DNA of 64,000 bases from Macrostomum lignano. Taxonomy: Eukaryota. The position numbers and the translations under genes are program-made. This document shows, one piece after another, positions 1 through 64,000 of this stretch. Each line of letters opens with the position of its first letter. The first letter of the stretch is position 1. The notes beneath the pieces were generated by a model. The model saw only the letters and a list, made by a program, of their open reading frames with translations. It did no database searches and was not told the DNA's origin. Location of the stretch: assembly GCA_002269645.1 (NCBI GenBank), contig NIVC01003219.1, forward strand, positions 1-64,000, in the 5' to 3' direction.

Positions 1-2172
1 CCTCAAACACCCCAAGCCACCGCGTAGCCACCAACCCCTCAACACCGCCAGTCCCGCGTAGACACCACCCCTCAAACACCCCAGCCACCGCGTAGCCACC
101 AACCCCTCAAACACCCCAGTCCCGCGTAGCCACCAACCCCCTCAAACACCCCAGTCCCCGTAGACACCAACCCTCAAACACCCAGTCACCGCGTAGCCAC
201 CAACCCCCTCAAACACCCCAGTCCCCGCGTAGCCAACCCCTCAAACACCCCAGTCCCGCGTAGCCACCAACCCCCTCAAACACCCCAGCCCTTGCGTAGC
301 CACCAACCCCCTCAAACACCCCAGCTTGCGTAGCCACCAACCCCCTCAAACACCCCAGTACTTGCGTAGCCACCAACCCCCTCAAACACCCCAGTCCCGC
401 GTAGACACCAACCCCTCAAACACCCAGTCCCGCGTAGACACCAACCCCCTCAAACACTCCAGTCCCCGCGTAGCCACCAACCCCCTCAAACACCCCAGTC
501 CCCGCGTAGACACCAACCCCTCAAACACCCCAGTCCCGCGTAGCCACCAACCCCCTCAAACACCCCAGTCCCCGCGTAGCCACCAACCCCCTCAAACACC
601 CCAGCCCTTGCGTAGCCACCAACCCCCTCAAACACCCCAGTCCCGCGTAGCCACCAACCCCCTCAAACACCCCAGCCCTTGCGTAGCCACCAACCCCCTC
701 AAACACCCCAGTCACCGCGTAGCCACCACCCCCTCAAACACCCCAGTCCCCGCGTAGCCACCAACCCCCTCAAACACCCCAGTCCCCGCGTAGCCACCAA
801 CCCCCTCAAACACCCCAGTCCCCGCGTAGCCACCAACCCCTCAAACACCCCAGTCCCGCGTAGCCACCAACCCCCTCAAACACCCCAGTCCCGCGTAGCC
901 ACCAACCCCCTCAAACACCCCAGTCCCGCGTAGCCACCAACCCCCTCAAACACCCCAGTCCCGCGTAGCCTCCAACCCCTCAAACACCCCAGTCCCGCGT
1001 AGCCACCAACCCCCTCAAACACCCCAGTCCTTGCGTAGCCACCAACCCCCTCAAACACCCCAGCCCGCGTAGCCACCAACCCCCTCAAACACCCCAGTCC
1101 CGCGTAGCACCAACCCCCTCAAACACCCCAGTACTTGCGTAGCCACCAACCCCCTCAAACACCCCAGTCACCGCGTAGCCACCAACCCCCTCAAACACCC
1201 CAGTCCCGCGTAGCCACCAACCCCCTCAAACACCCCAGTCCCGCGTAGCCACCAACCCCTCAAACACCCCAGTCCCGCGTAGCCACCAACCCTCAAACAC
1301 CCCAGTCCCCGCGTAGCCACCAACCCCTCAAACACCCCAGTCCCGCGTAGCCACCAACCCCCTCAAACACCCCAGTCCCCGCGTAGCCACCAACCCCCTC
1401 AAACACCCCAGTCACCGCGTAGCCACCAACCCCCTCAAACACCCCAGTCCCCGCGTAGCCACCAACCCCTCAAACACCCCAGTCCCGCGTAGCCACCAAC
1501 CCCCTCAAACACCCCAGTCCGCGTAGCCACCAACCCCCTCAAACACCCCAGCCCTTGCGTAGCCACCAACCCCCTCAAACACCCCAGTACCTTGCGTAGC
1601 CACCAACCCCCTCAAACACCCCAGTCCCGCGTAGCACCAACCCCCTCAAACACCCCAGTACGCGTAGCCACCAACCCCCTCAAACACCCCAGTCCCCGCG
1701 TAGCACCAACCCCCTCAAACACCCAGTCCCCGCGTAGCCACCAACCCCCTCAAACACCCCAGTCCCTTGCGTAGCCACCAACCCCCTCAAACACCCCAGT
1801 ACTTGCGTAGCCACCAACCCCCTCAAACACCCCAGCCCCGCGTAGCCACCAACCCCCTCAAACACCCCAGTCCCCGCGTAGCCACCAACCCCTCAAACAC
1901 CCAGTCCCCGCGTAGCCACCAACCCCTCAAACACCCCAGTACTTGCGTAGCCACCAACCCCTCAAACACCCCAGCCCGCGTAGCCACCAACCCCCTCAAA
2001 CACCCCAGTCCCGCGTAGCCACCAACCCCCTCAAACACCCCAGTCCCGCGTAGCCACCAACCCCTCAAACACCCCAGTCCCGCGTAGCCACCAACCCCCT
2101 CAAACACCCCAGTCCCCGCGTAGCCACCAACCCCTCAAACACCCCAGTCCCCGCGTAGCCACCAACCCCTCA
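1..2172. repeat. Minisatellite, ~35-36 bp unit (GTAGCCACCAACCCCCTCAAACACCCCAGTCCCGC), C-rich on + strand; truncated by window start
   Basis: Unit read directly; about 60 copies by span/unit. All ORFs in 326-2107 are translations of this repeat. Confidence 0.97.
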
Positions 2173-3245
2173 ACACTAGAGTCCTCTGAACAACTTAGGC
2201 AGTCACATCGCCCGTCGGTTAAAGTTACGCAGGCATTCAAAGAAGAGCATTGAGCACTTCACACATGCGCCAATATTTCTTTCTACAGCACAATCAAAAA
2301 TACGATCATGTTACTACGTGTACAGCTTGCAAAATTGTTTAACCTGCACATTCACTGGTTTAAAAAGTGTTGTTAAAATTATGTAATTAGTTAAGCTGCA
2401 TCGAAAAAACTACTTTCTGTAACTATATTATTATACTATAATATAATTGGTTACTTAAATTCTCTGCTCCTTTCTGCACTTTTTTCTAAAAGTACACACT
2501 TCACTTTAACACATTGTATTTCATTGTTTGTCACAAAGTTTTTTTTCTTACATTTGAAATTAAATCAAATTAGGTTGTCAGAACGTAAATTGAATTTGCT
2601 GACTGAAATATAAACTTTTTTTATTTATGTAATACTTATAATTCTTTAGTGCAAGTTATGATACATCGGGAAATACCCGATTTGAGAGATTTGGGATCAA
2701 ATGAAAATCTTCAGTGTAAATTAAAAGATACAGAACTTTGCACTTTGCATCGTCCGAAAACATCCATAAACATCAATACAAACCTTTGGAAACATCGTCC
2801 CACAGTTCTGAGACAACACGCTCCTTGGTTGCAAGAATTTAACTTAATACAAAATACAGTGAAATATTCAAAGTTGAGAGTTGAAACGCAATGAGATGAA
2901 GTTCAATCATGAAGTTTCCATGCACCACACACCATGCAGTTTCTCATTCTGTTGAGAAATAAAAAAAATTTATAATTCTTCTGCGCAGAACTTGCGCAGC
3001 GCAGAAGGCTGAGTGAAAGTTCCGAACTTATAAACCGCAGTCGTATAGTTGTTAGCCCTCCACTCGAAATCTCTTTTAAACTGCTGACTTCCAAAAACTG
3101 TGTCTCTACTATATGCGATCTTGCAGTTGGGAAAAATTCTTTTCAAAGTGTCAGTTCGAAATTTGATTTTTTTCAATGCATTCAGAAATGAATTTCTGAA
3201 GATTTTAGAAGCACTGATGCAAAATCTTTCTTTAGGCTCATCCAT

Positions 3246-4935
3246 ATCTATAATGAGTCATGCCTGTCTATAATGAGTCATGTCTGTCTATAATGAGTCA
3301 TGCTTGTCTATAATGAGTCATGCCTGTCTATAATGAGTCATGCCTGTCTATAATGAGTCATGCCTGTCTATAATGAGTCATGCCTGTCTATAATGAGTCA
3401 TGCCTGTCTATATTGAGTCATGCTTGTCTATAATGAGTCATGCCTGTCTATAATGAGTCATGCTTGTCTATAATGAGTCATGCTTGTCTATAATGAGTCA
3501 TGCTTGTCTATAAGGAGTCATGCTTGTCTATAATGAGTCATGCCTGTCTATAATGAGTCATGCCTGTCTATAAAATGAGTCATGCCTGTCTATAATGAGT
3601 CATGCCTGTCTATAATGATTCATGCCTGTCTATAATGATTCATGCCTGTCTATAATGAGTCATGCTTGTCTATAATGAGTCATGCTTGTCTATAATGAGT
3701 CATGCTTGTCTATAATGAGTCATGCTTGTCTATAATGAGTCATGCTTGTCTATAATGAGTCATGCTTGTCTATAATGAGTCATGCTTGTCTATAATGAGT
3801 CATGCTTGTCTATAATGAGTCATGCTTGTCTATAATGAGTCATGCTGTCTATAATGAGTCATGCCTGTCTATAATGAGTCATGCTGTCTATAATGAGTCA
3901 TGCTGTCTATAATGAGTCATGCCTGTCTATAATGAGTCATGCTGTCTATAATGAGTCATGCCTGTCTATAATGAGTCATGCCTGTCTATAATGAGTCATG
4001 CCTGTCTATAATGAGTCATGCCTGTCTATAATGAGTCATGACAGTCTATAATGAGTCATGCCTGTCTATAATGAGTCATGCCTGTCTATAATGAGTCATG
4101 CTTGTCTATAATGAGTCATGCCTGTCTATAATGAGTCATGCCTGTCTATAATGAGTCATGCTTGTCTATAATGAGTCATGCCTCATGCCTGTCTATAATG
4201 AGTCATGCCTGTCTATAATGAGTCATGCTTGTCTATAATTAGTCATGCTTGTTATGAGCCATGCTTGTCTATAATGACTCACGCATGTCTATAATGAGTC
4301 ATGCTTATCTATAGTGAGTCATGACAGTCTATAAGAAGTCATCACTGTCTATAACGAGTCATGACTGTCTATATTGAGTCATGCATGTCTATAATGAGTT
4401 ATGCTAGTCTACGAGTATAATGAGTCATGCAGGTCATACTAATTGGTCATACAGGTAGACACCATACTAATGAGTCGTGGGTGCCACACTAATGAGTCAT
4501 GGGAGCCATACTAATGAGTCAAGGGTGCTATACTTATGAGTCATGGGTGCCATACTAATGAGTCATGGGAGCCATACTTATGAGTAATGGGTGCCATACT
4601 TATGAGTCATGGGTGCCACACTAATGAGTCATGGGAGCCATACTAATGAGTCAAGGGTGCTATACTTATGAGTCATGGGAGCCATACTTATGAGTAATGG
4701 GTGCCATACCAATGAGTCATGGGTGCTATACTAAAGAGTCATGGGTGCTATACTAAAGAGTCATGGGTGCTATACTAAAGAGTCATGGGTGCTATACTAA
4801 AGAGTCATGGGTGCTATACTAATGAGTCATGGGTGCCATACTAATGAGTCATGGGTGCCATACTAATGAGTCATGGGTGCCATACTAATGAGTCATGGGT
4901 GCCATACTAATGAGTCATGGGTGCGCCTTACTAAT
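3246..4935. repeat. Compound minisatellite: 20-bp unit TATAATGAGTCATGCCTGTC (~3246-4430) grading into 22-bp unit CCATACTAATGAGTCATGGGTG (~4480-4935)
   Basis: Periods of 20 and 22 bp are visible; both units keep the core ATGAGTCAT. Confidence 0.96.
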
Positions 4936-6111
4936 GAGTTAGTGGTGGCAGTCACACAGTTACTAGGTCATAAAGAAAATAAGTAGCTTATGTCTAGAAA
5001 TCCTCCTATAGATTAGTACTACACAGGCACAGATGCAGTAATTGCAATCGAATTTTGATCAAAGCATACTTTATAATTATCATAAAGCAAACTAGATTAG
5101 AACGAAGAACGAAGATGACTCTCTCTCTAAGAAACATTCAAATATTTTCTGAATAATCCATTTCCTCGATTGTGTCTCATCTGCTTTCTCATCCCCTAAC
5201 TAAGTTAGCCAGACTTGTTGCATAGTAAACAGTTACATCACTTTTACATCTGTGTCTTCAATTCTAGACCTCAGTTTTTTGGTTTGAAAATTCTATATGC
5301 ATGGAACAGTTTCACTTTTCTTTATGTGCAGCGATCTCAGTCTTAGCATTTCAAACATTTTCGTATTTCAGATTCCGTCAAAATACTTAGTGTACTAAAA
5401 TATGTGACCTGCTTTGCTTCTAGAAGGGTTAATTAACTGTAAAGAAATTCTACATTGATTTCAATTAGCTTTAGGTTATTAATGTAGAACACTGGGGGGG
5501 GGGCAAGAACAGGTGCTGCCGCTGCGCATTCAGTCTCTCGCGAGCTGTTCGCCATGTTGGTCACATTTTATTAGCCACTTTTAAACAAGCCGACCATAAC
5601 GCAGAGCCGCACGGCATGTGTAAAAAGCTCCCTTTCTGCTTTTGCTATTCTGTCTGTAGTTGAATTATTTTATTCAATGTTTGGGCCCTTTTTTATTGTT
5701 CGTGATGGCGGAAATGCGACTTCTGATGAATTTGGCAGTCAGTTGGTGACTCAACTACTATATTTAAAGACAGGCCCGCTGCACACAGCTGGGAACGGTT
5801 AGCTTCAGCTTGAAAACAATTTAGTCGAATATTTCATATAATAGGGTAGAGAATTTATAAAAACTTCAGCACTTTAAAATTGTTAATTTATTTAATGAGT
5901 TTCGTATTGTCATCTTAGTTCGCGATCTACAAGACAGTTACGCTCGTACACAGGTCAGTTTTTTTAAGCTTCTTTTCCTTATTTTGTTCGCAGTTTAAAA
6001 GGTTGCAACTTAGCAACATTCTACTTGTAGTAGAAATATGTGCAAAAATTAGTTCAAATTAAAATTAAATATTTAAATTGATTCATTGAAACAATTCCCA
6101 ATCTCGAAAGT

Positions 6112-9100
6112 TCAACGCGACGATGGAGTCGACGAGTGCGGATGCTGGTGCTGGTGCAGAGGCTCCGTGTCCTCGGCCACCGCGCCAGCCGGAATGTTCA
6201 CCTTGTTAGAAACCAGAACGTCAGCTTGAACTGGCGTCATGTCAACGTAGAGAGCCTCAGCGTTAGACTGAAAAAAATTTTTTGGTTTAATTCAAGATCA
6301 CTGAATAGAGCGCATAGCAGAAATCAATACACTTTTCTCTACCCTTCTCTGGTCCGTCCTGCGCAATCCCAGTTTTTTAGCCCTACTCGAGCCCACTACC
6401 CTACGACCAGCACAATGCCACAACCCTCAAACCCCCGGTTTCTCAACCCTCCTGGGCCCACCTCCTTATACCTTCCAACACCAACCCCCCACTTTTCTTA
6501 CCCCCATTTGGGCCCACCACCTCACACCGCGTCCAACACCAACCCCCACTTTTCTACCCCATTTGGGCCCACCACCTCACACCGCGTCCAACACCAACCC
6601 CCCCACTTTTCTACCCCATTTGGGCCCACCACCTCACACCGCGTCCAACACACCCCAATTTTCTACCCCATTTGGGCCCACCACCTCACACCGCGTCCAA
6701 CATCCACCCCCACTTTTCCTAGCACTCCTTGTGCCGACCACCTCATGGACGCCCAGCACAACTCACACTGTCAAATTCTTCAACAGTAGCTGAGCCTGCA
6801 TAGCTTCGTACATGTAACACTCACCATAAACTGATCATAGAGCGCCTGTCCCATAGCCTCGCGCACGTGCTCATCAACGATAGGCAGTTTCCGACAGAGG
6901 AACTCCAGCGCAACAGATGCCTGCCTCTGGCTATCGGCATGGTCCAAGTTGCCCATAGCGAACATCAGATGATGGACAGCTCGCAGATAGACAAGTCGAT
7001 CACAGATTCTATCCGACTGTCTAGCCAATTCGCCGATGCATTTCGCCGCGGCAGCCTGTTGAACGTAGATTGGCATCGGCGTGCTGCCGGCGTCGCCAGC
7101 GTCGCCGACTCCGCCAGACTGTTCCGCCCGGCTGGTGTCGCGATTTGGTCGGAGAAGTGTCACTACGGCCTTGGATTTGGATAAAATGCGGAAAATTGTA
7201 TCAACTTACATCAGGGAATCAGTTAACGTGGCGCACCTCTGCTTTTCAACTGTTCAGAATCAACAACACCCCATTTCTCTACCCATGAGAATCAACAACA
7301 CCCCATTTCTCTACAGATGAGAATCAACAACACCCCATTTCTCTACCCATGAGAATCAACAACACCCCATTTCTCTACAGATGAGAATCAACAACACCCC
7401 ATTTCTCTACCCATGATAATCAACAACACCCCATTTCTCTACCCATGAGAATCAACAACACCCCATTTCTCTACAGATGAGAATCAACAACACCCCATTT
7501 CTCTACCCATGAGAATCAACAACACCCCATTTCTCTACCCATGAGAAGCAACAACACTCCATTTCTCTACCCACGAGAGTCAACAACACCCCATTTTTCT
7601 ACACATGAGAATCAACAACACCCCATTTCTCTACCCATGAGAATCAACAACACCCCATTTCTCTACCCACGAGAATCAACAACACCCCATTTTTTCTACC
7701 CATGAGAATCAACAACAGCCCACTTTTCTACCCATGAGAATCAACAACACCCCATTTCTCTACCCATGAGAATCAACAACAGCCCACTTTTCTACCCACG
7801 AGAATCAACAACAGCCCACTTTTCTACCCATGAGAATCAACAACACCCCATTTCTCTACCCATGAGAATCAACAACACCCCATTTCTCTACCCACGAAAA
7901 TCAACAACACCCCATTTCTCTACCCATGAGAATCAACAACACCCCATTTCTCTACCCATGAGAATCAACAACACCCCATTTCTCTACCCATGAGAATCAA
8001 CAACCGCCCACTTTTCTACCCACGAGAATCAACAACAGCCCACTTTTCTACCCATGAGAATCAACAACACCCCATTTCTCTACCCATGAGAATCAACAAC
8101 ACCCCATTTCTCTACCCACGAGAATCAACAACACCCCATTTCTCTACCCATGAGAATCAACAACACCCCATTTCTCTACCCACGAGAATCAACAACACCC
8201 CATTTCTCTACCCATGAGAATCAACAACACCCCATTTCTCTACCAACGAGAATCAACAACACCCCATTTCTCTACCAACGAGAATCAACAACACCCCATT
8301 TCTCTACCCATGAGAATCAACAACACCCCATTTCTCTACCCATGAGAATCAACAACACCCCATTTCTCTACCCATGAGAATCAACAACAGCCCACTTTTC
8401 TACCCATGAGAGTCAACCCCCCTTTTTTACCCATGAGAATCAACAACACCCCATTTCTCTACCCATGAGAATCAACAACAGCCCACTTTTCTACCCATGA
8501 GAGTCAACCCCCCTTTTTTACCCACGAGAATAAACAACACCCTAACATATTCCAGAGAGATATATTTATTATATCAATACCTGCAGCAAGTCGTCAGCAA
8601 TATTGTAATGCATGAGCTCCTTAATGAACTCAATAGTAGCCGACTGCACCTCGAGATGCAGCGTGTTCAACAAATTTGTGAGCCGTTCGACAATGACAGG
8701 ATTGGCGTGCTTGACAATTGGCTGAACGAATCGCAGAGTCTGCACGGCCATCTGCTGCGCAGTCGGCGAGGTGCACGGCAGCACAGCGATGAGGCCTTTG
8801 TAGACTTGCTCAACAAACCGAGCATTGCCATCGGCCAGAGACTGGAGCAGGTAGCGGGCGGAGTCCTGAGTTCGCTCCGATTTTGATTTGGCCAAACATT
8901 CGGCCACGGCTCTGATTCCGTAGCTCTCGCAGATGATCTCCTTGTACTTGGTGCCTGAGCGGGGTTGCCGCGTTGAATTTGTGTTGTGATAAATTTTCAG
9001 TAGGGTTAACGAGGCCAATTCATCTTTGTGGGCGCCCCTGTCTCTTGTTGGGCGCCCCTGTCTCTCGGTGGGCGCCCCTGTCTCATGGTTGGGCGCTCCT

Positions 9101-9773
9101 GTCTCTTGTTGGGCGCCCCTGTCTCTCGGTGGGCGCCCCTGTCTCTCGATGGTCGCCCCTGTCTCTCGGTGGGCGCCCCTGTCTCTTGGTGGGCGCCCCT
9201 GTCTCTTGGTTGGGCGCCCCTGTCTCTTGTTGGGCGCTCCTGTCTCTTTGTGGGCACCCCCTCTCTCTTAGTGTCATGGTGGGTCAAGCAGCACAATGGA
9301 CGAAGTTTCAATCGAAAGTAATCATAAAAATTAAAGAGACTTCTTCAAGTAGCACTTAGCAACGTACCGGCGTTAGCAATGCACTGCAGAATCCTAATAG
9401 CCCAATCTTTGTCCTCCTCTTTAGCCTTCTTGAGTCCCAGCAGCTCCAGCAAGCACATGATGCCGCCATGCTCTAGAAATTCTATCATAAAATTGTGACT
9501 TGTTGATGCGGATAGGAACAGGTGTATGGTCTCCAGCTGTTCTGTGACGCAGGTGCCAGTCATGTAGGTAAGCTTGAGCCAGACTGACACCCGGGCCAGA
9601 AATAAGCTGGCCATCTGGGCCAGCTCGAACTCCAACTCCGGACCCGACTTCTTCTGGTGCTGGTTGATAAAGTCTCGCAGGATGACCGATCGCTTAGCTT
9701 TGCTCGACTGATCCCACTCCCGCAGCATGTTCATGACATTCATTGTTGCTACTTCTTGCTTTGAGGAACCCAT
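6112..9773 (-). CDS. ARMH1: Armadillo-like helical domain-containing protein 1 (C1orf228 orthologue), 426 aa; complement(join(6112..6267,6825..7169,8581..8954,9368..9773))
   Basis: Translation MGSSKQEVATMNVMNMLREWDQSSKAKRS...ANAG|TKYKEIICESYG...LLQ|AVVTLLRP...QQAAAAKCIG...YDQFM|SNAEALYVDM...SSR* follows human ARMH1 as recalled (LQEWDNAGK, YKELICESYG, QQAAAAKAIG, FLSNAEDLY). All three introns are GT..AG with matching phases; total 1281 nt. Confidence 0.9.
6490..6720. repeat. ~55-bp tandem repeat, 4 copies, in ARMH1 intron 3
   Basis: CCCCATTTGGGCCCACCACCTCACACCGCGTCCAACA recurs at ~6502, 6557, 6614 and 6666. Confidence 0.85.
7258..8545. repeat. 32-bp minisatellite (CATGAGAATCAACAACACCCCATTTCTCTACC) filling ARMH1 intron 2
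   Basis: 32-bp period read directly; about 40 copies. Confidence 0.96.
9026..9265. repeat. 20-21-bp minisatellite (GGGCGCCCCTGTCTCTTGTT) in ARMH1 intron 1
   Basis: About 11 copies, read directly. Confidence 0.93.
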
Positions 9774-11249
9774 TTTTTCGCTGGCTACAATGAGCATAAA
9801 ACCAGGAAAAATCAATAGTTGTTGAGTTTCAAGCATCTCAACGAAGGAACGAGACTAAGATTAGTTGAAGCGAATGTCTAGAATTATACTTAAAAAATTA
9901 AAAATAATAAAATAGCGTCGATCTCAGGTGAAGACTGAAGCGGTGAAGTAGATGTGGTGTTTACAGCGAAAGAGATGGTTTGCGCGAACATAATAAGTTT
10001 GAATTATGTGACAGGAGATCAACCATAGACTGCCTTGTACAGAAATAATTATTGCATTCAGAACAAGGCTATTTTCTTTATATGCCACCTAAGAAAATTA
10101 GGTTACTCTAACAGAATGATATGAAAGAAATTATCAGCAGGCAATGTTAGCTGCCTCCAACAGTGACGCTTGAAGTGGAATTAAAAACGTGATTTACAAA
10201 CCATGAAGTTATAATCTTTCCATGTAATTTTTTCTTACTTCAAATACAGTCTCACGGAAATCCATGGTGTTTCATAGGGGAGAAGGAAAACTATATTATA
10301 AAGAAACCCTGTACTGTAAGAGACCCAAATATGCGAGCTATCGGGCTACCCTGCTACTTAACTGTAGAGATGCAAACTATGACTGTTAAAATATTTTAAA
10401 CAGTTGATTAATTATGTCGTTAAAAATCGAACAACTACCGTGCAATCCTAATATAAATTTTAGAGCTACTTTTAAACTTAAATTATTGATACAACATACA
10501 ACTATTGAGTATTGAAATTTGAGGGTAACATTTATTCTACCGTCTACAAGAAAATCACACTCATATCATAGTAATAGCTAAACTAAAAAATCTTAATTAG
10601 TCATTTTCCTAATAAAAGCCATAAATAAAAAATATGGATATGGAAGGATACGTGAAATAAAAGTATTTATGTGATTGAACTTGATATGTAGCACTAAAAC
10701 AACAATTTTTAGTCAAAGTTAAAATTTCCCTGTACGCAGAAGAAACAACAAACACATAGAATTTTCAACTGTAAGTTTTCTATAGCTATTTTTATTAATT
10801 AAAATACTTAATTATTCAAGCTACGGAATTTTACTTGAAATATACAAAACATTCTAATTTGATTTGTTTAACTATTAATAACCTATAGAAGAATTAAAGT
10901 AGTAAAAGTCTGCCCAAGTGTAGTTATTTTATTCAAAGCCTGTATTTAAAGAGAAAAAATAGTAATATTTTCACTTTAGAGGACTGTCTGAAACTTTTTC
11001 TTTTTAAACAAAGTCCCTACAACTCTTCTGTGTAAAAAACATATTTCCGAGTTTTATAAATAACGTACCTAATGTCTTAACTTAACGACCTACGGAATTT
11101 GGTTAACGCTGAATCACTACACTATTATTTTTTGTGTCGCAAAGCTAGCACGTTACTTTCTTATTACGAAGGTGTAACTCTTTACTCTTAAATAATCTGC
11201 TCATTATTATTTTATTGACAAATACTTAAAAAGGCATTTCAGCACCAAA

Positions 11250-14200
11250 ATGAATGTTGGACCACAAGCTAGGCCTATGAATCTTGCTTTTGATGAGTAT
11301 GGACGTCCGTTCATTATTGTGAAAGATCAGGAAAGGCAAAAACGTCTTACTGGCATTGATGCTCATAAGGTATGTTAGCTTGTTAATCCTAACCTATTTA
11401 TTAAAACTAGTTTATATTTAAAGTAAACTTATATACTATTGGAAAATGTTTACCAAAAAACATAAGATAGACACAGACAGAGTATGCCCACATTTTTATA
11501 AAAAAAGAAATTATGTACTAAGCCAAGGACTTCAATATATGATTTGATTATGCAATAATATTAGGGTCCCTTTTAAGTGCAAAATATTAAATAAAAAAAC
11601 TTTTTTCTAATTTTTTGAAATACAATATTATAATAGCAATGTATATAATATACTTATAATTATAGTTGCAGGTTATTTAGTCTATTGTCAGTTATTTGTT
11701 GGAGGTCTATGCTAAGGTGGACAGTTTGTCTGCTCTTGTATAAAATGAAAACAATTTTATACAAGAGCAAACAATAAAGTAATAAAGTAATAAAAAAATA
11801 GTAATAATATTATGCCCACCAATTTTTACAAAATTAGTAAAAGCAAAAAAGTATATATTGGTGCAAAAGCAATATTTGCTAGAAATAAGAATCTATTTTT
11901 TTATCATTTAGTGCTACTTTTATTAAGATAAAAGTATTAAGTTTGAATGCTTGTTTTAGTAGAAAGGTTTGGGCAAAAGTTATGTTGCCAAAAAGTATAT
12001 TACATAAAAGTTGCAAAATTTTGTAAATTGAAATGCATTTTGTACAAGTAAAAGTGGAGTCTAATCTAAAAGTCTAAAGTTCACAAAGTCTATGAATCAA
12101 ATAAATTCATCTAAGAAGCCTCATTTAAAAGCTCTTGTGATAAAGCTACTATAACATTACAATAGAGCTATTGCAGTTAGCTTGCCCATTGTATATAACT
12201 GCCAAGCTTCCTGCAATGCAGCTGAATAGTGCTGGATAAAGACTATCATTGGCTAGCAGTGGTGCTATATGCTATGATTACAAGTCAAACAGCTGCATCT
12301 GTGCTATTAGCATATCTAGTAGCAAGAAAAGGTTGGTATTACTTGTTTATCATTTTCCCAACTTTGCATGTTAGGATTTAGCAACATTGCTAGTCCAGTT
12401 ATATTGCATAAATATGGATAGGTTGTTAGTGCTCAAGATTGCACTAGACAGTCATTTAGCCTCTAAATGATCAAGCAATGTATGAAGGATTAGCAAGAAT
12501 ACTTGAATGTACAGTTCTACAAAGGTAGCTTCCATTTTAGCTGCAGGCAGATAAGGTAAAGCCATTAGCTTCTAGCAGAAAATATAGGTTGTCTAGTTAG
12601 TTGCATATGCAAGGATAAGTCCTAGATTTCCGATGCAGTAATAGACAGCTTAAGAGTAATAGAAGATGCAGCCTTAGATGATCACTTTAAGGAGTAGTTT
12701 GCATAGTGCCATCCATAATGTTGCTTCCAAATCAACAACTGACCTAAGGGCATTATTGACTTAAGCATTAGTATTATCAGCAATGCTAGCAGCATTAGCA
12801 GCATTGACAGCCTAGCCCTAGCAATGTTAGCAACATTGGCAGTTGCAGCATTGGTAATATTGGCAGCTACAGCATTGGTAGCATTAGTAGTATCAGCAGC
12901 TGCAGCATTAGCAACATCAGCAATACTAGCAGCATTGGCTACCTTGGCAGTGCTAGCAGCATTGGTAGCACTAGTAGCATTGGCAATGTTAGCAGTATTG
13001 GTAGTTGCAGCATTAGTAGTACTAGTAGCATCAACAATATTGGCAGCATCAGCAATGCTAGCAGCATCAGCAGTGCTAGTAGTATTAGCAGCTGCAATGT
13101 TGGTAGCAGGACCTTAGCACTTGCTGCAGAACTAATCAAAACTGGTGAGTTTTGCCAAGTATGCCTATTCTTCAGTGGATACACCTGGTGTGCAATGGAC
13201 TATGCCTTTTAATTGGCAGTTCATAGCATGGGATGAATAAACATATAATTTCTATGTATAGTATTAGAAATATTATGAAATATTAAAAATATTGTAACTT
13301 TTTTTTGTTTAAATCACAGCAAGAGAACCTTTAAATCTAGAAGCAGCCAGCAAGAGAGGAGTCAACTTGTTCTTTTGTTTGCTTCTGCATTAAAAAGCTT
13401 AAGCAATACTTCTGTCTAGGTTATTAAGGAGCATTGAAAGCCCTAAGATTGGGAGAATTCACTCCAATCTCAGAGAATAAGACCTATAGATTTATAATCT
13501 AGGAAATTGCCTTAGAAGATAGAACATCTACCCAAGGGTAAGAACTCCAGTCCTAAGATCTAAGATATTTGCCTAAAGGCAGTCAACTTCCAGAGTGTAA
13601 GCTAGGACCCTCTGATCCCTATGCTACATTATTATAACTTCCTGGGAATTCTCTCAATTCTCTCAATTGCAGTGTATATGATCCCTTTTAGAAGAATAAT
13701 TAGAAGTATAGAAATAGGGTTTAATGCCAATAGACTGTTATGGCCAAGAAATAAAACATATTACCAATAGATAAGTACATATACTATAGTAGATAAGTAC
13801 ATTTGCTACCAATATAATGTACATTTATAGGCTACCAGTAATATCTGTGTACATGAAATATTAGTAAAGTATATTTAGTAATAGGAACATTAGGAAATTG
13901 TAGCAGCTTGGTGGTAGCAACAAAATTATAGTAGAGGAAACAGCCCTAGCACAACTTTGGTGATAGTTTTCAAGATTATTATAGACAGAAAACACTATTA
14001 TAACTTTTGGTAATAGCAATTAAGATTTAGAAAAAAGAAGTTAGCCCCTTTGACATGTATAACATATTTATATATATATATGTAGGATTAATCTGTTTTT
14101 TTTATAAAAAAACCTGTTTCTTTCTTTTTTAGAATGTCTATACTACAGTATGGTTTTTTGACTTGGGGTTAAGACTTTATTGAACTCTGTTAATATCAGC

Positions 14201-17200
14201 ATAAATATATCCATTCTTATCATTCCATAAGAATTCTGGCTACCTTTAGTTGCATATTATAAGCTGATTAAATGTTTTTGCGTGATCAAGGTTGGAGCAT
14301 TTTCTTATTATAAAATAAGTGACTACAATCTATTTATGACACTAGATTGATGAAAATTGCTAAAGTAAAGTTGAGAATCACCCAGGTAACAAAGCAAGTC
14401 ATATGCATATTTTGTTTTATCTTTTAACTAGATAAATTTCAATTCTATCTTTAAATTGATAGACCAAAAGTATATAATTATAACTGATAATATAAGAATT
14501 TTTATATAATGATATATAATAAAATAAATAAAATAGAAACAGTATAATAGCTATTGTATATGCATTATTAAAACGATTAAGTTTTTAATAATTAATGTAA
14601 TTAAATCTAATATCCATTTGTTCAATCCTAATAAATGTTTTACAAGTATCAGTTCTAAAAATGTTTATATAGTCAGTTTTTTGAAATCCTAACTTTTTAT
14701 AAATTAACCTTTACTAAATAAACAAAATTTTAGTCGCACATCCTGGCAGCCAAGTCTGTTGCCAATTGTCTGCGAACATCCCTAGGCCCAAAAGGCCTGG
14801 ACAAACTGATGGTCAGTCCAGATGGCGACCTTACTGTTACCAACGATGGCAGAACTATTTTAGAGAAGATGGACGTCGATCATGAGATTGCTAAGCTGAT
14901 GGTGCAGCTCAGCAAATCTCAGGATGACGAGATTGGCGATGGTACCACTGGTGAGTCGGTCTGCTTTTTAGTGGAGAAGATCTGCTTAAATATTGCTCTC
15001 AGATTAGGAGGGTGAGATTCTCATCCCAGTCTTATCTCTAAGAGGTTTAGATTCTCATTCCAGTCTCATCTCTAGAGGGTGAGATTCTTATTCCAGTCTC
15101 ATCTCTAAGAGGATTAGATTCTTATTCCAGTCTCATCTCTAAGAGGTTTAGATTCTTATTCCAGTCTCATCTCTAAGAGGTTTAGATTCTTATTCCAGTC
15201 TCATCTCTAGAGGTTTAGATTCTTATTCCAGTCTCATCTCTAAGAGGATTAGATTCTTATTCCAGTCTCATCTCTAAGAGGATTAGATTCTTATTCCAGT
15301 CTCATCTCTAAGAGGATTAGATTCTTATTCCAGTCTCATCTCTAAGAGGATTAGATTCTTATTCCAGTCTCATCTCCAGAGAGTGAGATTCTCATACCAG
15401 TCTCATCTCTAGAGGGTGAGATTCTTATTCCAGTTTTATCTCTAAAGGGTAAGATTCTCATTCCAGTCTCATTTCTAGCTTAAGGGGTGAGATTCTCATT
15501 CCAGTATTATCTCTAGAGGGTGAGATTCTGATTGTAGTCTCGGCTCTTGGTATGGTTCTCTTTTCAATCTTAACCCATTATAGGGTGAGATTCTCATCAT
15601 GGTCTGAATTGGATACTTTAATATGATTATAGTATAATAATTATAGTACAGTTAAGCAAGTCAGTGGGATGGAAGATTCTCATAAGCCTTTCAACCTGTC
15701 GCAGGCGTGGTGGTCTTGGCCGGAGCCCTGCTGGAACAAGCTGATGTACTGCTAGACAAGGGCATCCACGCTACACGAATCGCCGAAGGCTACGAGCAAG
15801 CCGCCGCCATTGCTATTCGTCATCTGGAGTCCATCGCTGACAAGTTCGAGTTTAGCCGCGATAATAAAGAGCCACTGATCGAGACCGCCATGACCACCCT
15901 GGGCTCGAAGATTATCAACCGGTTGCACCGGAAGTTCGCCGAGATCGCTGTCGACGCTGTCCTATCCGTGGCCGACTTTGAGCGCAAAGATGTCGACTTT
16001 GAATTGATCAAAGTTGAAGGCAAAGTTGGCGGCAAACTGGAAGATTCTATGCTAATCCGAGGGGTCTTGGTGGACAAAGACATGTCCCATCCGCAGATGC
16101 CCAAGCGCGTTTCCGATGCTCGCATTGCCATCCTGACCTGCCCGTTTGAGCCGCCAAAGCCCAAGACTAAGCATTCGCTTCTGGTGCAAACTGTTGAAGA
16201 CTATGAGAAATTGCGCGAGTATGAGCACAATAAATTTGAAGAGATGGTCGACCAGGTGAAGGCTACTGGCGCTAATCTGGTTATCTGTCAGTGGGGCTTC
16301 GACGATGAGGCCAACCATCTGCTGTTGCACAAGCAGCTGCCCGCCGTTCGCTGGGTTGGCGGCCCAGAGATTGAACTTATTGCTATTGCAACTGGCGGTA
16401 GGATTGTGCCCAGGTCAGTTTGGGGGAGAAGATTTGATGGTTATGGTTGATCAGCCCTCTACCTCACTTATTATTGGATTGATCCGCCCCTACCTTACTT
16501 ATTATTGGATTGATCCGCCCCCTACCTCACTTATAATTGGATTGATCCGCCCCCTACCTTACTTATTATTGGATTGATCCGCCCCCTACCTCACTTATTA
16601 TTGGATTGATCCGCCCCCTACCTTACTTATTATTGGATTGATCCGCCCTCTACCTCACTTATTATTGGATTAATCCGCCCTCTACCTCACTTATTATTGG
16701 ATTGATCCGCCCCCTACCTTACTTATTATTGGATTGATCCGCCCCCTACCTCACTTATAATTGGATTGATCCGCCCCCTACCTTACTTATTATTGGATTG
16801 ATCCGCCCCCTACCTCACTTATTATTGGATTGATCCGCCCCCTACCTTACTTATTATTGGATTGATCCGCCCTCTACCTCACTTATTATTGGATTAATCC
16901 GCCCTCTACCTCACTTATTATTGGATTGATCCGCCCCCTACCTTACTTATTATTGGATTGATCCGCCCCCTACCTCACTTATAATTGGATTGATCCGCCC
17001 CCTACCTTACTTATTATTGGATTGATCCGCCCCTACCTCACTTATTATTGGATTGATCCGCCCCTACCTTACTTATTATTGGATTGATCCGCCCTCTACC
17101 TCACTTATTATTGGATTAATCCGCCCTCTACCTCACTTATTATTGGATTGATCCGCCCTCTACCTCACTTATTATTGGATTGATCCGCCCCCTACCTTAC

Positions 17201-19514
17201 TTATTATTGGATTGATCCGCCCCCTACCTCACTTATAATTGGATTGATCCGCCCCCTACCTCACTTATTATTGGATTGATCCGCCCCCTACCTCACTTAT
17301 TATTGGATTGATCCGCCCCCTACCTCGCTAATCCAATCCGCCCTCTACTCAAACTAATGCACCCCTACTCATTGGACTCATCCGCTCCCTATTTGACAAA
17401 TCCGCCCCCCGGTCACCGCCCCCGCAGATTCGAGGAGCTGACAGCCGAGAAGCTGGGCCGGGCCGGCTTGGTCCGCGAGTTAAGCTTCGGCACCACTCGC
17501 GAGCGCATGCTGGTTATCGAAGAGTGCGCTAATAGTCGAGCTGTCACAATCTTCATTCGCGGCGGCAATAGTATGATTGTTGAGGAGGCTAAGCGCTCGG
17601 TTCACGACGCTCTGTGCGTTGTTCGCAATCTGGTGCGCGATTCTCGCATCGTGTACGGTGGCGGTGCCGCTGAGCTGGCCTGCTCACAGAAGGTGCGCTT
17701 GTTGATTGCTTTTCTTTGTTTAATATAGTCAGATCTAAATCCCAGATTTGGGATCTGAATCTCTGATTTGGGATCTGAATCCCTACTTTGGGATCTGAAT
17801 CCCTGATTTGGGATTTGAATCTCTGATTTGGGATTTGAATTTCTAAATCCCTAATTTGGGATTTGGGATCTGAATTTCTGATTTGGGATCCTAATTTCTG
17901 ATTTGGGACCCGAATCCTTGATTTTTGGGATCCGAATCTCTGATTTTTGGGATCTGAATCCCTGATTTTTTGGGATCCGAATCTCTGATTTTTGGGATCC
18001 GAATTTCTTATTTGGGACCCGAATATCTGATTTTTGGGATCCGAATCTCTGATTTTTGGGATCTGAATCCCTGATTTTTGGGATCCGAATCTCTGATTTT
18101 TGGGATCTGAATCCCTGATTTTTGGGATCCGCATCTGATTTTTGAAATCTTAATCCCTGATTTGAAATCGGATCCCTAATTTTTGATTCAGGATTTGAAT
18201 CTCTGAAAAAGAGACTGGATCTGGGATTGGGATCTAAATTTGGGACTTTAATTCACTGAATCTTGGATTTGGAACTGATGATACTGAATCATTTTTAAAG
18301 TACTGGAATTCCTATATTGTTACTCTACTTGAAGTACTATCTATATACAAACAAAAAGTTTTGCCAAATCTGCGCAGGTGATGCAAGTGGCCGACACGGA
18401 GACCCCTGGCCTGGAGCAGTACGCCATGCGGGCCTTCGCCGAAGCCTGCGAGTCCATCGTACTGGCTCTGGCTGACAATTCCGGCTTCGGGCCAATTGAA
18501 ACTCTGGGCGAATTGAAGGCTCGCCACGCTACGGAGGACAACCCTAGGCTTGGTGTGGACTGCCTGCAGCGCGGCACTTGCGATATGCGAGAGCAGAAGG
18601 TAACTGGCTGGCTGGTTAAGGCTGTTCCTTGACTCAGTTCCCTGTTCCCTGTTTTTCTTTATCTCAACTCTTTTCCTTACCCTCACCCTCTATCCACTTC
18701 TTCCCTTCTTCGTTACCCTCTCACTTAACCTCTCGCTTTCTACCTCTGCCTCACCTTCTCCCTCCCTCACTCCCACCCTCTCTCTGCCTCCCTCATTCTC
18801 CCCCTCCCTCACTCCCTCTCCCTCTCCTTCACTCTCAGTCTCACCCTCTCTCACCCTCTCCCTCTTCTCCCTCTCACTCTCACCCTCTCACTCTCACCCT
18901 CTCTCACCCTCTCCCTCTTCTTCCTCTCACTCTCATCCTCTCCCTCGTCTCCCTCTCACTCTCACCCTCTCACTCTCACCCTCTCCCTCTTCTCCCTCTC
19001 ACTCTCACCCTCACCCTCTCTCCCTCTCTCACCCTCTCCCTCTTCTTCCTCTCACTCTCATCCTCTCCCTCGTCTCCCTCTCACTCTCACCCTCTCCCTC
19101 TTCTCCCTCCCTCACCCCTCCCCTCCCTCACTTCCACCCTCTCTCTGCCTCCCTCACTCCCTCTCCCCCTCCTCACTCTCACTCTCCCTCTTCACCCTCC
19201 CTCACTGTCATCCTCTCCCTCTTCCTGACTCACTCTCTCTCACCCACCATCTCACCATCTTCGTATGCTTCATATATAAAGTTAATTAAAATACAGTGCC
19301 GCCAAAAAGTTGATTTGTTGCTGCTCTCAAACAAACAAACACAAAATTTAATCGTACAATTAAAAATAACCAACACAATCCGCAGGTAATCGAGACGCTG
19401 AGCAGCAAACGTGCTCAGATTATGCTGGCCGTACAGCTGTGCAAGATGATTCTAAAAATTGACGACATCCGTGCTATGGAGGACAAGCAAGAGTACAGCT
19501 ATCCTATGGGCTAA
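11250..19514 (+). CDS. CCT5: T-complex protein 1 subunit epsilon (CCT/TRiC chaperonin), 553 aa; join(11250..11369,14734..14950,15705..16413,17428..17692,18378..18599,19386..19514)
   Basis: CCT5-specific motifs [90 protein letters not shown] and ILKIDDIR. Exon 1 was read by hand (it is not in the ORF track). All introns are GT..AG; 1662 nt in frame. Confidence 0.97.
15010..15530. repeat. 34-bp minisatellite (GATTCTTATTCCAGTCTCATCTCTAAGAGGATTA) in CCT5 intron 2
   Basis: Period read directly; edges are degenerate. Confidence 0.93.
16450..17335. repeat. 32-bp minisatellite (TTATTATTGGATTGATCCGCCCCCTACCTCAC) in CCT5 intron 3
   Basis: About 28 copies, read directly. Confidence 0.96.
17733..18270. 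repeat. 20-23-bp minisatellite (CTCTGATTT[TT]GGGATC[T/C]GAAT) in CCT5 intron 4
   Basis: Read directly; unit length varies with the T-run. Confidence 0.9.
18655..19260. repeat. CT-rich low-complexity tract in CCT5 intron 5
   Basis: Almost purely pyrimidine (CTCTCACCCTCT-like motifs). Confidence 0.9.
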
Positions 19515-20056
19515 TTTGATTGATTTGAGCTAGGGCAAATTCTGATATACTACTTACTACTACTACTATTAATAAGTTTTTGTTTACAATAATTAATATT
19601 TTGCTTTTAAACAGTGCCGCCATCTTGACTAAGTGTTAAGTTGTTAAACCGTGTTGCTAAGGCATCCCCTGTCCTCACAATACTACTTACTCTCTCTCTA
19701 TGAAAGCTTGAAAAGTAGCCTTGTTGTTTCATTGTTAGTTGTGAGCAGAATAGGGCAAGTCTTAAAGAATATTGAGCAGCTAGATTGAAGGCTAAAGAAT
19801 GCAAAATTAACATCTCTGCTATTAATTATTACTTACTCAGTAGTAGCTACAAAATCCACATAAAAATAAATGAATAAATCAAACGTCTCGTCAGCTTTTT
19901 TACTATCTTCAGCTATCCTCCTTTTTGACTTGGATCAAAATTGTTTGACTTTGATTTATTGTGCTATATATTTCTGTATTCTGTATTCTATATTTTTGTA
20001 CCCTGAGCATATCTGAGTTCTGAGTAATTATGATACCTAGATATGGACCACTAAAA

Positions 20057-20692
20057 GCTAGCTAAACCATTTGGCTCCTAGCTATGACCTATTTAGCTCC
20101 TAGCTATGAACCATTTAGCTCCTAGCTATGACCCATTTAGCTCCTAGCTATGACCCATTTAGCTCCTAGCTATGACCCATTTAGCTCCTAGCTATGACCC
20201 ATTTAGCTCCTAGCTATGACCCATTTAGCTCCTAGCTATGACCCATTTAGCTCCTAGCTATGACCCATTTAGCTCCTAGCTATGACACATTTAGCTCCTA
20301 GCTATGACCCATTTAGCTCCTAGCTATGACCCATTTAGCTCCTAGCTATGACCTATTTAGCTCCTAGCTATGACACATTTAGCTCCTAGCTATGACCCAT
20401 TTAGCTCCTAGCTATGACCCATTTAGCTCCTAGCTATGAACCATTTAGCTCCTAGCTATGACCTATTTAGCTCCTAGCTATGAACCATTTAGCCCCTAGC
20501 TATAAACCATTTAGCTCCTAGCTATGACCTATTTAGCTCCTAGCTATGACCCATTTAGTTCCTAGCTATGACCCATTTAGCTCCTAGCTATGACCAATTA
20601 ACTCCTAGCTATGAACCATTTAGCTCCTAGCTTTGACCTATTTAGCTCCTAATTACAAATAATCGAAATCCTGGCTATGACCCATTTAGCTA
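20057..20692. repeat. 22-bp minisatellite (CTATGACCCATTTAGCTCCTAG) between CCT5 and GET4
   Basis: 22-bp period read directly; about 28 copies. Confidence 0.95.
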
Positions 20693-20897
20693 CTAGCAGT
20701 AGCTTATCTAACTCGTCAAAAACTAATAGCCGTGACCCAACCCTGGGCTGCAAATTGTTTTGCTCTATTAAGTAGTAAAAATGTTGCTACAAATTTCGAT
20801 CAACAAATTTCTTCTGGCGTTTGTGAATAATTGTGAAACTCACTTAAAATCTTAACGAGATAATCAAATTAGAAGAAGACAGCTGCCAACAGCTTAC

Positions 20898-23800
20898 ATG
20901 ACTCTGCGACTGCAGGCCAGACTGGCTGATGCCCTGGCTTCGGGTGAATTTTATGAAGCTCAGCAGCTTTACAGGACGCTCAGTTTCAGATTGACAGCTC
21001 GCGGCCAATATGACGAAGCGGCCAGTCTGCTGTACAACGGCGCCACAGCTTTACTAAACGAAGGTCTGCATGAAAGTGGCGGCGATCTGGCCTGCCAGAT
21101 GGTGGCAGCGCAGGCCAAATCCACTGCCGAGCCGCCTAGCGTAGAGTTTGTCAGCCGGGTGTCCGCTCTGTGCAGACTGATGAAGCCGGGCTCGCCAGAG
21201 AGGGAAATGCTCACTGCTAAGTGAGTAGTATTGTTGATTTCTGATTCTGCTAAAATAGGTTCTGTCACACTTTGATCATCTCTGACCCATTATCATCATC
21301 TTATGACCCACTATGCTAGTCATCTCATGACCCATTATTATAATCTTATGACCCACTATGCTAGTCATCTCATGACCCATTATTATCATCTCATGATTCA
21401 CTATGATAGTCATCTCATGACCCACTATGATAGTCATCTCATGACCCTCTATGAGAATCATCTCATGACCCACTATGATAGTCATCTTATGACCCGCTAT
21501 GATAGCCATCTCATGAACCGCCATGATAATCATCTCATGACCTACTTTGATAGTCATCTTATGACCCTCTATGATAATCATCTCATGACCCACTATGATA
21601 GTCATCTTATGACCCGCTATGATAGTCATCTCATGAACCGCCATGATAATCATCTCATGACCTACTTTGATAATCATCTCATGAACCGCCATGATAATCA
21701 TCTCATGACCTACTTTGATAATCATCTCATGACCCACTATGATAGTCATCTCATGAACCGCCATGATAATCATCTCATGACCTACTTTGATAGTCATCTC
21801 ATGACCCACAATGATAGTCATCTCATGAACCGCCATGATAATCATCTCATGACCCACTATGGTAGTCATCTCATGACCCACTATGATAGTCATCTCATGA
21901 ACCGCCATGATAGTCATCTCATGACCCACAATGATAGTCATCTCATGAACCGCCATGATAATCATCTCATGACCTACTTTGATAATCATCTCATGAACCG
22001 CCATGATAATCATCTCATGACCTACTTTGATAATCATCTCATGAACCGCCATGATAATCATCTCATGACCTACTTTGATAATCATCTCATGACCCACTAT
22101 GATAGTCATCTCATGAACCGCCATGATAATCATCTCATGACCTACTTTGATAGTCATCTCATGACCCACAATGATAGTCATCTCATGAACCGCCATGATA
22201 ATCATCTCATGACCCACTATGGTAGTCATCTCATGACCCACTATGATAGTCATCTCATGAACCGCCATGATAGTCATCTCATGACCCACAATGATAGTCA
22301 TCTCATGAACCGCCATGATAATCATCTCATGACCCACTATGGTAGTCATCTCATGACCCACTATGATAGTCAACGAATCCCACTTGTACGAGGGGTGATC
22401 AAAAAGTTCTGCAACCTTTTGTTATAGCTTTTAGTTATAGAATCAGCAAAAGCCGAAAACTTACACATATGCGGCTATATCTGTTTGCTATATTTATATG
22501 CATTTTTGGCTTCCAAATGTGCCCCAGTAAAATTTCACAGCCATATATTTTCCATGTGTTTTCAGTAGCTGATGGAAACATCAAAAGACAGTGTTCGCTT
22601 CTATATCTTTATGTGCATGCAACTTGGTTGCAAAGTGACTGATATTCACACCATGTTTTGTGAATGTTTTAGCTGACTCTGCTCCATCATTTGACACGGT
22701 TGCCCGCTGGCTGCGCCATTTCTTGGAAGGCTGGGACAGCTTCAACGATGAACCGAGGTCTGGCCGACCCCGGACATCCGTGACCGAAGATGTCGTGGCC
22801 CATGCCGATGCAATAATTCGTGAGGATTGGAGCATTATGCTGAGATTCCTTGCCTATGAGCTTGGTGTCAGCTATGGAAGTGCTCATAACATCATGCATG
22901 AGCAACTAGGCTGCACAAAGACTTGCGCTCGGTGGGTACCCCATCTTCTCACTCCGGAGCAACAAGCAGAGAGGGGGCGCACCTGTCGCTTGTGGCTGCA
23001 AATGTTTGAGCCCCACGGCCCACGACAACTGTCGGATGTCATCATAGGAGACAAATGTTGGATCTCCTTTTACCATGAAGGATAAGCAGTCCAACATGGT
23101 CTGGCTAGCAGAAGATGAGCCAAGGCCTGAGGTGCTGAAGACCGGATTCCGCAGTCGGAAGCGGATGTTCACCATTTTTTCAACTCTCAGGGTGTTGTAT
23201 CGGTGAACATCCTTCCAGCGGGTGCCACAGTGACTGCCAGGTACTACACAGACACTGTTCTGCCAGGCGTGCTGCAGGAGCGGCAGGAACGTGCGCGAAC
23301 CAGGCATGGACCTCGACTCCTGCTGCACCATGACAATGTGGCACCGCACAGAGCGGCATCAACCATGGCGTACCTGGAGCAGCAGGGGGTCCGGCTGCTG
23401 CCCCATCCACCCTACTCTCTAGACCTAGCACCTTCCGACTTTTGGCTGTTCCCGAGGATCAAATCCGTCGTTTCTGGGAGGCCGTTTTCACGCATGCAAG
23501 ACTTTGCCCAAGCGGTACATTCAGCTCTACAGGGTATACCAACTTCGGAGTACCATGACTGCTTTCAGACATGGTGCACACGGATGCGACGGTGCATAGA
23601 TAGTGGTGGAAAGTACTTTAAGGGAATGTGACACTGATTAGACGCCTCGGCTGCTGTAGCACAGAGTTGTGAGGTCACTTGCAGAACTTTTTGATCACCC
23701 CTCGTAATTGTCAATCATTACCAAATCAACCACATTCGCATAACATTACAGTTACAAGTACATTGCATGCGACACTGTTTCCATAAGCTATAATCTGCAT

Positions 23801-24460
23801 AATTCATTAATCCTACTCAGATCCATCGAACTACTGAAGCCTCATCAAGAATTAAAGCAACAATTGCACCGAGAATTCGGCTTCAATTATTGGATTGAAC
23901 GAAACTACAGCCTGTCCCAGTATCATTTTGTACGATCTAGCGATGCCGGCTATCATTTCGGTCGCATGCTAGTGGAGTACAGTCAGTTAGGTTACAAATC
24001 CGAGGTCGACTTGTTCCTTGCCCTCACCGTGTTGCAATTGTTGTGCTTAAAAAAGCTATCGCCAGCATCCGTGTGCTTCTACACGTACACTCGACATCAT
24101 CCGAGTCTGCTTAGGACTCAAGCGCCGCCTTATCCGTCAAATTATCCGTTGTTAAATTTCACCTGGCTATTATTAATGTCTATTCGTTCCAATTGGCCGC
24201 TGTCGTGTTTTCAATACCTGTGCCAGGTGTACAGGGCACCGCTAGATCGGGATCCAATCTGTGGTGAATATCTCATCAAAATTAGTCAGCTATTCTTCGG
24301 CGTACCAGCTGAGAAGCCTGACCAGTCTGGTGGATTCTTTGGTAGTATTATGCGAATGCTCGCTACTGATGATGCGGCTCTGGATGCTGAGGATGCGGAG
24401 GGGTCAGATCCCGGCGCCAACCACAATGCTGTCTCGCTGAAGGCTGACGATATGGACTGA
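20898..24460 (+). CDS. GET4: Golgi to ER traffic protein 4 homolog (GET4/TRC35), 320 aa; join(20898..21220,23821..24460)
   Basis: Motifs GEFYEAQQLYRTL, SPERE, HFVRSSD, GYKSEVDLF, QLLCLK, YPLLNFTWLLL, RDPICGEYLIKISQLFFG and an acidic C-terminus ending DDMD match GET4. Phase-2 intron AA|GTGAGT..CAG|A; 963 nt in frame. Confidence 0.93.
21276..22370. repeat. 24-bp minisatellite (CATCTCATGACCCACTATGATAGT) in the GET4 intron
   Basis: About 45 copies. It generates the spurious 365-aa and 374-aa repetitive ORFs. Confidence 0.96.
22389..23704 (+). mobile_element. Tc1/mariner (DD34D) DNA transposon, 1316 bp, irritans-subfamily-like, in the GET4 intron
   Basis: Perfect 26-bp TIRs CGAGGGGTGATCAAAAAGTTCTGCAA, with a TA duplication on both sides (22387-22388, 23705-23706). 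Transposase motifs WVPHLL, IGDKCW, HHDNVAPH and YSLDLAPSDF. Confidence 0.96.
22572..23631 (+). pseudogene. Mariner transposase interrupted by three frameshifts (~22655, ~23078, ~23178)
   Basis: METSKDSVRFYIF... continues in the frame of ORF 22660-23085, then DKQSNMVW...RKRM, then ORF 23203-23631. Two of the shifts lie in T homopolymers, so they could be sequencing errors. Confidence 0.85.
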
Positions 24461-24572
24461 GTGCGAGTGCCTAATTGAACTGGCGCTGTTTAGTTGCTTG
24501 GATTCCTTTCTGGGTGAATGCTTGTTTTATAGTTTATTCTTGACAATATTTCATCTTTGTTGTTTACTCAAA

Positions 24573-25103
24573 GCCAGCCTCCCAGATCCTCAGTCGCTAG
24601 GCCAGCCTCCCAGATCCTCAGTTGCTGAGTCAGCCTTCCAAATGCTCAGTTGCTACCCCAGCCCTCACACTTGCTGGACCAGCCTCCCAGATCCTCGGTT
24701 GCTGGGCCAGCCTCCCAGATCCTCAGTTGCTGGGCCAGCCTCCCTGATCCTCAGTTGCTGGGCCAGCCTCCCAGATCCTCAGTTGCTGGGCCAGCCTCCC
24801 AGATCCTCAGTCGCTAGGCCAGCCTCCCAGATCCTCAGTCGCTAGGCCAGCCTCCCAGATCCTCAGTCGCTAGGCCAGCCTCCCAGATCCTCAGTTGCTG
24901 GGCCAGCCTCCCAGATCCTCAGTCGCTAGGCCAGCCTCCCAGATCCTCAGTCGCTAGGCCAGCCTCCCAGATCCTCAGTTGCTAGGCCAGCCTCCCAGAT
25001 CCTCAGTCGCTAGGCCAGCCTCCCAGATCCTCAGTCGCTAGGCCAGCCTCCCAGATCCTCAGTCGCTAGGCCAGCCTCCCAGATCCTCGGTTGCTGGACC
25101 AGC
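24573..25103 (+). repeat. 28-bp minisatellite (GGCCAGCCTCCCAGATCCTCAGT[T/C]GCT[G/A]) just downstream of the GET4 stop
   Basis: About 19 copies. Same family as 35271-36703, in opposite orientation. Confidence 0.95.
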
Positions 25104-25719
25104 CACAGAACTTACTTATGATGGTTTACTTTTAGTTTTCACGACGATAGAATTTAAGACAAATCGGTTTTCTTTAGTTACTGAAAACAGTAGCAATTAT
25201 CATCGAAATTGATACCCAATTCGGAATATTAATATAAAGCGATTTTATCTATAAACTCATCTTAATCAGCATCAGTAATCATTTTTGTAATAACTATTTC
25301 ATCTAAGCCTTAGCTGAACTTGTTAGTTTCGTAAATAGATTTATTTGTGTATGTTAAGTCTCTTCGACCAGTTTAGGTCTGCCCTGTATTAATGTCAGCG
25401 CGTCGAGAGAAGCACGAGAAAAATTGCGTTTTCTTTTCATTTTAAATGCAGAAATTGTCGACTTGGACAGTTCTGCAATCGCTTTTTTTGCGTTGAGCAG
25501 CGACTTTTAAATAAACTGTTCAGTTATTCCGGTTTTGGAGTTTCCTTCATGATGCGTGTTCCTCTATCAAAAATTGTGCCCAAGCTGTCATTATTTAATG
25601 ATTTGATCTCCAGCTAAGCTTTGTTTATAATCAGAGTGTAGCTATTCAATGTTCCGAGCTTCGAGTTATTCAAAAACTGCAACTACACCAAACTTTCTGA
25701 AAAATAAACTAAAAATTGA

Positions 25720-26492
25720 CCATAAACTACACTAGAAAAACGACTATAAACTACGAGCGTACACCGAATATCCGCTATAAGCTGCGCCGAATATCCGCCA
25801 TAAACTACACAATATCTGCCATAAACTACACCGAATATCCGCCATAAACTACACAATATCTGCCATAAACTGCACCGAATATCCGCCTTAAACTACACCG
25901 AATATCCGCTATAAGCTGCGCCGAATATCCGCCATAAACTACACCGAATATCCGCCATAAACTACACCGAATATCCGCCTTAAACTACACCGAATATCCG
26001 CTATAAGCTGCGCCGAATATCTGCCATAAACTACACCGAATATCCGCCATAAACTACACCGAATATCCGCCATAAACTACACAATTTCTGTCATAAAATT
26101 ACACCGAATATCCGCCATAAACTACACCGAATATCCGCCATAAACTACACCGAATATCTGCCAAAAACTCCACTGATTATCCACCATAAAGTACACCAAA
26201 TGTCATAAACTACGCTGAATATCCGCTATAAGCTGCGCCGAATATCCGCCATCAACTACACCGAATATCTGCCAAAAACTCCTCCAAATATCCGCCATAA
26301 ACTACACCGAATATCCGCCATAAACTACACCAAATATCCGCCATAAACTACACCGAATATCCACCATAAACTGCACTGAATATCCGCCATAAACTACACC
26401 GAATATCCGCCATAAACTACACCGAATATCCGCCATAAACTGCACTGAATATCCGCCATAAACTACACCGAATATCCGCCATAAACTGCACT
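25720..26492. repeat. 23-bp minisatellite (CATAAACTACACCGAATATCCGC)
   Basis: Period read directly; about 32 copies. Confidence 0.94.
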
Positions 26493-28305
26493 AAATTCTA
26501 TAAAGTGCTCCGAAGCTCGAATATAAAGGACACTGGAATTTTCTTATACTCGTAAAATGCCCTAGATGAACTTCTGTGAAAGTAAATGTTCCCTATGAAA
26601 CGTTCCGAGAGTTACTTATATGACAGAGTCGTTAATAATTATTCATTAACCAAGTCAAATTGAATCAACAAAAGCTAGTATTTATGCTATTATAAATTTA
26701 GTTTATCGTGTATTTGAGTCTTAAGAACAAACAGAGTGAGTATGCACAGTAATTTGATAGTTAGTGTCACAATAAAATTTCTCGATTTCACTGTATGATT
26801 ATATATTGTACTTCTTTGACTGTTAGAGAAGCAATATGATTAAGCCAGCACAGTATTTTAGTAGCAATTATAATAAAAAATAAAAAATCAGATGTTTAAA
26901 ATGAAAAATGTACCCAAAAATAATTACAGCAGCTTTTCTAAGAAATAACTTACTTCTCATGGAACGGCGAGACTTAAAAATATTCAAATTGCACAAAAGC
27001 TTGAAAAGATAAATTATTTGTCATAAAATATTGTATGCTTTGATTAATTATGTAAAATATGTTTTATATTTTTATTACTCTAAAATGTGTAGATGTCAAT
27101 TATTTAACTGTATTTATATACGATACTTAATATGTAATCACAGAGTTAAGGACGCCACTAACAGTTATAAGAATGGATGACAAAGTGACAAATAGTTTAA
27201 TAGCAGCTTATAAGTCAATGGAAGATGCAATTATGATTTCTGATGTCTAAAAGTAAAAATAGTATTTTTGTCTATGGCCAAAAACATGAACAACAACATG
27301 GCTATGTCCTCAATATTTCTTTTAAAATCCTGTTTGTACTGGTAAGTGAAGAAGCCAAAGCAGTTGAAGAGTCAAAAGTACTAATTATACAATAACGATT
27401 GCGTAATGCGCTCTGCATATAGAAAAATTACAAACAGCTGTTATCAACTGGCCAGTGACTTTTTTAAAGGATATTTTTACCAAGTAACTTGTATTCCGTG
27501 GGATCAGAGAATTGCACAAAAATATGAGTACAAAATTGGCTAATTTTTCCGAGAAGAATACATATATCTGATGCAGCTTTGTATCGACGCTAATAGCCTG
27601 ATTAGCTTAGCCAAAAGACAATGCGTCTTTAGCTGTCAGACCTTCAATCTGCATATCTAATTCCAACTAAACTATCCATTTCGGAAAAAATGAAGCAAAA
27701 ATACAGATTGCACGCATGATGGACTAGGGGCCACAACATTCAAGTAGCAAATACAATTTTTAGCTACAGTACTATTCAGAATTGATCAATTTAGTTGCTA
27801 TAAACTACTCAAAAACAGCAAGCATGGTAAATAGTGTGCATATAAAGTACAATTGCAAAATAGTATAGGCATGCTTAATTATTTATATTGCACTGAGATA
27901 GCAGTCAACATATAGCTATGTAGCTACGCTACCTGTAATACATTTCTACTATTGCTTGAAACCTTAATCTTGAGTGCTAATATTTTATATACATATTCTA
28001 ATTGCAAGTTCATAACAATTTGGTTTAATACATCTGTATTTACTACTGTATATTAAGCTTATGTACCCTGAAGATCACTGAACCTCTCAGAACGGACCAA
28101 CCTCAAGCACACAGTTCTGTGAACTGTCATCTTCTAAGTCCAAGAATAACAAACATAACTTTGGAAAAACCTTGAATCGAAATTCCTACATCTAAACTTC
28201 TAAAAGAAGACTTCTCTTTATTTAAATTTTCGCACGTACCTGAGGCTTTCCGTTCGAGTGGAATAATAGAAGCTGGGTCCGCACTGTTACAGCCACATAA
28301 CTGCA

Positions 28306-31300
28306 TTATGCTATCAAACACTTTGAACGTTTCCGATGCCTCAACTTTCTCACCGGCTTGAGCACACAGATTCGTCGCCTAGTGCACACCAGGATTTTGT
28401 CCTCGCCCAGCGGCGCTATCCCAGTGATCTCGTCCAGCTCTTGCAGAAACTGCAGCCGCTGGACGAAAATGAACTCGCTCCTTCTGATCACCCAGAACAG
28501 CCTCTGGCGCTGGTTATCCGTGAAGATAATTCTCTTGTCGCTTGTAGTGATGATATGCGCCGGTACTGAATCAAAGATCTGAGTTGTTGTCAGCTTTCTG
28601 TACACTCCGGTTCTGTCATTCACAATCAGGATGTGACCTTCTGCTGGGCAGGAGACCCACAGCATCTTGCGCTCGCGTGTCCAGGTGACGTACTGCGGAT
28701 GCAGATTCTCGAAGGTGAACCAGTGCCCCGTGCGGCCCAGGCAGGGGGTGAAGAACTCCACTTTCTGATCCGACGGCTGCGCCACCACCATGTCGCCGCG
28801 TCGACTGTCGACGAAGAAACCGGCAAACAGCGGCTCGTCTCTGCTGCCACCGGGCCGTTCGATCCGTTTGACCACCTGACCGTCCAGCTGCAGACAGGCG
28901 ACCACGGATAACCAGCCAGTTGGGGCTCCCGTAGAGTCTGCAGCTTGCTGCTGCTGCTGCTGCTGAGCCACTCCGCTGACATAAACCAGACCGTTCACCA
29001 GCCGCATGTGATGGCACTGCAGCCTGCCTCCCGGGTTCGAATCTCCAATCAGCACCGGCAGGTCTTTGATTTGGCCTTCCTGGCTAGAATAGACTAGCAG
29101 CGATCTTGAGCAGCTGTTCAGCAGCACCAGCTCCGCCTGGTCAGTTGAGCCATCCGCGTCAGCCAGCAGTCCGGCCGCACCGATCTCCAGTTCGCCGCGA
29201 GTCGATTGGAGCAGCTCGGCGCAGGTTCCCATATCGATCTCCTTCATCTTGTAGCTGCTATTTCGCTTCATATTGTGCCTGATGAAGCTCAGATCCAGGG
29301 CGTCCTCAGCATCCGAGCTGTCGCTGCCACCGCCGCCACCGCCGCCGCCGCTGCCGCTTCGAATTTCGTCAAGATCGACATCGTTGAGGTGGTCGTTGAC
29401 GGTCGGGTAGCGAGCTGCGGCAGCGGACGCGGCGCCGAACTGATGATGATGCTGGTGCGCTCCAGCTGTCGCCGCCTCCATTGCGTCCTGCAGTTTCTGC
29501 GAGCGACTCTCTGCGTCGTCCAGCCGAGTGATCAACTTGTTGAGATTCTCGCGCACCGCCAGCAGCTCGGCCTTGTCGAATTCGCTCATCAGCGACATGC
29601 CGGCGCCGCCGCCCAGACCGCCGGCTCCGACCTCCTCAGAGCGTCGGACAAAATCCTCGGCCAGATGGGCCAGGATCTCCTGCTTGCGCTCAAGGCTGCG
29701 CTTCCGGCTGCCGCCGCTGCCGCCGCTGAAGACGCCGCTGCTTCGACCTCTCGGACTGCCGATGCTCGAGGCGACTGCGGCAGCGGCATCGGCTGCGGCG
29801 GCAACTGCCGCAGCAGCTCCACCCTCGGTTGAGGCCTCTCCGCCGCTGCCGCTGCCACGGCTGCCGCCGCCGCCAGGTAACTGCAGCCTGCGACACTGCC
29901 TGTCTACAATGTACTTGATGATCGACTGGTGCACATGCGCCGGCGGCAGGCAGCGCAGACCCCCCGCTGGTAGTCGGGCTTCAACGCGGCATAGCGGACA
30001 GGGGAATCTGTCTCTGCTAGGCTGCTGGCTGTCCCACTTCTCCAGGCAGGTGAGGCAGAACACGTGAGAACAGTTGAGCAGTTTGGGCTCGTGCAGACGG
30101 CCCAGGTGAATCGGGCAGGTGGTCAGGTCTTCCAGGGATTCGATGCTGCCGCTGCTAGAGGACGAACTGGCGCAGCTGGGCTGCAAGTAAGACCATATAC
30201 GTAAGGGGTTACAGGGTTGATAATATTGAGTTACTATTGAGTAGCTCAGCGATAATATTGCACTAAGAAATTGGCTAACCAACTGAAACAAGCTACTTAG
30301 TTATTCCCGGTTGTAAGTAGTATCTGATATGATACGAGCCATTTAGTTAATTGTTCTTTGCGGATCTGGAACTGGGGATCTGGAACTGGGGATCTGGAAC
30401 TGGGGATCTGGAACTGGGGATCTGAAACTGGGGATCTGAAACTGGGGATCTGGAACTGGGGATCTGGAACTGGGGATCTGGAACTGGGGATCTGGAACTG
30501 GGGATCTGGAACTGGGGATCTGGAACTGGGGATCTGGAACTGGGGATCTGGAACTGGGGATCTGGAACTGGGGATCTGGAACTGGGGATCTGGAACTGGG
30601 GATCTGGAACTGGGGATCTGAAACTGGGGATCTGGAACTGGGGATCTGATCGAAACTGGGGATCTAATCGAAACTGGGGATCTGAAACTGGGGATCTGGA
30701 ACTGGGGATCTGGAACTAGGGATCTGGAACTGGGGATCTGGAACTGGGGATCTGGAACTGGATCTAACTGGATATCTGGATCTAGAAAAGAAATTACTTT
30801 TCCTATCTTGGACAGCTGTTGCTAGGAATTTAGGATTTTCGCATGCTTATGCTACTAAATCCGCTTGTAAATAGTAGTGCACGGAACAAGATTGCAAGGT
30901 AGAAATGTGTCCTGCCAGAGGAACCGCAGCACACACACACCATTAATTAGGAATGCAATGTTTTGTATGTATCAGACAGCCATATAAAGCATGAACATGC
31001 TTGTAATTTAATAGCTACATTCTGCGAGTAAATGAACCCCTTCAAACTCTTATAACGAGGCTATCGTTAGGGCTTGTTAACTAAAGCCATTAGCCGGAGC
31101 TGTTGTGTTGAATGCTTGTCTAATTGGGGAACATAAGAGAGACTATCGACACTGGGAATGTTGCATGAACTCTATTCTCAAGGCTCAACTTGGCCTTTTT
31201 CTCACAGTTTTTTTCTCTAGACTGATGGAAGAGTTACATGCAGCCTACAAAGAAACCGGTTTTTACCAGCTACCTACTACACGTACTAAACAGTTTACAT

Positions 31301-34166
31301 AGTACATAGTAAACTTGAAATGAGATGGTCTGCAGCAAAGGGCATGCGAAACTCTCTCTATGTGTATGTTTTTGGTACTGAATATAGAAATTATTCTCTA
31401 CATTTATTGGAGAGACCAAACTCTGTTTACCCGAGCTCTGCACTGCAACTTTGTATTGATTCTTCCCACGAGTCAGTGCAACAGAAGCGGCAGTGCGTGG
31501 ACAATATATATTCCACACGTTTAGTTTGATTGAGTTTTCTGTGTGCGTGCGTGTGCCGATTCTGTTTTGTGTATGATATTTTCGTTATTTATGTACTTTT
31601 GCAACTGAAGTGAGACGAGAGAGAGAAGGGATAGTGAAGGGAGAGAGAAGAGAGAATGGAGAGAAGAGGAGAGGGAATCAAGAGAATGGAGAGAAGGAGA
31701 GAGAAGGGGAGAGGGAAGGGAGAGAAGGAAAGAGAAGGGAGGAGAAGGGCGAGATAGAAAAGAGAGAAGGGACAGAAGGGAGAGAGAATATGGAGAGAAG
31801 GGGAGAGAATCATGAGAAGGGGAGAAGGGGAAAGAGAAGGAAAGAGAGAAGGGAAATAAGACGAGAGAGTATTGAGAGAAGGGGAGAAAGAAGGGAGAGA
31901 ATGGGAGAAAGAAAGAGAGAAAAGGGAGAGAGAGAAGGGAGGGAAGAGAGAGAAAAGGAAGAGAGAGAAGGGAGGGAAGGGATAGAAAAGGGAGAGAGAG
32001 AAGGGAGGGAAGGGAGAGAAAAGGGAGAGAGAGAAGGGAGGGAAGGGAGAGAAAAGGGAGAGAGAGAAGGGAGAGAAAAGGAAGAGAGAGAAGGGAGGGA
32101 ATTGGGAAAGAAGGGGCAGAGGGGATCGAGGAGGGACAAAAGGGGGGGAATTGGGAAAGAAGGGACAGAGGGGAGAGAAGAGAGCAAAGAGAGGGACGAG
32201 AACACAATGGAACAGAATCCAGCTTTACCAGCTCAAATAAATATCAGTGTGCAGCAAGCAGTGTTAGCAACTGAAACGCATGCAGTGCTTATAGATTTTT
32301 TAAAACTAATTCTAACTGATATAGACAGTATAAAAACAGAACCTATAGCTACATGTAATTTTTTACAGGTATAGACAAGCACTTGGCTTGAATTCAGCGA
32401 TATACTCGCGTAGTTACAATCGAAACAATAGCAAACAAATTCTACCTAGATATAGAATTGAACTCTAACCCGAAGCGCTGTTCTGCGTGTGCTATAGCTA
32501 GAACTGATAAGAATTCCCCTACAAGTCCAACTCTTGTCTCTCACTTTTGTCTGTTCCTCCCTTCTCTGCCCTCTTCTAAAATAAGATTGCAGAAATAAAA
32601 AACTAATCTGTGTGTTTGTGTGTGTGTGCGTCTGCATTGCGGTGACCCCGTCAGCCCTTTGGTATCAGCAAATTTCAATGCACAATGGACTTGCTTTACT
32701 AGACTAAAAGATAAGGTGTTTACTATCGGATAGACTCCAGGTCAAGACTGCACAAACCCGAATGAACTATAACAGGCTTTGGTTAAACAACTTCTGCTTA
32801 TTCAGGTTGGATCAGGGGAATTCAGGTTGGATTGGGGGAATTCTGGTTGGATCAGGGGAATTCAGGTTGGATTGGGGGAATTCAGGTTGGATCAGGGGAA
32901 TTCAGGTTGGATTGGGGGAATTCTGGTTGGATCAGGGGAATTCAGGTTGGATTGGGGGAATTCAGGTTGGATTGGGGGAATTCAGGTTGGATTGGGGGAA
33001 TTCAGGTTGGATTAAGGGAATTCAGGTTGGATTGGGGGAATTCAGGTTGGATTGGGGGAATTCAGGTTGGATTGGGGGAATTCAGGTTGGATTAGGGGAA
33101 TTCAGGTTGGATTAAGGGAATTCAGGTTGGATTGGGGGAATTCAGGTTGGATTGGGGGAATTCAGGTTGGATTGGGGGAATTCAGGTTGGATTAGGGGAA
33201 TTCAGGTTGGATTAAGGGAATTCAGGTTGGATTGGGGGAATTCAGGTTGGATTGGGGGAATTCAGGTTGGATTGGGGGAATTCAGGTTGGATTAGGGGAA
33301 TTCTGGTTGGATTAAGGGAATTCAGGTTGGATTGGGGGAATTCAGGTTGGATTGGGGGAATTCTGGTTGGATCAGGGGAATTCAGGTTGGATTGGGGGAA
33401 TTCAGTTTGGATCGGGGGAATTCTGGTTGGATTGGGGGAATTCTGGTTGGATCAGGGGAATTCAGGTTGGATTGGGGGAATTCAGTTTGGATCGGGGGAA
33501 TTCTAGTTGGATTGGGGGAATTCTGGTTGGATCAGGGGAATTCAGGTTGGATTGGGGGAATTCAGGTTGGATTGGGGGAATTCAGGTTGAGTTGGAGGAA
33601 TTCTGGTTGGATCAGGGGAATTCAGGTTGGATTGGGGGAATTCAGGTTGGATCGGGGGAATTCAGGTTGAGTTGGAGGAATTTAGATTAAATTTGGGGGG
33701 CTTCAGATTGAATCGGAGGGAATTCAGATTGAACCGAGGGAATCGAGATTGAACTATGGGAATTCAGATTGAACCCGGGGAGTTCAGATTGAACCCGGGA
33801 GTTCAGATTGAACCGGGGGAATTCAAATTGAACCGAGGGAATTCAGATTGAACCGGGGGAATTCAGATGGAACCGGGAGAATTCAGATTGAACCGGGAGA
33901 ATTAATATTAAACTGGAGGGATCATTCAATTTGAACCGAGGGAATTAAGAATGAATTTTGATAAATTAAACTACTTGAAGAATTTACCGCAATCCTTTAG
34001 TACCGTTAAGAAGGTTCCGAAGAGTATAAATGAAAATACCCCCTTAGCAACCAGATTAACATAGCAGAATAGCAAGCATAGAGTGGTAGCCATCATCTAC
34101 CTGATCGCAGACGCAGGACGTTGAAGAGCCAGCTGCATCATCCGCGGCTTCGCAATCGCTTTCCAT
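28306..34166 (-). CDS. RING-finger / coiled-coil / NHL-like beta-propeller protein (TRIM-NHL-like, no B-box seen) with C-terminal polybasic-CaaX; proposed complement(join(28306..30180,34101..34166)), 646 aa
   Basis: Long ORF 28306..30291 with a TRIM2/3-type RING (CPIH...[15 protein letters not shown]...CPLCR..LP.GG), a helical middle segment, and beta-rich repeats ([31 protein letters not shown]). The ORF's first 37 codons look intronic (TCTTACTTGCAG acceptor ending at 30181). A phase-0 upstream exon [22 protein letters not shown]|GTAGAT at 34166-34101 fits but is inferred. Confidence 0.75.
30362..30780. repeat. 14-bp minisatellite (TGGAACTGGGGATC) in the RING-gene intron
   Basis: About 29 copies, read directly. 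Confidence 0.95.
31612..32205. repeat. GA-rich low-complexity tract
   Basis: Nearly pure purine; the source of the E/R/G-rich and S/L/P-rich spurious ORFs. Confidence 0.9.
32801..33950. repeat. 20-bp minisatellite (GGGGGAATTCAGGTTGGATT), degenerating after ~33690
   Basis: 20-bp period read directly. Confidence 0.95.
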
Positions 34167-34459
34167 GGGTTGTCCAGCGGCGGCAGAAACGTGAAATTGT
34201 ATTAAATTTTAATTTATTCACCGCCCTCTCTAAACCTGTGTATAGTCTAATATACGGGAACCCCTGACTATGTTACGAGAACTGACCTCTAAAACTACCT
34301 TATCCCCCTGTGATCCGGATCCCTGATGGTAAAATTCAAATTAGTACCCAGGTTATATAAGGGAGGGACTTGAAAATGAAGACAGGGCAACTGAGGACAG
34401 CACGGGGACTGTACTAATCTTTCCCAAGCTCCCAAGAGTTTTTCTTCCCAAATTTATGC

Positions 34460-34500
<41 letters not shown>

Positions 34501-35270
34501 CGTGTACTCAGTTACACCTCTCACCCTCCACTTCTCCTCTCTACCCAACCCCCCCCCCCTGTATTTCAGTTTGTAGTTAAGGCGAGGGAACTGCGTGTGT
34601 TCTCTCCTCTCCTCTCCTCTCCTCTCCTCTCCTCTGTCTCCGCGCTCTGGGTTGGTGGCAATCAAGTAGTACAGCTCGTTAGGTCAAACCAATAGTTAGG
34701 ATCTGCTATACACCAGCGCGTACTATTAGGCCTTGGTAGTAGTGCTGCCTGCCTATTGGCTAATGCCGTATTGGGGGAAAGACAGACAGAAAGACGGAGT
34801 ACGCGGCAGGCTTGTGTGTTTTTCCCTTTCTCTCTCTCTCTCTCTCTATCTCTCTCCCCTCTCCACTGCCCATAGTCCAGTTGCAGGCGCAGATATACAG
34901 GCCCTATACCACACGATGCTGCTACGCATATAAACATTCAGATAGAATGATAGATGAAATGCAAACAGCACACTTCGATGGAGTCTGCCGGGTTGGACCG
35001 ATCGTGTCCTTAAAACCCCGGTGTGTTTCCGGGGGAGCAGGAATTCTGTGCTGTTTATAGGTTTCCCCAGAGAACATTTGAAAATAAAATTGCAGTGGCT
35101 ACAAGTAACAGCTGGGGCTAAATTATTTTATGTTGCAGGATCTTTTTTTACAGCTGTCTTGGTTTTGTTTACACTGCGAACAATTTATTGGTAGGGTAAT
35201 AAAAGTACATGGCAGTAAATACCTATAAACTTATGGCTTAGTAACTATAATCTGGGAGTGTAGCGGGTGG

Positions 35271-36703
35271 CCCAGCAACTGAGAATCTGGGAGACTGGCC
35301 AAGCAACTGACACTCTGGGAGGCTGACCCAGCAACTGAGGATCTGGGAGGCTGGCACAGCAACTGAGGATCTGGGAGGCTGGCACAGCAACTGAGGATCT
35401 GGGAGGCTGGCACAGCAACTGACACTCTGGGAGGCTGACCCAGCAACTGAGGATATGGGAGGCTGGCCCAGCAACTGAGGATCTGGAAGGGTGACCCAGC
35501 AACTGACACTCTGGGAGGCTGACACAACAACTGAGGATCCGGGAGGCTGACAAAGCAACTGAGGATCTGGGAGGCTGGCCCAGCAACTGAGGATCTGGAA
35601 GGGTGACCCAGCAACTGACACTCTGGGAGGCTGGCCCAGCAACTGACACTTTGGGAGGCTGGCCCAGCAAGTGAGGATCTGGGAGGCTGGCCCAGGAACT
35701 GAGGATCTGGAAAGGTGACCCAGCAACTGAGAATCTGGGAGACTGGCCCAGCAACTGAGGATCTTGAAGGGTGACCCAGCAACTGAGGATCTGGAAGGCT
35801 GACCAAGCAACTGAGGATCTAAGAGACTGGTCCAGCAACTGAGGATCTGGAAGGGTGACCCAGCAACTGACACTCTGGGAGGCTGGCCCAGCAACTGAGG
35901 ATCTGGGAGGCTGGCCCAGCAACTGAGGATCTGGAAGGGTAACCCAGCAACTGAGAATCTGGGAGACTGGCCCAGCAACTGAGGATCTGGAAGGGTGACC
36001 CAGCAACTGAGGATCTGGAAGGGTGACCCAGCAACTGAGAATCTGGGAGACTGGCCCAGCAACCGAGGATCTGGGAGACTGGCCTAGCAACTGAGGATCT
36101 GGAAGGCTGGCCCAGTAACTGGGGATCTTGGAGGCTGGTCCAGCAAGTGAGGATCTGGGAGGCTGGCCCAGTAACTGGGGATCTGGGAGGCTGGCCCAGT
36201 AACTGGGGATCTGGGAGGCTGGCCCAGCAACTGAGGATCTGGAAGGGTGACCCAGCAACTGAGGATCTGGGAGGTTTGTCCAGCAACTGAGGATCTGGGA
36301 GGCTGGCCCAGCAACTGAGGATCTGGAAGGGTGACCCAGCAACTGAGAATCTGGGAGACTGGCCCAGCAACTGAGGATCTGGGAGACTGGCCCAGCAACT
36401 GAGGATCTGGGAGACTGGTCCAGCAACTGAGGATCTGGGAGACTGGCCCCGCAACTGAGGATCTGGGAGGCTGGCCCAGTAACTGGGGATCTGGGAGGCT
36501 GGCCCAGTAACTGGGGATCTGGGAGGCTGGCCCAGCAACTGACACTCGGGAGACTGGTCCAGCAAGTGAGGATCTGGGAGGCTGGCCCAGCAACTGACAC
36601 TCTGGGAGGCTGGCCCAGCAACTGACACTCGGGAGACTGGCCCAGCAACTGAGGATCTGGGAGGCTGTCTCAGCAACTGACTCTCTGGGAGGCTGGCCCA
36701 GCA
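35271..36703 (-). repeat. 28-bp minisatellite (CCCAGCAACTGAGGATCTGGGAGGCTGG), reverse complement of the 24573-25103 array
   Basis: About 51 copies with several unit variants. Confidence 0.95.
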
Positions 36704-38960
36704 GCTTTGGTCTGCATTATGTTGAAAATGTCTTTCTCTTAGCCTTCAAAGTATGCTCATTAGGCATCGAACCGTGTAAATGCATTGAAGCATATCAGAT
36801 TGCAGAAGCAAGCACAGAGTACACTGTTCTTCCCTGGCCTTGACAACCAGAGGAGAGAGAGAGTTATGCATTCATGGGAGCTGATAGCAATGCTGGCAGA
36901 GGCGTGTAGCCTCCCCTCAGCCAGGGCTATTCCAGTGCAGCCTTTATTTACGCAGCTGTCTACGCATATAAAGAAGTCTTGGCATGCTTGTAAAGTAATG
37001 TCAACTCTCCTCAACTGTTTTATTGCACGTCAGCAGATCGCTGTAATGTGTGTCTTGTATTATTCTGCAAGCTATATAGCCTTACGTGTTCGTATATAGA
37101 ATTATTTTACTGCATATATACTTTTTGGTTTAAAAGCATTACACTGAGTTGGTCATGTCCCGTCTACAGAGGCTAATGTGTCTCGATTTTTTTAGCGGTT
37201 TGGATAAATAATTTAAAGATTTCCACGCGGTCCTTTTATACAATACTCATCTGAGACTGTGCAACATTTGTGATGGGAATCCAGAAAAAAATCCAACATT
37301 TCACCTCCTTTTACGCTTGAATAAATATTCCGCCTGTAATAAATATCCCCCACTGTTGCAAAACATCGGGGGGGGGGAGAGATCTGTCCCACTCTGCAGA
37401 TTTCGTCTCTTATGATGGGTCCGTGTGTTGAATTCTTGATGGGAGTTGAGAATTTTGCCATCTCCTAATCCTATCGGCCGTCTGTGACCGATAGGGATGG
37501 CGATTAGCATGCGTGTCTGCAGGCCGCCAAAGCGCGGGTTTCGGAACGCAACAGCTGGTTTTGGAATAAAAAAATGCTCAGCTTCACAACAAAATGCAGC
37601 TATGGAAGAGAAGCAAATGGGTATAGATTCTCAGTGAGACTAATCCCCCAGCTTCATCTGCAAAGAGCAGCTGGAGAAGAGCAAAATGAGCCGGTCCTGT
37701 CCATGCAAAAAATGAAAACCTCTTACAGTTCAAATCCACATGTTTTCTTTGACAGCTCTCTGTCATCAAGTAGAAAGCCAGAGAAACGTGCAGTGCAACA
37801 CGCGACTCGGCTCAAGAAAAAGTCATTTCAAATCAACTGGAAATTTAATCAGCAAGACGAGCAACGATCTAGTGCGTCATCCAGTGAGAGCGCCCTACTA
37901 ATAATAATATTTATTCCTGGCTCAGAGCTATAGTTCAGCCACATCAAAGCTAGGATGTCAACAACACATACTTGTCAAATAAAGCTGCAGTCTGTCGCTC
38001 TGATAGGAGGTATATTATTATACTAATCCAAAAACATGTTTATGAATGCACTAATCTCTCAAGTGACGCGAAAATGAGATTCTTCAGTTAATTAGCTTTA
38101 GCGCTAAAAGTACACTTGTACTGGTTCGCATGCACTCATGTAGTGCAGACAAACAATTAGCTAAGTAAGTCTGCGAATAGTGTGCCTATACCCAACTTTT
38201 TTAGCTAGTTCTTTACCTGGGTAAGAAGACTCTTGGGCGAGTCTAAAACTAGTTTTTGGCAAGCTGCGCGAACACCATGCATTATATACATATTCCGCCA
38301 TCTTTATGTATGACTGACGTCGGCTATCGCTAAACATCGGCATAAAATTACACTGTTATATATCACACCACTGCTGTTGCAGACGTTGTTGCAGGCGCAT
38401 TGTTGCAGGTGTCACCGCTGTTGAAGGACATTAGTAAACCATATCTGTGAATTGACATCTCTCTGACATTAGACAACGCTGTACATATACATACATGATG
38501 TACACAGGATCTGTACGAGCTACTTGATCTGGCTTGTATTAAGCCACTTGCGCCGGAAAGATCCAGAGCAGCTGCAGTCGAAGTCGACGAAACGGGAAGT
38601 GCGCAGCTGTCCGTCGTTACGTAAAGTAGTCTAGCTACCGCGTTACATGTTACATGCGATATAACCGATGCCGAAAAGTATCGACATTGAAACAGTTACT
38701 GGGTAAAGCAATGTTTAAATAGTCTTCAGGTTTTGACGTTAGACACGTACGAGTTTGAGGCTTTTAAAGATTTGCAAGCTTTCTAACGACTTGAGAAGCA
38801 ATATTTATATTTAGGAATAGGAACTAGAAGCAATAATTTAAACGAGTTTACTGTATTATTTTTTAAACTTGATAAACTTTAAACTTTTATACTTTTTAAT
38901 AATAAGTGACTTACAACACAAATAGTCTTGTAAAATTGAACAAGAAGATCAATAAACGAA

Positions 38961-40141
38961 TAGGGCTCCTGAGTTTTGAATCCCGGGATACTCGGGATCG
39001 GGATATCCCAGACTTCGAAAATACCGAGATTCTCGGGATCGGGATTTCCCGCGGACTTTGCCAATCCCGGGATCCCGGAATTAAAAAAATCTAATCTTGG
39101 TTGGTGCAATTTTGGTTTACGAAGCCATCTAAACTGATCATTTTAAAGGGCTCTCAATGATAAAATAGAACAGCTAACAAAATATTTTGCTATACAGCAG
39201 GAAACTGACACACTGAGCTCTGAATTGGAGTGTGATGTACGGGCTGGCGTATTAGACGTGCTTTTTATATGCCAGTATCAGCTCAAGAAAATCAGACTTG
39301 ATTGTGATGTAACCTGGGGAATGATAGCTTATATTACAGAGCTTAATGGCCCGAGTTTACTGATCGATACCAGGGTGTAGAAGGGGATCAGACCTCACCC
39401 TCCCAGGGGGCACCCGCCCTAGATGGAGAACTGTAGCTTGGGTTTTGGTCCGGTAGCAAGGTCCCACTGTTCTAATCCCTACTACGGCCTTAAGGATCGA
39501 GTTTAGGTAGGAACTGCTTAAAGTACATGTAGTTCTGCCACCCCTATGCTGGGAATAAAGGGTGTCCTAGCTGACAGTGCTAAGAATGAGGCCTTTCGCA
39601 TAGGTGGGGGGGGGGACTTCTAATCTGCGCAAGTCAAGACTTGAGATCCCCTGATTCTAGCTGGGTTTGAGATAGAGCTGGGAGAGTTCAAGACTGCAAA
39701 TGATTTGACTCCCGTCTGGCAAGCTATAGCACTGTGATCGGAAATAATGAGGAATTGGCCTCTTTTGCTTTAGACTCTGTGCACAGGTTTTAGAATAATA
39801 ATTAAATTTGTCTGCGAGTACCATATGCAACAGTTACACGTACTACATTAATTATTACACCTGAAATCTCCTACACGATCTGCCCTGCAGCACTAGACTT
39901 CTGACTAGCCTGCATGTTTAAAAGATTATTAAATCAAAAGCAGGCCAACTGGGTTATGACTTTCACCTGATAAACTCAGCTGCAGATACTACTACTCGGC
40001 AATGAATGATTGAATTATTGCAAACCGGGATCGGGATCCCGATGGTCAATCCCGGGATTTTCGAATCTCGGACAAGTGTGATCCTGGGATTTAGAATCCC
40101 AGGATTCGGGCATAATCGAAATCCCGGGATTGTATTCCCTA
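38961..40141. mobile_element. Possible non-autonomous hAT-like element with TAGGG...CCCTA ends and clustered ATCCCGGGAT subterminal repeats
   Basis: Clusters of (A)ATCCCGGGAT/CGGGAT at 38961-39090 and 40021-40141. The TIR match is short and the target duplication is imperfect (ATAAACGAA vs ATACCCGAA). Confidence 0.4.
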
Positions 40142-40454
40142 ATACCCGAATCTACACAAACAGCTGGCCAGTCGCTTTCGTCATTTCGGTTTTAAATGTT
40201 TTACGATCTATTACGACAATGAAGTGATAATTTAAAAAGCGACAACACTTAGCGTGTGAACTCAGACATGCAGCGCGCGCTGCTACAACTTGTGCGAGTG
40301 AGCGAGTCACTTAAATTTCCAATTACTACGAAACGTGTGTACGCGTGAAAGGAAGGGTGGAAAAATTATGAATAATTTTATTTGGCGTATGTATTTACAA
40401 TGTGAAGTTTTGGGAAAGAGTGTAGAGAAAATTCGCAGTGATTTTTAAGCGCTA

Positions 40455-40835
40455 ATTTCATGATTCACGATTCATTCATCAAGGTCTATCTAATACTCTA
40501 ATAGTACTAATACTAGCACTAGGGCCTACTATCACTAGGCCTAAGCTTTAACCCTTGGGCCTTATTACCTGCTTTACTTACTTTTATGTATATATACATA
40601 ATTATACATATATTACCTGCTTTACTTACTTTTATGTATATATACATAAAATATAAGTAAATAAAAGTAAGTTAATTATGTATTTATTAATTATGTATAT
40701 ATACATAAAAGTAAGTAAAGCAGGTAATAAGGCCCAAGGTTTAAAGCTTAGGCCTAGTGATAGTAGGCCCTAGTGCTAGTATTAGTACTATTAGAGTATT
40801 AGATAGACCTTGATGAATGAATCGTGAATCATGAA

Positions 40836-40837
<2 letters not shown>
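40455..40837. repeat. Near-perfect inverted repeat: 150-bp arms (40455-40604, 40688-40837), 83-bp spacer, followed by (TA)n
   Basis: The arms are reverse complements with one mismatch. The spacer holds a direct copy of the inner ~39 bp of the left arm. Confidence 0.93.
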
Positions 40838-40866
<29 letters not shown>

Positions 40867-42421
40867 TGTATATATACCTTAGACATAGCTGTTAGACATA
40901 AGTCATAGGACATAGGGGCTTATTTAATCTAACTTGCCAATGAAATTTATAACTAGGGGCCTATATAATTTTGAGTTTAGGCCCCCTATTAGTTAATTAA
41001 TAGGTAGGAGGCCTAATATCTGATCTTATATCTGGCCTATATCTGGCCGATATTAGATCTAGACTAGAGCTTAAAGTTTAGGCCTTAGGCCTAGTTTTAA
41101 ATATATCTACTCTACATTGACTAGCAGACTAGCTAGGGCCTAGGCCTAAGCTAAGATTGGTTGAATATGCCCTTAAATCTAGATCTAGGCCTAGCCTAGC
41201 CAAATAATTGGGTGGCCTGCCATGTGCCACCCCAATATTTGATAGATGGAATGAATAGGCATAGGCCTATTTGGTATTTATAAGCCTATCTAGGCCTAGT
41301 ATTTAGAAAGAAGGTCATTTTTTTCTATTCGGCTCATTCTTAGATTTGTTTTCATTTTTTAAACAAATATAAGAATAAAACAAGATGGCAATTATCAAGT
41401 TCCATTTATTAAATTATTTTGATTCTAGAAAAGTACTATACAAACTATTTTAAGTAGGTCCCTATAAATAGCTATTTTCAAGAGACCTAGGCCTAAGCTT
41501 AATCAGATCAATAGACCCTAATTTTATGCTTTAAAACTTGTTATAATATATGACACCAAAAAGCTACAATGGTCTATGGCCAAAACATTAATAAGTGAAT
41601 GAGTCTTAATAGAAAACAATAAAAATATTGTGCTAGCCTGTACTTCCTATAAGTTTTTAGTATTTCTATGTGCCTAATAAACATCTACAATGATAGTGCT
41701 GTTATATTATCACAATTTATACAAGTAAATTAGCTGATTAATGTTGAATTCGCATGCAAACTAGAAATTAAACTAGCCATTTTGTTTTACTATGCAAAAT
41801 AATAACAATAAATATTTTTTGTTATAAACATAGCCATTTAGACGGTATATATATATAAGCCAATTTTTGCCCAAATAAACCCAACTTTCTAAACTTGCTA
41901 ACTTACTGCTTGCTCTTAGCTCGTTCGTTCTATATTCTCAGATAAACTTTGAAACTTTATTGAGTTAGTCATTTTAAGGAAAGAGGGAGTTACCATGCTC
42001 AGAAAATTGCTAAGAGAAGGGTTTGTAAGATATACAAAGGAAACTCAAAGAGTTGTGTTATGACCTTCTAATCCCAATGAATGCCCGAGTAGGACAATCT
42101 AATAAGTTCAAGTAGGCCCTATTAGTACTAGACCACTCAGGCCATACATAAGATGCTACCAGACTAATACATAAAATGCTACCAGACTAGTATATAAGAG
42201 GCTACCAGACTAATACATAAGACGCTACCAGTATATTCAAATGAAATTTTAAGAAACAGTTAAAGAGTGAAAATAGAAGTGCAATTAAGATAACTTTAGT
42301 AGATAGGAACAACACCTGTACAACTTTGGTGGCAGCTCGTAGGATATTTAATAAACACTAGCATCAATAGTTAGAGTTTAGAAAGACAAAGCCAAAAGCC
42401 CTGTCACAATATTATTGTTTA

Positions 42422-43230
42422 GGAAGTGCGTATCCCCACGGTCCCGTGCCAATAATTCCAATTTTATCCACATAGATCCATGTCAATAATTTTCAGCTTC
42501 TCGCTATGGCTAAAAACTAGATTGTGTAGTTGTTTATGTTTAGTTTTGTGTACTGACGTTAAATCAATGTTGTCATTATTATTTGTAATATTATCATTAA
42601 GATTATTATATTTTGAATTTTGAATTTTGCAAGTCTCACATTCGCCTTGATCTTTGGGTTGTTTGGTTATTCTAAGCAGAAGCCAACAGCTAAGCAAATA
42701 TTTAAAATTAACCCTTTTAATGACAAAAAGTTTTAACAAAGTTTAACAAATACTCAGTATTATTCAGTATTCAGTACATGTAGTTTATTTGGAAGATTTG
42801 TAAAACAAGAAGGTTTTTGAATAGATTCATTTTAAGGTTCTTTATTCCAATAAGCTGCTATGAGGATAAGCTGGAAATTCTCAACATGGATCCCTGTGGA
42901 TAAAATTGGAATTATTGACACGGCCTATAGACTTAAATGGTGGCAGCTATTTCAATAAGCTGCTATGGGGATAAGCTGGAAATTATTGACACAGATCTAT
43001 ATGGATAAAATTGGAATTATTGGCATAGGACCGTGGGGATCATGCTTGGGTGCAACCTTGGGATTCACCCGGCCGTTTCTATTGGCAACACATGCATGTA
43101 AGTCGCTTTTGGCTGAGAGCAGTCACGTGACTACTGTTCTGTCCAATAGCGACTTACATGCGTGTGTTGCCAATAGAAATGGCCAAGTGAATCCCAAAGT
43201 TGCGCATGTATGGTGGGGATAAGCACTTCC
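42422..43230. mobile_element. Mutator-like (MULE) non-autonomous element, ~78-bp TIRs starting GGAAGTGC, 9-bp TSD TATTGTTTA
   Basis: TSD at 42413-42421 and 43231-43239. The TIRs align once the nested MITE is removed, and the right TIR is partly duplicated (42860-43040). A 9-bp TSD with long G-starting TIRs is typical of MULEs. Confidence 0.82.
43041..43212. mobile_element. Hairpin MITE (172 bp) nested in the MULE right TIR, 8-bp TSD GTGGGGAT
   Basis: TSD at 43033-43040 and 43213-43220. The right end is GTTGCGCATGTATG, the left end is degenerate, and the interior is palindromic around GTCACGTGAC. Confidence 0.85.
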
Positions 43231-43801
43231 TATTGTTTATGGTCAAATTGCCATATTAGAAAAACTATATTAGAATAACACATTTTAATATAGCTTTTTG
43301 CAGTCCATTTGGGCTTACACACCTTGAATTTAATCTAAGATAAGTTTGCCAATGTAATCAAGTTTTTGTCTATAGTAGCAAGGCTAAATATAGCTACATT
43401 TAATTTGGTCTAAAAAGCATCAATTTGGTCCATAGCTGCAATTACAACTGCTGCAAAGGACTAGAAGAGCAAGATTAGCCTTAGAATTGTAGACCCTTTG
43501 CTAGGCTTCTAGAAGAGTGCCATTGGCTTGTGATCAAAGCATGTGAATACCTGAAAGATAAGGAAACCACTGCCAGCATAGATTGCCTGCAAAAGGATAA
43601 CAATTACCAAGGCAAGTTGCTAGAGGCTTAGGTCCAACTGCTACTAGATGTAATTGAGACAAACTCTTTGTTGACATTGCAGAAAATGCAATACTTAGTT
43701 GAAGGAATGGTTCCATTTGGTTATCAGATTTTGTCTATTAGGAGAGCTCTAAAAAGCAACTAAAATTGTTAGTAGAGATGCTACTATTCCAGTAGTATGC
43801 A

Positions 43802-44099
43802 CATACATGCGCAACCTCTGAAATTCGGTCGGCCATGCGACTTAGTTTTAACAAAAATGCGACGTAGTTTTTGGCCAAAAATGCGACTTACATGTAAAAA
43901 AACCCAAAAGCAAAATTAACGCAACTTTGGGTAAACGGCAGGAGTAACTATGACTGTCTTATTAAGCCAAAATGCCTCGTCAGCTACTTAGTACTACTAC
44001 TTGATTATTTTTTCGGGTGGGCATTTTTGCGACTTTCTTGGTTGGCCGCCAAATCGGTCGGCCGGATCGGCCGACTCGGCCGACTGTTGCGCATGTATG
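43802..44099. mobile_element. MITE (298 bp), 14-bp TIR CATACATGCGCAAC, 8-bp TSD AGTATGCA (hAT- or P-superfamily-like)
   Basis: Perfect TIRs; TSD at 43794-43801 and 44100-44107. Shares its TIR and the internal GCGACTTACATG with the 43041-43212 element. Confidence 0.9.
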
Positions 44100-44921
44100 A
44101 GTATGCAATAGTCTACATATAGTTGCAAGAAGGCAAGAATTTGCCAAATGGCTTATGAGAGCTTATACGAAATTGATACTTGATAGACCAATCTAATTGC
44201 CACTGTGCCAGCCTTGCTACCATAGACAAAAACTTCATTACATTCACAAATGTATCCCAGATTAAATTCAATGTGCGTTAGCCCAAATAGGCTGCAAAAA
44301 GCTATATCTAATGTAATATTAACATAACTGACCTAGCTAGTAACATAGCTAGCTAGAATAACTTGAAACCTAAAAAGTCTAGAAGTAAGTTTAAATGTGC
44401 TAATACCAATATTTGAAAAAAATAGACCAGGTTGGCTAGAAAGACTAAATTTTCTATAATTATGCCAAAAAAATCTTATTATATTTAATAGACTAAGCTA
44501 TTTAAAGAATTTTATTTAGGCTGCAGAAGAAAAATGAGTAGATTGGAGTGGGAACACTGGTTGAAACTAATTTATTAACATAATCTTATAGAAGTCCAAT
44601 TTCCTTTTTATTTGTTACTTTCAACATTTCATTTTAAATATAATTGCAATGCATAATATACCTTTTTAAATCTTCAAAAATGTTATAATACTTTGCCAAA
44701 ATATTACTTTTGTGATTTATTAAAACATTACTTTACCAAAATGTTATGTAGATATAGCCATTATATATAAGATAAGCTATTAAAACTTTGATTTTGAGGT
44801 TGCTAAATTTAAATCCCTGGAACTATTTTTGCATGCATTTTTTTTAAATCAAAAAGTCATTCCTATATTATTCTTAGACACTAGACACAAAATGGCTCTT
44901 TTTGCTAGCCATTCAATGTTA

Positions 44922-45058
44922 CTTACTTACTTACTTAGCTGCAGGGCTGTCCTGGAGGGGACACAGCGGGAAGCCGCGGGTGCCCATTTCGCTAATCCCT
45001 GAATGGCCGATGCGTCGCTATGGACAGAGGGTTGGCGCCGCCCAGGGAGGTCCCCAGT
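44922..45058 (-). mobile_element. Short (137 bp) 5'-truncated non-LTR retroposon insertion with (TAAG)n tail and 14-bp TSD
   Basis: GCCATTCAATGTTA at 44908-44921 and 45059-45072 flanks a GC-rich insert ending in CTAAGTAAGTAAGTAAG on the minus strand. Family not assigned. Confidence 0.8.
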
Positions 45059-47316
45059 GCCATTCAATGTTAGAAAATCTGTGCAAAATGTAACAAGTGG
45101 TAAAAATCCATCCTTAGAGCTAACCTTTAGTTAGCCATCACCAATTTGCAAAAGAGTGGTAAAAAATTGATAAGTTATTTTATCCCTATAATGCAGCCCT
45201 CATGTTGGTTCTCAATTGCAATCACAAATCTAAAATCATACTCAAACAAAAACTTGTTATTACTTAAAGATAAATAAAATTGAACTAAAATTGGAATTAA
45301 TTTTTATTAGTTCAAGATTTAAACCAAACATTGGTTGGATTTTAGGGTGTCATACAGAATGATACGCAACATCTATCTAAAGTATGCAATAGCAAAGTAT
45401 GGTCTCTAGCCTTTGCATCTTTCTAATATCTCTTGGGTCTTTAAAAACGTCTTTTTTCTCTTTACTCTTTCTTTTCTTTTCTTATCTTATTTCTCTCCTT
45501 TCTTTTCTCTTTTTTCCTACTTCATTTTATATTTGCTTTCTTTTCTAGCTAGCATTTATAAATTTGAAAAGAATAGCAATATAAAAATTGTTCAATTTGT
45601 TAACAATTAATAGGCCTATTATTTTGTGATTCAAAAATTTATTTTATCTCCTAAAAATTATATTATAGGCCTTTCTTTCTTCCTTAAACAAGGGTTTTGT
45701 TATTTTTTGCCATATGTCTGTAATGCTTATGCTTTCCTACTCTTTGATGACTACTATTGCTACCTACTAACTCTGTTTGTCCTTAATAACTAGCACAGCA
45801 GGTAGCTGGCCTGAGTAGTCTAGCACTATGGTCCAAGAACCCTCACTTAGTCTCTATTAAGTTATAATCAGATATTAGACCAAGTTCTGGTAGTTGGGTT
45901 GCTGCCACCTTGTAGGTCTTTAGGTAATATCCTCAACAAATTATTCCTTAGGTTAACCTACTGTAAGTAGAAAATAAATAAGACAAGTTAGTTAAATGTT
46001 TAATAATGTAAATAACAATCATAGGCTGATCCTAAATTATCGTTTAATTGCTCAACTAGTGTCAGAGTAACAAGCCCTAAGCCTTATTAGGTGTCAATTT
46101 GATGTTGCCCCACAGTGTAGGTTATAGGCCATGAAACCAGGTCTTGACAATGTTGAAGGTCTGGCATGCTATCGACACAATAGCTTGTGGCAGTCTTTAA
46201 TAAGCAATGGTAGCTGCAATGAATATTTACTTGCAAGTTATCCCTAGGAAAAATGTCTAGCAAATCTGCCTAAGCTAGGGCCTAGTTTGTCTAGGAAAAG
46301 CATCTAGGAATACTAGCTCTTGCTCAAAGCCAAGTAGGCAGTCTCCTTGGATCGGATGATGGTCTCTTTGGGCCCTCACCTACTCTGTATTTATACTAAA
46401 ATCTGGGAGGGGGGGGGCTCAGGGCCAATAGGAGGCTCAGAGGCAGTTCTGTGGACTATCTGGAGCCAGGAATGATCTCAGAGATGTCCATAAAACATCT
46501 GCCTTACCATCAGGCCTCTGCATGGCCTACTGGTACACTGCTTGCATGTTGCAGCATGCAAGAAGTGCAACCAAGACCCCATGAAAGCCTATCCCCTGGG
46601 CAGAAAGCTATGCTCTTCTTCCCCTTGACTAATAAGGACCATACTAAGGGAGAAATATCCCATTGACTAATATTCTATTTTTAGCCCATTGCAGCCTAAG
46701 CCAGCAGGAGAGGGGGAGAGAGTCTCTCTCCCTGTTCCGTGACTAGTTCATTAGTTTATTTAATTTCATTAGTTCATTAGTTCCTAAAATCTTAGTTCAT
46801 TTTAGGCTCTAATAGTTTAATTGAAATTCTTTAGTCAGATAAGCTAGGTTGGCTAGGCCTAGGAGTTGTTTATATAAATGATAGCCTATATAATTACTTT
46901 TGGCCTAATGATAGTTAAAAAATTATAAAATATATAGGCTTAGACCATGTGTTTTAGACTAAGGCTAATTATATAAGTATTTATGCAATAGCAGATTGTT
47001 ACTTTCGCAAATGATGGAATGATTTTTTAATAAATAGTTTTTTGATAGAAAAAAAGTAAAGCTGCTCAATGGACTATTGAGTCTTGACTAATATACCTAT
47101 ATTCTATAACAGTAAACACTTATTTAGTGGCTTTGCTAAATTCCTACTTTTCAGTATATGGTATTTGCCATAATAATTAAATAAGAAAACAGCTTGCCTT
47201 GTGCATGCCTTTTTCAGCCAATAAAACAAATGCACTTTTGGACTGGCTAGAAGTTCCCAGTGCTTCAAAGCTAAGCCCTGTAATACCCACAAAGAGAATT
47301 ATTTTAACCTTCGAGC

Positions 47317-50300
47317 ATGTCCGCCGAACTTAATCCCGCGTGGATTCGCGAAACCAAACAGCTATTCGTTGATTTAACATCAAAGAATGACGAGACTCGA
47401 GCTGAGGCTTACAAACGCCTTTGCCAATTTATTCAATTCGACCTGCCAGAAGCCTCCGCCGAAGCTGTTAATGCCTATGTTGAACGATGGAATGGGAAAA
47501 TTGTTGAATTGATCAACTCTGGCGACGTCAATGACAAGCGAGGCGCCGTTCTAGCAATTGTAGCCCTGCTGGATATTGAGCACAGAGATTTGGCTGCTGC
47601 TATCTCGCGCTACGATAGCAACTTAAGGGTGCTGTTCAGGTTAGTTGGTGACTTTAGTCCCCTGAGTTAGGCGCTTCTGACACGATCTAAGTGCGCAGAG
47701 AAGAGATTATACAATTCTGACATTGATTAAGCAGTTGTAAAGTGAATGGTTAGAGCATCGGACTCACAACTGAGAGGTCAGGGGTTCGATTCTCGACCAT
47801 CTGGGAACTATTCGTGCCATTGAGCAAGGCACTTAACTCTGCATTGCTTCAGTTCACCCAGCTGTAAAATGGGTGCCAGCATTAGCTGGGGTAATTGAGG
47901 GTGTGTGTGGCGACCCCCCCCCAGTCCTTGGACTGAACAGCCGTATGCAGCCTTCAGATGCAGTGCTCATAAGACGAAGAAGGCGATTTTTGAGTCACGA
48001 GCGCATCACATGGCTTGTAGAATCCTAAGAGTCTCGAAAAAAGTCATCCAAAAGTCGTTGCGTTAGCGCTTAACTGTCTAATATCTCAAATAGAGTAAAT
48101 AGAGTTGCTATAAATGCGATTCTGAATTCATCAAGTGATACCTACAGATGGTATTACAGATACTTACAGACACTTACAGATGGTATTACAGACACACTTT
48201 TACAGATGTTATTACAGACAATTACAGATGGTATTACAGACACACTTTTACAGATGTTATTACAGACAATTACAGATGGTATTACAGACACTTACAGATG
48301 GTATTACAGACACTTACAGATGGTATTACAGACACTTACATATGATATTACAGACACTTTTACAGATGTTATTACAGACACTTACAAATGGTAATACAGA
48401 CACTTTTACAGATGTTATTACAGACACTTACAGATGGTATTACAGAAACTTATAGACACTTACAGATGGTATTACAGTACCTACAGACACTTACAGATGG
48501 TATTACAGATACTTACAGACACTTACAGATGGTATTTCAGATACTTACAGATAATACTACAGATACTACAGATAATATTGACAGATGGGCTGCAGTGCTC
48601 GCGCATCACATGGCTTGTAGAATCCTAAGAGTCTCGAAAAAAGTCGTCCAAAAGTCGTTGCGTTAGCGCTTAACTGTCTAATATCTCAAACAGATTAAAT
48701 AGAGTTGCTATAAATGCGATTCTGAATTCATCAAGTGACGCAGATGCGCTTTAGACGCAACTTAGTGATTCTACAGCGACTTGGCGACTTGTACCGCGAC
48801 ATCTTGTCGTTTTAGAGTCGTCTAAAGTCACTTCACTGTTACCTCTAAAAACTTTGTGGAGTGACTCTTCATTGGATGACAAGGATGCTGTTTTGTACTC
48901 ATCCCAATTTATCATCCTCAAACATATCCTCCTCAGATCATTGGACGTTTCTCTGGCGGAAACTTTAGCAATCGCCTTCTCCTTGGTAGCGTCTCGAGCT
49001 CCGCCCGGCTTCTTATCGCAGGACTTGGTCTCTAAGCACATCGATCGTTGCGCTGAAAATGTCTATCACCAGGAGGTCGGCCGGCGTCTGTTTAGCGTGC
49101 ATTTGATGCGAGAATTTGCTAAAAAGTGTCCCACAGTAGTCTATCAGGTATTGGGGCTTGTTTGCGTGATGCCTTAGTTTTGTAAATTATTTGATATCAA
49201 GTGTGTGTCTGAAGTCTCTTTTTTTCTAATCTATAATATTTTAAGTCTAATCTAGCTAATCTATCCTATCGTATCTACCGAATGTATCTAAACTAATCTA
49301 GCTAATCTACCTAAATTGAATCCGTTTGATCAAACTATCTTATCTACTCTCTAATCTACGTAATCTAATCTAATCTAATCTAATCTGTTTAATCTTAGAA
49401 TTTGATAATCTTAGAATTAGATAATTTTAATCTTAGAATTAGAATTACACGTTTATTAAATCCGTCTACTCAACCTATCTATTCTAATCTAATATATCAT
49501 ATGAAATCTAATCTAATCTAATCTATCTAATCCGTCTAATCCATCTAAGTAAATCCATCTAAACTGGTCTATCTAATCCAATCTAATCTAATCTAATCCA
49601 ATCTTATCTAATTTAATTCGATATATTATTATCTATCTAGTCTAATGTATCTAATCTAATCTATCTGCTCTGTTTCACCAATCGAATCGAATCTAGTCTA
49701 ACCTAATCTAACCTACTTATTAAAAATAGGCATCTAATCTATCTCTCAGAATCCAAGACAACCTGAAACCCCGTTGTACTGCTGTCCCATTGAATCTGAA
49801 AAAAAAATCCCATCGCACTTTGCCACCACAGAGCATTGAAACGGTATTCGGCATTCTGTTTAGCGGCCTGCGCGACTCCAAGCAGGCGGTTAGAGAGGCC
49901 GCAGCCAGCGGTTTCCGCGCCTGCCTACGCATCACGGCCGACCGGGAGGTGACTCGGAAAGGCGCCCGATCTCGCGAGCTGCCCAGCTACTATCAGAAGA
50001 TGTTCAGCACCATTATCGAAGCGCACGAGGATAGCGAGGCTACTAAAAAGAATCGACTTAGCAAGGAAGATTTCGTTCACGGCTCGTTGCTGTTGCTTAA
50101 TGAGCTGCTGGTTGCCAGCAATGCGGATGCTGAGCGAGTCCGGCAGGCGGTTCTGCGAGCGTCTGCTCAGACGCCGCAGCCGATGACCACGACTAGCCTG
50201 CTTGGTCGTAGCGTCGGTGTACCATTGGATCGTCTGGGCATCGGCTCGGCTGCCGTAGTCAGCGTTGGCGGCAGTTCAGCCTCCGCTATTTCGGCTGCCG

Positions 50301-53300
50301 CTTCATCTGGCGTAGCTTCCGTTGTTGGTGCCGCGTCCAGCGCCGCCGTCGGTTTGTTGGGCTCGGCGGTGGGCTTAAGCATAGACGATCGAGATGACGC
50401 ATCGGGGACTGTGCCGGTTGAATCTGTGTGCTGTAGGAATATGTTTGCCGAGGTTAAGAATTATCAGACTATTGGCAATAAAGTGTTTAGGCATTGTTCG
50501 GCCAGATGCGGCCCGCAGGTTGGTTTTATTGCTTGTTTGTTAATATTTTAATGCATTACAGACACTTACAGATGGCATTACAGACACTTTTACAGATGTT
50601 ATTACAGACAATTACAGACGGTATTACAGATACCTACAGATGGTATTACAGATGCTTACAGACATTTACAGATGGTATTACAAACACTTTTACATGTTAT
50701 TACAGACAATTACAGATGGCATTACAGACATTTTTACATGTTAATTCAGACAATTACAGATGGTATTACAGACACTTTTACATGTTATTACAGACAATTA
50801 CAGATGGAATTACAGACACTTTTACATGTTATTACAGACAATTACAGATGGTATTACAGATACCTACAGATGGTATTACAGAAACTTACAGACACTTACA
50901 GATGGTATTACAGAAACTTACAGACACTTACAGATGGTATTACAGAAACTTACAGACACTTACAGATGGTATTACAGAAACTTACAGACACTTACAGATG
51001 GTATTACAGACACTTACAGATGGTATTACAGAAACTTACAGACACTTACAGATGGTATTACAGACACTTACAGATGGTATTACAGAAACTTACAGACACT
51101 TACAGATGGTATTACAGATAGTTAGAGATAATACTACAGACACTTACAGATGATATTACAGATACTTACAGACACTTACAGTTGATATCACAGATACTTA
51201 CAGACACTTACAGTTGATATCACAGATACTTACAGACACTTACAGTTGATATCACAGATACAGACACTCAATAAAAAGTGTCCCATATTTCCATCATCAT
51301 CCGGCTCAGGTGTACCAAATTCTGCTGCACATCCTGCCCCGCCTAGCCGCGTTCAATCCTGAGAAATTCTCAGAATTTTATCTGAACCAAACTATGCAAT
51401 TCCTGCTGGACGCTGTTAGGCGAGACAAACAGAAATCGCTAACTCTGCAAGCGATTGGCCTGGTAGCTCTGGTTGTCAAGGACGAGTTCGTACCCTATTT
51501 GAATAGCGTTATGCCTGTGGTGCGACAGATGCTGCCAAATAGAGATGCACCGCCGAAGTAAGTACTGAGTTATTGTTTAAATTCTTTTATTTGGGTTGTA
51601 GTGCGACTCACGCAGTCATGATAGGGCCAGCACCCAAGGCACCGAGGGTGTGTATGCTGTGTATGTACACCCTGTGTGAGCGTGTGTATGATTGCATGCC
51701 CGCGTACAGTACTGGCTAAATACCTAATGCAATTCCTGATCCAATACCTAATTCAATCCCTAATCCGATCCTAGATCTAATACCTAATCTAATCCCTAAT
51801 CTAATCCATAATCCAATCCTTGATCTCATCCCTAATCCCTAATCCAATCCCTAATCCAATCCCTAATCCAATCCATAATCCAATCCCTAATCCAATCCAT
51901 AATCCAATCCATAATCCAATCCCTAATCCAATCCATAATCCAATCCCTAATCCAATCCATAATCCAATCCCTAATCCAATCCCTAATCGAATCTCTAATT
52001 CAATTCCTAATCGAATCCCTAATCCAATCCCTAATCCAATCCATAATCCAATCCCTAATCCAATCCATAATCCAATCCCTAATCCAATCCATAATCCAAT
52101 CCCTAATCCAATCCATAATCCAATCCCTAATCCAATTTCTAATCGAATCTCTAATTCAATTCCTAATCGAATCCCTAATCCAATCCATAATCCAATCCAT
52201 AATCCAATCCCTAATCCAATCACTAATCCAATCCCTAATCCAATCACTAATCCAATCCCTAATCCAATCCCTCATTGAATCCCTAATCCAATCCCTAATT
52301 GAATCCCTAATCCAATCCCTAATTGAATCCCTAATCCAATACCTAATCGAATCCCTAATCCAATCCCTAATCCAATTCCTAATCAAATTCCTAATTAAAT
52401 CCCTAATCCAATTCCTAATCCAATCCCTAATCCAATTCCTAATCCAATCCGTAATCCAACACCTAATCGAATCTTATATTTAATTCCTAATAGAATCCCT
52501 AATCCAATCCCTAATCGAATCCCTAATCCAGTCCCTAGTCCAGTCCCTAATCCAATCCCTAATCCAATCCCTAATCCAATACCTAATCCCATCCCTAATC
52601 GAATCCCTAATCCAGTCCCTAGTCCAGTCCCTAATCCAATCCCTAATCCAATCCCTAATCCAATACCTAATCCCATCCCTAATCGAATCACTAATCCAGT
52701 CCCTAGTCCAGTCCCTAATCCAATCCCTAATCCAATCCCTAATTCAATACCTAATCCAATCCCTAATCGAATTCATTCAATCCTGAATCCTAGATCTTAT
52801 GATTTTTGAAAGCTTAATTCTACTTTCGTAGCGTGTTAAAGCAGAACTGAACCCAAAACTTGGTCATCTTATAGGGGGGGGGGGTTACAAGGGGTGCTTC
52901 TAAGCCAGGTATGTACTTCAATCTGTTAAAATATATATTTAAAATTGAAATCGTCTTGTTTGTTTCTTAAAAAACCTTACAATTTTAGCATGTCAGCGCT
53001 GTCAGCCATTCAGCTGAAAATCAAGTAGGAGTTTAGTGTCTTAAATTATCTTAACTTACCTTTCCTATATATGCTTAGTATTATTAAAATGCTTTATTCA
53101 ATTTGTGTTGTCTTTAGTTACACCCTTAATACAGTTGTTAATAATATCTACACAAGTTCCATATTAGATATGAATATATTATCTTATGCTTATAATCTAT
53201 CCATATATATATTCATAGTTTTCTATCTTCTATGCATTTTCTATTTACCGTAAATATAGCTTGAATCATTTCTGTTCTTCACTGAAAATCAGGTGATTGT

Positions 53301-56300
53301 GACGGTTCTGTACTGAAAATCAGGTGATTGTGACGGTTCTGTACTGAAAAGCAGGTGATTGTGACGGTTCTGTACTGAAAAGCAGGTGATTGTGATTGTG
53401 ACGGTTCTGTACTGAAAATCAGGTGATTGTGATTGTGATGGTTCTGTACTAAAAAGCAGGTGATTGTGACGGTTCTGTACTGAAAAGCAGGTGATTGTGA
53501 CGGTTCTGTACTGAAAAACAGGTGATTGTGACGGTTCTGTACTAAAAAGCAGGTGATTGTGATGGTTCTGTACTGAAAAGCAGGTGATTGTGACGGTTCT
53601 GTACTGAAACGCAGGCGATTGTGATTGTGACGGTTCTGTACTGAAAAGCAGGTGATTGTGACGGTTCTGTACTGAAAATCAGGTGATTGTGACGGTTCTG
53701 TACTGAAAAGCAGGTGATTGTGACGGTTCTGTACTGAAAAGCAGGTGATTGTGACGGTTCTGTACTGAAAATCAGGTGATTGTGATTGTGATGGTTCTGT
53801 ACTAAAAAGCAGGTGATTGTGATTGTGACGGTTCTGTACTAAAAATCAGGTGATTGTGACGGTTCTGTACTGAAAAGCAGGTGATTGTGATTGTGACGGT
53901 TCTGTACTGAAAAGCAGGTGATTGTGATTGTGATGGTTCTGTACTAAAAATCAGGTGATTGTGACGGTTCTGTACTGAAAAGCAGGTGATTGTGATTGTG
54001 ACGGTTCTGTACTGAAAAGCAGGCGATTGTGATTGTGATGGTTCTGTACTAAAAAGCAGGTGATTGTGAAGGTTCTGTACTGAAAATCAGGTGATTGTGA
54101 TTGTGATGGTTCTGTACTAAAAAGCAGGTGATTGTGATTGTGACGGTTCTGTACTGAAAAGCAGGTGATTGTGACGGTTCTGTACTGAAAAGCAGGTGAT
54201 TGTGACGGTTCTGTACTGAAAAGCAGGTGATTGTGATTGTGACGGTTCTGTACTGAAAATCAGGTGATTGTGATTGTGATGGTTCTGTACTAAAAAGCAG
54301 GTGATTGTGAAGGTTCTGTACTGAAAAGCAGGTGATTGTGACGGTTCTGTACTAAAAATCAGGTGATTGTGACGGTTCTGTACTAAAAAGCAGGTGATTG
54401 TGATGGTTCTGTACTGAAAAGCAGGTGATTGTGACGGTTCTGTACTGAAACGCAGGCGATTGTGATTGTGACGGTTCTGTACTGAAAAGCAGGTGATTGT
54501 GACGGTTCTGTACTGAAAATCAGGTGATTGTGACGGTTCTGTACTGAAAAGCAGGTGATTGTGACGGTTCTGTACTGAAAATCAGGTGATTGTGATGGTT
54601 CTGTACTAAAAAGCAGGTGATTGTGACGGTTCTGTACTGAAAATCAGGTGATTGTGATTGTGATGGTTCTGTACTGAAAAGCAGGTGATTGTGACGGTTC
54701 TGTACTAAAAATCAGGTGATTGTGACGGTTCTGTACTGAAAAGCAGGTGATTGTGATTGTGACGGTTCTGTACTGAAAAGCAGGTGATTGTGATTGTGAT
54801 GGTTCTGTACTAAAAATCAGGTGATTGTGACGGTTCTGTACTGAAAAGCAAGTGATTGTGATTGTGACGGTTCTGTACTGAAAAGCAGGCGATTGTGATT
54901 GTGACGGTTCTGTACTGAAAATCAGGTGATTGTGATGGTTCTGTACTAAAAAGCAGGTGATTGTGACGGTTCTGTACTGAAAATCAGGTGATTGTGATTG
55001 TGATGGTTCTGTACTGAAAAGCAGGTGATTGTGACGGTTCTGTACTAAAAATCAGGTGATTGTGACGGTTCTGTACTGAAAAGCAGGTGATTGTGATTGT
55101 GACGGTTCTGTACTGAAAAGCAGGTGATTGTGATTGTGATGGTTCTGTACTAAAAATCAGGTGATTGTGACGGTTCTGTACTGAAAAGCAAGTGATTGTG
55201 ATTGTGACGGTTCTGTACTGAAAAGCAGGCGATTGTGATTGTGATGGTTCTGTACTAAAAAGCAGGTGATTGTGATTGTGACGGTTCTGTACTGAAAAGC
55301 AGGTGATTGTGACGGTTCTGTACTGAAAAGCAGGTGATTGTGACGGTTCTGTACTGAAAAGCAGGTGATTGTGACGGTTCTGTACTGAAAAGCAGGTGAT
55401 TGTGACGGTTCTGTACTGAAAAACAGGTGATTGTGACGGTTCTGTACTAAAAAGCAGGTGATTGTGACGGTTCTGTACTGAAAATCAGGTGATTGTGATG
55501 GTTCTGTACCAAAAAGCAGGTGATTGTGACGGTTCTGTACTGAAACGCAGGCGATTGTGATTGTGACGGTTCTGTACTGAAAAGCAGGTGATTGTGACGG
55601 TTCTGTACTGAAAAGCAGGTGATTGTGACGGTTCTGTACTGAAAAGCAGGTGATTGTGACGGTTCTGTACTGAAAAGCAGGTGATTGTGACGGTTCTGTA
55701 CTGAAAATCAGGTGATTGTGACGGTTCTGTACTGAAAAACAGGTGATTGTGACGGTTCTGTACTAAAAAGCAGGTGATTGTGACGGTTCTGTACTGAAAA
55801 TCAGGTGATTGTGACGGTTCTGTACTAAAAAGCAGGTGATTGTGACGGTTCTGTACTGAAAATCAGGTGATTATGACGGTTCTGTACTAAAAAAGGTGAT
55901 TGTGACGGTTCTGTACTGAAAAGCAGGTGATTGTGACGGTTCTGTACTGAAAAGCAGGTGATTGTGACGGTTCTGTACTGAAAATCAGGTGATTGTGACG
56001 GTTCTGTACTGAAAAGCAGGTGATTGTGACGGTTCTGTACTGAAAAGCAGGTGATTGTGATTGTGACGGTTCTGTACTGAAAAGCAGGTGATTGTGACGG
56101 TTCTGTACTGAAAAGCAGGTGATTGTGACGGTTCTGTACTGAAAATCAGGTGATTCTGACGGTTCTGTACTAAAAAGCAGATGATTGTGATTGTGATTGT
56201 GATTGTGATTGTGATTGTGACGGTTCTGTACTGAAACGCAGGCGATTGTGATTGTGACGGTTCTGTACTGAAAAGCAGGTGATTGTGACGGTTCTGTACT

Positions 56301-59300
56301 GAAAAGCAGGTGATTGTGACGGTTCTGTACTGAAAAGCAGGTGATTGTGACGGTTCTGTACTGAAAAGCAGGTGATTGTGACGGTTCTGTACTGAAAATC
56401 AGGTGATTGTGACGGTTCTGTACTGAAAAGCAGGTGATTGTGACGGTTCTGTACTAAAAAACAGGTGATTATGACGGTTCTGTACTAAAAAACAGGTGAT
56501 TGTGACGGTTCTGTACTGAAAAGCAGGTGATTGTGACGGTTCTGTACTGAAAAGCAGGTGATTGTGACGGTTCTGTACTGAAAAGCAGGTGATTGTGACG
56601 GTTCTGTACTGAAAAGCAGGTGATTGTGACGGTTCTGTACTAAAAAGCAGATGATTGTGATTGTGATTGTGATTGTGATTGTGACGATTCTGTACTGAAA
56701 AGCAGGTGATTGTGACGGTTCTGTACTGAAAAACAGGTGATTGTGACGGTTCTGTACTAAAAAGCAGGTGATTGTGACGGTTCTGTACTGAAAATCAGGT
56801 GATTGTGATGGTTCTGTACCAAAAAGCAGGTGATTGTGACGGTTCTGTACTGAAACGCAGGCGATTGTGATTGTGACGGTTCTGTACTGAAAAGCAGGTG
56901 ATTGTGACGGTTCTGTACTGAAAAGCAGGTGATTGTGACGGTTCTGTACTGAAAAGCAGGTGATTGTGACGGTTCTGTACTGAAAAGCAGGTGATTGTGA
57001 CGGTTCTGTACTGAAAATCAGGTGATTGTGACGGTTCTGTACTGAAAAACAGGTGATTGTGACGGTTCTGTACTAAAAAGCAGGTGATTGTGACGGTTCT
57101 GTACTGAAAATCAGGTGATTGTGACGGTTCTGTACTAAAAAGCAGGTGATTGTGACGGTTCTGTACTGAAAATCAGGTGATTATGACGGTTCTGTACTAA
57201 AAAACAGGTGATTGTGACGGTTCTGTACTGAAAAGCAGGTGATTGTGACGGTTCTGTACTGAAAAGCAGGTGATTGTGACGGTTCTGTACTGAAAATCAG
57301 GTGATTGTGACGGTTCTGTACTGAAAAGCAGGTGATTGTGACGGTTCTGTACTGAAAAGCAGGTGATTGTGATTGTGACGGTTCTGTACTGAAAAGCAGG
57401 TGATTGTGACGGTTCTGTACTGAAAAGCAGGTGATTGTGACGGTTCTGTACTGAAAATCAGGTGATTCTGACGGTTCTGTACTAAAAAGCAGATGATTGT
57501 GATTGTGATTGTGATTGTGATTGTGATTGTGACGGTTCTGTACTGAAACGCAGGCGATTGTGATTGTGACGGTTCTGTACTGAAAAGCAGGTGATTGTGA
57601 CGGTTCTGTACTGAAAAGCAGGTGATTGTGACGGTTCTGTACTGAAAAGCAGGTGATTGTGACGGTTCTGTACTGAAAAGCAGGTGATTGTGACGGTTCT
57701 GTACTGAAAATCAGGTGATTGTGACGGTTCTGTACTGAAAAGCAGGTGATTGTGACGGTTCTGTACTAAAAAACAGGTGATTATGACGGTTCTGTACTAA
57801 AAAGCAGATGATTGTGATTGTGATTGTGATTGTGATTGTGACGATTCTGTACTGAAAAGCAGGTGATTGTGACGGTTCTGTACTGAAAAACAGGTGATTG
57901 TGACGGTTCTGTACTAAAAAGCAGGTGATTGTGACGGTTCTGTACTGAAAATCAGGTGATTGTGATGGTTCTGTACCAAAAAGCAGGTGATTGTGACGGT
58001 TCTGTACTGAAACGCAGGCGATTGTGATTGTGACGGTTCTGTACTGAAAAGCAGGTGATTGTGACGGTTCTGTACTGAAAAGCAGGTGATTGTGACGGTT
58101 CTGTACTGAAAAGCAGGTGATTGTGACGGTTCTGTACTGAAAAGCAGGTGATTGTGACGGTTCTGTACTGAAAATCAGGTGATTGTGACGGTTCTGTACT
58201 GAAAAACAGGTGATTGTGACGGTTCTGTACTAAAAAGCAGGTGATTGTGACGGTTCTGTACTGAAAATCAGGTGATTGTGACGGTTCTGTACTAAAAAGC
58301 AGGTGATTGTGACGGTTCTGTACTGAAAATCAGGTGATTATGACGGTTCTGTACTAAAAAACAGGTGATTGTGACGGTTCTGTACTGAAAAGCAGGTGAT
58401 TGTGACGGTTCTGTACTGAAAAGCAGGTGATTGTGACGGTTCTGTACTGAAAATCAGGTGATTGTGACGGTTCTGTACTGAAAAGCAGGTGATTGTGACG
58501 GTTCTGTACTGAAAAGCAGGTGATTGTGATTGTGACGGTTCTGTACTGAAAAGCAGGTGATTGTGACGGTTCTGTACTGAAAAGCAGGTGATTGTGACGG
58601 TTCTGTACTGAAAATCAGGTGATTCTGACGGTTCTGTACTAAAAAGCAGATGATTGTGATTGTGATTGTGATTGTGATTGTGATTGTGACGGTTCTGTAC
58701 TGAAACGCAGGCGATTGTGATTGTGACGGTTCTGTACTGAAAAGCAGGTGATTGTGACGGTTCTGTACTGAAAAGCAGGTGATTGTGACGGTTCTGTACT
58801 GAAAAGCAGGTGATTGTGACGGTTCTGTACTGAAAAGCAGGTGATTGTGACGGTTCTGTACTGAAAATCAGGTGATTGTGACGGTTCTGTACTGAAAAGC
58901 AGGTGATTGTGACGGTTCTGTACTAAAAAAACAGGTGATTATGACGGTTCTGTACTAAAAAACAGGTGATTGTGACGGTTCTGTACTGAAAATCAGGTGA
59001 TTGTGACGGTTCTGTACTGAAAAGCAGGTGATTGTGACGGTTCTGTACTGAAAAGCAGGTGATTGTGACGGTTCTGTACTGAAAAGCAGGTGATTGTGAC
59101 GGTTCTGTACTAAAAAGCAGATGATTGTGATTGTGATTGTGATTGTGATTGTGACGATTCTGTACTGAAAAGCAGGTGATTGTGACGGTTCTGTACTGAA
59201 AATCAGGTGATTATGGCGGTTCTGTACTAAAAAACAGGTGATTGTGACGGTTCTGTACTGAAAAGCAGGTGATTGTGATTGTGACGGTTCTGTACTGAAA

Positions 59301-61780
59301 AGCAGGTGATTGTGACGGTTCTGTACTGAAAAGCAGGTGATTGTGACGGTTCTGTACTAAAAAGCAGATGATTGTGATTGTGATTGTGATTGTGATTGTG
59401 ACGATTCTGTACTGAAAAGCAGGTGATTGTGACGGTTCTGTACTGAAAATCAGGTGATTATGGCGGTTCTGTACTAAAAAACAGGTGATTGTGACGGTTC
59501 TGTACTGAAAAGCAGGTGATTGTGATTGTGACGGTTCTGTACTGAAAAGCAGATGATTGTGACGGTTCTGTACTAAAAAGCAGATGATTGTGATTGTGAT
59601 TGTGACGGTTCTGTACTAAAAAGCAGATGATTGTGATTGTGATTGTGACGGTTCTGTACTAAAAAGCAGATGATTGTGATTGTGATTGTGACGGTTCTGT
59701 ACTGAAAAGCAGATGTTTCTTTTAGCGAGAGTAATTTGATACAATTTTCAATGATTTGAAAATTGTATCATATTGTTTATTAGTGTAATTCTAATCTAGT
59801 TTAAATTGATGTATTTTATCTTCTGTTTTATAAGCTAGAGTAATAATATTTCTCTGCTTGTTTATTTTATTATTTGCAACAGACAATTAATGTTTGTTTG
59901 TTTATGCTGTAGCTATATAGTTCATTTATTAAGAGTTGTGCCTCTGTTTAATGTTATATTATCGATACATGCATGATATGTCTTTTTTAAGCTACTACTT
60001 AAATAAATTTTTATTAACCATTTTAGGAGTCGAACTTCGCTAATCGAATCCTCAGTATTCCTGTGCATCAGCCTGATTGCCAAATCCGTTGGCACACATT
60101 TGGAACGGGGCACTATGAAGGAGCTGCTAGATTCCATGTTTGCTAGTGGTCTCAGGTGAGCTTATTGTTATTGCTCTCTTGTCAGGTGTTTTGGAATTCT
60201 CGTAGAATGTCTTCTGGTCTAACCTCATGGTCCTAGCTACTGTCAATCAGATATGGCGCTTTCAAATAAACTCATTTTCCTTCAGCTCTGGCGCTTTCCA
60301 ATAAACTCATTTTCCTTCAAATATGGCGCTTTCAAATAAACTCATTTTCCTTCAGATATGGCGCTTTCAAATAAACTCATTTTCCTTTAGATATGGCGCT
60401 TTCAAATAAACTCATTTTCCTTCAGCTCTGTGGCTTTCAAGTAAACTCATTTTCCTTCAGCTCTATCGCTTTCAAATAAACTCATTTTCCTTCAGCTCTA
60501 TCGCTTTCAAATAAACTCATTTTCCTTCAGCTCTATCGCTTTCAAATAAACTCATTTTTCTTCAGCTCTATCGCTTTCAAATAAACTCATTTTCCATCAG
60601 ATATGGCGCTTTCAAATAAACTCATTTCCTTCAGCTCTGTCACTTTCAAATAAACTCATTTTCTTTCAGTTTTGTCGCTTTCAAATAAACTCATTTTCCT
60701 TCAGCTCTGTCGCTTTCAAATAAACTCATTTTCCATCAGATATGGCGCTTTCAAATAAACTCATTTTCCTTCAGCTCTGTCACTTTCAAATAAACTCATT
60801 TTCCTTCAGTTTTGTCGCTTTCAAATAAACTCATTTTCCATCAGATATGGCGCTTTCAAATAAACTCATTTCCTTCAGCTCTGTCACTTTCAAATAAACT
60901 CATTTTCCTTCAGATATGGCGCTTTCAAATAAACTCATTTTCCTTCAGATATGGCGCTTTCAAATAAACTCATTTCCTTCAGCTCTGTCACTTTCAAATA
61001 AACTCATTTTCTTTCAGTTTTGTCGCTTTCAAATAAACTCATTTTCCTTCAGCTCTGTCGCTTTCAAATAAACTCATTTTCCTTCAGCTCTGTCACTTTC
61101 AAATAAACTCATTTTCCTTCAGTTTTGTCGCTTTCAAATAAACTCATTTTCCATCAGATATGGCGCTTTCAAATAAACTCATTTCCTTCAGCTCTGTCAC
61201 TTTCAAATAAACTCATTTTCCTTCAGATATGGCGCTTTCAAATAAACTCATTTTCCTTCAGATATGGCGCTTTCAAATAAAATTATTTTCCTTCAGCTCT
61301 GTCACTTTCAAATAAACTCATTTTCCTTCAGATATGGCGCTTTCAAATAAACTCATTTTCCTTCAGATATGGCGCTTTCAAATAAACTCATTTTCCTTCA
61401 GCTCTGTCGCTTTTAAATAAACTCATTTTCTCTAGCTCTGTGGCTTTCAAATAAACTCATTTTCCTTCCGATATCGCGCTTTCAATTGGACCCTGATCCA
61501 GTTACATAATTTTTTATGTTAATTGTTTTCAGTCCCGCACTGACCGAAGCCCTGAAGCAGCTGGCTCTGCAAATACCAGCTCTAAAGAAGGATATTCAGG
61601 ATGGCCTGTTAAAAATGCTCTCCCTAGTGCTCATGAACAAGCCATTGAGGCATCCGGCAGCCAGGATCTCCTCTACAATGATCTCGTCCGGTTCATTGGG
61701 TTCAAGCAGTTCCGATGTACTGCCAGATGCCACCAATATTGTGCTGGCACTGAGGACACTAGCTAATTTCGATTTTGAAG
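47317..61780 (+). CDS. MTOR: Serine/threonine-protein kinase mTOR, N-terminal HEAT region, partial; join(47317..47639,48937..49147,49832..50518,51310..51557,60027..60155,61533..61780), continues beyond the window
   Basis: Segments match TOR: LTSKNDETRAEA, GAVLAIVAL, DSKQAVREAA, HGSLLLLNEL, VESVCCR, ILPRLAAF, VFLCISLIA, QIPALKKDIQDGLLKMLSLVLMNKPLRHP and LALRTLANFDFEG. All junctions are GT..AG with consistent phases (about 615 codons). Confidence 0.95.
47731..47990 (+). mobile_element. tRNA-derived SINE with CORE-like central domain in mTOR intron 1
   Basis: Pol III A box (TGGTTAGAGCATCGG) and B box (GGTTCGATTC), followed by GTGCCATTGAGCAAGGCACTTAACTCTGCATTGCTTCAGTTCACCCAGCTGTAAAATGGG, which resembles the MIR/CORE consensus as recalled (CTTGGGCAAGTCACTTAACC...CTCAGTTTCCTCATCTGTAAAATGGG). 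The 3' boundary is approximate. Confidence 0.75.
48001..48738. repeat. 138-bp direct repeats (48001-48138, 48601-48738) enclosing a TTACAGATGGTATTACAGACAC minisatellite
   Basis: The repeats are exactly 600 bp apart with three mismatches. Confidence 0.92.
49245..49720. repeat. Degenerate (CTAAT)-type short repeat in mTOR intron 2
   Basis: Many CTAAT/CTAATCTA motifs with irregular spacing. Confidence 0.75.
50554..51265. repeat. TTACAGA-based minisatellite (22- and ~32-bp units) filling mTOR intron 3
   Basis: Same family as 48139-48590. Confidence 0.93.
51722..52775. repeat. 12-bp minisatellite (CCCTAATCCAAT) in mTOR intron 4
   Basis: Read directly; variants include CCATAA and CGAATC. Confidence 0.94.
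53280..59714. repeat. 6.4-kb minisatellite, 31-bp unit (GTGATTGTGACGGTTCTGTACTGAAAAGCAG) with +6n GATTGT expansions, in mTOR intron 4
   Basis: About 200 copies by span/unit, with higher-order block duplication. Confidence 0.97.
60248..61485. repeat. 35-bp minisatellite (GCTTTCAAATAAACTCATTTTCCTTCAGATATGGC) in mTOR intron 5
   Basis: About 35 copies; two main variants (ATATGGC and CTCTGTC after CAG). Confidence 0.96.
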
Positions 61781-61800
61781 GTTTGATTTTTTTAAAGTTT

Positions 61801-62581
61801 TTTATGTAGCATCCCTGAAGCTTTATGTAGCATCCCTGAAGCTTAATGTAGCATCCCTGAAGCTTTATGTAGCATCCCTGAAGCTTTATGTAGCATCCCT
61901 GAAGCTTTATGTAGCATCCCTGAAGCTTTATGTAGCATCCCTGAAGCTTAATGTAGCATCCCTGAAGCTTTATGTAGCATCCCTGAAGCTTAATGTAGCA
62001 TCCCTGAAGCTTTATGTAGCATCCCTGAAGCTTAATGTAGCATCCCTGAAGCTTTATGTAGCATCCCTGCCCTGAAGCTTTATGTAGCATCCCTGAAGCT
62101 TAATGTAGCATCCCTGAAGCTTTATGTAGCATCCCTGAAGCTTTATGTAGCATCCCTGAAGCTTTATGTAGCATCCCTGAAGCTTTATGTAGCATCCCTG
62201 AAGCTTTATGTAGCATCCCTGAAGCTTTATGTAGCATCCCTGAAGCTTAATTTAGCATCCCTGAAGCTTTATGTAGCATCCCTGAAGCTTTATGTAGCAT
62301 CCCTGAAGCTTTATGTAGCATCCCTGAAGCTTAATTTAGCATCCCTGAAGCTTTATGTAGCATCCCTGAAGCTTTATGTAGCATCCCTGAAGCTTTATGT
62401 AGCATCCCTGAAGCTTTATGTAGCATCCCTGAAGCTTAATGTAGCATCCCTGAAGCTTTATGTAGCATCCCTGAAGCTTTATGTAGCATCCCTGAAGCTT
62501 TATGTAGCATCCCTGAAGCTTAATTTAGCATCCCTGAAGCTTAATTTAGCATCCCTGAAGCTTAATGTAGCATCCCTGAAG
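61801..62581. repeat. 21-bp minisatellite (TTTATGTAGCATCCCTGAAGC) in mTOR intron 6
   Basis: About 37 copies, starting 20 nt after the donor at 61781. Confidence 0.96.
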
Positions 62582-63154
62582 ATTATTTTAGCATTCCTTA
62601 ATATTTGTTCATTTAATTCTCTTTTAAATAACGTAACTGAAACTTGAAATTTTAGTATTGTAAATGGAATTGCATTTAGCATTTCATGGAATTACATTTA
62701 GTAAACAAATATTGCGAATTTCTAGTTGCTAAGTATGAAGACTACCCCCCCCCCCCTGTGATAGCAGCCAGTGTGCCACTGTGTTATTAAGATCCTCATG
62801 TCGTCAGCGGAGGGGAGCGTGCGTGAGAGATAGAAGGCAAGCACGAACTAGGAAGCTCAGTCTAGCTATGCTCATGAAGTTTGCTCAGACTCTTAAAAGC
62901 TAGCAGTTGCAATAAGTTATTATTTTGGCCTTCTTGTCTGTAATGCATGCTCGCTCAGGATTACACGCTTCATGACAGGGCTTTTGCAGCCAGATGGTGT
63001 TCTTATTTCTAGGTCCCTCTGTATTCCTTTCTGTTCCTTAAACATGTAATCTATTTTAGCTGCCTTGGTTCATCTTCAAGCCACTTCGAAATTGCCTTTT
63101 TCCAATTGGAGAATTGATCTGAAGATTTAGCCTGCTTTAAATATTTGTGACAAG

Positions 63155-64000
63155 TCGCCCTGACACAGAGAATAATCGCCCTGACACAGAAAATAATCGC
63201 CCTGACACAGAAAATAATCGCCCTGACACAGAAAATAATCGCCCTGACACAGAAAATAGTCGCCCTGACACAGAAAATAATCGCCCTGACACAGAAAATA
63301 ATCGCCCTGACACAGAAAATAACTCATATAAAAGAATCGCCCTGACTCATGAAAGAATCGTCCTGACTCATGAAAGAATCGCCCTGACTCATATAAAAGA
63401 ATCGCCCTGACACAGAAAATAATCGCCCTGACACAGAAAATAATCGCCCTGACACAGACAGTAGTCGCCCTGACTCATGAAAGAATTGCCCTGACTCATG
63501 AAAGAATCGTCCTGACTCATGAAAGAATCGCCCCGACTCATATAAAAGAATCGCCCTGACTCATGAAAGAATCGCCCTGACTCATGAAAGAATTGCCCTG
63601 ACTCATGAAAGAATTGCCCTGACTCATGAAAGAATCGTCCTGACTCATGAAAGAATCGCCCTGACTCATGAAAGAATCGTCCTGACTCATGAAAGAATCG
63701 CCCTGACTCATGAAAGAATCGCCCTGACTCATGAAAGAATCGTCCTGACTCATGAAAGAATCACCATGACTCATGAAAGAATCGCCCTGACTCATGAAAG
63801 AATCGCCCTGACTCATATAAAAGAATCGCCCTGACTCATGAAAGAATCGTCCTGACTCATGAAAGAATCGCCCTGACTCATATAAAAGAATCGCCCTGAC
63901 TCATAAAAGAATCGCCCTGACTCAAAAGAATCGCCCTGACTCATGAAAGAATCGCCCTGACTCAAAAGAATCGCCCTGACTCGTAAAAGAATCGCCCTGA
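63155..64000. repeat. 21-bp minisatellite, CGCCCTGACACAGAAAATAAT switching to CGCCCTGACTCATGAAAGAAT; truncated by window end
   Basis: Read directly. Confidence 0.95.

Follow-up and report, generated by a model that had tools for sequence, protein, structure and literature searches.

The first intron of the CCT5 gene of Macrostomum lignano is almost devoid of CG dinucleotides, and the question raised by this locus is whether the void records a mutational process that acted in place, such as cytosine methylation or a mutator resembling fungal repeat-induced point mutation (RIP), or whether the DNA was free of CpG from the start. We analysed 64,000 nucleotides of the M. lignano contig NIVC01003219.1 (the window). 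Exon 1 of CCT5, placed by the gene model and by tblastn with CCT5 homologues, occupies positions 11250-11369 of the forward strand (ATG at 11250; 3 CG, the last at 11343), and is followed on the same strand by intron 1 at 11370-14733 (gt at 11370, ag at 14732-3) and exon 2 at 14734-14950 (8 CG). The spliced coding sequence (CDS) joins six exons and encodes a protein of 553 amino acids, 514 of whose 515 aligned residues are identical to the M. lignano UniRef CCT5, and exons 1 and 2 are contiguous in a cDNA from a related Macrostomum. The void had been equated with CCT5 intron 1 in an earlier sequence-only reading, and the CDS, the protein match and the related-species cDNA confirm that this is a genuine GT-AG intron. 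Look-ups of encoding contigs gave no record for the exon-3 ORF or the UniRef CCT5 and only intronless transcript contigs for P0243; no ncRNA or tRNA was found in intron 1 or elsewhere in the window.

CpG Is Almost Absent from Intron 1

Intron 1 (3364 nt, GC content 0.310) contains three CG dinucleotides, at 12631, 14281 and 14574, exactly the number and positions that had been scanned by eye, against 80.2 expected at an observed/expected ratio (o/e) of 1. The resulting CpG o/e is 0.037. The probability of finding three or fewer is 1e-30 at an o/e of 1, 2.5e-17 at 0.6 and 0.04 at 0.1, and about 1e-17 when the local background serves as the reference; the minimum among 5000 mononucleotide shuffles of the intron was 53 CG. 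An AT-rich comparison stretch (26500-28100), previously credited with roughly 20 CG, has 24 (o/e 0.63). DNA of equal GC content that is equally CpG-poor, which according to the sequence-only reading would speak against a local process, was not found among the controls: six non-tandem stretches of the window that are as AT-rich as intron 1 have CpG o/e values of 0.67-1.22, and a GC-content artefact was therefore rejected as the cause of the void. The deficit is confined to CpG, with all four classes of NCG/CGN trinucleotides at an o/e of 0.04 and no deficit of GpC (o/e 2.07).

The remaining dinucleotides bear on an AID/APOBEC-type deaminase, which might have edited, for example, a retro-copied insert, removing cytosines not preceded by G and leaving GpC doublets behind. 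The order of TC/GA (0.69), AC/GT (0.83) and GpC (2.07) is the one expected if a 5' G is avoided. However, CC/GG is undepleted (1.02), the TT/AA products are not raised (1.00 compared with 1.02-1.23 in controls), and CpG depletion is about 20 times stronger than that of any other context. The intron is also nearly strand-symmetric (GC skew +0.08, AT skew +0.04), with A exceeding T although C>T editing of this strand predicts the reverse. Lacking both strand asymmetry and a TT/AA excess, such editing is unsupported and, in our judgement, exceedingly improbable. Transcription- or R-loop-associated deamination was rejected because the deficit is CpG-specific and the coding strand has more A than T, and a NUMT or other organelle origin because the composition is strand-symmetric and coding remnants are lacking.

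The Void Crosses Several Kinds of DNA

Likelihood-ratio segmentation delimits a CpG-void core at 11344-14280 (1 CG compared with 77.5 expected, LLR 54.5), the largest void of the window that is not made of tandem repeat. Within the intron, the 500-nt profile shows a unique, complex AT-rich sub-block at 11370-12744 (1 CG, GpC o/e about 2.3-2.5), followed at 12745-13110 by a decayed AGC-type triplet/9-mer repeat without CG, in which four reading frames are open, and by further unique DNA at 13111-14280, again without CG and with ordinary GpC beyond about 13500. The 3' end of the intron (14281-14733, 453 nt) has an ordinary composition (2 CG compared with 5.0 expected, GpC 1.2, TpA 0.99). When scored against dinucleotide shuffles, 7-mer redundancy gave z values of 0.6-0.8, 13.7 and 2.6 for the first three of these blocks. 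About 90% of intron 1 is thus as complex as its own dinucleotide shuffles, the decayed repeat accounting for only 366 nt, and TRF at score 30 detected nothing in the core beyond the repeat at 12.8-13.1 kb and tiny AT repeats. With a tandem-repeat fraction of 0.09 in the core and z values of at most 2.6 outside 12745-13110, a tandem-repeat artefact was rejected. As the void spans at least three compositionally distinct sub-blocks, a regional process fits better than several independent insertions of CG-free DNA.

The core of 2.9 kb could nevertheless be CG-free by origin, either inserted or generated locally, having never contained CpG or having lost it elsewhere, with no CpG-specific process at this locus. 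Candidate sources would be an old non-autonomous element or growth from CG-free simple repeats: the introns of this genome are filled with minisatellites, tandem arrays make up 42% of the window, and six further CG-free gaps of 0.6-1.1 kb are arrays whose unit has no CG. The decayed AGC-type repeat and an enrichment of GCA, AGC and CAG match a (CAG)n-like source, the flanking exons are untouched, and the composition normalises at the end of the core, some 450 nt short of exon 2, as at the edge of a block. Such an origin is harder to reconcile with the several sub-blocks covered by the core and with the absence of residual repetitiveness from most of the intron. Moreover, the units of the decayed repeat are 60%-70% alike, so that by a rough estimate about 12 new CpGs would be due in 12.1-13.1 kb, where 1 is present. 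Terminal inverted repeats at the edges of the block in intron 1 numbered 0 compared with 4 expected by chance, six stop-masked frames of intron 1 contained no Pfam domain, and blastn (word size 9, E 0.01) found no second copy of the intron elsewhere in the window. Finally, even a CpG-free source would call for some process in this genome that removes CpG. Taken together, we consider a CG-free origin unlikely, if still worth weighing. Long inverted or direct repeats were not found in intron 1, and a distant search of a phage collection returned low-complexity matches to the AGC repeat only.

Coding Sequence Shows No Loss of CpG

The CDS of CCT5 retains its CpGs, with an o/e of 0.945, in agreement with the earlier impression that the gene is CpG-rich from exon 2 onward, though exon 2 alone reaches 0.59. 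CpGs across the codon 3|1 boundary number 72 compared with 69.7 expected, arginine is encoded by 30 CGN and 6 AGR codons, and third-position transitions relative to a related species affect 33 of 121 CpG sites (27%) compared with 101 of 319 other G/C sites (32%). With no CpG loss in the CDS and no hypermutability of synonymous CpGs, the canonical gene-body methylation of invertebrates was rejected. Exon-containing windows of mTOR and of a RING gene are similarly replete (o/e 0.86-1.23). The void has its left edge within 27 nt of exon 1, and the CDS is undepleted, so that any methylation would have to end sharply at the exon, which counts against a methylation reading.

The void begins together with a first intron, at its 5' splice site, and lies beside a promoter region (9900-11240) that is AT-rich and CpG-normal (o/e 0.85). 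This position would suit selection against CpG in intron 1, for instance against a spurious CpG-island-like promoter or the binding of a CXXC-type protein. We judge this very unlikely, as the same state is found in intergenic transposon-rich DNA far from first introns, and weak selection would hardly have removed nearly all of some 75 CpGs from 2.9 kb of DNA that otherwise looks unconstrained. We know of no mechanism that requires the removal of CpG from such an intron.

TpA and CTAG Do Not Indicate a RIP-like Mutator

The sequence-only reading had proposed a methylation-driven or RIP-like mutator, and the second of these would attack CpG and then non-CpG cytosines in repeats or selected domains, converting CG to TA and raising TpA and CTAG. 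TAG, CTA and CTAG words are in fact as conspicuous as had been described: CTA/TAG has an o/e of 1.55 compared with 0.90 in control non-coding DNA, and CTAG occurs 25 times, whereas base composition predicts 9.5 occurrences and a first-order Markov model 15.7. In a sister domain (40.5-47.3 kb) CTAG is enriched 2.8-fold, compared with 2.6-fold here. Two further observations point in the same direction: an inverted-repeat terminus present in three copies shows a single polarised CG>TA change, and one repeat position before CTAG in the AGC repeat reads TG five times, CA twice and TA twice. The strong TpA enrichment claimed earlier was overstated, as TpA at an o/e of 1.07 is above most controls but better described as not depleted (controls 0.63-1.03). 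The product index TpA/ApT of 1.117 exceeds the RIP threshold (at least 0.89), but it has no discriminating power in this AT-rich genome because the controls (1.02, 1.17 and 0.91) pass as well.

The substrate index (CpA+TpG)/(ApC+GpT) is 1.395, whereas RIP requires at most 1.03, and CpA/TpG stands at or above expectation in intron 1 (o/e 1.17). The composite index is -0.278 in the intron, similar to two of three control stretches (-0.16 to -0.29), and -0.14 in the sister domain, whereas RIP needs a value above 0. Among NTAN words CTAG alone is enriched; as GTAC, TTAA and TATA are not, there has been no general conversion of NCGN to NTAN. Intron 1 thus resembles a product of fungal RIP in being an AT-rich block with undepleted TpA and few CpGs, and differs from it in its unconsumed CpA/TpG, its negative composite index, the lack of a duplicate within the window and its place in an animal genome; our literature search found no RIP-like process described in animals. 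The RIP-like reading is not supported and close to refuted, and we regard it as highly improbable.

Sister Voids Upstream of mTOR

Upstream of mTOR, the interval 40.5-47.3 kb contains four more voids that are not tandem repeats and that share their di- and trinucleotide signature with intron 1. A foldback element marks the start of the block at 40469-41750 (3 CG), in which TAGGCCTA and CTAG are frequent. The block at 43204-43809 (0 CG) is part of, or adjoins, an element bounded by terminal inverted repeats, that at 44277-44966 has 0 CG, and that at 45040-47311 (7 CG, o/e 0.098) ends at the first recognisable coding exon of mTOR. Change in the transposon arms of this domain is biased towards CpG, with transitions at 6 of 20 CpG-site positions compared with 29 of 505 others in a small sample of copies that are not independent. 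The arms also contain TG<->CA doublets, as expected where both copies inherited a CG and each lost it on its own. In a search of metagenome contigs, a 21-mer from an inverted-repeat terminus gave chance matches only, one of them of 31 nt.

Within the tandem arrays of the window, CpG hypermutability ranges inconsistently from 0.7- to 4.7-fold and is confounded by higher-order structure, and the minisatellite in intron 3 of CCT5 has kept all of its 28 CpGs. This retention, together with the small CpG-specific excess in the arrays, counts against methylation.

A Putative Patch of Germline Methylation

The explanation that we prefer is that the CpGs of a small patch of DNA, exons excepted, were methylated in the germ line over a long time and that this left its mutational footprint in intron 1 of CCT5. 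Judged from the sequence, we give this about an even chance of being correct, and we infer both methylation as the cause and its action in place. A DNMT1/DNMT3 system would deposit 5-methylcytosine (5mC) in a patch of the M. lignano germ line, its deamination to thymine would turn CpG into TpG or CpA, and an AT-biased background would then erode part of these products. Beginning at the 5' splice site, the methylated patch would cover about 2.9 kb and stop short of the coding exons. The same methylated state may recur upstream of mTOR, where the DNA is rich in transposons, giving a patchy, non-exonic landscape that is neither classical gene-body methylation nor RIP-like. Of the mutator proposed earlier, the methylation-driven form is favoured by the CpG specificity, the patchiness, the bias in the transposon arms, the mixture of TG, CA and TA at one position of the AGC repeat, the undepleted CpA/TpG and the reported retention of DNMT1 and DNMT3, and the RIP-like form is not. 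If patchy germline deamination of 5mC is responsible, which is our best reading, the mechanism would be an ordinary one with an unusual distribution.

The CA/TG o/e of 1.17 in intron 1 (1.11 without the repeat; CA 1.30) corresponds to a surplus of about 30 TpG/CpA dinucleotides compared with about 60 missing CpGs. This surplus falls within the control range (0.91-1.28), which counts against the methylation reading. A CpG o/e of 0.013-0.04 implies that CpGs are hypermutable by a factor of 10 to 30 or more, which matches or exceeds the range seen in mammals, and this too weighs against it.

Wasik et al. 2015 is reportedly the only bisulfite study of Macrostomum lignano, and our literature search found no newer Macrostomum methylome. 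Reviews describe the species as having retained both DNMT1 and DNMT3 and as carrying little 5mC (PMC11292947, PMC9246332, PMC10658182), and a review of 2022 describes the genomic pattern of DNA methylation as unknown for every free-living flatworm (PMC9246332).

Comparison with Known Methylation Systems

The local, CpG-specific deficit beside CpG-replete DNA recalls the mosaic genomes of invertebrates (Ciona, honeybee, oyster and annelids), which likewise possess DNMT1 and DNMT3 and in which 5mC deamination is the expected mechanism. There, however, the footprint tracks housekeeping gene bodies, exons included, and usually reaches an o/e of 0.3-0.6, whereas here the CDS of CCT5 stands at 0.95 and the voids, which are intronic or lie between genes in transposon-rich DNA, are far deeper (0.01-0.1). 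Global methylation with CpG islands, as in vertebrates and sponges, would similarly leave unconstrained DNA CpG-poor, and promoter-proximal CpGs are kept here. In contrast to such genomes, exons far from the promoter are undepleted, minisatellite CpGs are kept and several AT-rich non-coding stretches have o/e values of 0.67-1.2, so that the depletion is patchy and not global. The sharp patches are reminiscent of the transposon or heterochromatin methylation of plants, fungi, vertebrates and some arthropods, as is the sister domain, rich in foldback elements and inverted repeats and with CpG-biased change in its arms, although intron 1 itself has no transposon hallmarks. To our knowledge, no flatworm has been described in which transposons are targeted in this way while gene bodies are left unmethylated.

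It is tempting to speculate, albeit with considerable doubt, that M. lignano lost gene-body methylation and kept DNMT1 and DNMT3 for a patchy, non-exonic system whose patches have eroded until nearly CpG-free (o/e 0.01-0.1). Methylated patches so poor in CpG might account for the low global 5mC despite the presence of both enzymes. If true, such a methylation landscape would be the first described in Bilateria, and legible from sequence alone. Should methylation prove to reside in these patches, Macrostomum would be a case within Spiralia in which transposon- or heterochromatin-type methylation is uncoupled from the gene-body type; should the patches be unmethylated, a CpG-specific depletion so deep would need a new explanation. 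The RIP-like reading would be the remarkable one and is unsupported in either case. The window itself predicts housekeeping exons (CCT5, mTOR and GET4) that are free of the footprint, and kilobase-sized non-coding patches that are almost free of CpG.

CpG Deficit in the First Intron of CCT5

The six exons of the chaperonin gene CCT5 (11250-11369, 14734-14950, 15705-16413, 17428-17692, 18378-18599 and 19386-19514) splice into an uninterrupted reading frame of 553 aa; of the 515 residues that align with CCT5 of Macrostomum lignano in UniRef, 514 are identical. Intron 1 begins with gt at 11370 and ends with ag at 14732-3, so that exon 1 (120 nt) is spliced to exon 2, and transcript contigs from a related Macrostomum (97% amino-acid identity) cross this junction. 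The UniRef model, at 515 aa, is without two internal segments (24 and 14 residues) of the spliced model, which are probably gene-model gaps. The published description of the M. lignano genome agrees with both the five-intron CCT5 of the window and its abundance of tandem repeats (PMC5730564).

The sequence-only reading had claimed three CG dinucleotides in intron 1 (11370-14733; 3364 nt, GC 0.310), and we counted exactly three, at 12631, 14281 and 14574, against 80.2 expected from base composition. The observed/expected ratio (o/e) was 0.037 for CpG versus 2.07 for GpC, and the lowest CG count in 5000 shuffles of the intron was 53. The probability of three or fewer CG is 1e-30 at an o/e of 1, 2.5e-17 at 0.6, a typical value in the window, and 0.04 at 0.1. 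The comparison stretch chosen in that reading (26500-28100) proved richer in CG (24 counted, o/e 0.63). A similar CpG o/e in other DNA of equal GC would have told against the sequence-only reading, but non-tandem control stretches of equal GC gave 0.67-1.22, all within one 64-kb window and possibly including functional DNA. CTA/TAG words, described as conspicuous, were indeed frequent (o/e 1.55 versus 0.90 in pooled control non-coding DNA), as was CTAG, with 25 occurrences where base composition predicts 9.5 and a first-order Markov model 15.7. The strong TpA enrichment also claimed did not hold up; at an o/e of 1.07, with controls at 0.63-1.03, TpA is simply not depleted.

Minisatellites, in tandem arrays whose units measure 11-57 nt, account for 42% of the window, and six further long CG-free gaps are arrays with a CG-less unit. 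The void of intron 1 differs from these trivial cases. Even at a score of 30, TRF returned nothing beyond a degenerate AGC-type triplet/9-mer repeat at ~12.75-13.1 kb, and 7-mer redundancy relative to dinucleotide shuffles reached a z of 13.7 at this repeat and 0.6, 0.8, 2.6 and -0.5 in the rest of the intron. Among all non-tandem voids in the window, likelihood-ratio segmentation ranked 11344-14280 first (LLR 54.5); this core holds a single CG.

Origin of the Void

The left end of the core lies no more than 27 nt from the last CpG of exon 1. The core opens with a GpC-rich unique block (11.37-12.74 kb), continues with the AGC repeat and closes with a second unique block, in which GpC is normal again from ~13.5 kb while CpG is still zero; over its final 453 nt the intron is unremarkable in composition (2 CG versus 5.0 expected, GpC 1.2, TpA 0.99). 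One position of the AGC repeat reads TG five times, CA twice and TA twice, which hints at a lost CG. The main rival explanation holds that the 2.9-kb core came in or arose already CG-free, and it is favoured by exons left intact and by an intron whose 3' end looks ordinary. We consider it unlikely, as the insertion hallmarks looked for in intron 1 were not found, the core is made of several sub-blocks and no CpG has been regenerated in the strongly decayed repeat.

The coding sequence of CCT5 has a CpG o/e of 0.945, 72 codon-boundary CpGs versus 69.7 expected and Arg codons that are CGN in 30 cases and AGR in six. Compared with the cDNA of a related species (85.7% nucleotide identity), third-position transitions affect 33 of 121 CpG sites and 101 of 319 other G/C sites. 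As none of these measures indicates CpG loss, classical gene-body methylation is excluded for CCT5. The minisatellite of intron 3 has kept 28 of 28 CpGs; across the arrays of the window, CpG excess is weak and inconsistent. GC3 of the coding sequence is 0.62 versus a GC of 0.31 in intron 1, and introns 2-5, like the mTOR introns, each consist mostly of one array.

The most economical account of the void would be the footprint of patchy germline 5mC deamination that spared the exons and emptied intron 1 of CpG, a reading of the sequence that we hold with roughly even confidence. According to reviews, DNMT1 and DNMT3 (and ALKB2) are conserved in M. lignano and 5mC is low-level, while the methylation pattern of free-living flatworms is unknown (PMC11292947, PMC9246332, PMC10658182).

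RIP-like, APOBEC-like and Selective Explanations

Alongside methylation, the sequence-only reading had proposed a local RIP-like cytosine mutator, which found no backing: intron 1 has a substrate index of 1.395 and a composite index of -0.28, as in two of the three control stretches tested, CpA/TpG equals or exceeds expectation, and the intron is without a duplicate within the window. As GTAC, TTAA and TATA are not enriched, CG>TA was not a general route. APOBEC-like editing would account for low TC/GA and AC/GT alongside retained GpC, but CC/GG and the TT/AA products do not fit and the block is almost strand-symmetric, with A>T. RIP-like, APOBEC-like and selective explanations are each highly improbable in our judgment.

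CpG Voids Upstream of mTOR

Four more non-tandem voids occur at 40.5-47.3 kb, upstream of mTOR. They share the dinucleotide profile of intron 1, with low CG, GA/TC at ~0.7, AC/GT at ~0.8 and high GC and AG/CT; TpA is at 1.08, CTA/TAG at 1.59, and CTAG occurs 59 times versus 20.8 expected. Foldback and inverted-repeat elements are abundant in this domain, and in aligned transposon arms (few copies, partly related) transitions were found at 6 of 20 CpG-site positions versus 29 of 505 other positions. The arms, which also contain TG<->CA doublets and, in a single case, a polarised CG>TA change, are direct, small-sample evidence of apparent CpG-biased decay in place within a void domain.

A foldback element at 40455-40837, whose 150-nt arms are 99% complementary and enclose an AT-rich centre of 83 nt, lies exactly at the left border of a CpG-void block and looks very young. 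Two MITE-like elements and a 152-nt palindrome occupy 42432-43040, 43052-43203 and 43288-44307; the MITE-like terminal inverted repeats measure 79 nt and 98 nt and are 87% complementary, and one terminus occurs three times. At 40900-41300 and 46840-46940 the palindrome TAGGCCTA / GGCCTAG is densely clustered, and GGCC occurs 44 times in 40.5-47 kb versus 5.8 expected.

Neighbouring Genes and Other Tandem Arrays

CCT5 has as neighbours, on the minus strand, a DUF5578 gene and a RING-finger ORF, together with GET4 and the 5' portion of mTOR. A broken mariner/SETMAR-type transposase (22639-23628, plus strand) lies in the GET4 intron, split across two frames into an N-terminal HTH_32 part and a Mos1/SETMAR-like catalytic part; as its CpG o/e is ~0.6, it is not a void. 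The RING-finger ORF (28306-30291) stays open for 661 aa, encodes a C3HC4 RING as well as runs of Ala, Gly and Gln, and reaches a GC of 0.68; since no ATG lies upstream of the RING domain, this frame probably lacks a 5' exon. On either side of this gene, a 28-mer family forms two arrays in opposite orientation (24573-25104 and 35268-36703; 26/28 identical after rotation), whose CpG site reads CG nine times and TG seven times in the former and TG 39 times, TA five times and CG zero times in the latter.

A C-rich 35-mer array at 1-2173 (GC 0.64, GC skew -0.64) continues past the window start, and transitions are ~5-fold more frequent in its CGCG core than elsewhere at G/C sites. Two separate mTOR introns harbor arrays of one and the same 22-mer (TTACAGACACTTACAGATGGTA; 48164-48586 and 50555-51261), both without CG. 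The 12-mer array AATCCCTAATCC in an mTOR intron (51719-52772), with 46 CCCTAA hexamers on one strand only, is telomere-like interstitial sequence. A 6.4-kb 31-mer array, also within an mTOR intron (53274-59715), comprises ~200 copies with a higher-order period of 223 nt and a GC skew of +0.4.

Follow-up and report, generated by a model that had tools for sequence, protein, structure and literature searches.

The TRIM-NHL proteins, including TRIM2, TRIM3, TRIM32/Thin, TRIM71/LIN-41, Mei-P26 and NHL-2, are built from an N-terminal TRIM-type RING, a post-RING helical region and a C-terminal six-bladed propeller, with Brat as the member that is without a RING. The protein described here, encoded within a 64,000-nucleotide stretch of Macrostomum lignano contig NIVC01003219.1 (the window), is laid out likewise, and the blade motifs of the flatworm propeller resemble the NHL repeat as seen, for example, in TRIM71. 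However, unlike the TRIM-NHL proteins, the flatworm family is without a B-box and without a filamin domain, some members have only a short coiled coil or none, and the protein ends in a CaaX box; we know of no TRIM-NHL protein that carries a C-terminal CaaX. A RING with NHL repeats and no B-box is not in itself a new architecture, as malin/NHLRC1 consists of a RING and six NHL repeats without a B-box. The same order, a RING followed by an NHL-type propeller, is found in the shortest flatworm members such as P0011, but the likeness is one of architecture alone and malin, unlike the flatworm protein, is soluble and without a CaaX. In the literature that we searched no paper combined TRIM-NHL with prenylation, CaaX together with 'tripartite motif' led only to papers using GFP-CaaX markers, the Mlig gene identifiers were not found, and the Mlig genes are missing from the supplementary tables of PMC5816591.

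The C-terminus can be compared with the two-signal anchors of K-Ras4B and Rac1. The window protein, too, has 7-8 K/R in the 10-13 residues preceding the CaaX Cys, in a disordered tail with no upstream palmitoylatable Cys, and X = Ala or Met in the flatworm tails points to farnesylation. In K-Ras4B and Rac1 such tails are placed on GTPases, whereas the flatworm tail is placed on a RING-propeller protein, and conservation of its polybasic part, unlike that of the CaaX, does not go beyond M. lignano paralogue groups A and B.

Lipid anchors are also carried by otherwise soluble RING E3s, namely the N-myristoylated ligases ZNRF1/2, RNF11, MGRN1 and NEURL1, where the lipid is an N-terminal myristate rather than a C-terminal isoprenoid and the substrate-binding domains are unrelated. 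Legionella AnkB and plant MUB are E3-related proteins that are prenylated. So are the SCF F-box receptors FBXL2 and FBXO10, which are geranylgeranylated and whose C-terminal CaaX determines at which membrane the ubiquitin ligase acts (PMC9988375, PMC11573457). FBXL2 adds palmitoylation of a nearby Cys, much like what the flatworm tails CCVVM and C-E-CNFL would allow. However, both are cullin-RING substrate receptors without a RING of their own, whereas the predicted flatworm lipid signal lies on the RING-bearing polypeptide, and both have an F-box, of which none is present among the Pfam matches of the flatworm protein; the resemblance is in the way of working only.

Gene structure and coding status of the tail

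The ORF in the window extends over 661 codons of the minus strand (28306..30291), with the CLIA tail at its 3' end, and is 100% identical to GenBank PAA52542.1 (BOX15_Mlig023823g1, Macrostomum lignano), both ending in CLIA. The gene model is secure: BOX15_Mlig023823g1 comprises two coding exons on the minus strand, with canonical splice sites, that encode 646 aa (Table 1). The GenBank annotation of the M. lignano assembly derives from a genome-guided RNA-seq assembly in which poly(A) data set the gene boundaries (PMC5730564). Neither tRNA nor Rfam families were found within the window.

Table 1. Features of the prenylation-candidate gene and its surroundings (positions in the window; residues numbered on the 646 aa protein).
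Feature	Position	Strand	Basis
Coding exon 1, Met1-Gln22	34101..34166	-	tblastn of protein P0001; sequence inspection
GT donor CAG/GTAGAT directly after exon 1		-	sequence inspection
Intron, GT...AG, packed with minisatellite arrays	30181..34100	-	
Minisatellite arrays inside the intron	30362-30761, 31619-32101, 32800-33945		
Acceptor ttacttgcAG of the intron	30181-30182	-	sequence inspection
Coding exon 2, Pro23-Ala646 and TAA stop	28306..30180	-	100% identity to P0001
TRIM-type RING finger, residues 44-86	29989..30117	-	Pfam, PDB sequence matches, AF2 pLDDT >90
Predicted long helices, residues 180-211 and 222-261, possible coiled coil	29464..29709	-	AF2, pLDDT 65-80
Six-bladed NHL-like beta-propeller, residues 330-632	28351..29259	-	AF2, Foldseek vs PDB, family alignment
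GTGAGA, codons Val632-Arg633; resembles a 5' splice site, chance match	28348..28353	-	paralogue comparison
Polybasic linker R633-K642, predicted disordered	28321..28350	-	sequence; AF2 pLDDT
CaaX box Cys643-Leu-Ile-Ala646, X = Ala, farnesyltransferase type	28309..28320	-	sequence; Cys643 near-invariant in family alignment
TAA stop codon	28306-28308	-	
AATAAA, likely polyadenylation signal, 84-89 nt past the stop	28217..28222	-	sequence inspection

Positions 28306-28347 read, on the minus strand, AAG TTG AGG CAT CGG AAA CGT TCA AAG TGT TTG ATA GCA TAA. As the original prediction had it, the ORF thus ends in a basic stretch and CLIA, PAA52542.1 being identical here: K/R make up 8 of the 13 residues before Cys643, the densest K/R window of the whole protein (background K+R 11.3%; P about 2e-5 per window and about 0.01 across all windows). 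Cys643 lies exactly four residues from the C-terminus, with a2 = Ile and X = Ala, and is the only Cys within the last 12 residues. In the full-length AF2 model residues 638-646 are at pLDDT <50, as for a flexible, accessible linker, and in the domain model the last 10-12 residues are at pLDDT about 50.

The tail would be an annotation artefact if the true exon ended at ...AAGCCG/GTGAGA (28353/28354) and intron read-through supplied the 16 codons that precede the TAA, and GTGAGA following CCG does look like a metazoan 5' splice site. However, paralogue B, an old paralogue with 56% identity to the window gene and dS about 1.3, has ACGCGT in place of GTGAGA, so that there is no GT, and the frame is kept. 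Its tail, ending in …RKLRRRRRPRCDLM, retains the length, the charge (9 K/R in the 13 residues before the Cys vs 8 in the window protein), the Cys at -4 and the stop position despite saturated synonymous divergence; only 24 of the 51 bases in the last 17 codons are shared between the two genes, and the 3'UTRs cannot be aligned past the stop. The same ending is shared by the homoeologous copy P0030 and by three more paralogue proteins, uninterrupted ORFs on ∼2 kb Logan contigs, a size that fits assembled transcripts, end in a CaaX, the GenBank model was built from an RNA-seq assembly, and an AATAAA follows 84 nt beyond the stop. Paralogue B keeps length, charge, Cys and stop without a GT and the model is RNA-seq-derived, and the tail is therefore taken to be coding. 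On the paralogue DNA, the codon-level comparison and the RNA-seq-derived annotation we reject intron read-through, which we consider highly improbable, and the predicted stop position stands.

RING finger, helical region and propeller

The predicted zinc ligands of the RING follow the pattern C-x2-H-x11-C-x-H-x2-C-x2-C-x15-C-x2-C, ending in CPLCR. Seven of these ligands are canonical, and the second position, where most RINGs carry Cys, is His47 in the window protein and Asp in most trematode and cestode members. The Pfam families zf-C3HC4_4, zf-RING_UBOX and zf-C3HC4 all match above their own cut-offs, and the best PDB sequence matches are the RINGs of TRIM39/30/31/2/5/32/34/3 (E 8e-9 to 1e-5), so that the RING is of TRIM type. 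Conserved family-wide are the Ile of CPI, a W or Y (W/Y) within CLxxW and the Arg of CPxCR, which match the positions that contact E2 or act as linchpin in c-Cbl, RNF4 and TRIM25 and so are putative E2-contact and linchpin residues; ubiquitin-ligase activity is a prediction from sequence.

RING and helices are separated by Gly/Ala/Ser low-complexity sequence or by very few residues. A B-box is absent among the Pfam matches listed and there is no Cys/His cluster between RING and helices in any member, in agreement with the B-box-less protein originally proposed. The two predicted helices are bordered by low-complexity Gly/Ala/Ser linkers and are missing or much shorter in P0011, P0015 and P0008, the shortest homologues; in the window protein these helices, at intermediate pLDDT, are a possible counterpart of the coiled coil of the original prediction.

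The C-terminal 300 aa are modeled as six four-stranded blades (pLDDT 87, pTM 0.87), with an N-terminal strand (331-337) that closes blade 6 and, ahead of it, a conserved helix (310-328). The best Foldseek matches are the NHL domains of Thin, TRIM71/LIN-41, Mei-P26, Brat, TRIM2 and NHL-2, with E values of 7e-11 to 3e-9, TMq 0.51-0.59 and TMt 0.47-0.69 over Thin/TRIM71/Lin41/Mei-P26/Brat and lower scores where the Lin41 chain is a longer, filamin-NHL one. Six-bladed propellers of other kinds (Vgb lyase, YncE, Pizza6) score almost equally, and the structural match is therefore to the fold class and not uniquely to NHL. Pfam NHL (PF01436, clan Beta_propeller) had no match at E<=1 among 20 members, DUF5128, a 6-bladed propeller family of Pfam, was matched by one of them, and phmmer of the propeller against PDB sequences gave nothing meaningful. 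TRIM71 and NHLRC2 do rank first when the family profile is compared with PDB sequences, yet at a sub-threshold E of about 0.2, and the identity to NHL domains is 12-16%. The domain folds are firm; the likeness of the modeled propeller to NHL is at the fold level only. In consequence, the RING-NHL identity put forward originally stands as to the TRIM-type RING (E 8e-9), the six-bladed propeller and the NHL Foldseek matches, and falls short at Pfam NHL.

The C-terminus across the flatworm family

The family was recovered solely by an exhaustive HMMER scan: of 1.84 billion representatives searched by phmmer with the last 332 aa of the protein, only 15 cluster representatives matched; every named family member belongs to Platyhelminthes. 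When the full exon-2 product was the query, a homology search yielded nothing besides the protein itself and paralogue B, candidates having probably been swamped by low-complexity words; with the C-terminal domain of paralogue B it missed even P0002 and gave no matches, and with the family alignment it gave only 3 proteins.

For CaaX substrates farnesyltransferase accepts A, M, S, Q or C as X and GGTase-I accepts L or F, with a2 aliphatic or aromatic. A Cys at -4 is present in 12/16 cluster representatives and the full CaaX grammar in 11/16, with 11 distinct tetrapeptides (CLIA, CDLM, CELL, CVVM, CNFL, CNIL, CRIL, CNLL, CNLS, CNVL, CSLL) in which a1 varies, a2 is without exception one of I/L/V/F and X one of L/M/A/S. 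In the family alignment Cys643 hardly ever changes, although the linker ahead of it is unconserved. A lone CaaX, taken by itself, could arise by chance; Cys at -4, a hydrophobic a2 and a permitted X recur in 11 distinct tetrapeptides, and chance is therefore no explanation for what is a CaaX grammar kept across the family. The acidic a1 of two M. lignano paralogue groups (CDLM, CELL) may make for lower prenylation-substrate quality.

The twelfth Cys-at--4 member, from Trichobilharzia, ends ...CLNLCGKL, with Lys at a2 of CGKL. In an NJ tree the homologues that lack a canonical CaaX group together as one clade, which suggests a single loss in the family: Opisthorchis/Clonorchis end ...DCTSIFSC, Spirometra ends ...GCCSWPS, one further homologue ends ...SCLK, and Cichlidogyrus has no Cys in the last 12 residues. 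From these tails and that of Trichobilharzia it follows that these lineages can do without the anchor or have replaced it. The expectation that homologues keep the terminal CaaX is hence upheld by the 11 tetrapeptides and fails in one parasitic-flatworm clade.

The K-Ras-like combination of polybasic stretch and CaaX, also part of the original prediction, applies to the window protein and is of narrower scope in the family. Only M. lignano paralogue groups A and B have a strong polybasic stretch (9/13 K/R in group B), and all homologues outside them have 1-5 K/R in 13 residues. In two other lineages an additional Cys is present at -5 or -6 (tails CCVVM and C-E-CNFL), so that outside groups A and B the second membrane signal is likely an extra Cys, or nothing obvious. 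The majority of relatives end C-x-[ILVF]-L, of geranylgeranyltransferase-I type; lipid and second signal thus differ by lineage, and the anchor itself is the conserved feature.

Proposed function and alternatives

We favor, with moderate confidence, a flatworm-specific, prenylated, membrane-tethered RING ubiquitin ligase with a TRIM-type RING, a variable helical/low-complexity linker, an NHL-like propeller and a disordered CaaX tail, probably a membrane-tethered ligase of a kind so far undescribed. We infer prenylation of Cys643 from the tail: the Cys of CLIA would be alkylated by farnesyltransferase, the -LIA tripeptide probably then cleaved off and the Cys carboxyl-methylated via the standard CaaX pathway. 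The farnesyl and the neighboring +8 polybasic stretch would keep the protein bound to acidic inner-leaflet membranes, as for K-Ras4B and Rac1, where the propeller would recruit a ligand and the RING E2~ubiquitin; the membrane targeted, the E3 activity and the nature of the propeller ligand are likewise proposals.

Several observations count against this reading. The polybasic stretch could equally be a nuclear localization signal, the second zinc ligand of the RING is His (or Asp) and not Cys, one clade is without a canonical CaaX and Trichobilharzia has Lys at a2, a1 is acidic in CDLM and CELL, Pfam NHL is unmatched and the TRIM71/NHLRC2 profile match has an E of about 0.2. Two alternatives draw on them. 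The protein might be prenylated and membrane-bound yet inactive as a ligase, with a RING that is structural only, and serve as a tethered scaffold or as an RNA regulator via its propeller, like the RING-less Brat; the first ligand pair, C-x2-H (C-x2-D in most trematodes/cestodes) rather than C-x2-C, would fit, as would the RNA-binding NHL domains (Brat, LIN-41/TRIM71, Mei-P26) that are the best structural matches of the propeller. His and Asp are, however, legitimate zinc ligands, the RING is above three Pfam RING cut-offs at pLDDT >90, and the whole family conserves the E2~Ub-contact positions (Ile in CPI, W/Y, Arg in CPxCR), so that we regard an inactive RING as unlikely. Similarly doubtful, in our estimate, is a tail that is no lipid anchor at all, in which the basic stretch is an NLS or a nucleic-acid/phosphoinositide-binding extension and the Cys is kept for zinc, a disulfide or S-acylation only. 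Residues R633-K642 do fit a classical monopartite NLS, and the one clade that keeps a near-terminal Cys away from -4 would fit S-acylation or another role. However, outside that clade all lineages have the Cys at precisely -4, with only I/L/V/F at a2 and only prenyltransferase-permitted residues at X; together with a free a1 and a free linker this is the grammar by which CaaX prenyltransferases recognize substrates, and it is unexpected for a zinc or disulfide Cys. The basic stretch is, moreover, missing from most homologues, and an NLS therefore cannot be the conserved feature.

Building on the membrane-tethered ligase, we further propose, with the chances evenly balanced, that this is the first RING E3 family with its own C-terminal isoprenoid anchor, TRIM-NHL-derived and flatworm-restricted, in which the CaaX is ancestral with one loss in a parasitic clade, and in which lipid (farnesyl/geranylgeranyl) and second signal (polybasic, palmitoyl-Cys, none) have diversified so that paralogues are partitioned between membrane compartments. 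The conceptual step is modest, since a TRIM-NHL-like ligase and a CaaX anchor are each well understood separately. Transgenesis is established in M. lignano (PMC5730564) and RNAi is in use for the same species (PMC5816591), which makes the prenylation prediction directly testable.

Prenylation-based membrane targeting of ubiquitin ligases is so far documented for the F-box receptors FBXL2 and FBXO10 and not for a RING-bearing TRIM-like protein, and a conserved CaaX on a RING-propeller ligase, if true, would be a new way to place E3 activity on membranes. The wholly uncharacterized family, apparently flatworm-restricted, includes medically relevant flukes and tapeworms, and would offer within one set of proteins a natural series of tails (farnesyl with polybasic, geranylgeranyl alone, prenyl with extra Cys) in which the evolution of such signals may be followed.

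Coding status of the C-terminal tail

The window gene, from the free-living flatworm Macrostomum lignano (contig NIVC01003219.1), is a transcribed two-exon gene whose 661-codon ORF is closed by a segment that reads AAG TTG AGG CAT CGG AAA CGT TCA AAG TGT TTG ATA GCA TAA on the minus strand. This reading, together with the 100% identity of GenBank entry PAA52542.1 (BOX15_Mlig023823g1, 646 aa) to the ORF, confirms the originally predicted ending in a polybasic stretch followed by CLIA and a stop. Eight of the 13 residues ahead of the CaaX Cys are Lys or Arg, the highest density of any 13-residue stretch of the protein (P ∼2e-5 per window and ∼0.01 for the whole protein, for a background K+R content of 11.3%). 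The 5' part of the ORF is intronic, with the acceptor lying inside it, and minisatellite arrays make up the bulk of the 3.9-kb intron.

Coordinates of features in the window
Feature	Position	Strand	Basis or remark
Window-gene ORF, 661 codons	28306-30291	-
Polybasic-CLIA-stop segment	28306-28347	-
AATAAA	28217-28222	-	84-89 nt past stop
His47 codon	30106-30108	-
Polypyrimidine/AG acceptor, ttacttgcAG/CCC	30181-30182	-	sequence
Exon with first 22 codons, ending CAG/GTAGAT	34101-34166	-	sequence comparison
14-nt unit GGATCTGGAACTGG x28	inside window-gene intron (arrays at 30362-30761, 31619-32101, 32800-33945)
GA-rich 9-11-nt array, ∼480 bp	inside window-gene intron
20-nt unit ATTCAGGTTGGATTGGGGGA x53	inside window-gene intron
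99-nt higher-order repeat	inside window-gene intron
Spurious long ORFs	30358-30621, 31521-32374
C-rich 35-nt tandem array, CCTCAAACACCCCAGTCCCGCGTAGCCACCAACCC x62	1-2173
20-nt array x58	3247-4404		core AATGAGTCATG
22-nt array x22	4462-4939		core AATGAGTCATG
TCP-1/CCT chaperonin exon	15707-16450	+	Pfam E 2.5e-65
Long overlapping ORFs	21276-22427	both
GET4 (Golgi-to-ER traffic protein 4) terminal exon	23864-24460	+	Pfam E 1e-34
Long overlapping ORFs	35245-36676	-
28-nt tandem array	from 35268

Codons Val632-Arg633 read GTGAGA and follow CCG, a good look-alike of a 5' splice site; were it used as one, the entire polybasic-CaaX tail would be intron. This read-through was examined by comparing the window gene with paralogue B at locus L001 (BOX15_Mlig004309g3), whose product has 615 aa and 56% identity and where the matching place reads AAG CCG ACG CGT AAG CTG CGA AGG CGG AGG CGA CCT CGC TGC GAC CTG ATG TGA. 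The GT of GTGAGA is absent there, yet the tail has an equal number of codons and ends K-P-T-R-K-L-R-R-R-R-R-P-R-C-D-L-M-stop. The two genes are old copies, as dS is ∼1.3 over the exon (dN 0.175 and dS 1.30 in the propeller); their last 17 codons share 24 of 51 bases and the sequence past the stop is unalignable (31% identity with gaps). That tail length, charge, the Cys at -4 and the stop position are all kept despite this divergence in bases is the mark left by selection acting on the peptide. The GenBank annotation of the assembly, moreover, was built from a genome-guided RNA-seq assembly in which trans-splicing and poly(A) (T-fill) data set the gene boundaries (PMC5730564), and an AATAAA follows closely after the stop. 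On these grounds we have rejected intron read-through; that the tail is an annotation artefact is very improbable.

The long ORFs within the intron are spurious, being translations of its minisatellite arrays. By coordinate mapping, the CCTCAAACACCCCAGTCCCGCGTAGCCACCAACCC array (GC 64%, GC skew -0.65) opens the contig, and the common core of the two adjoining arrays, AATGAGTCATG, contains a palindromic AP-1/GCN4-type site, TGAGTCA, in ∼80 copies over 1.7 kb. The GET4 and chaperonin exons belong to neighbouring genes; the GET4 exon and the RING gene run towards each other, with 3.8 kb between that exon and the RING-gene stop. Two further regions carry long ORFs that overlap in several frames or strands with no credible Pfam match and are most likely repeat-derived rather than genes; the 28-nt array coincides with at least those at 35245-36676.

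Conservation of the CaaX signal

When 1.84 billion cluster representatives were scanned exhaustively by phmmer, with the last 332 aa of the protein as query, the result was 15 proteins at E<=1e-3, 13 of them at E<=1e-10. Among the searches run the family is visible only to this HMMER scan: word-indexed protein search is almost blind to it, a 15-sequence profile recovering only 3 members and the clean 315-aa C-terminal domain of P0002, the paralogue B protein, failing to return P0002 itself. All named homologues are from flatworms, namely M. lignano (homoeologous copies in each of three paralogue groups), monogeneans (Protopolystoma, Cichlidogyrus), trematodes (Trichobilharzia, Opisthorchis, Clonorchis) and cestodes (Spirometra, Sparganum), the others being contigs from Logan, JGI and MetaClust.

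In a 20-sequence alignment just 11 columns are invariant or reach 90% conservation or more, the CaaX Cys among them, although the linker ahead of it is conserved neither in sequence nor in length. Eleven different tetrapeptides are found, CLIA (window), CDLM, CELL, CVVM, CNFL, CNIL, CRIL, CNLL, CNLS, CNVL and CSLL, with one common grammar: a1 is variable (L, D, E, V, N, R or S), a2 is always I, L, V or F, and X is L in 7 of the 11, M in 2, and A and S once each. CaaX prenyltransferases tolerate a solvent-exposed a1, require a hydrophobic a2 and use X to select between farnesyltransferase (FTase) and geranylgeranyltransferase-I. The grammar of these 11 tails is, at the level of sequence, their recognition grammar, and the comparisons establish it as under selection across flatworms.

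Non-canonical termini are found in Trichobilharzia (...CLNLCGKL), a trematode-like protein (...SCLK), opisthorchiids (...DCTSIFSC), Spirometra (...GCCSWPS) and Cichlidogyrus, with no Cys in the last 12 residues. In a neighbor-joining tree of the propeller domain, from whose alignment Trichobilharzia (the fifth such tail) was left out, all four non-CaaX homologues form a single clade and CaaX is kept in each remaining branch. Loss of the terminal Cys from homologues had been named as grounds for refuting the original prediction; most of the family retains the CaaX and one clade does not, and the simplest history would be an ancestral CaaX lost or replaced once. Conserved Cys-rich tails nevertheless occur in Opisthorchis and Clonorchis (P0013, P0024, P0025; ...DCTSIFSC) and in Spirometra and Sparganum (P0014, P0028, P0029; ...GCCSWPS), possibly reflecting S-acylation in place of prenylation, or mis-called 3' exons.

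The K-Ras-like combination of polybasic stretch and CaaX holds for the window gene but is weak more widely: a strong stretch is confined to M. lignano group A, that of the window gene (8/13 K/R), and group B, that of paralogue B (9/13), with counts of 1-5 in other members. The CaaX itself is therefore the conserved feature, and farnesyl plus polybasic stretch is, on these predicted tails, a lineage-specific elaboration carried by the window gene. Two lineages carry a further Cys, at -5 (CCVVM) or at -6 (C-E-CNFL/CNIL), where palmitoylation classically supplies a second signal. Ser641 (RKRSKC) occupies the position of the regulatory phospho-Ser of K-Ras4B and RhoA; because its counterpart in group B is Pro, this is a lead only.

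RING and propeller

Pfam recognizes only the RING (residues 44-86; zf-C3HC4_4, zf-RING_UBOX and zf-C3HC4 above their cut-offs), whose closest PDB sequence is TRIM39 (8e-9), followed by TRIM30, 31, 2, 5, 32, 34, 3, 56 and BRCA1, so that by similarity it is TRIM-type. Where RINGs have their second zinc-binding Cys, the window protein has His47. In family alignment A1 this position is His throughout free-living and CaaX-bearing members, Asp in most members of the trematode/cestode clade (one keeps His) and never Cys; C-H/D-C-H-C4 is an unusual variant on a TRIM-type scaffold. The Ile of C-P-I, the W/Y of C-L-x-x-W and the Arg of C-P-x-C-R are conserved and presumably correspond to the E2-contact and linchpin positions of c-Cbl, RNF4 and TRIM25.

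AlphaFold2, run on the whole protein with the 20-sequence alignment, models the RING confidently and predicts two long helices (residues 180-211 and 222-261, at pLDDT 65-80), another helix that is conserved (310-328), an all-beta domain (330-632, pLDDT mostly >90) and a tail (638-646) with pLDDT <50. Modeled alone (pLDDT 87, pTM 0.87), the domain has six four-stranded blades, the sixth completed by the N-terminal strand. The models thus establish a predicted NHL-like six-bladed propeller and disordered tail. NHL domains of Thin (TRIM32), TRIM71/LIN-41, Mei-P26, Brat, TRIM2 and NHL-2 are among the best Foldseek matches in the PDB and fill most leading ranks (E to 7e-11, TMq 0.51-0.59, TMt <=0.69, 12-16% identity), closely followed by the six-bladed propellers Vgb lyase, YncE and Pizza6/PknD. 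The propeller has no Pfam model: Pfam NHL matches none of 20 members at E<=1, and the family profile ranks the TRIM71 and NHLRC2 NHL domains first among PDB sequences at a sub-threshold E of ∼0.2, although the aligned blades show an NHL-like pattern, P-x-H-I-x-x-T-x-D-x-R-I-x-F-x-D. No family member has a B-box and the helical linker is nearly missing from the shortest, so the family core is RING - propeller - CaaX. The initial description, RING-NHL-like without B-box, is thus a fair one, with NHL membership at the fold level only; the window protein is not a TRIM by definition.

A putative membrane-tethered ligase

We consider it reasonably probable, from sequence and models, that the window gene encodes a CaaX-prenylated, membrane-tethered flatworm RING ligase. 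FTase would modify Cys643 (X = Ala), -LIA would be removed and the carboxyl group methylated, and farnesyl and the +8 tail would bind acidic inner-leaflet membranes, as lipid and basic tail do in K-Ras4B and Rac1. There the propeller would recruit a substrate or ligand and the RING E2∼Ub; helices dimerizing as in TRIMs would give two anchors per dimer. Relatives ending in -L may be geranylgeranylated, some also palmitoylated. It is an unlikely alternative that the protein is prenylated yet lacks catalysis and serves as a scaffold or RNA regulator; the Brat- and Mei-P26-like propeller favors this and the conserved RING positions speak against it. We give a similarly low weight to the tail being an NLS or other basic extension with the Cys conserved for another reason, a reading that the basic stretch of the window protein would fit and against which the CaaX grammar of the family speaks.

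Our literature search found no paper joining TRIM-NHL proteins and prenylation; where CaaX and 'tripartite motif' occur in one paper, GFP-CaaX serves only as a marker, and the window gene and its paralogues are unmentioned. Prenyl-directed ubiquitylation has precedents in FBXL2 and FBXO10 (PMC9988375, PMC11573457), F-box receptors without a RING of their own, whereas the window protein has one. The prenyl-targeted E3 is, as a concept, already known; the window protein would be a TRIM-NHL-like or malin-like RING ligase joined to a CaaX anchor. The finding is real and, given the family-wide conservation of the CaaX, has more support than the original prediction could draw on.
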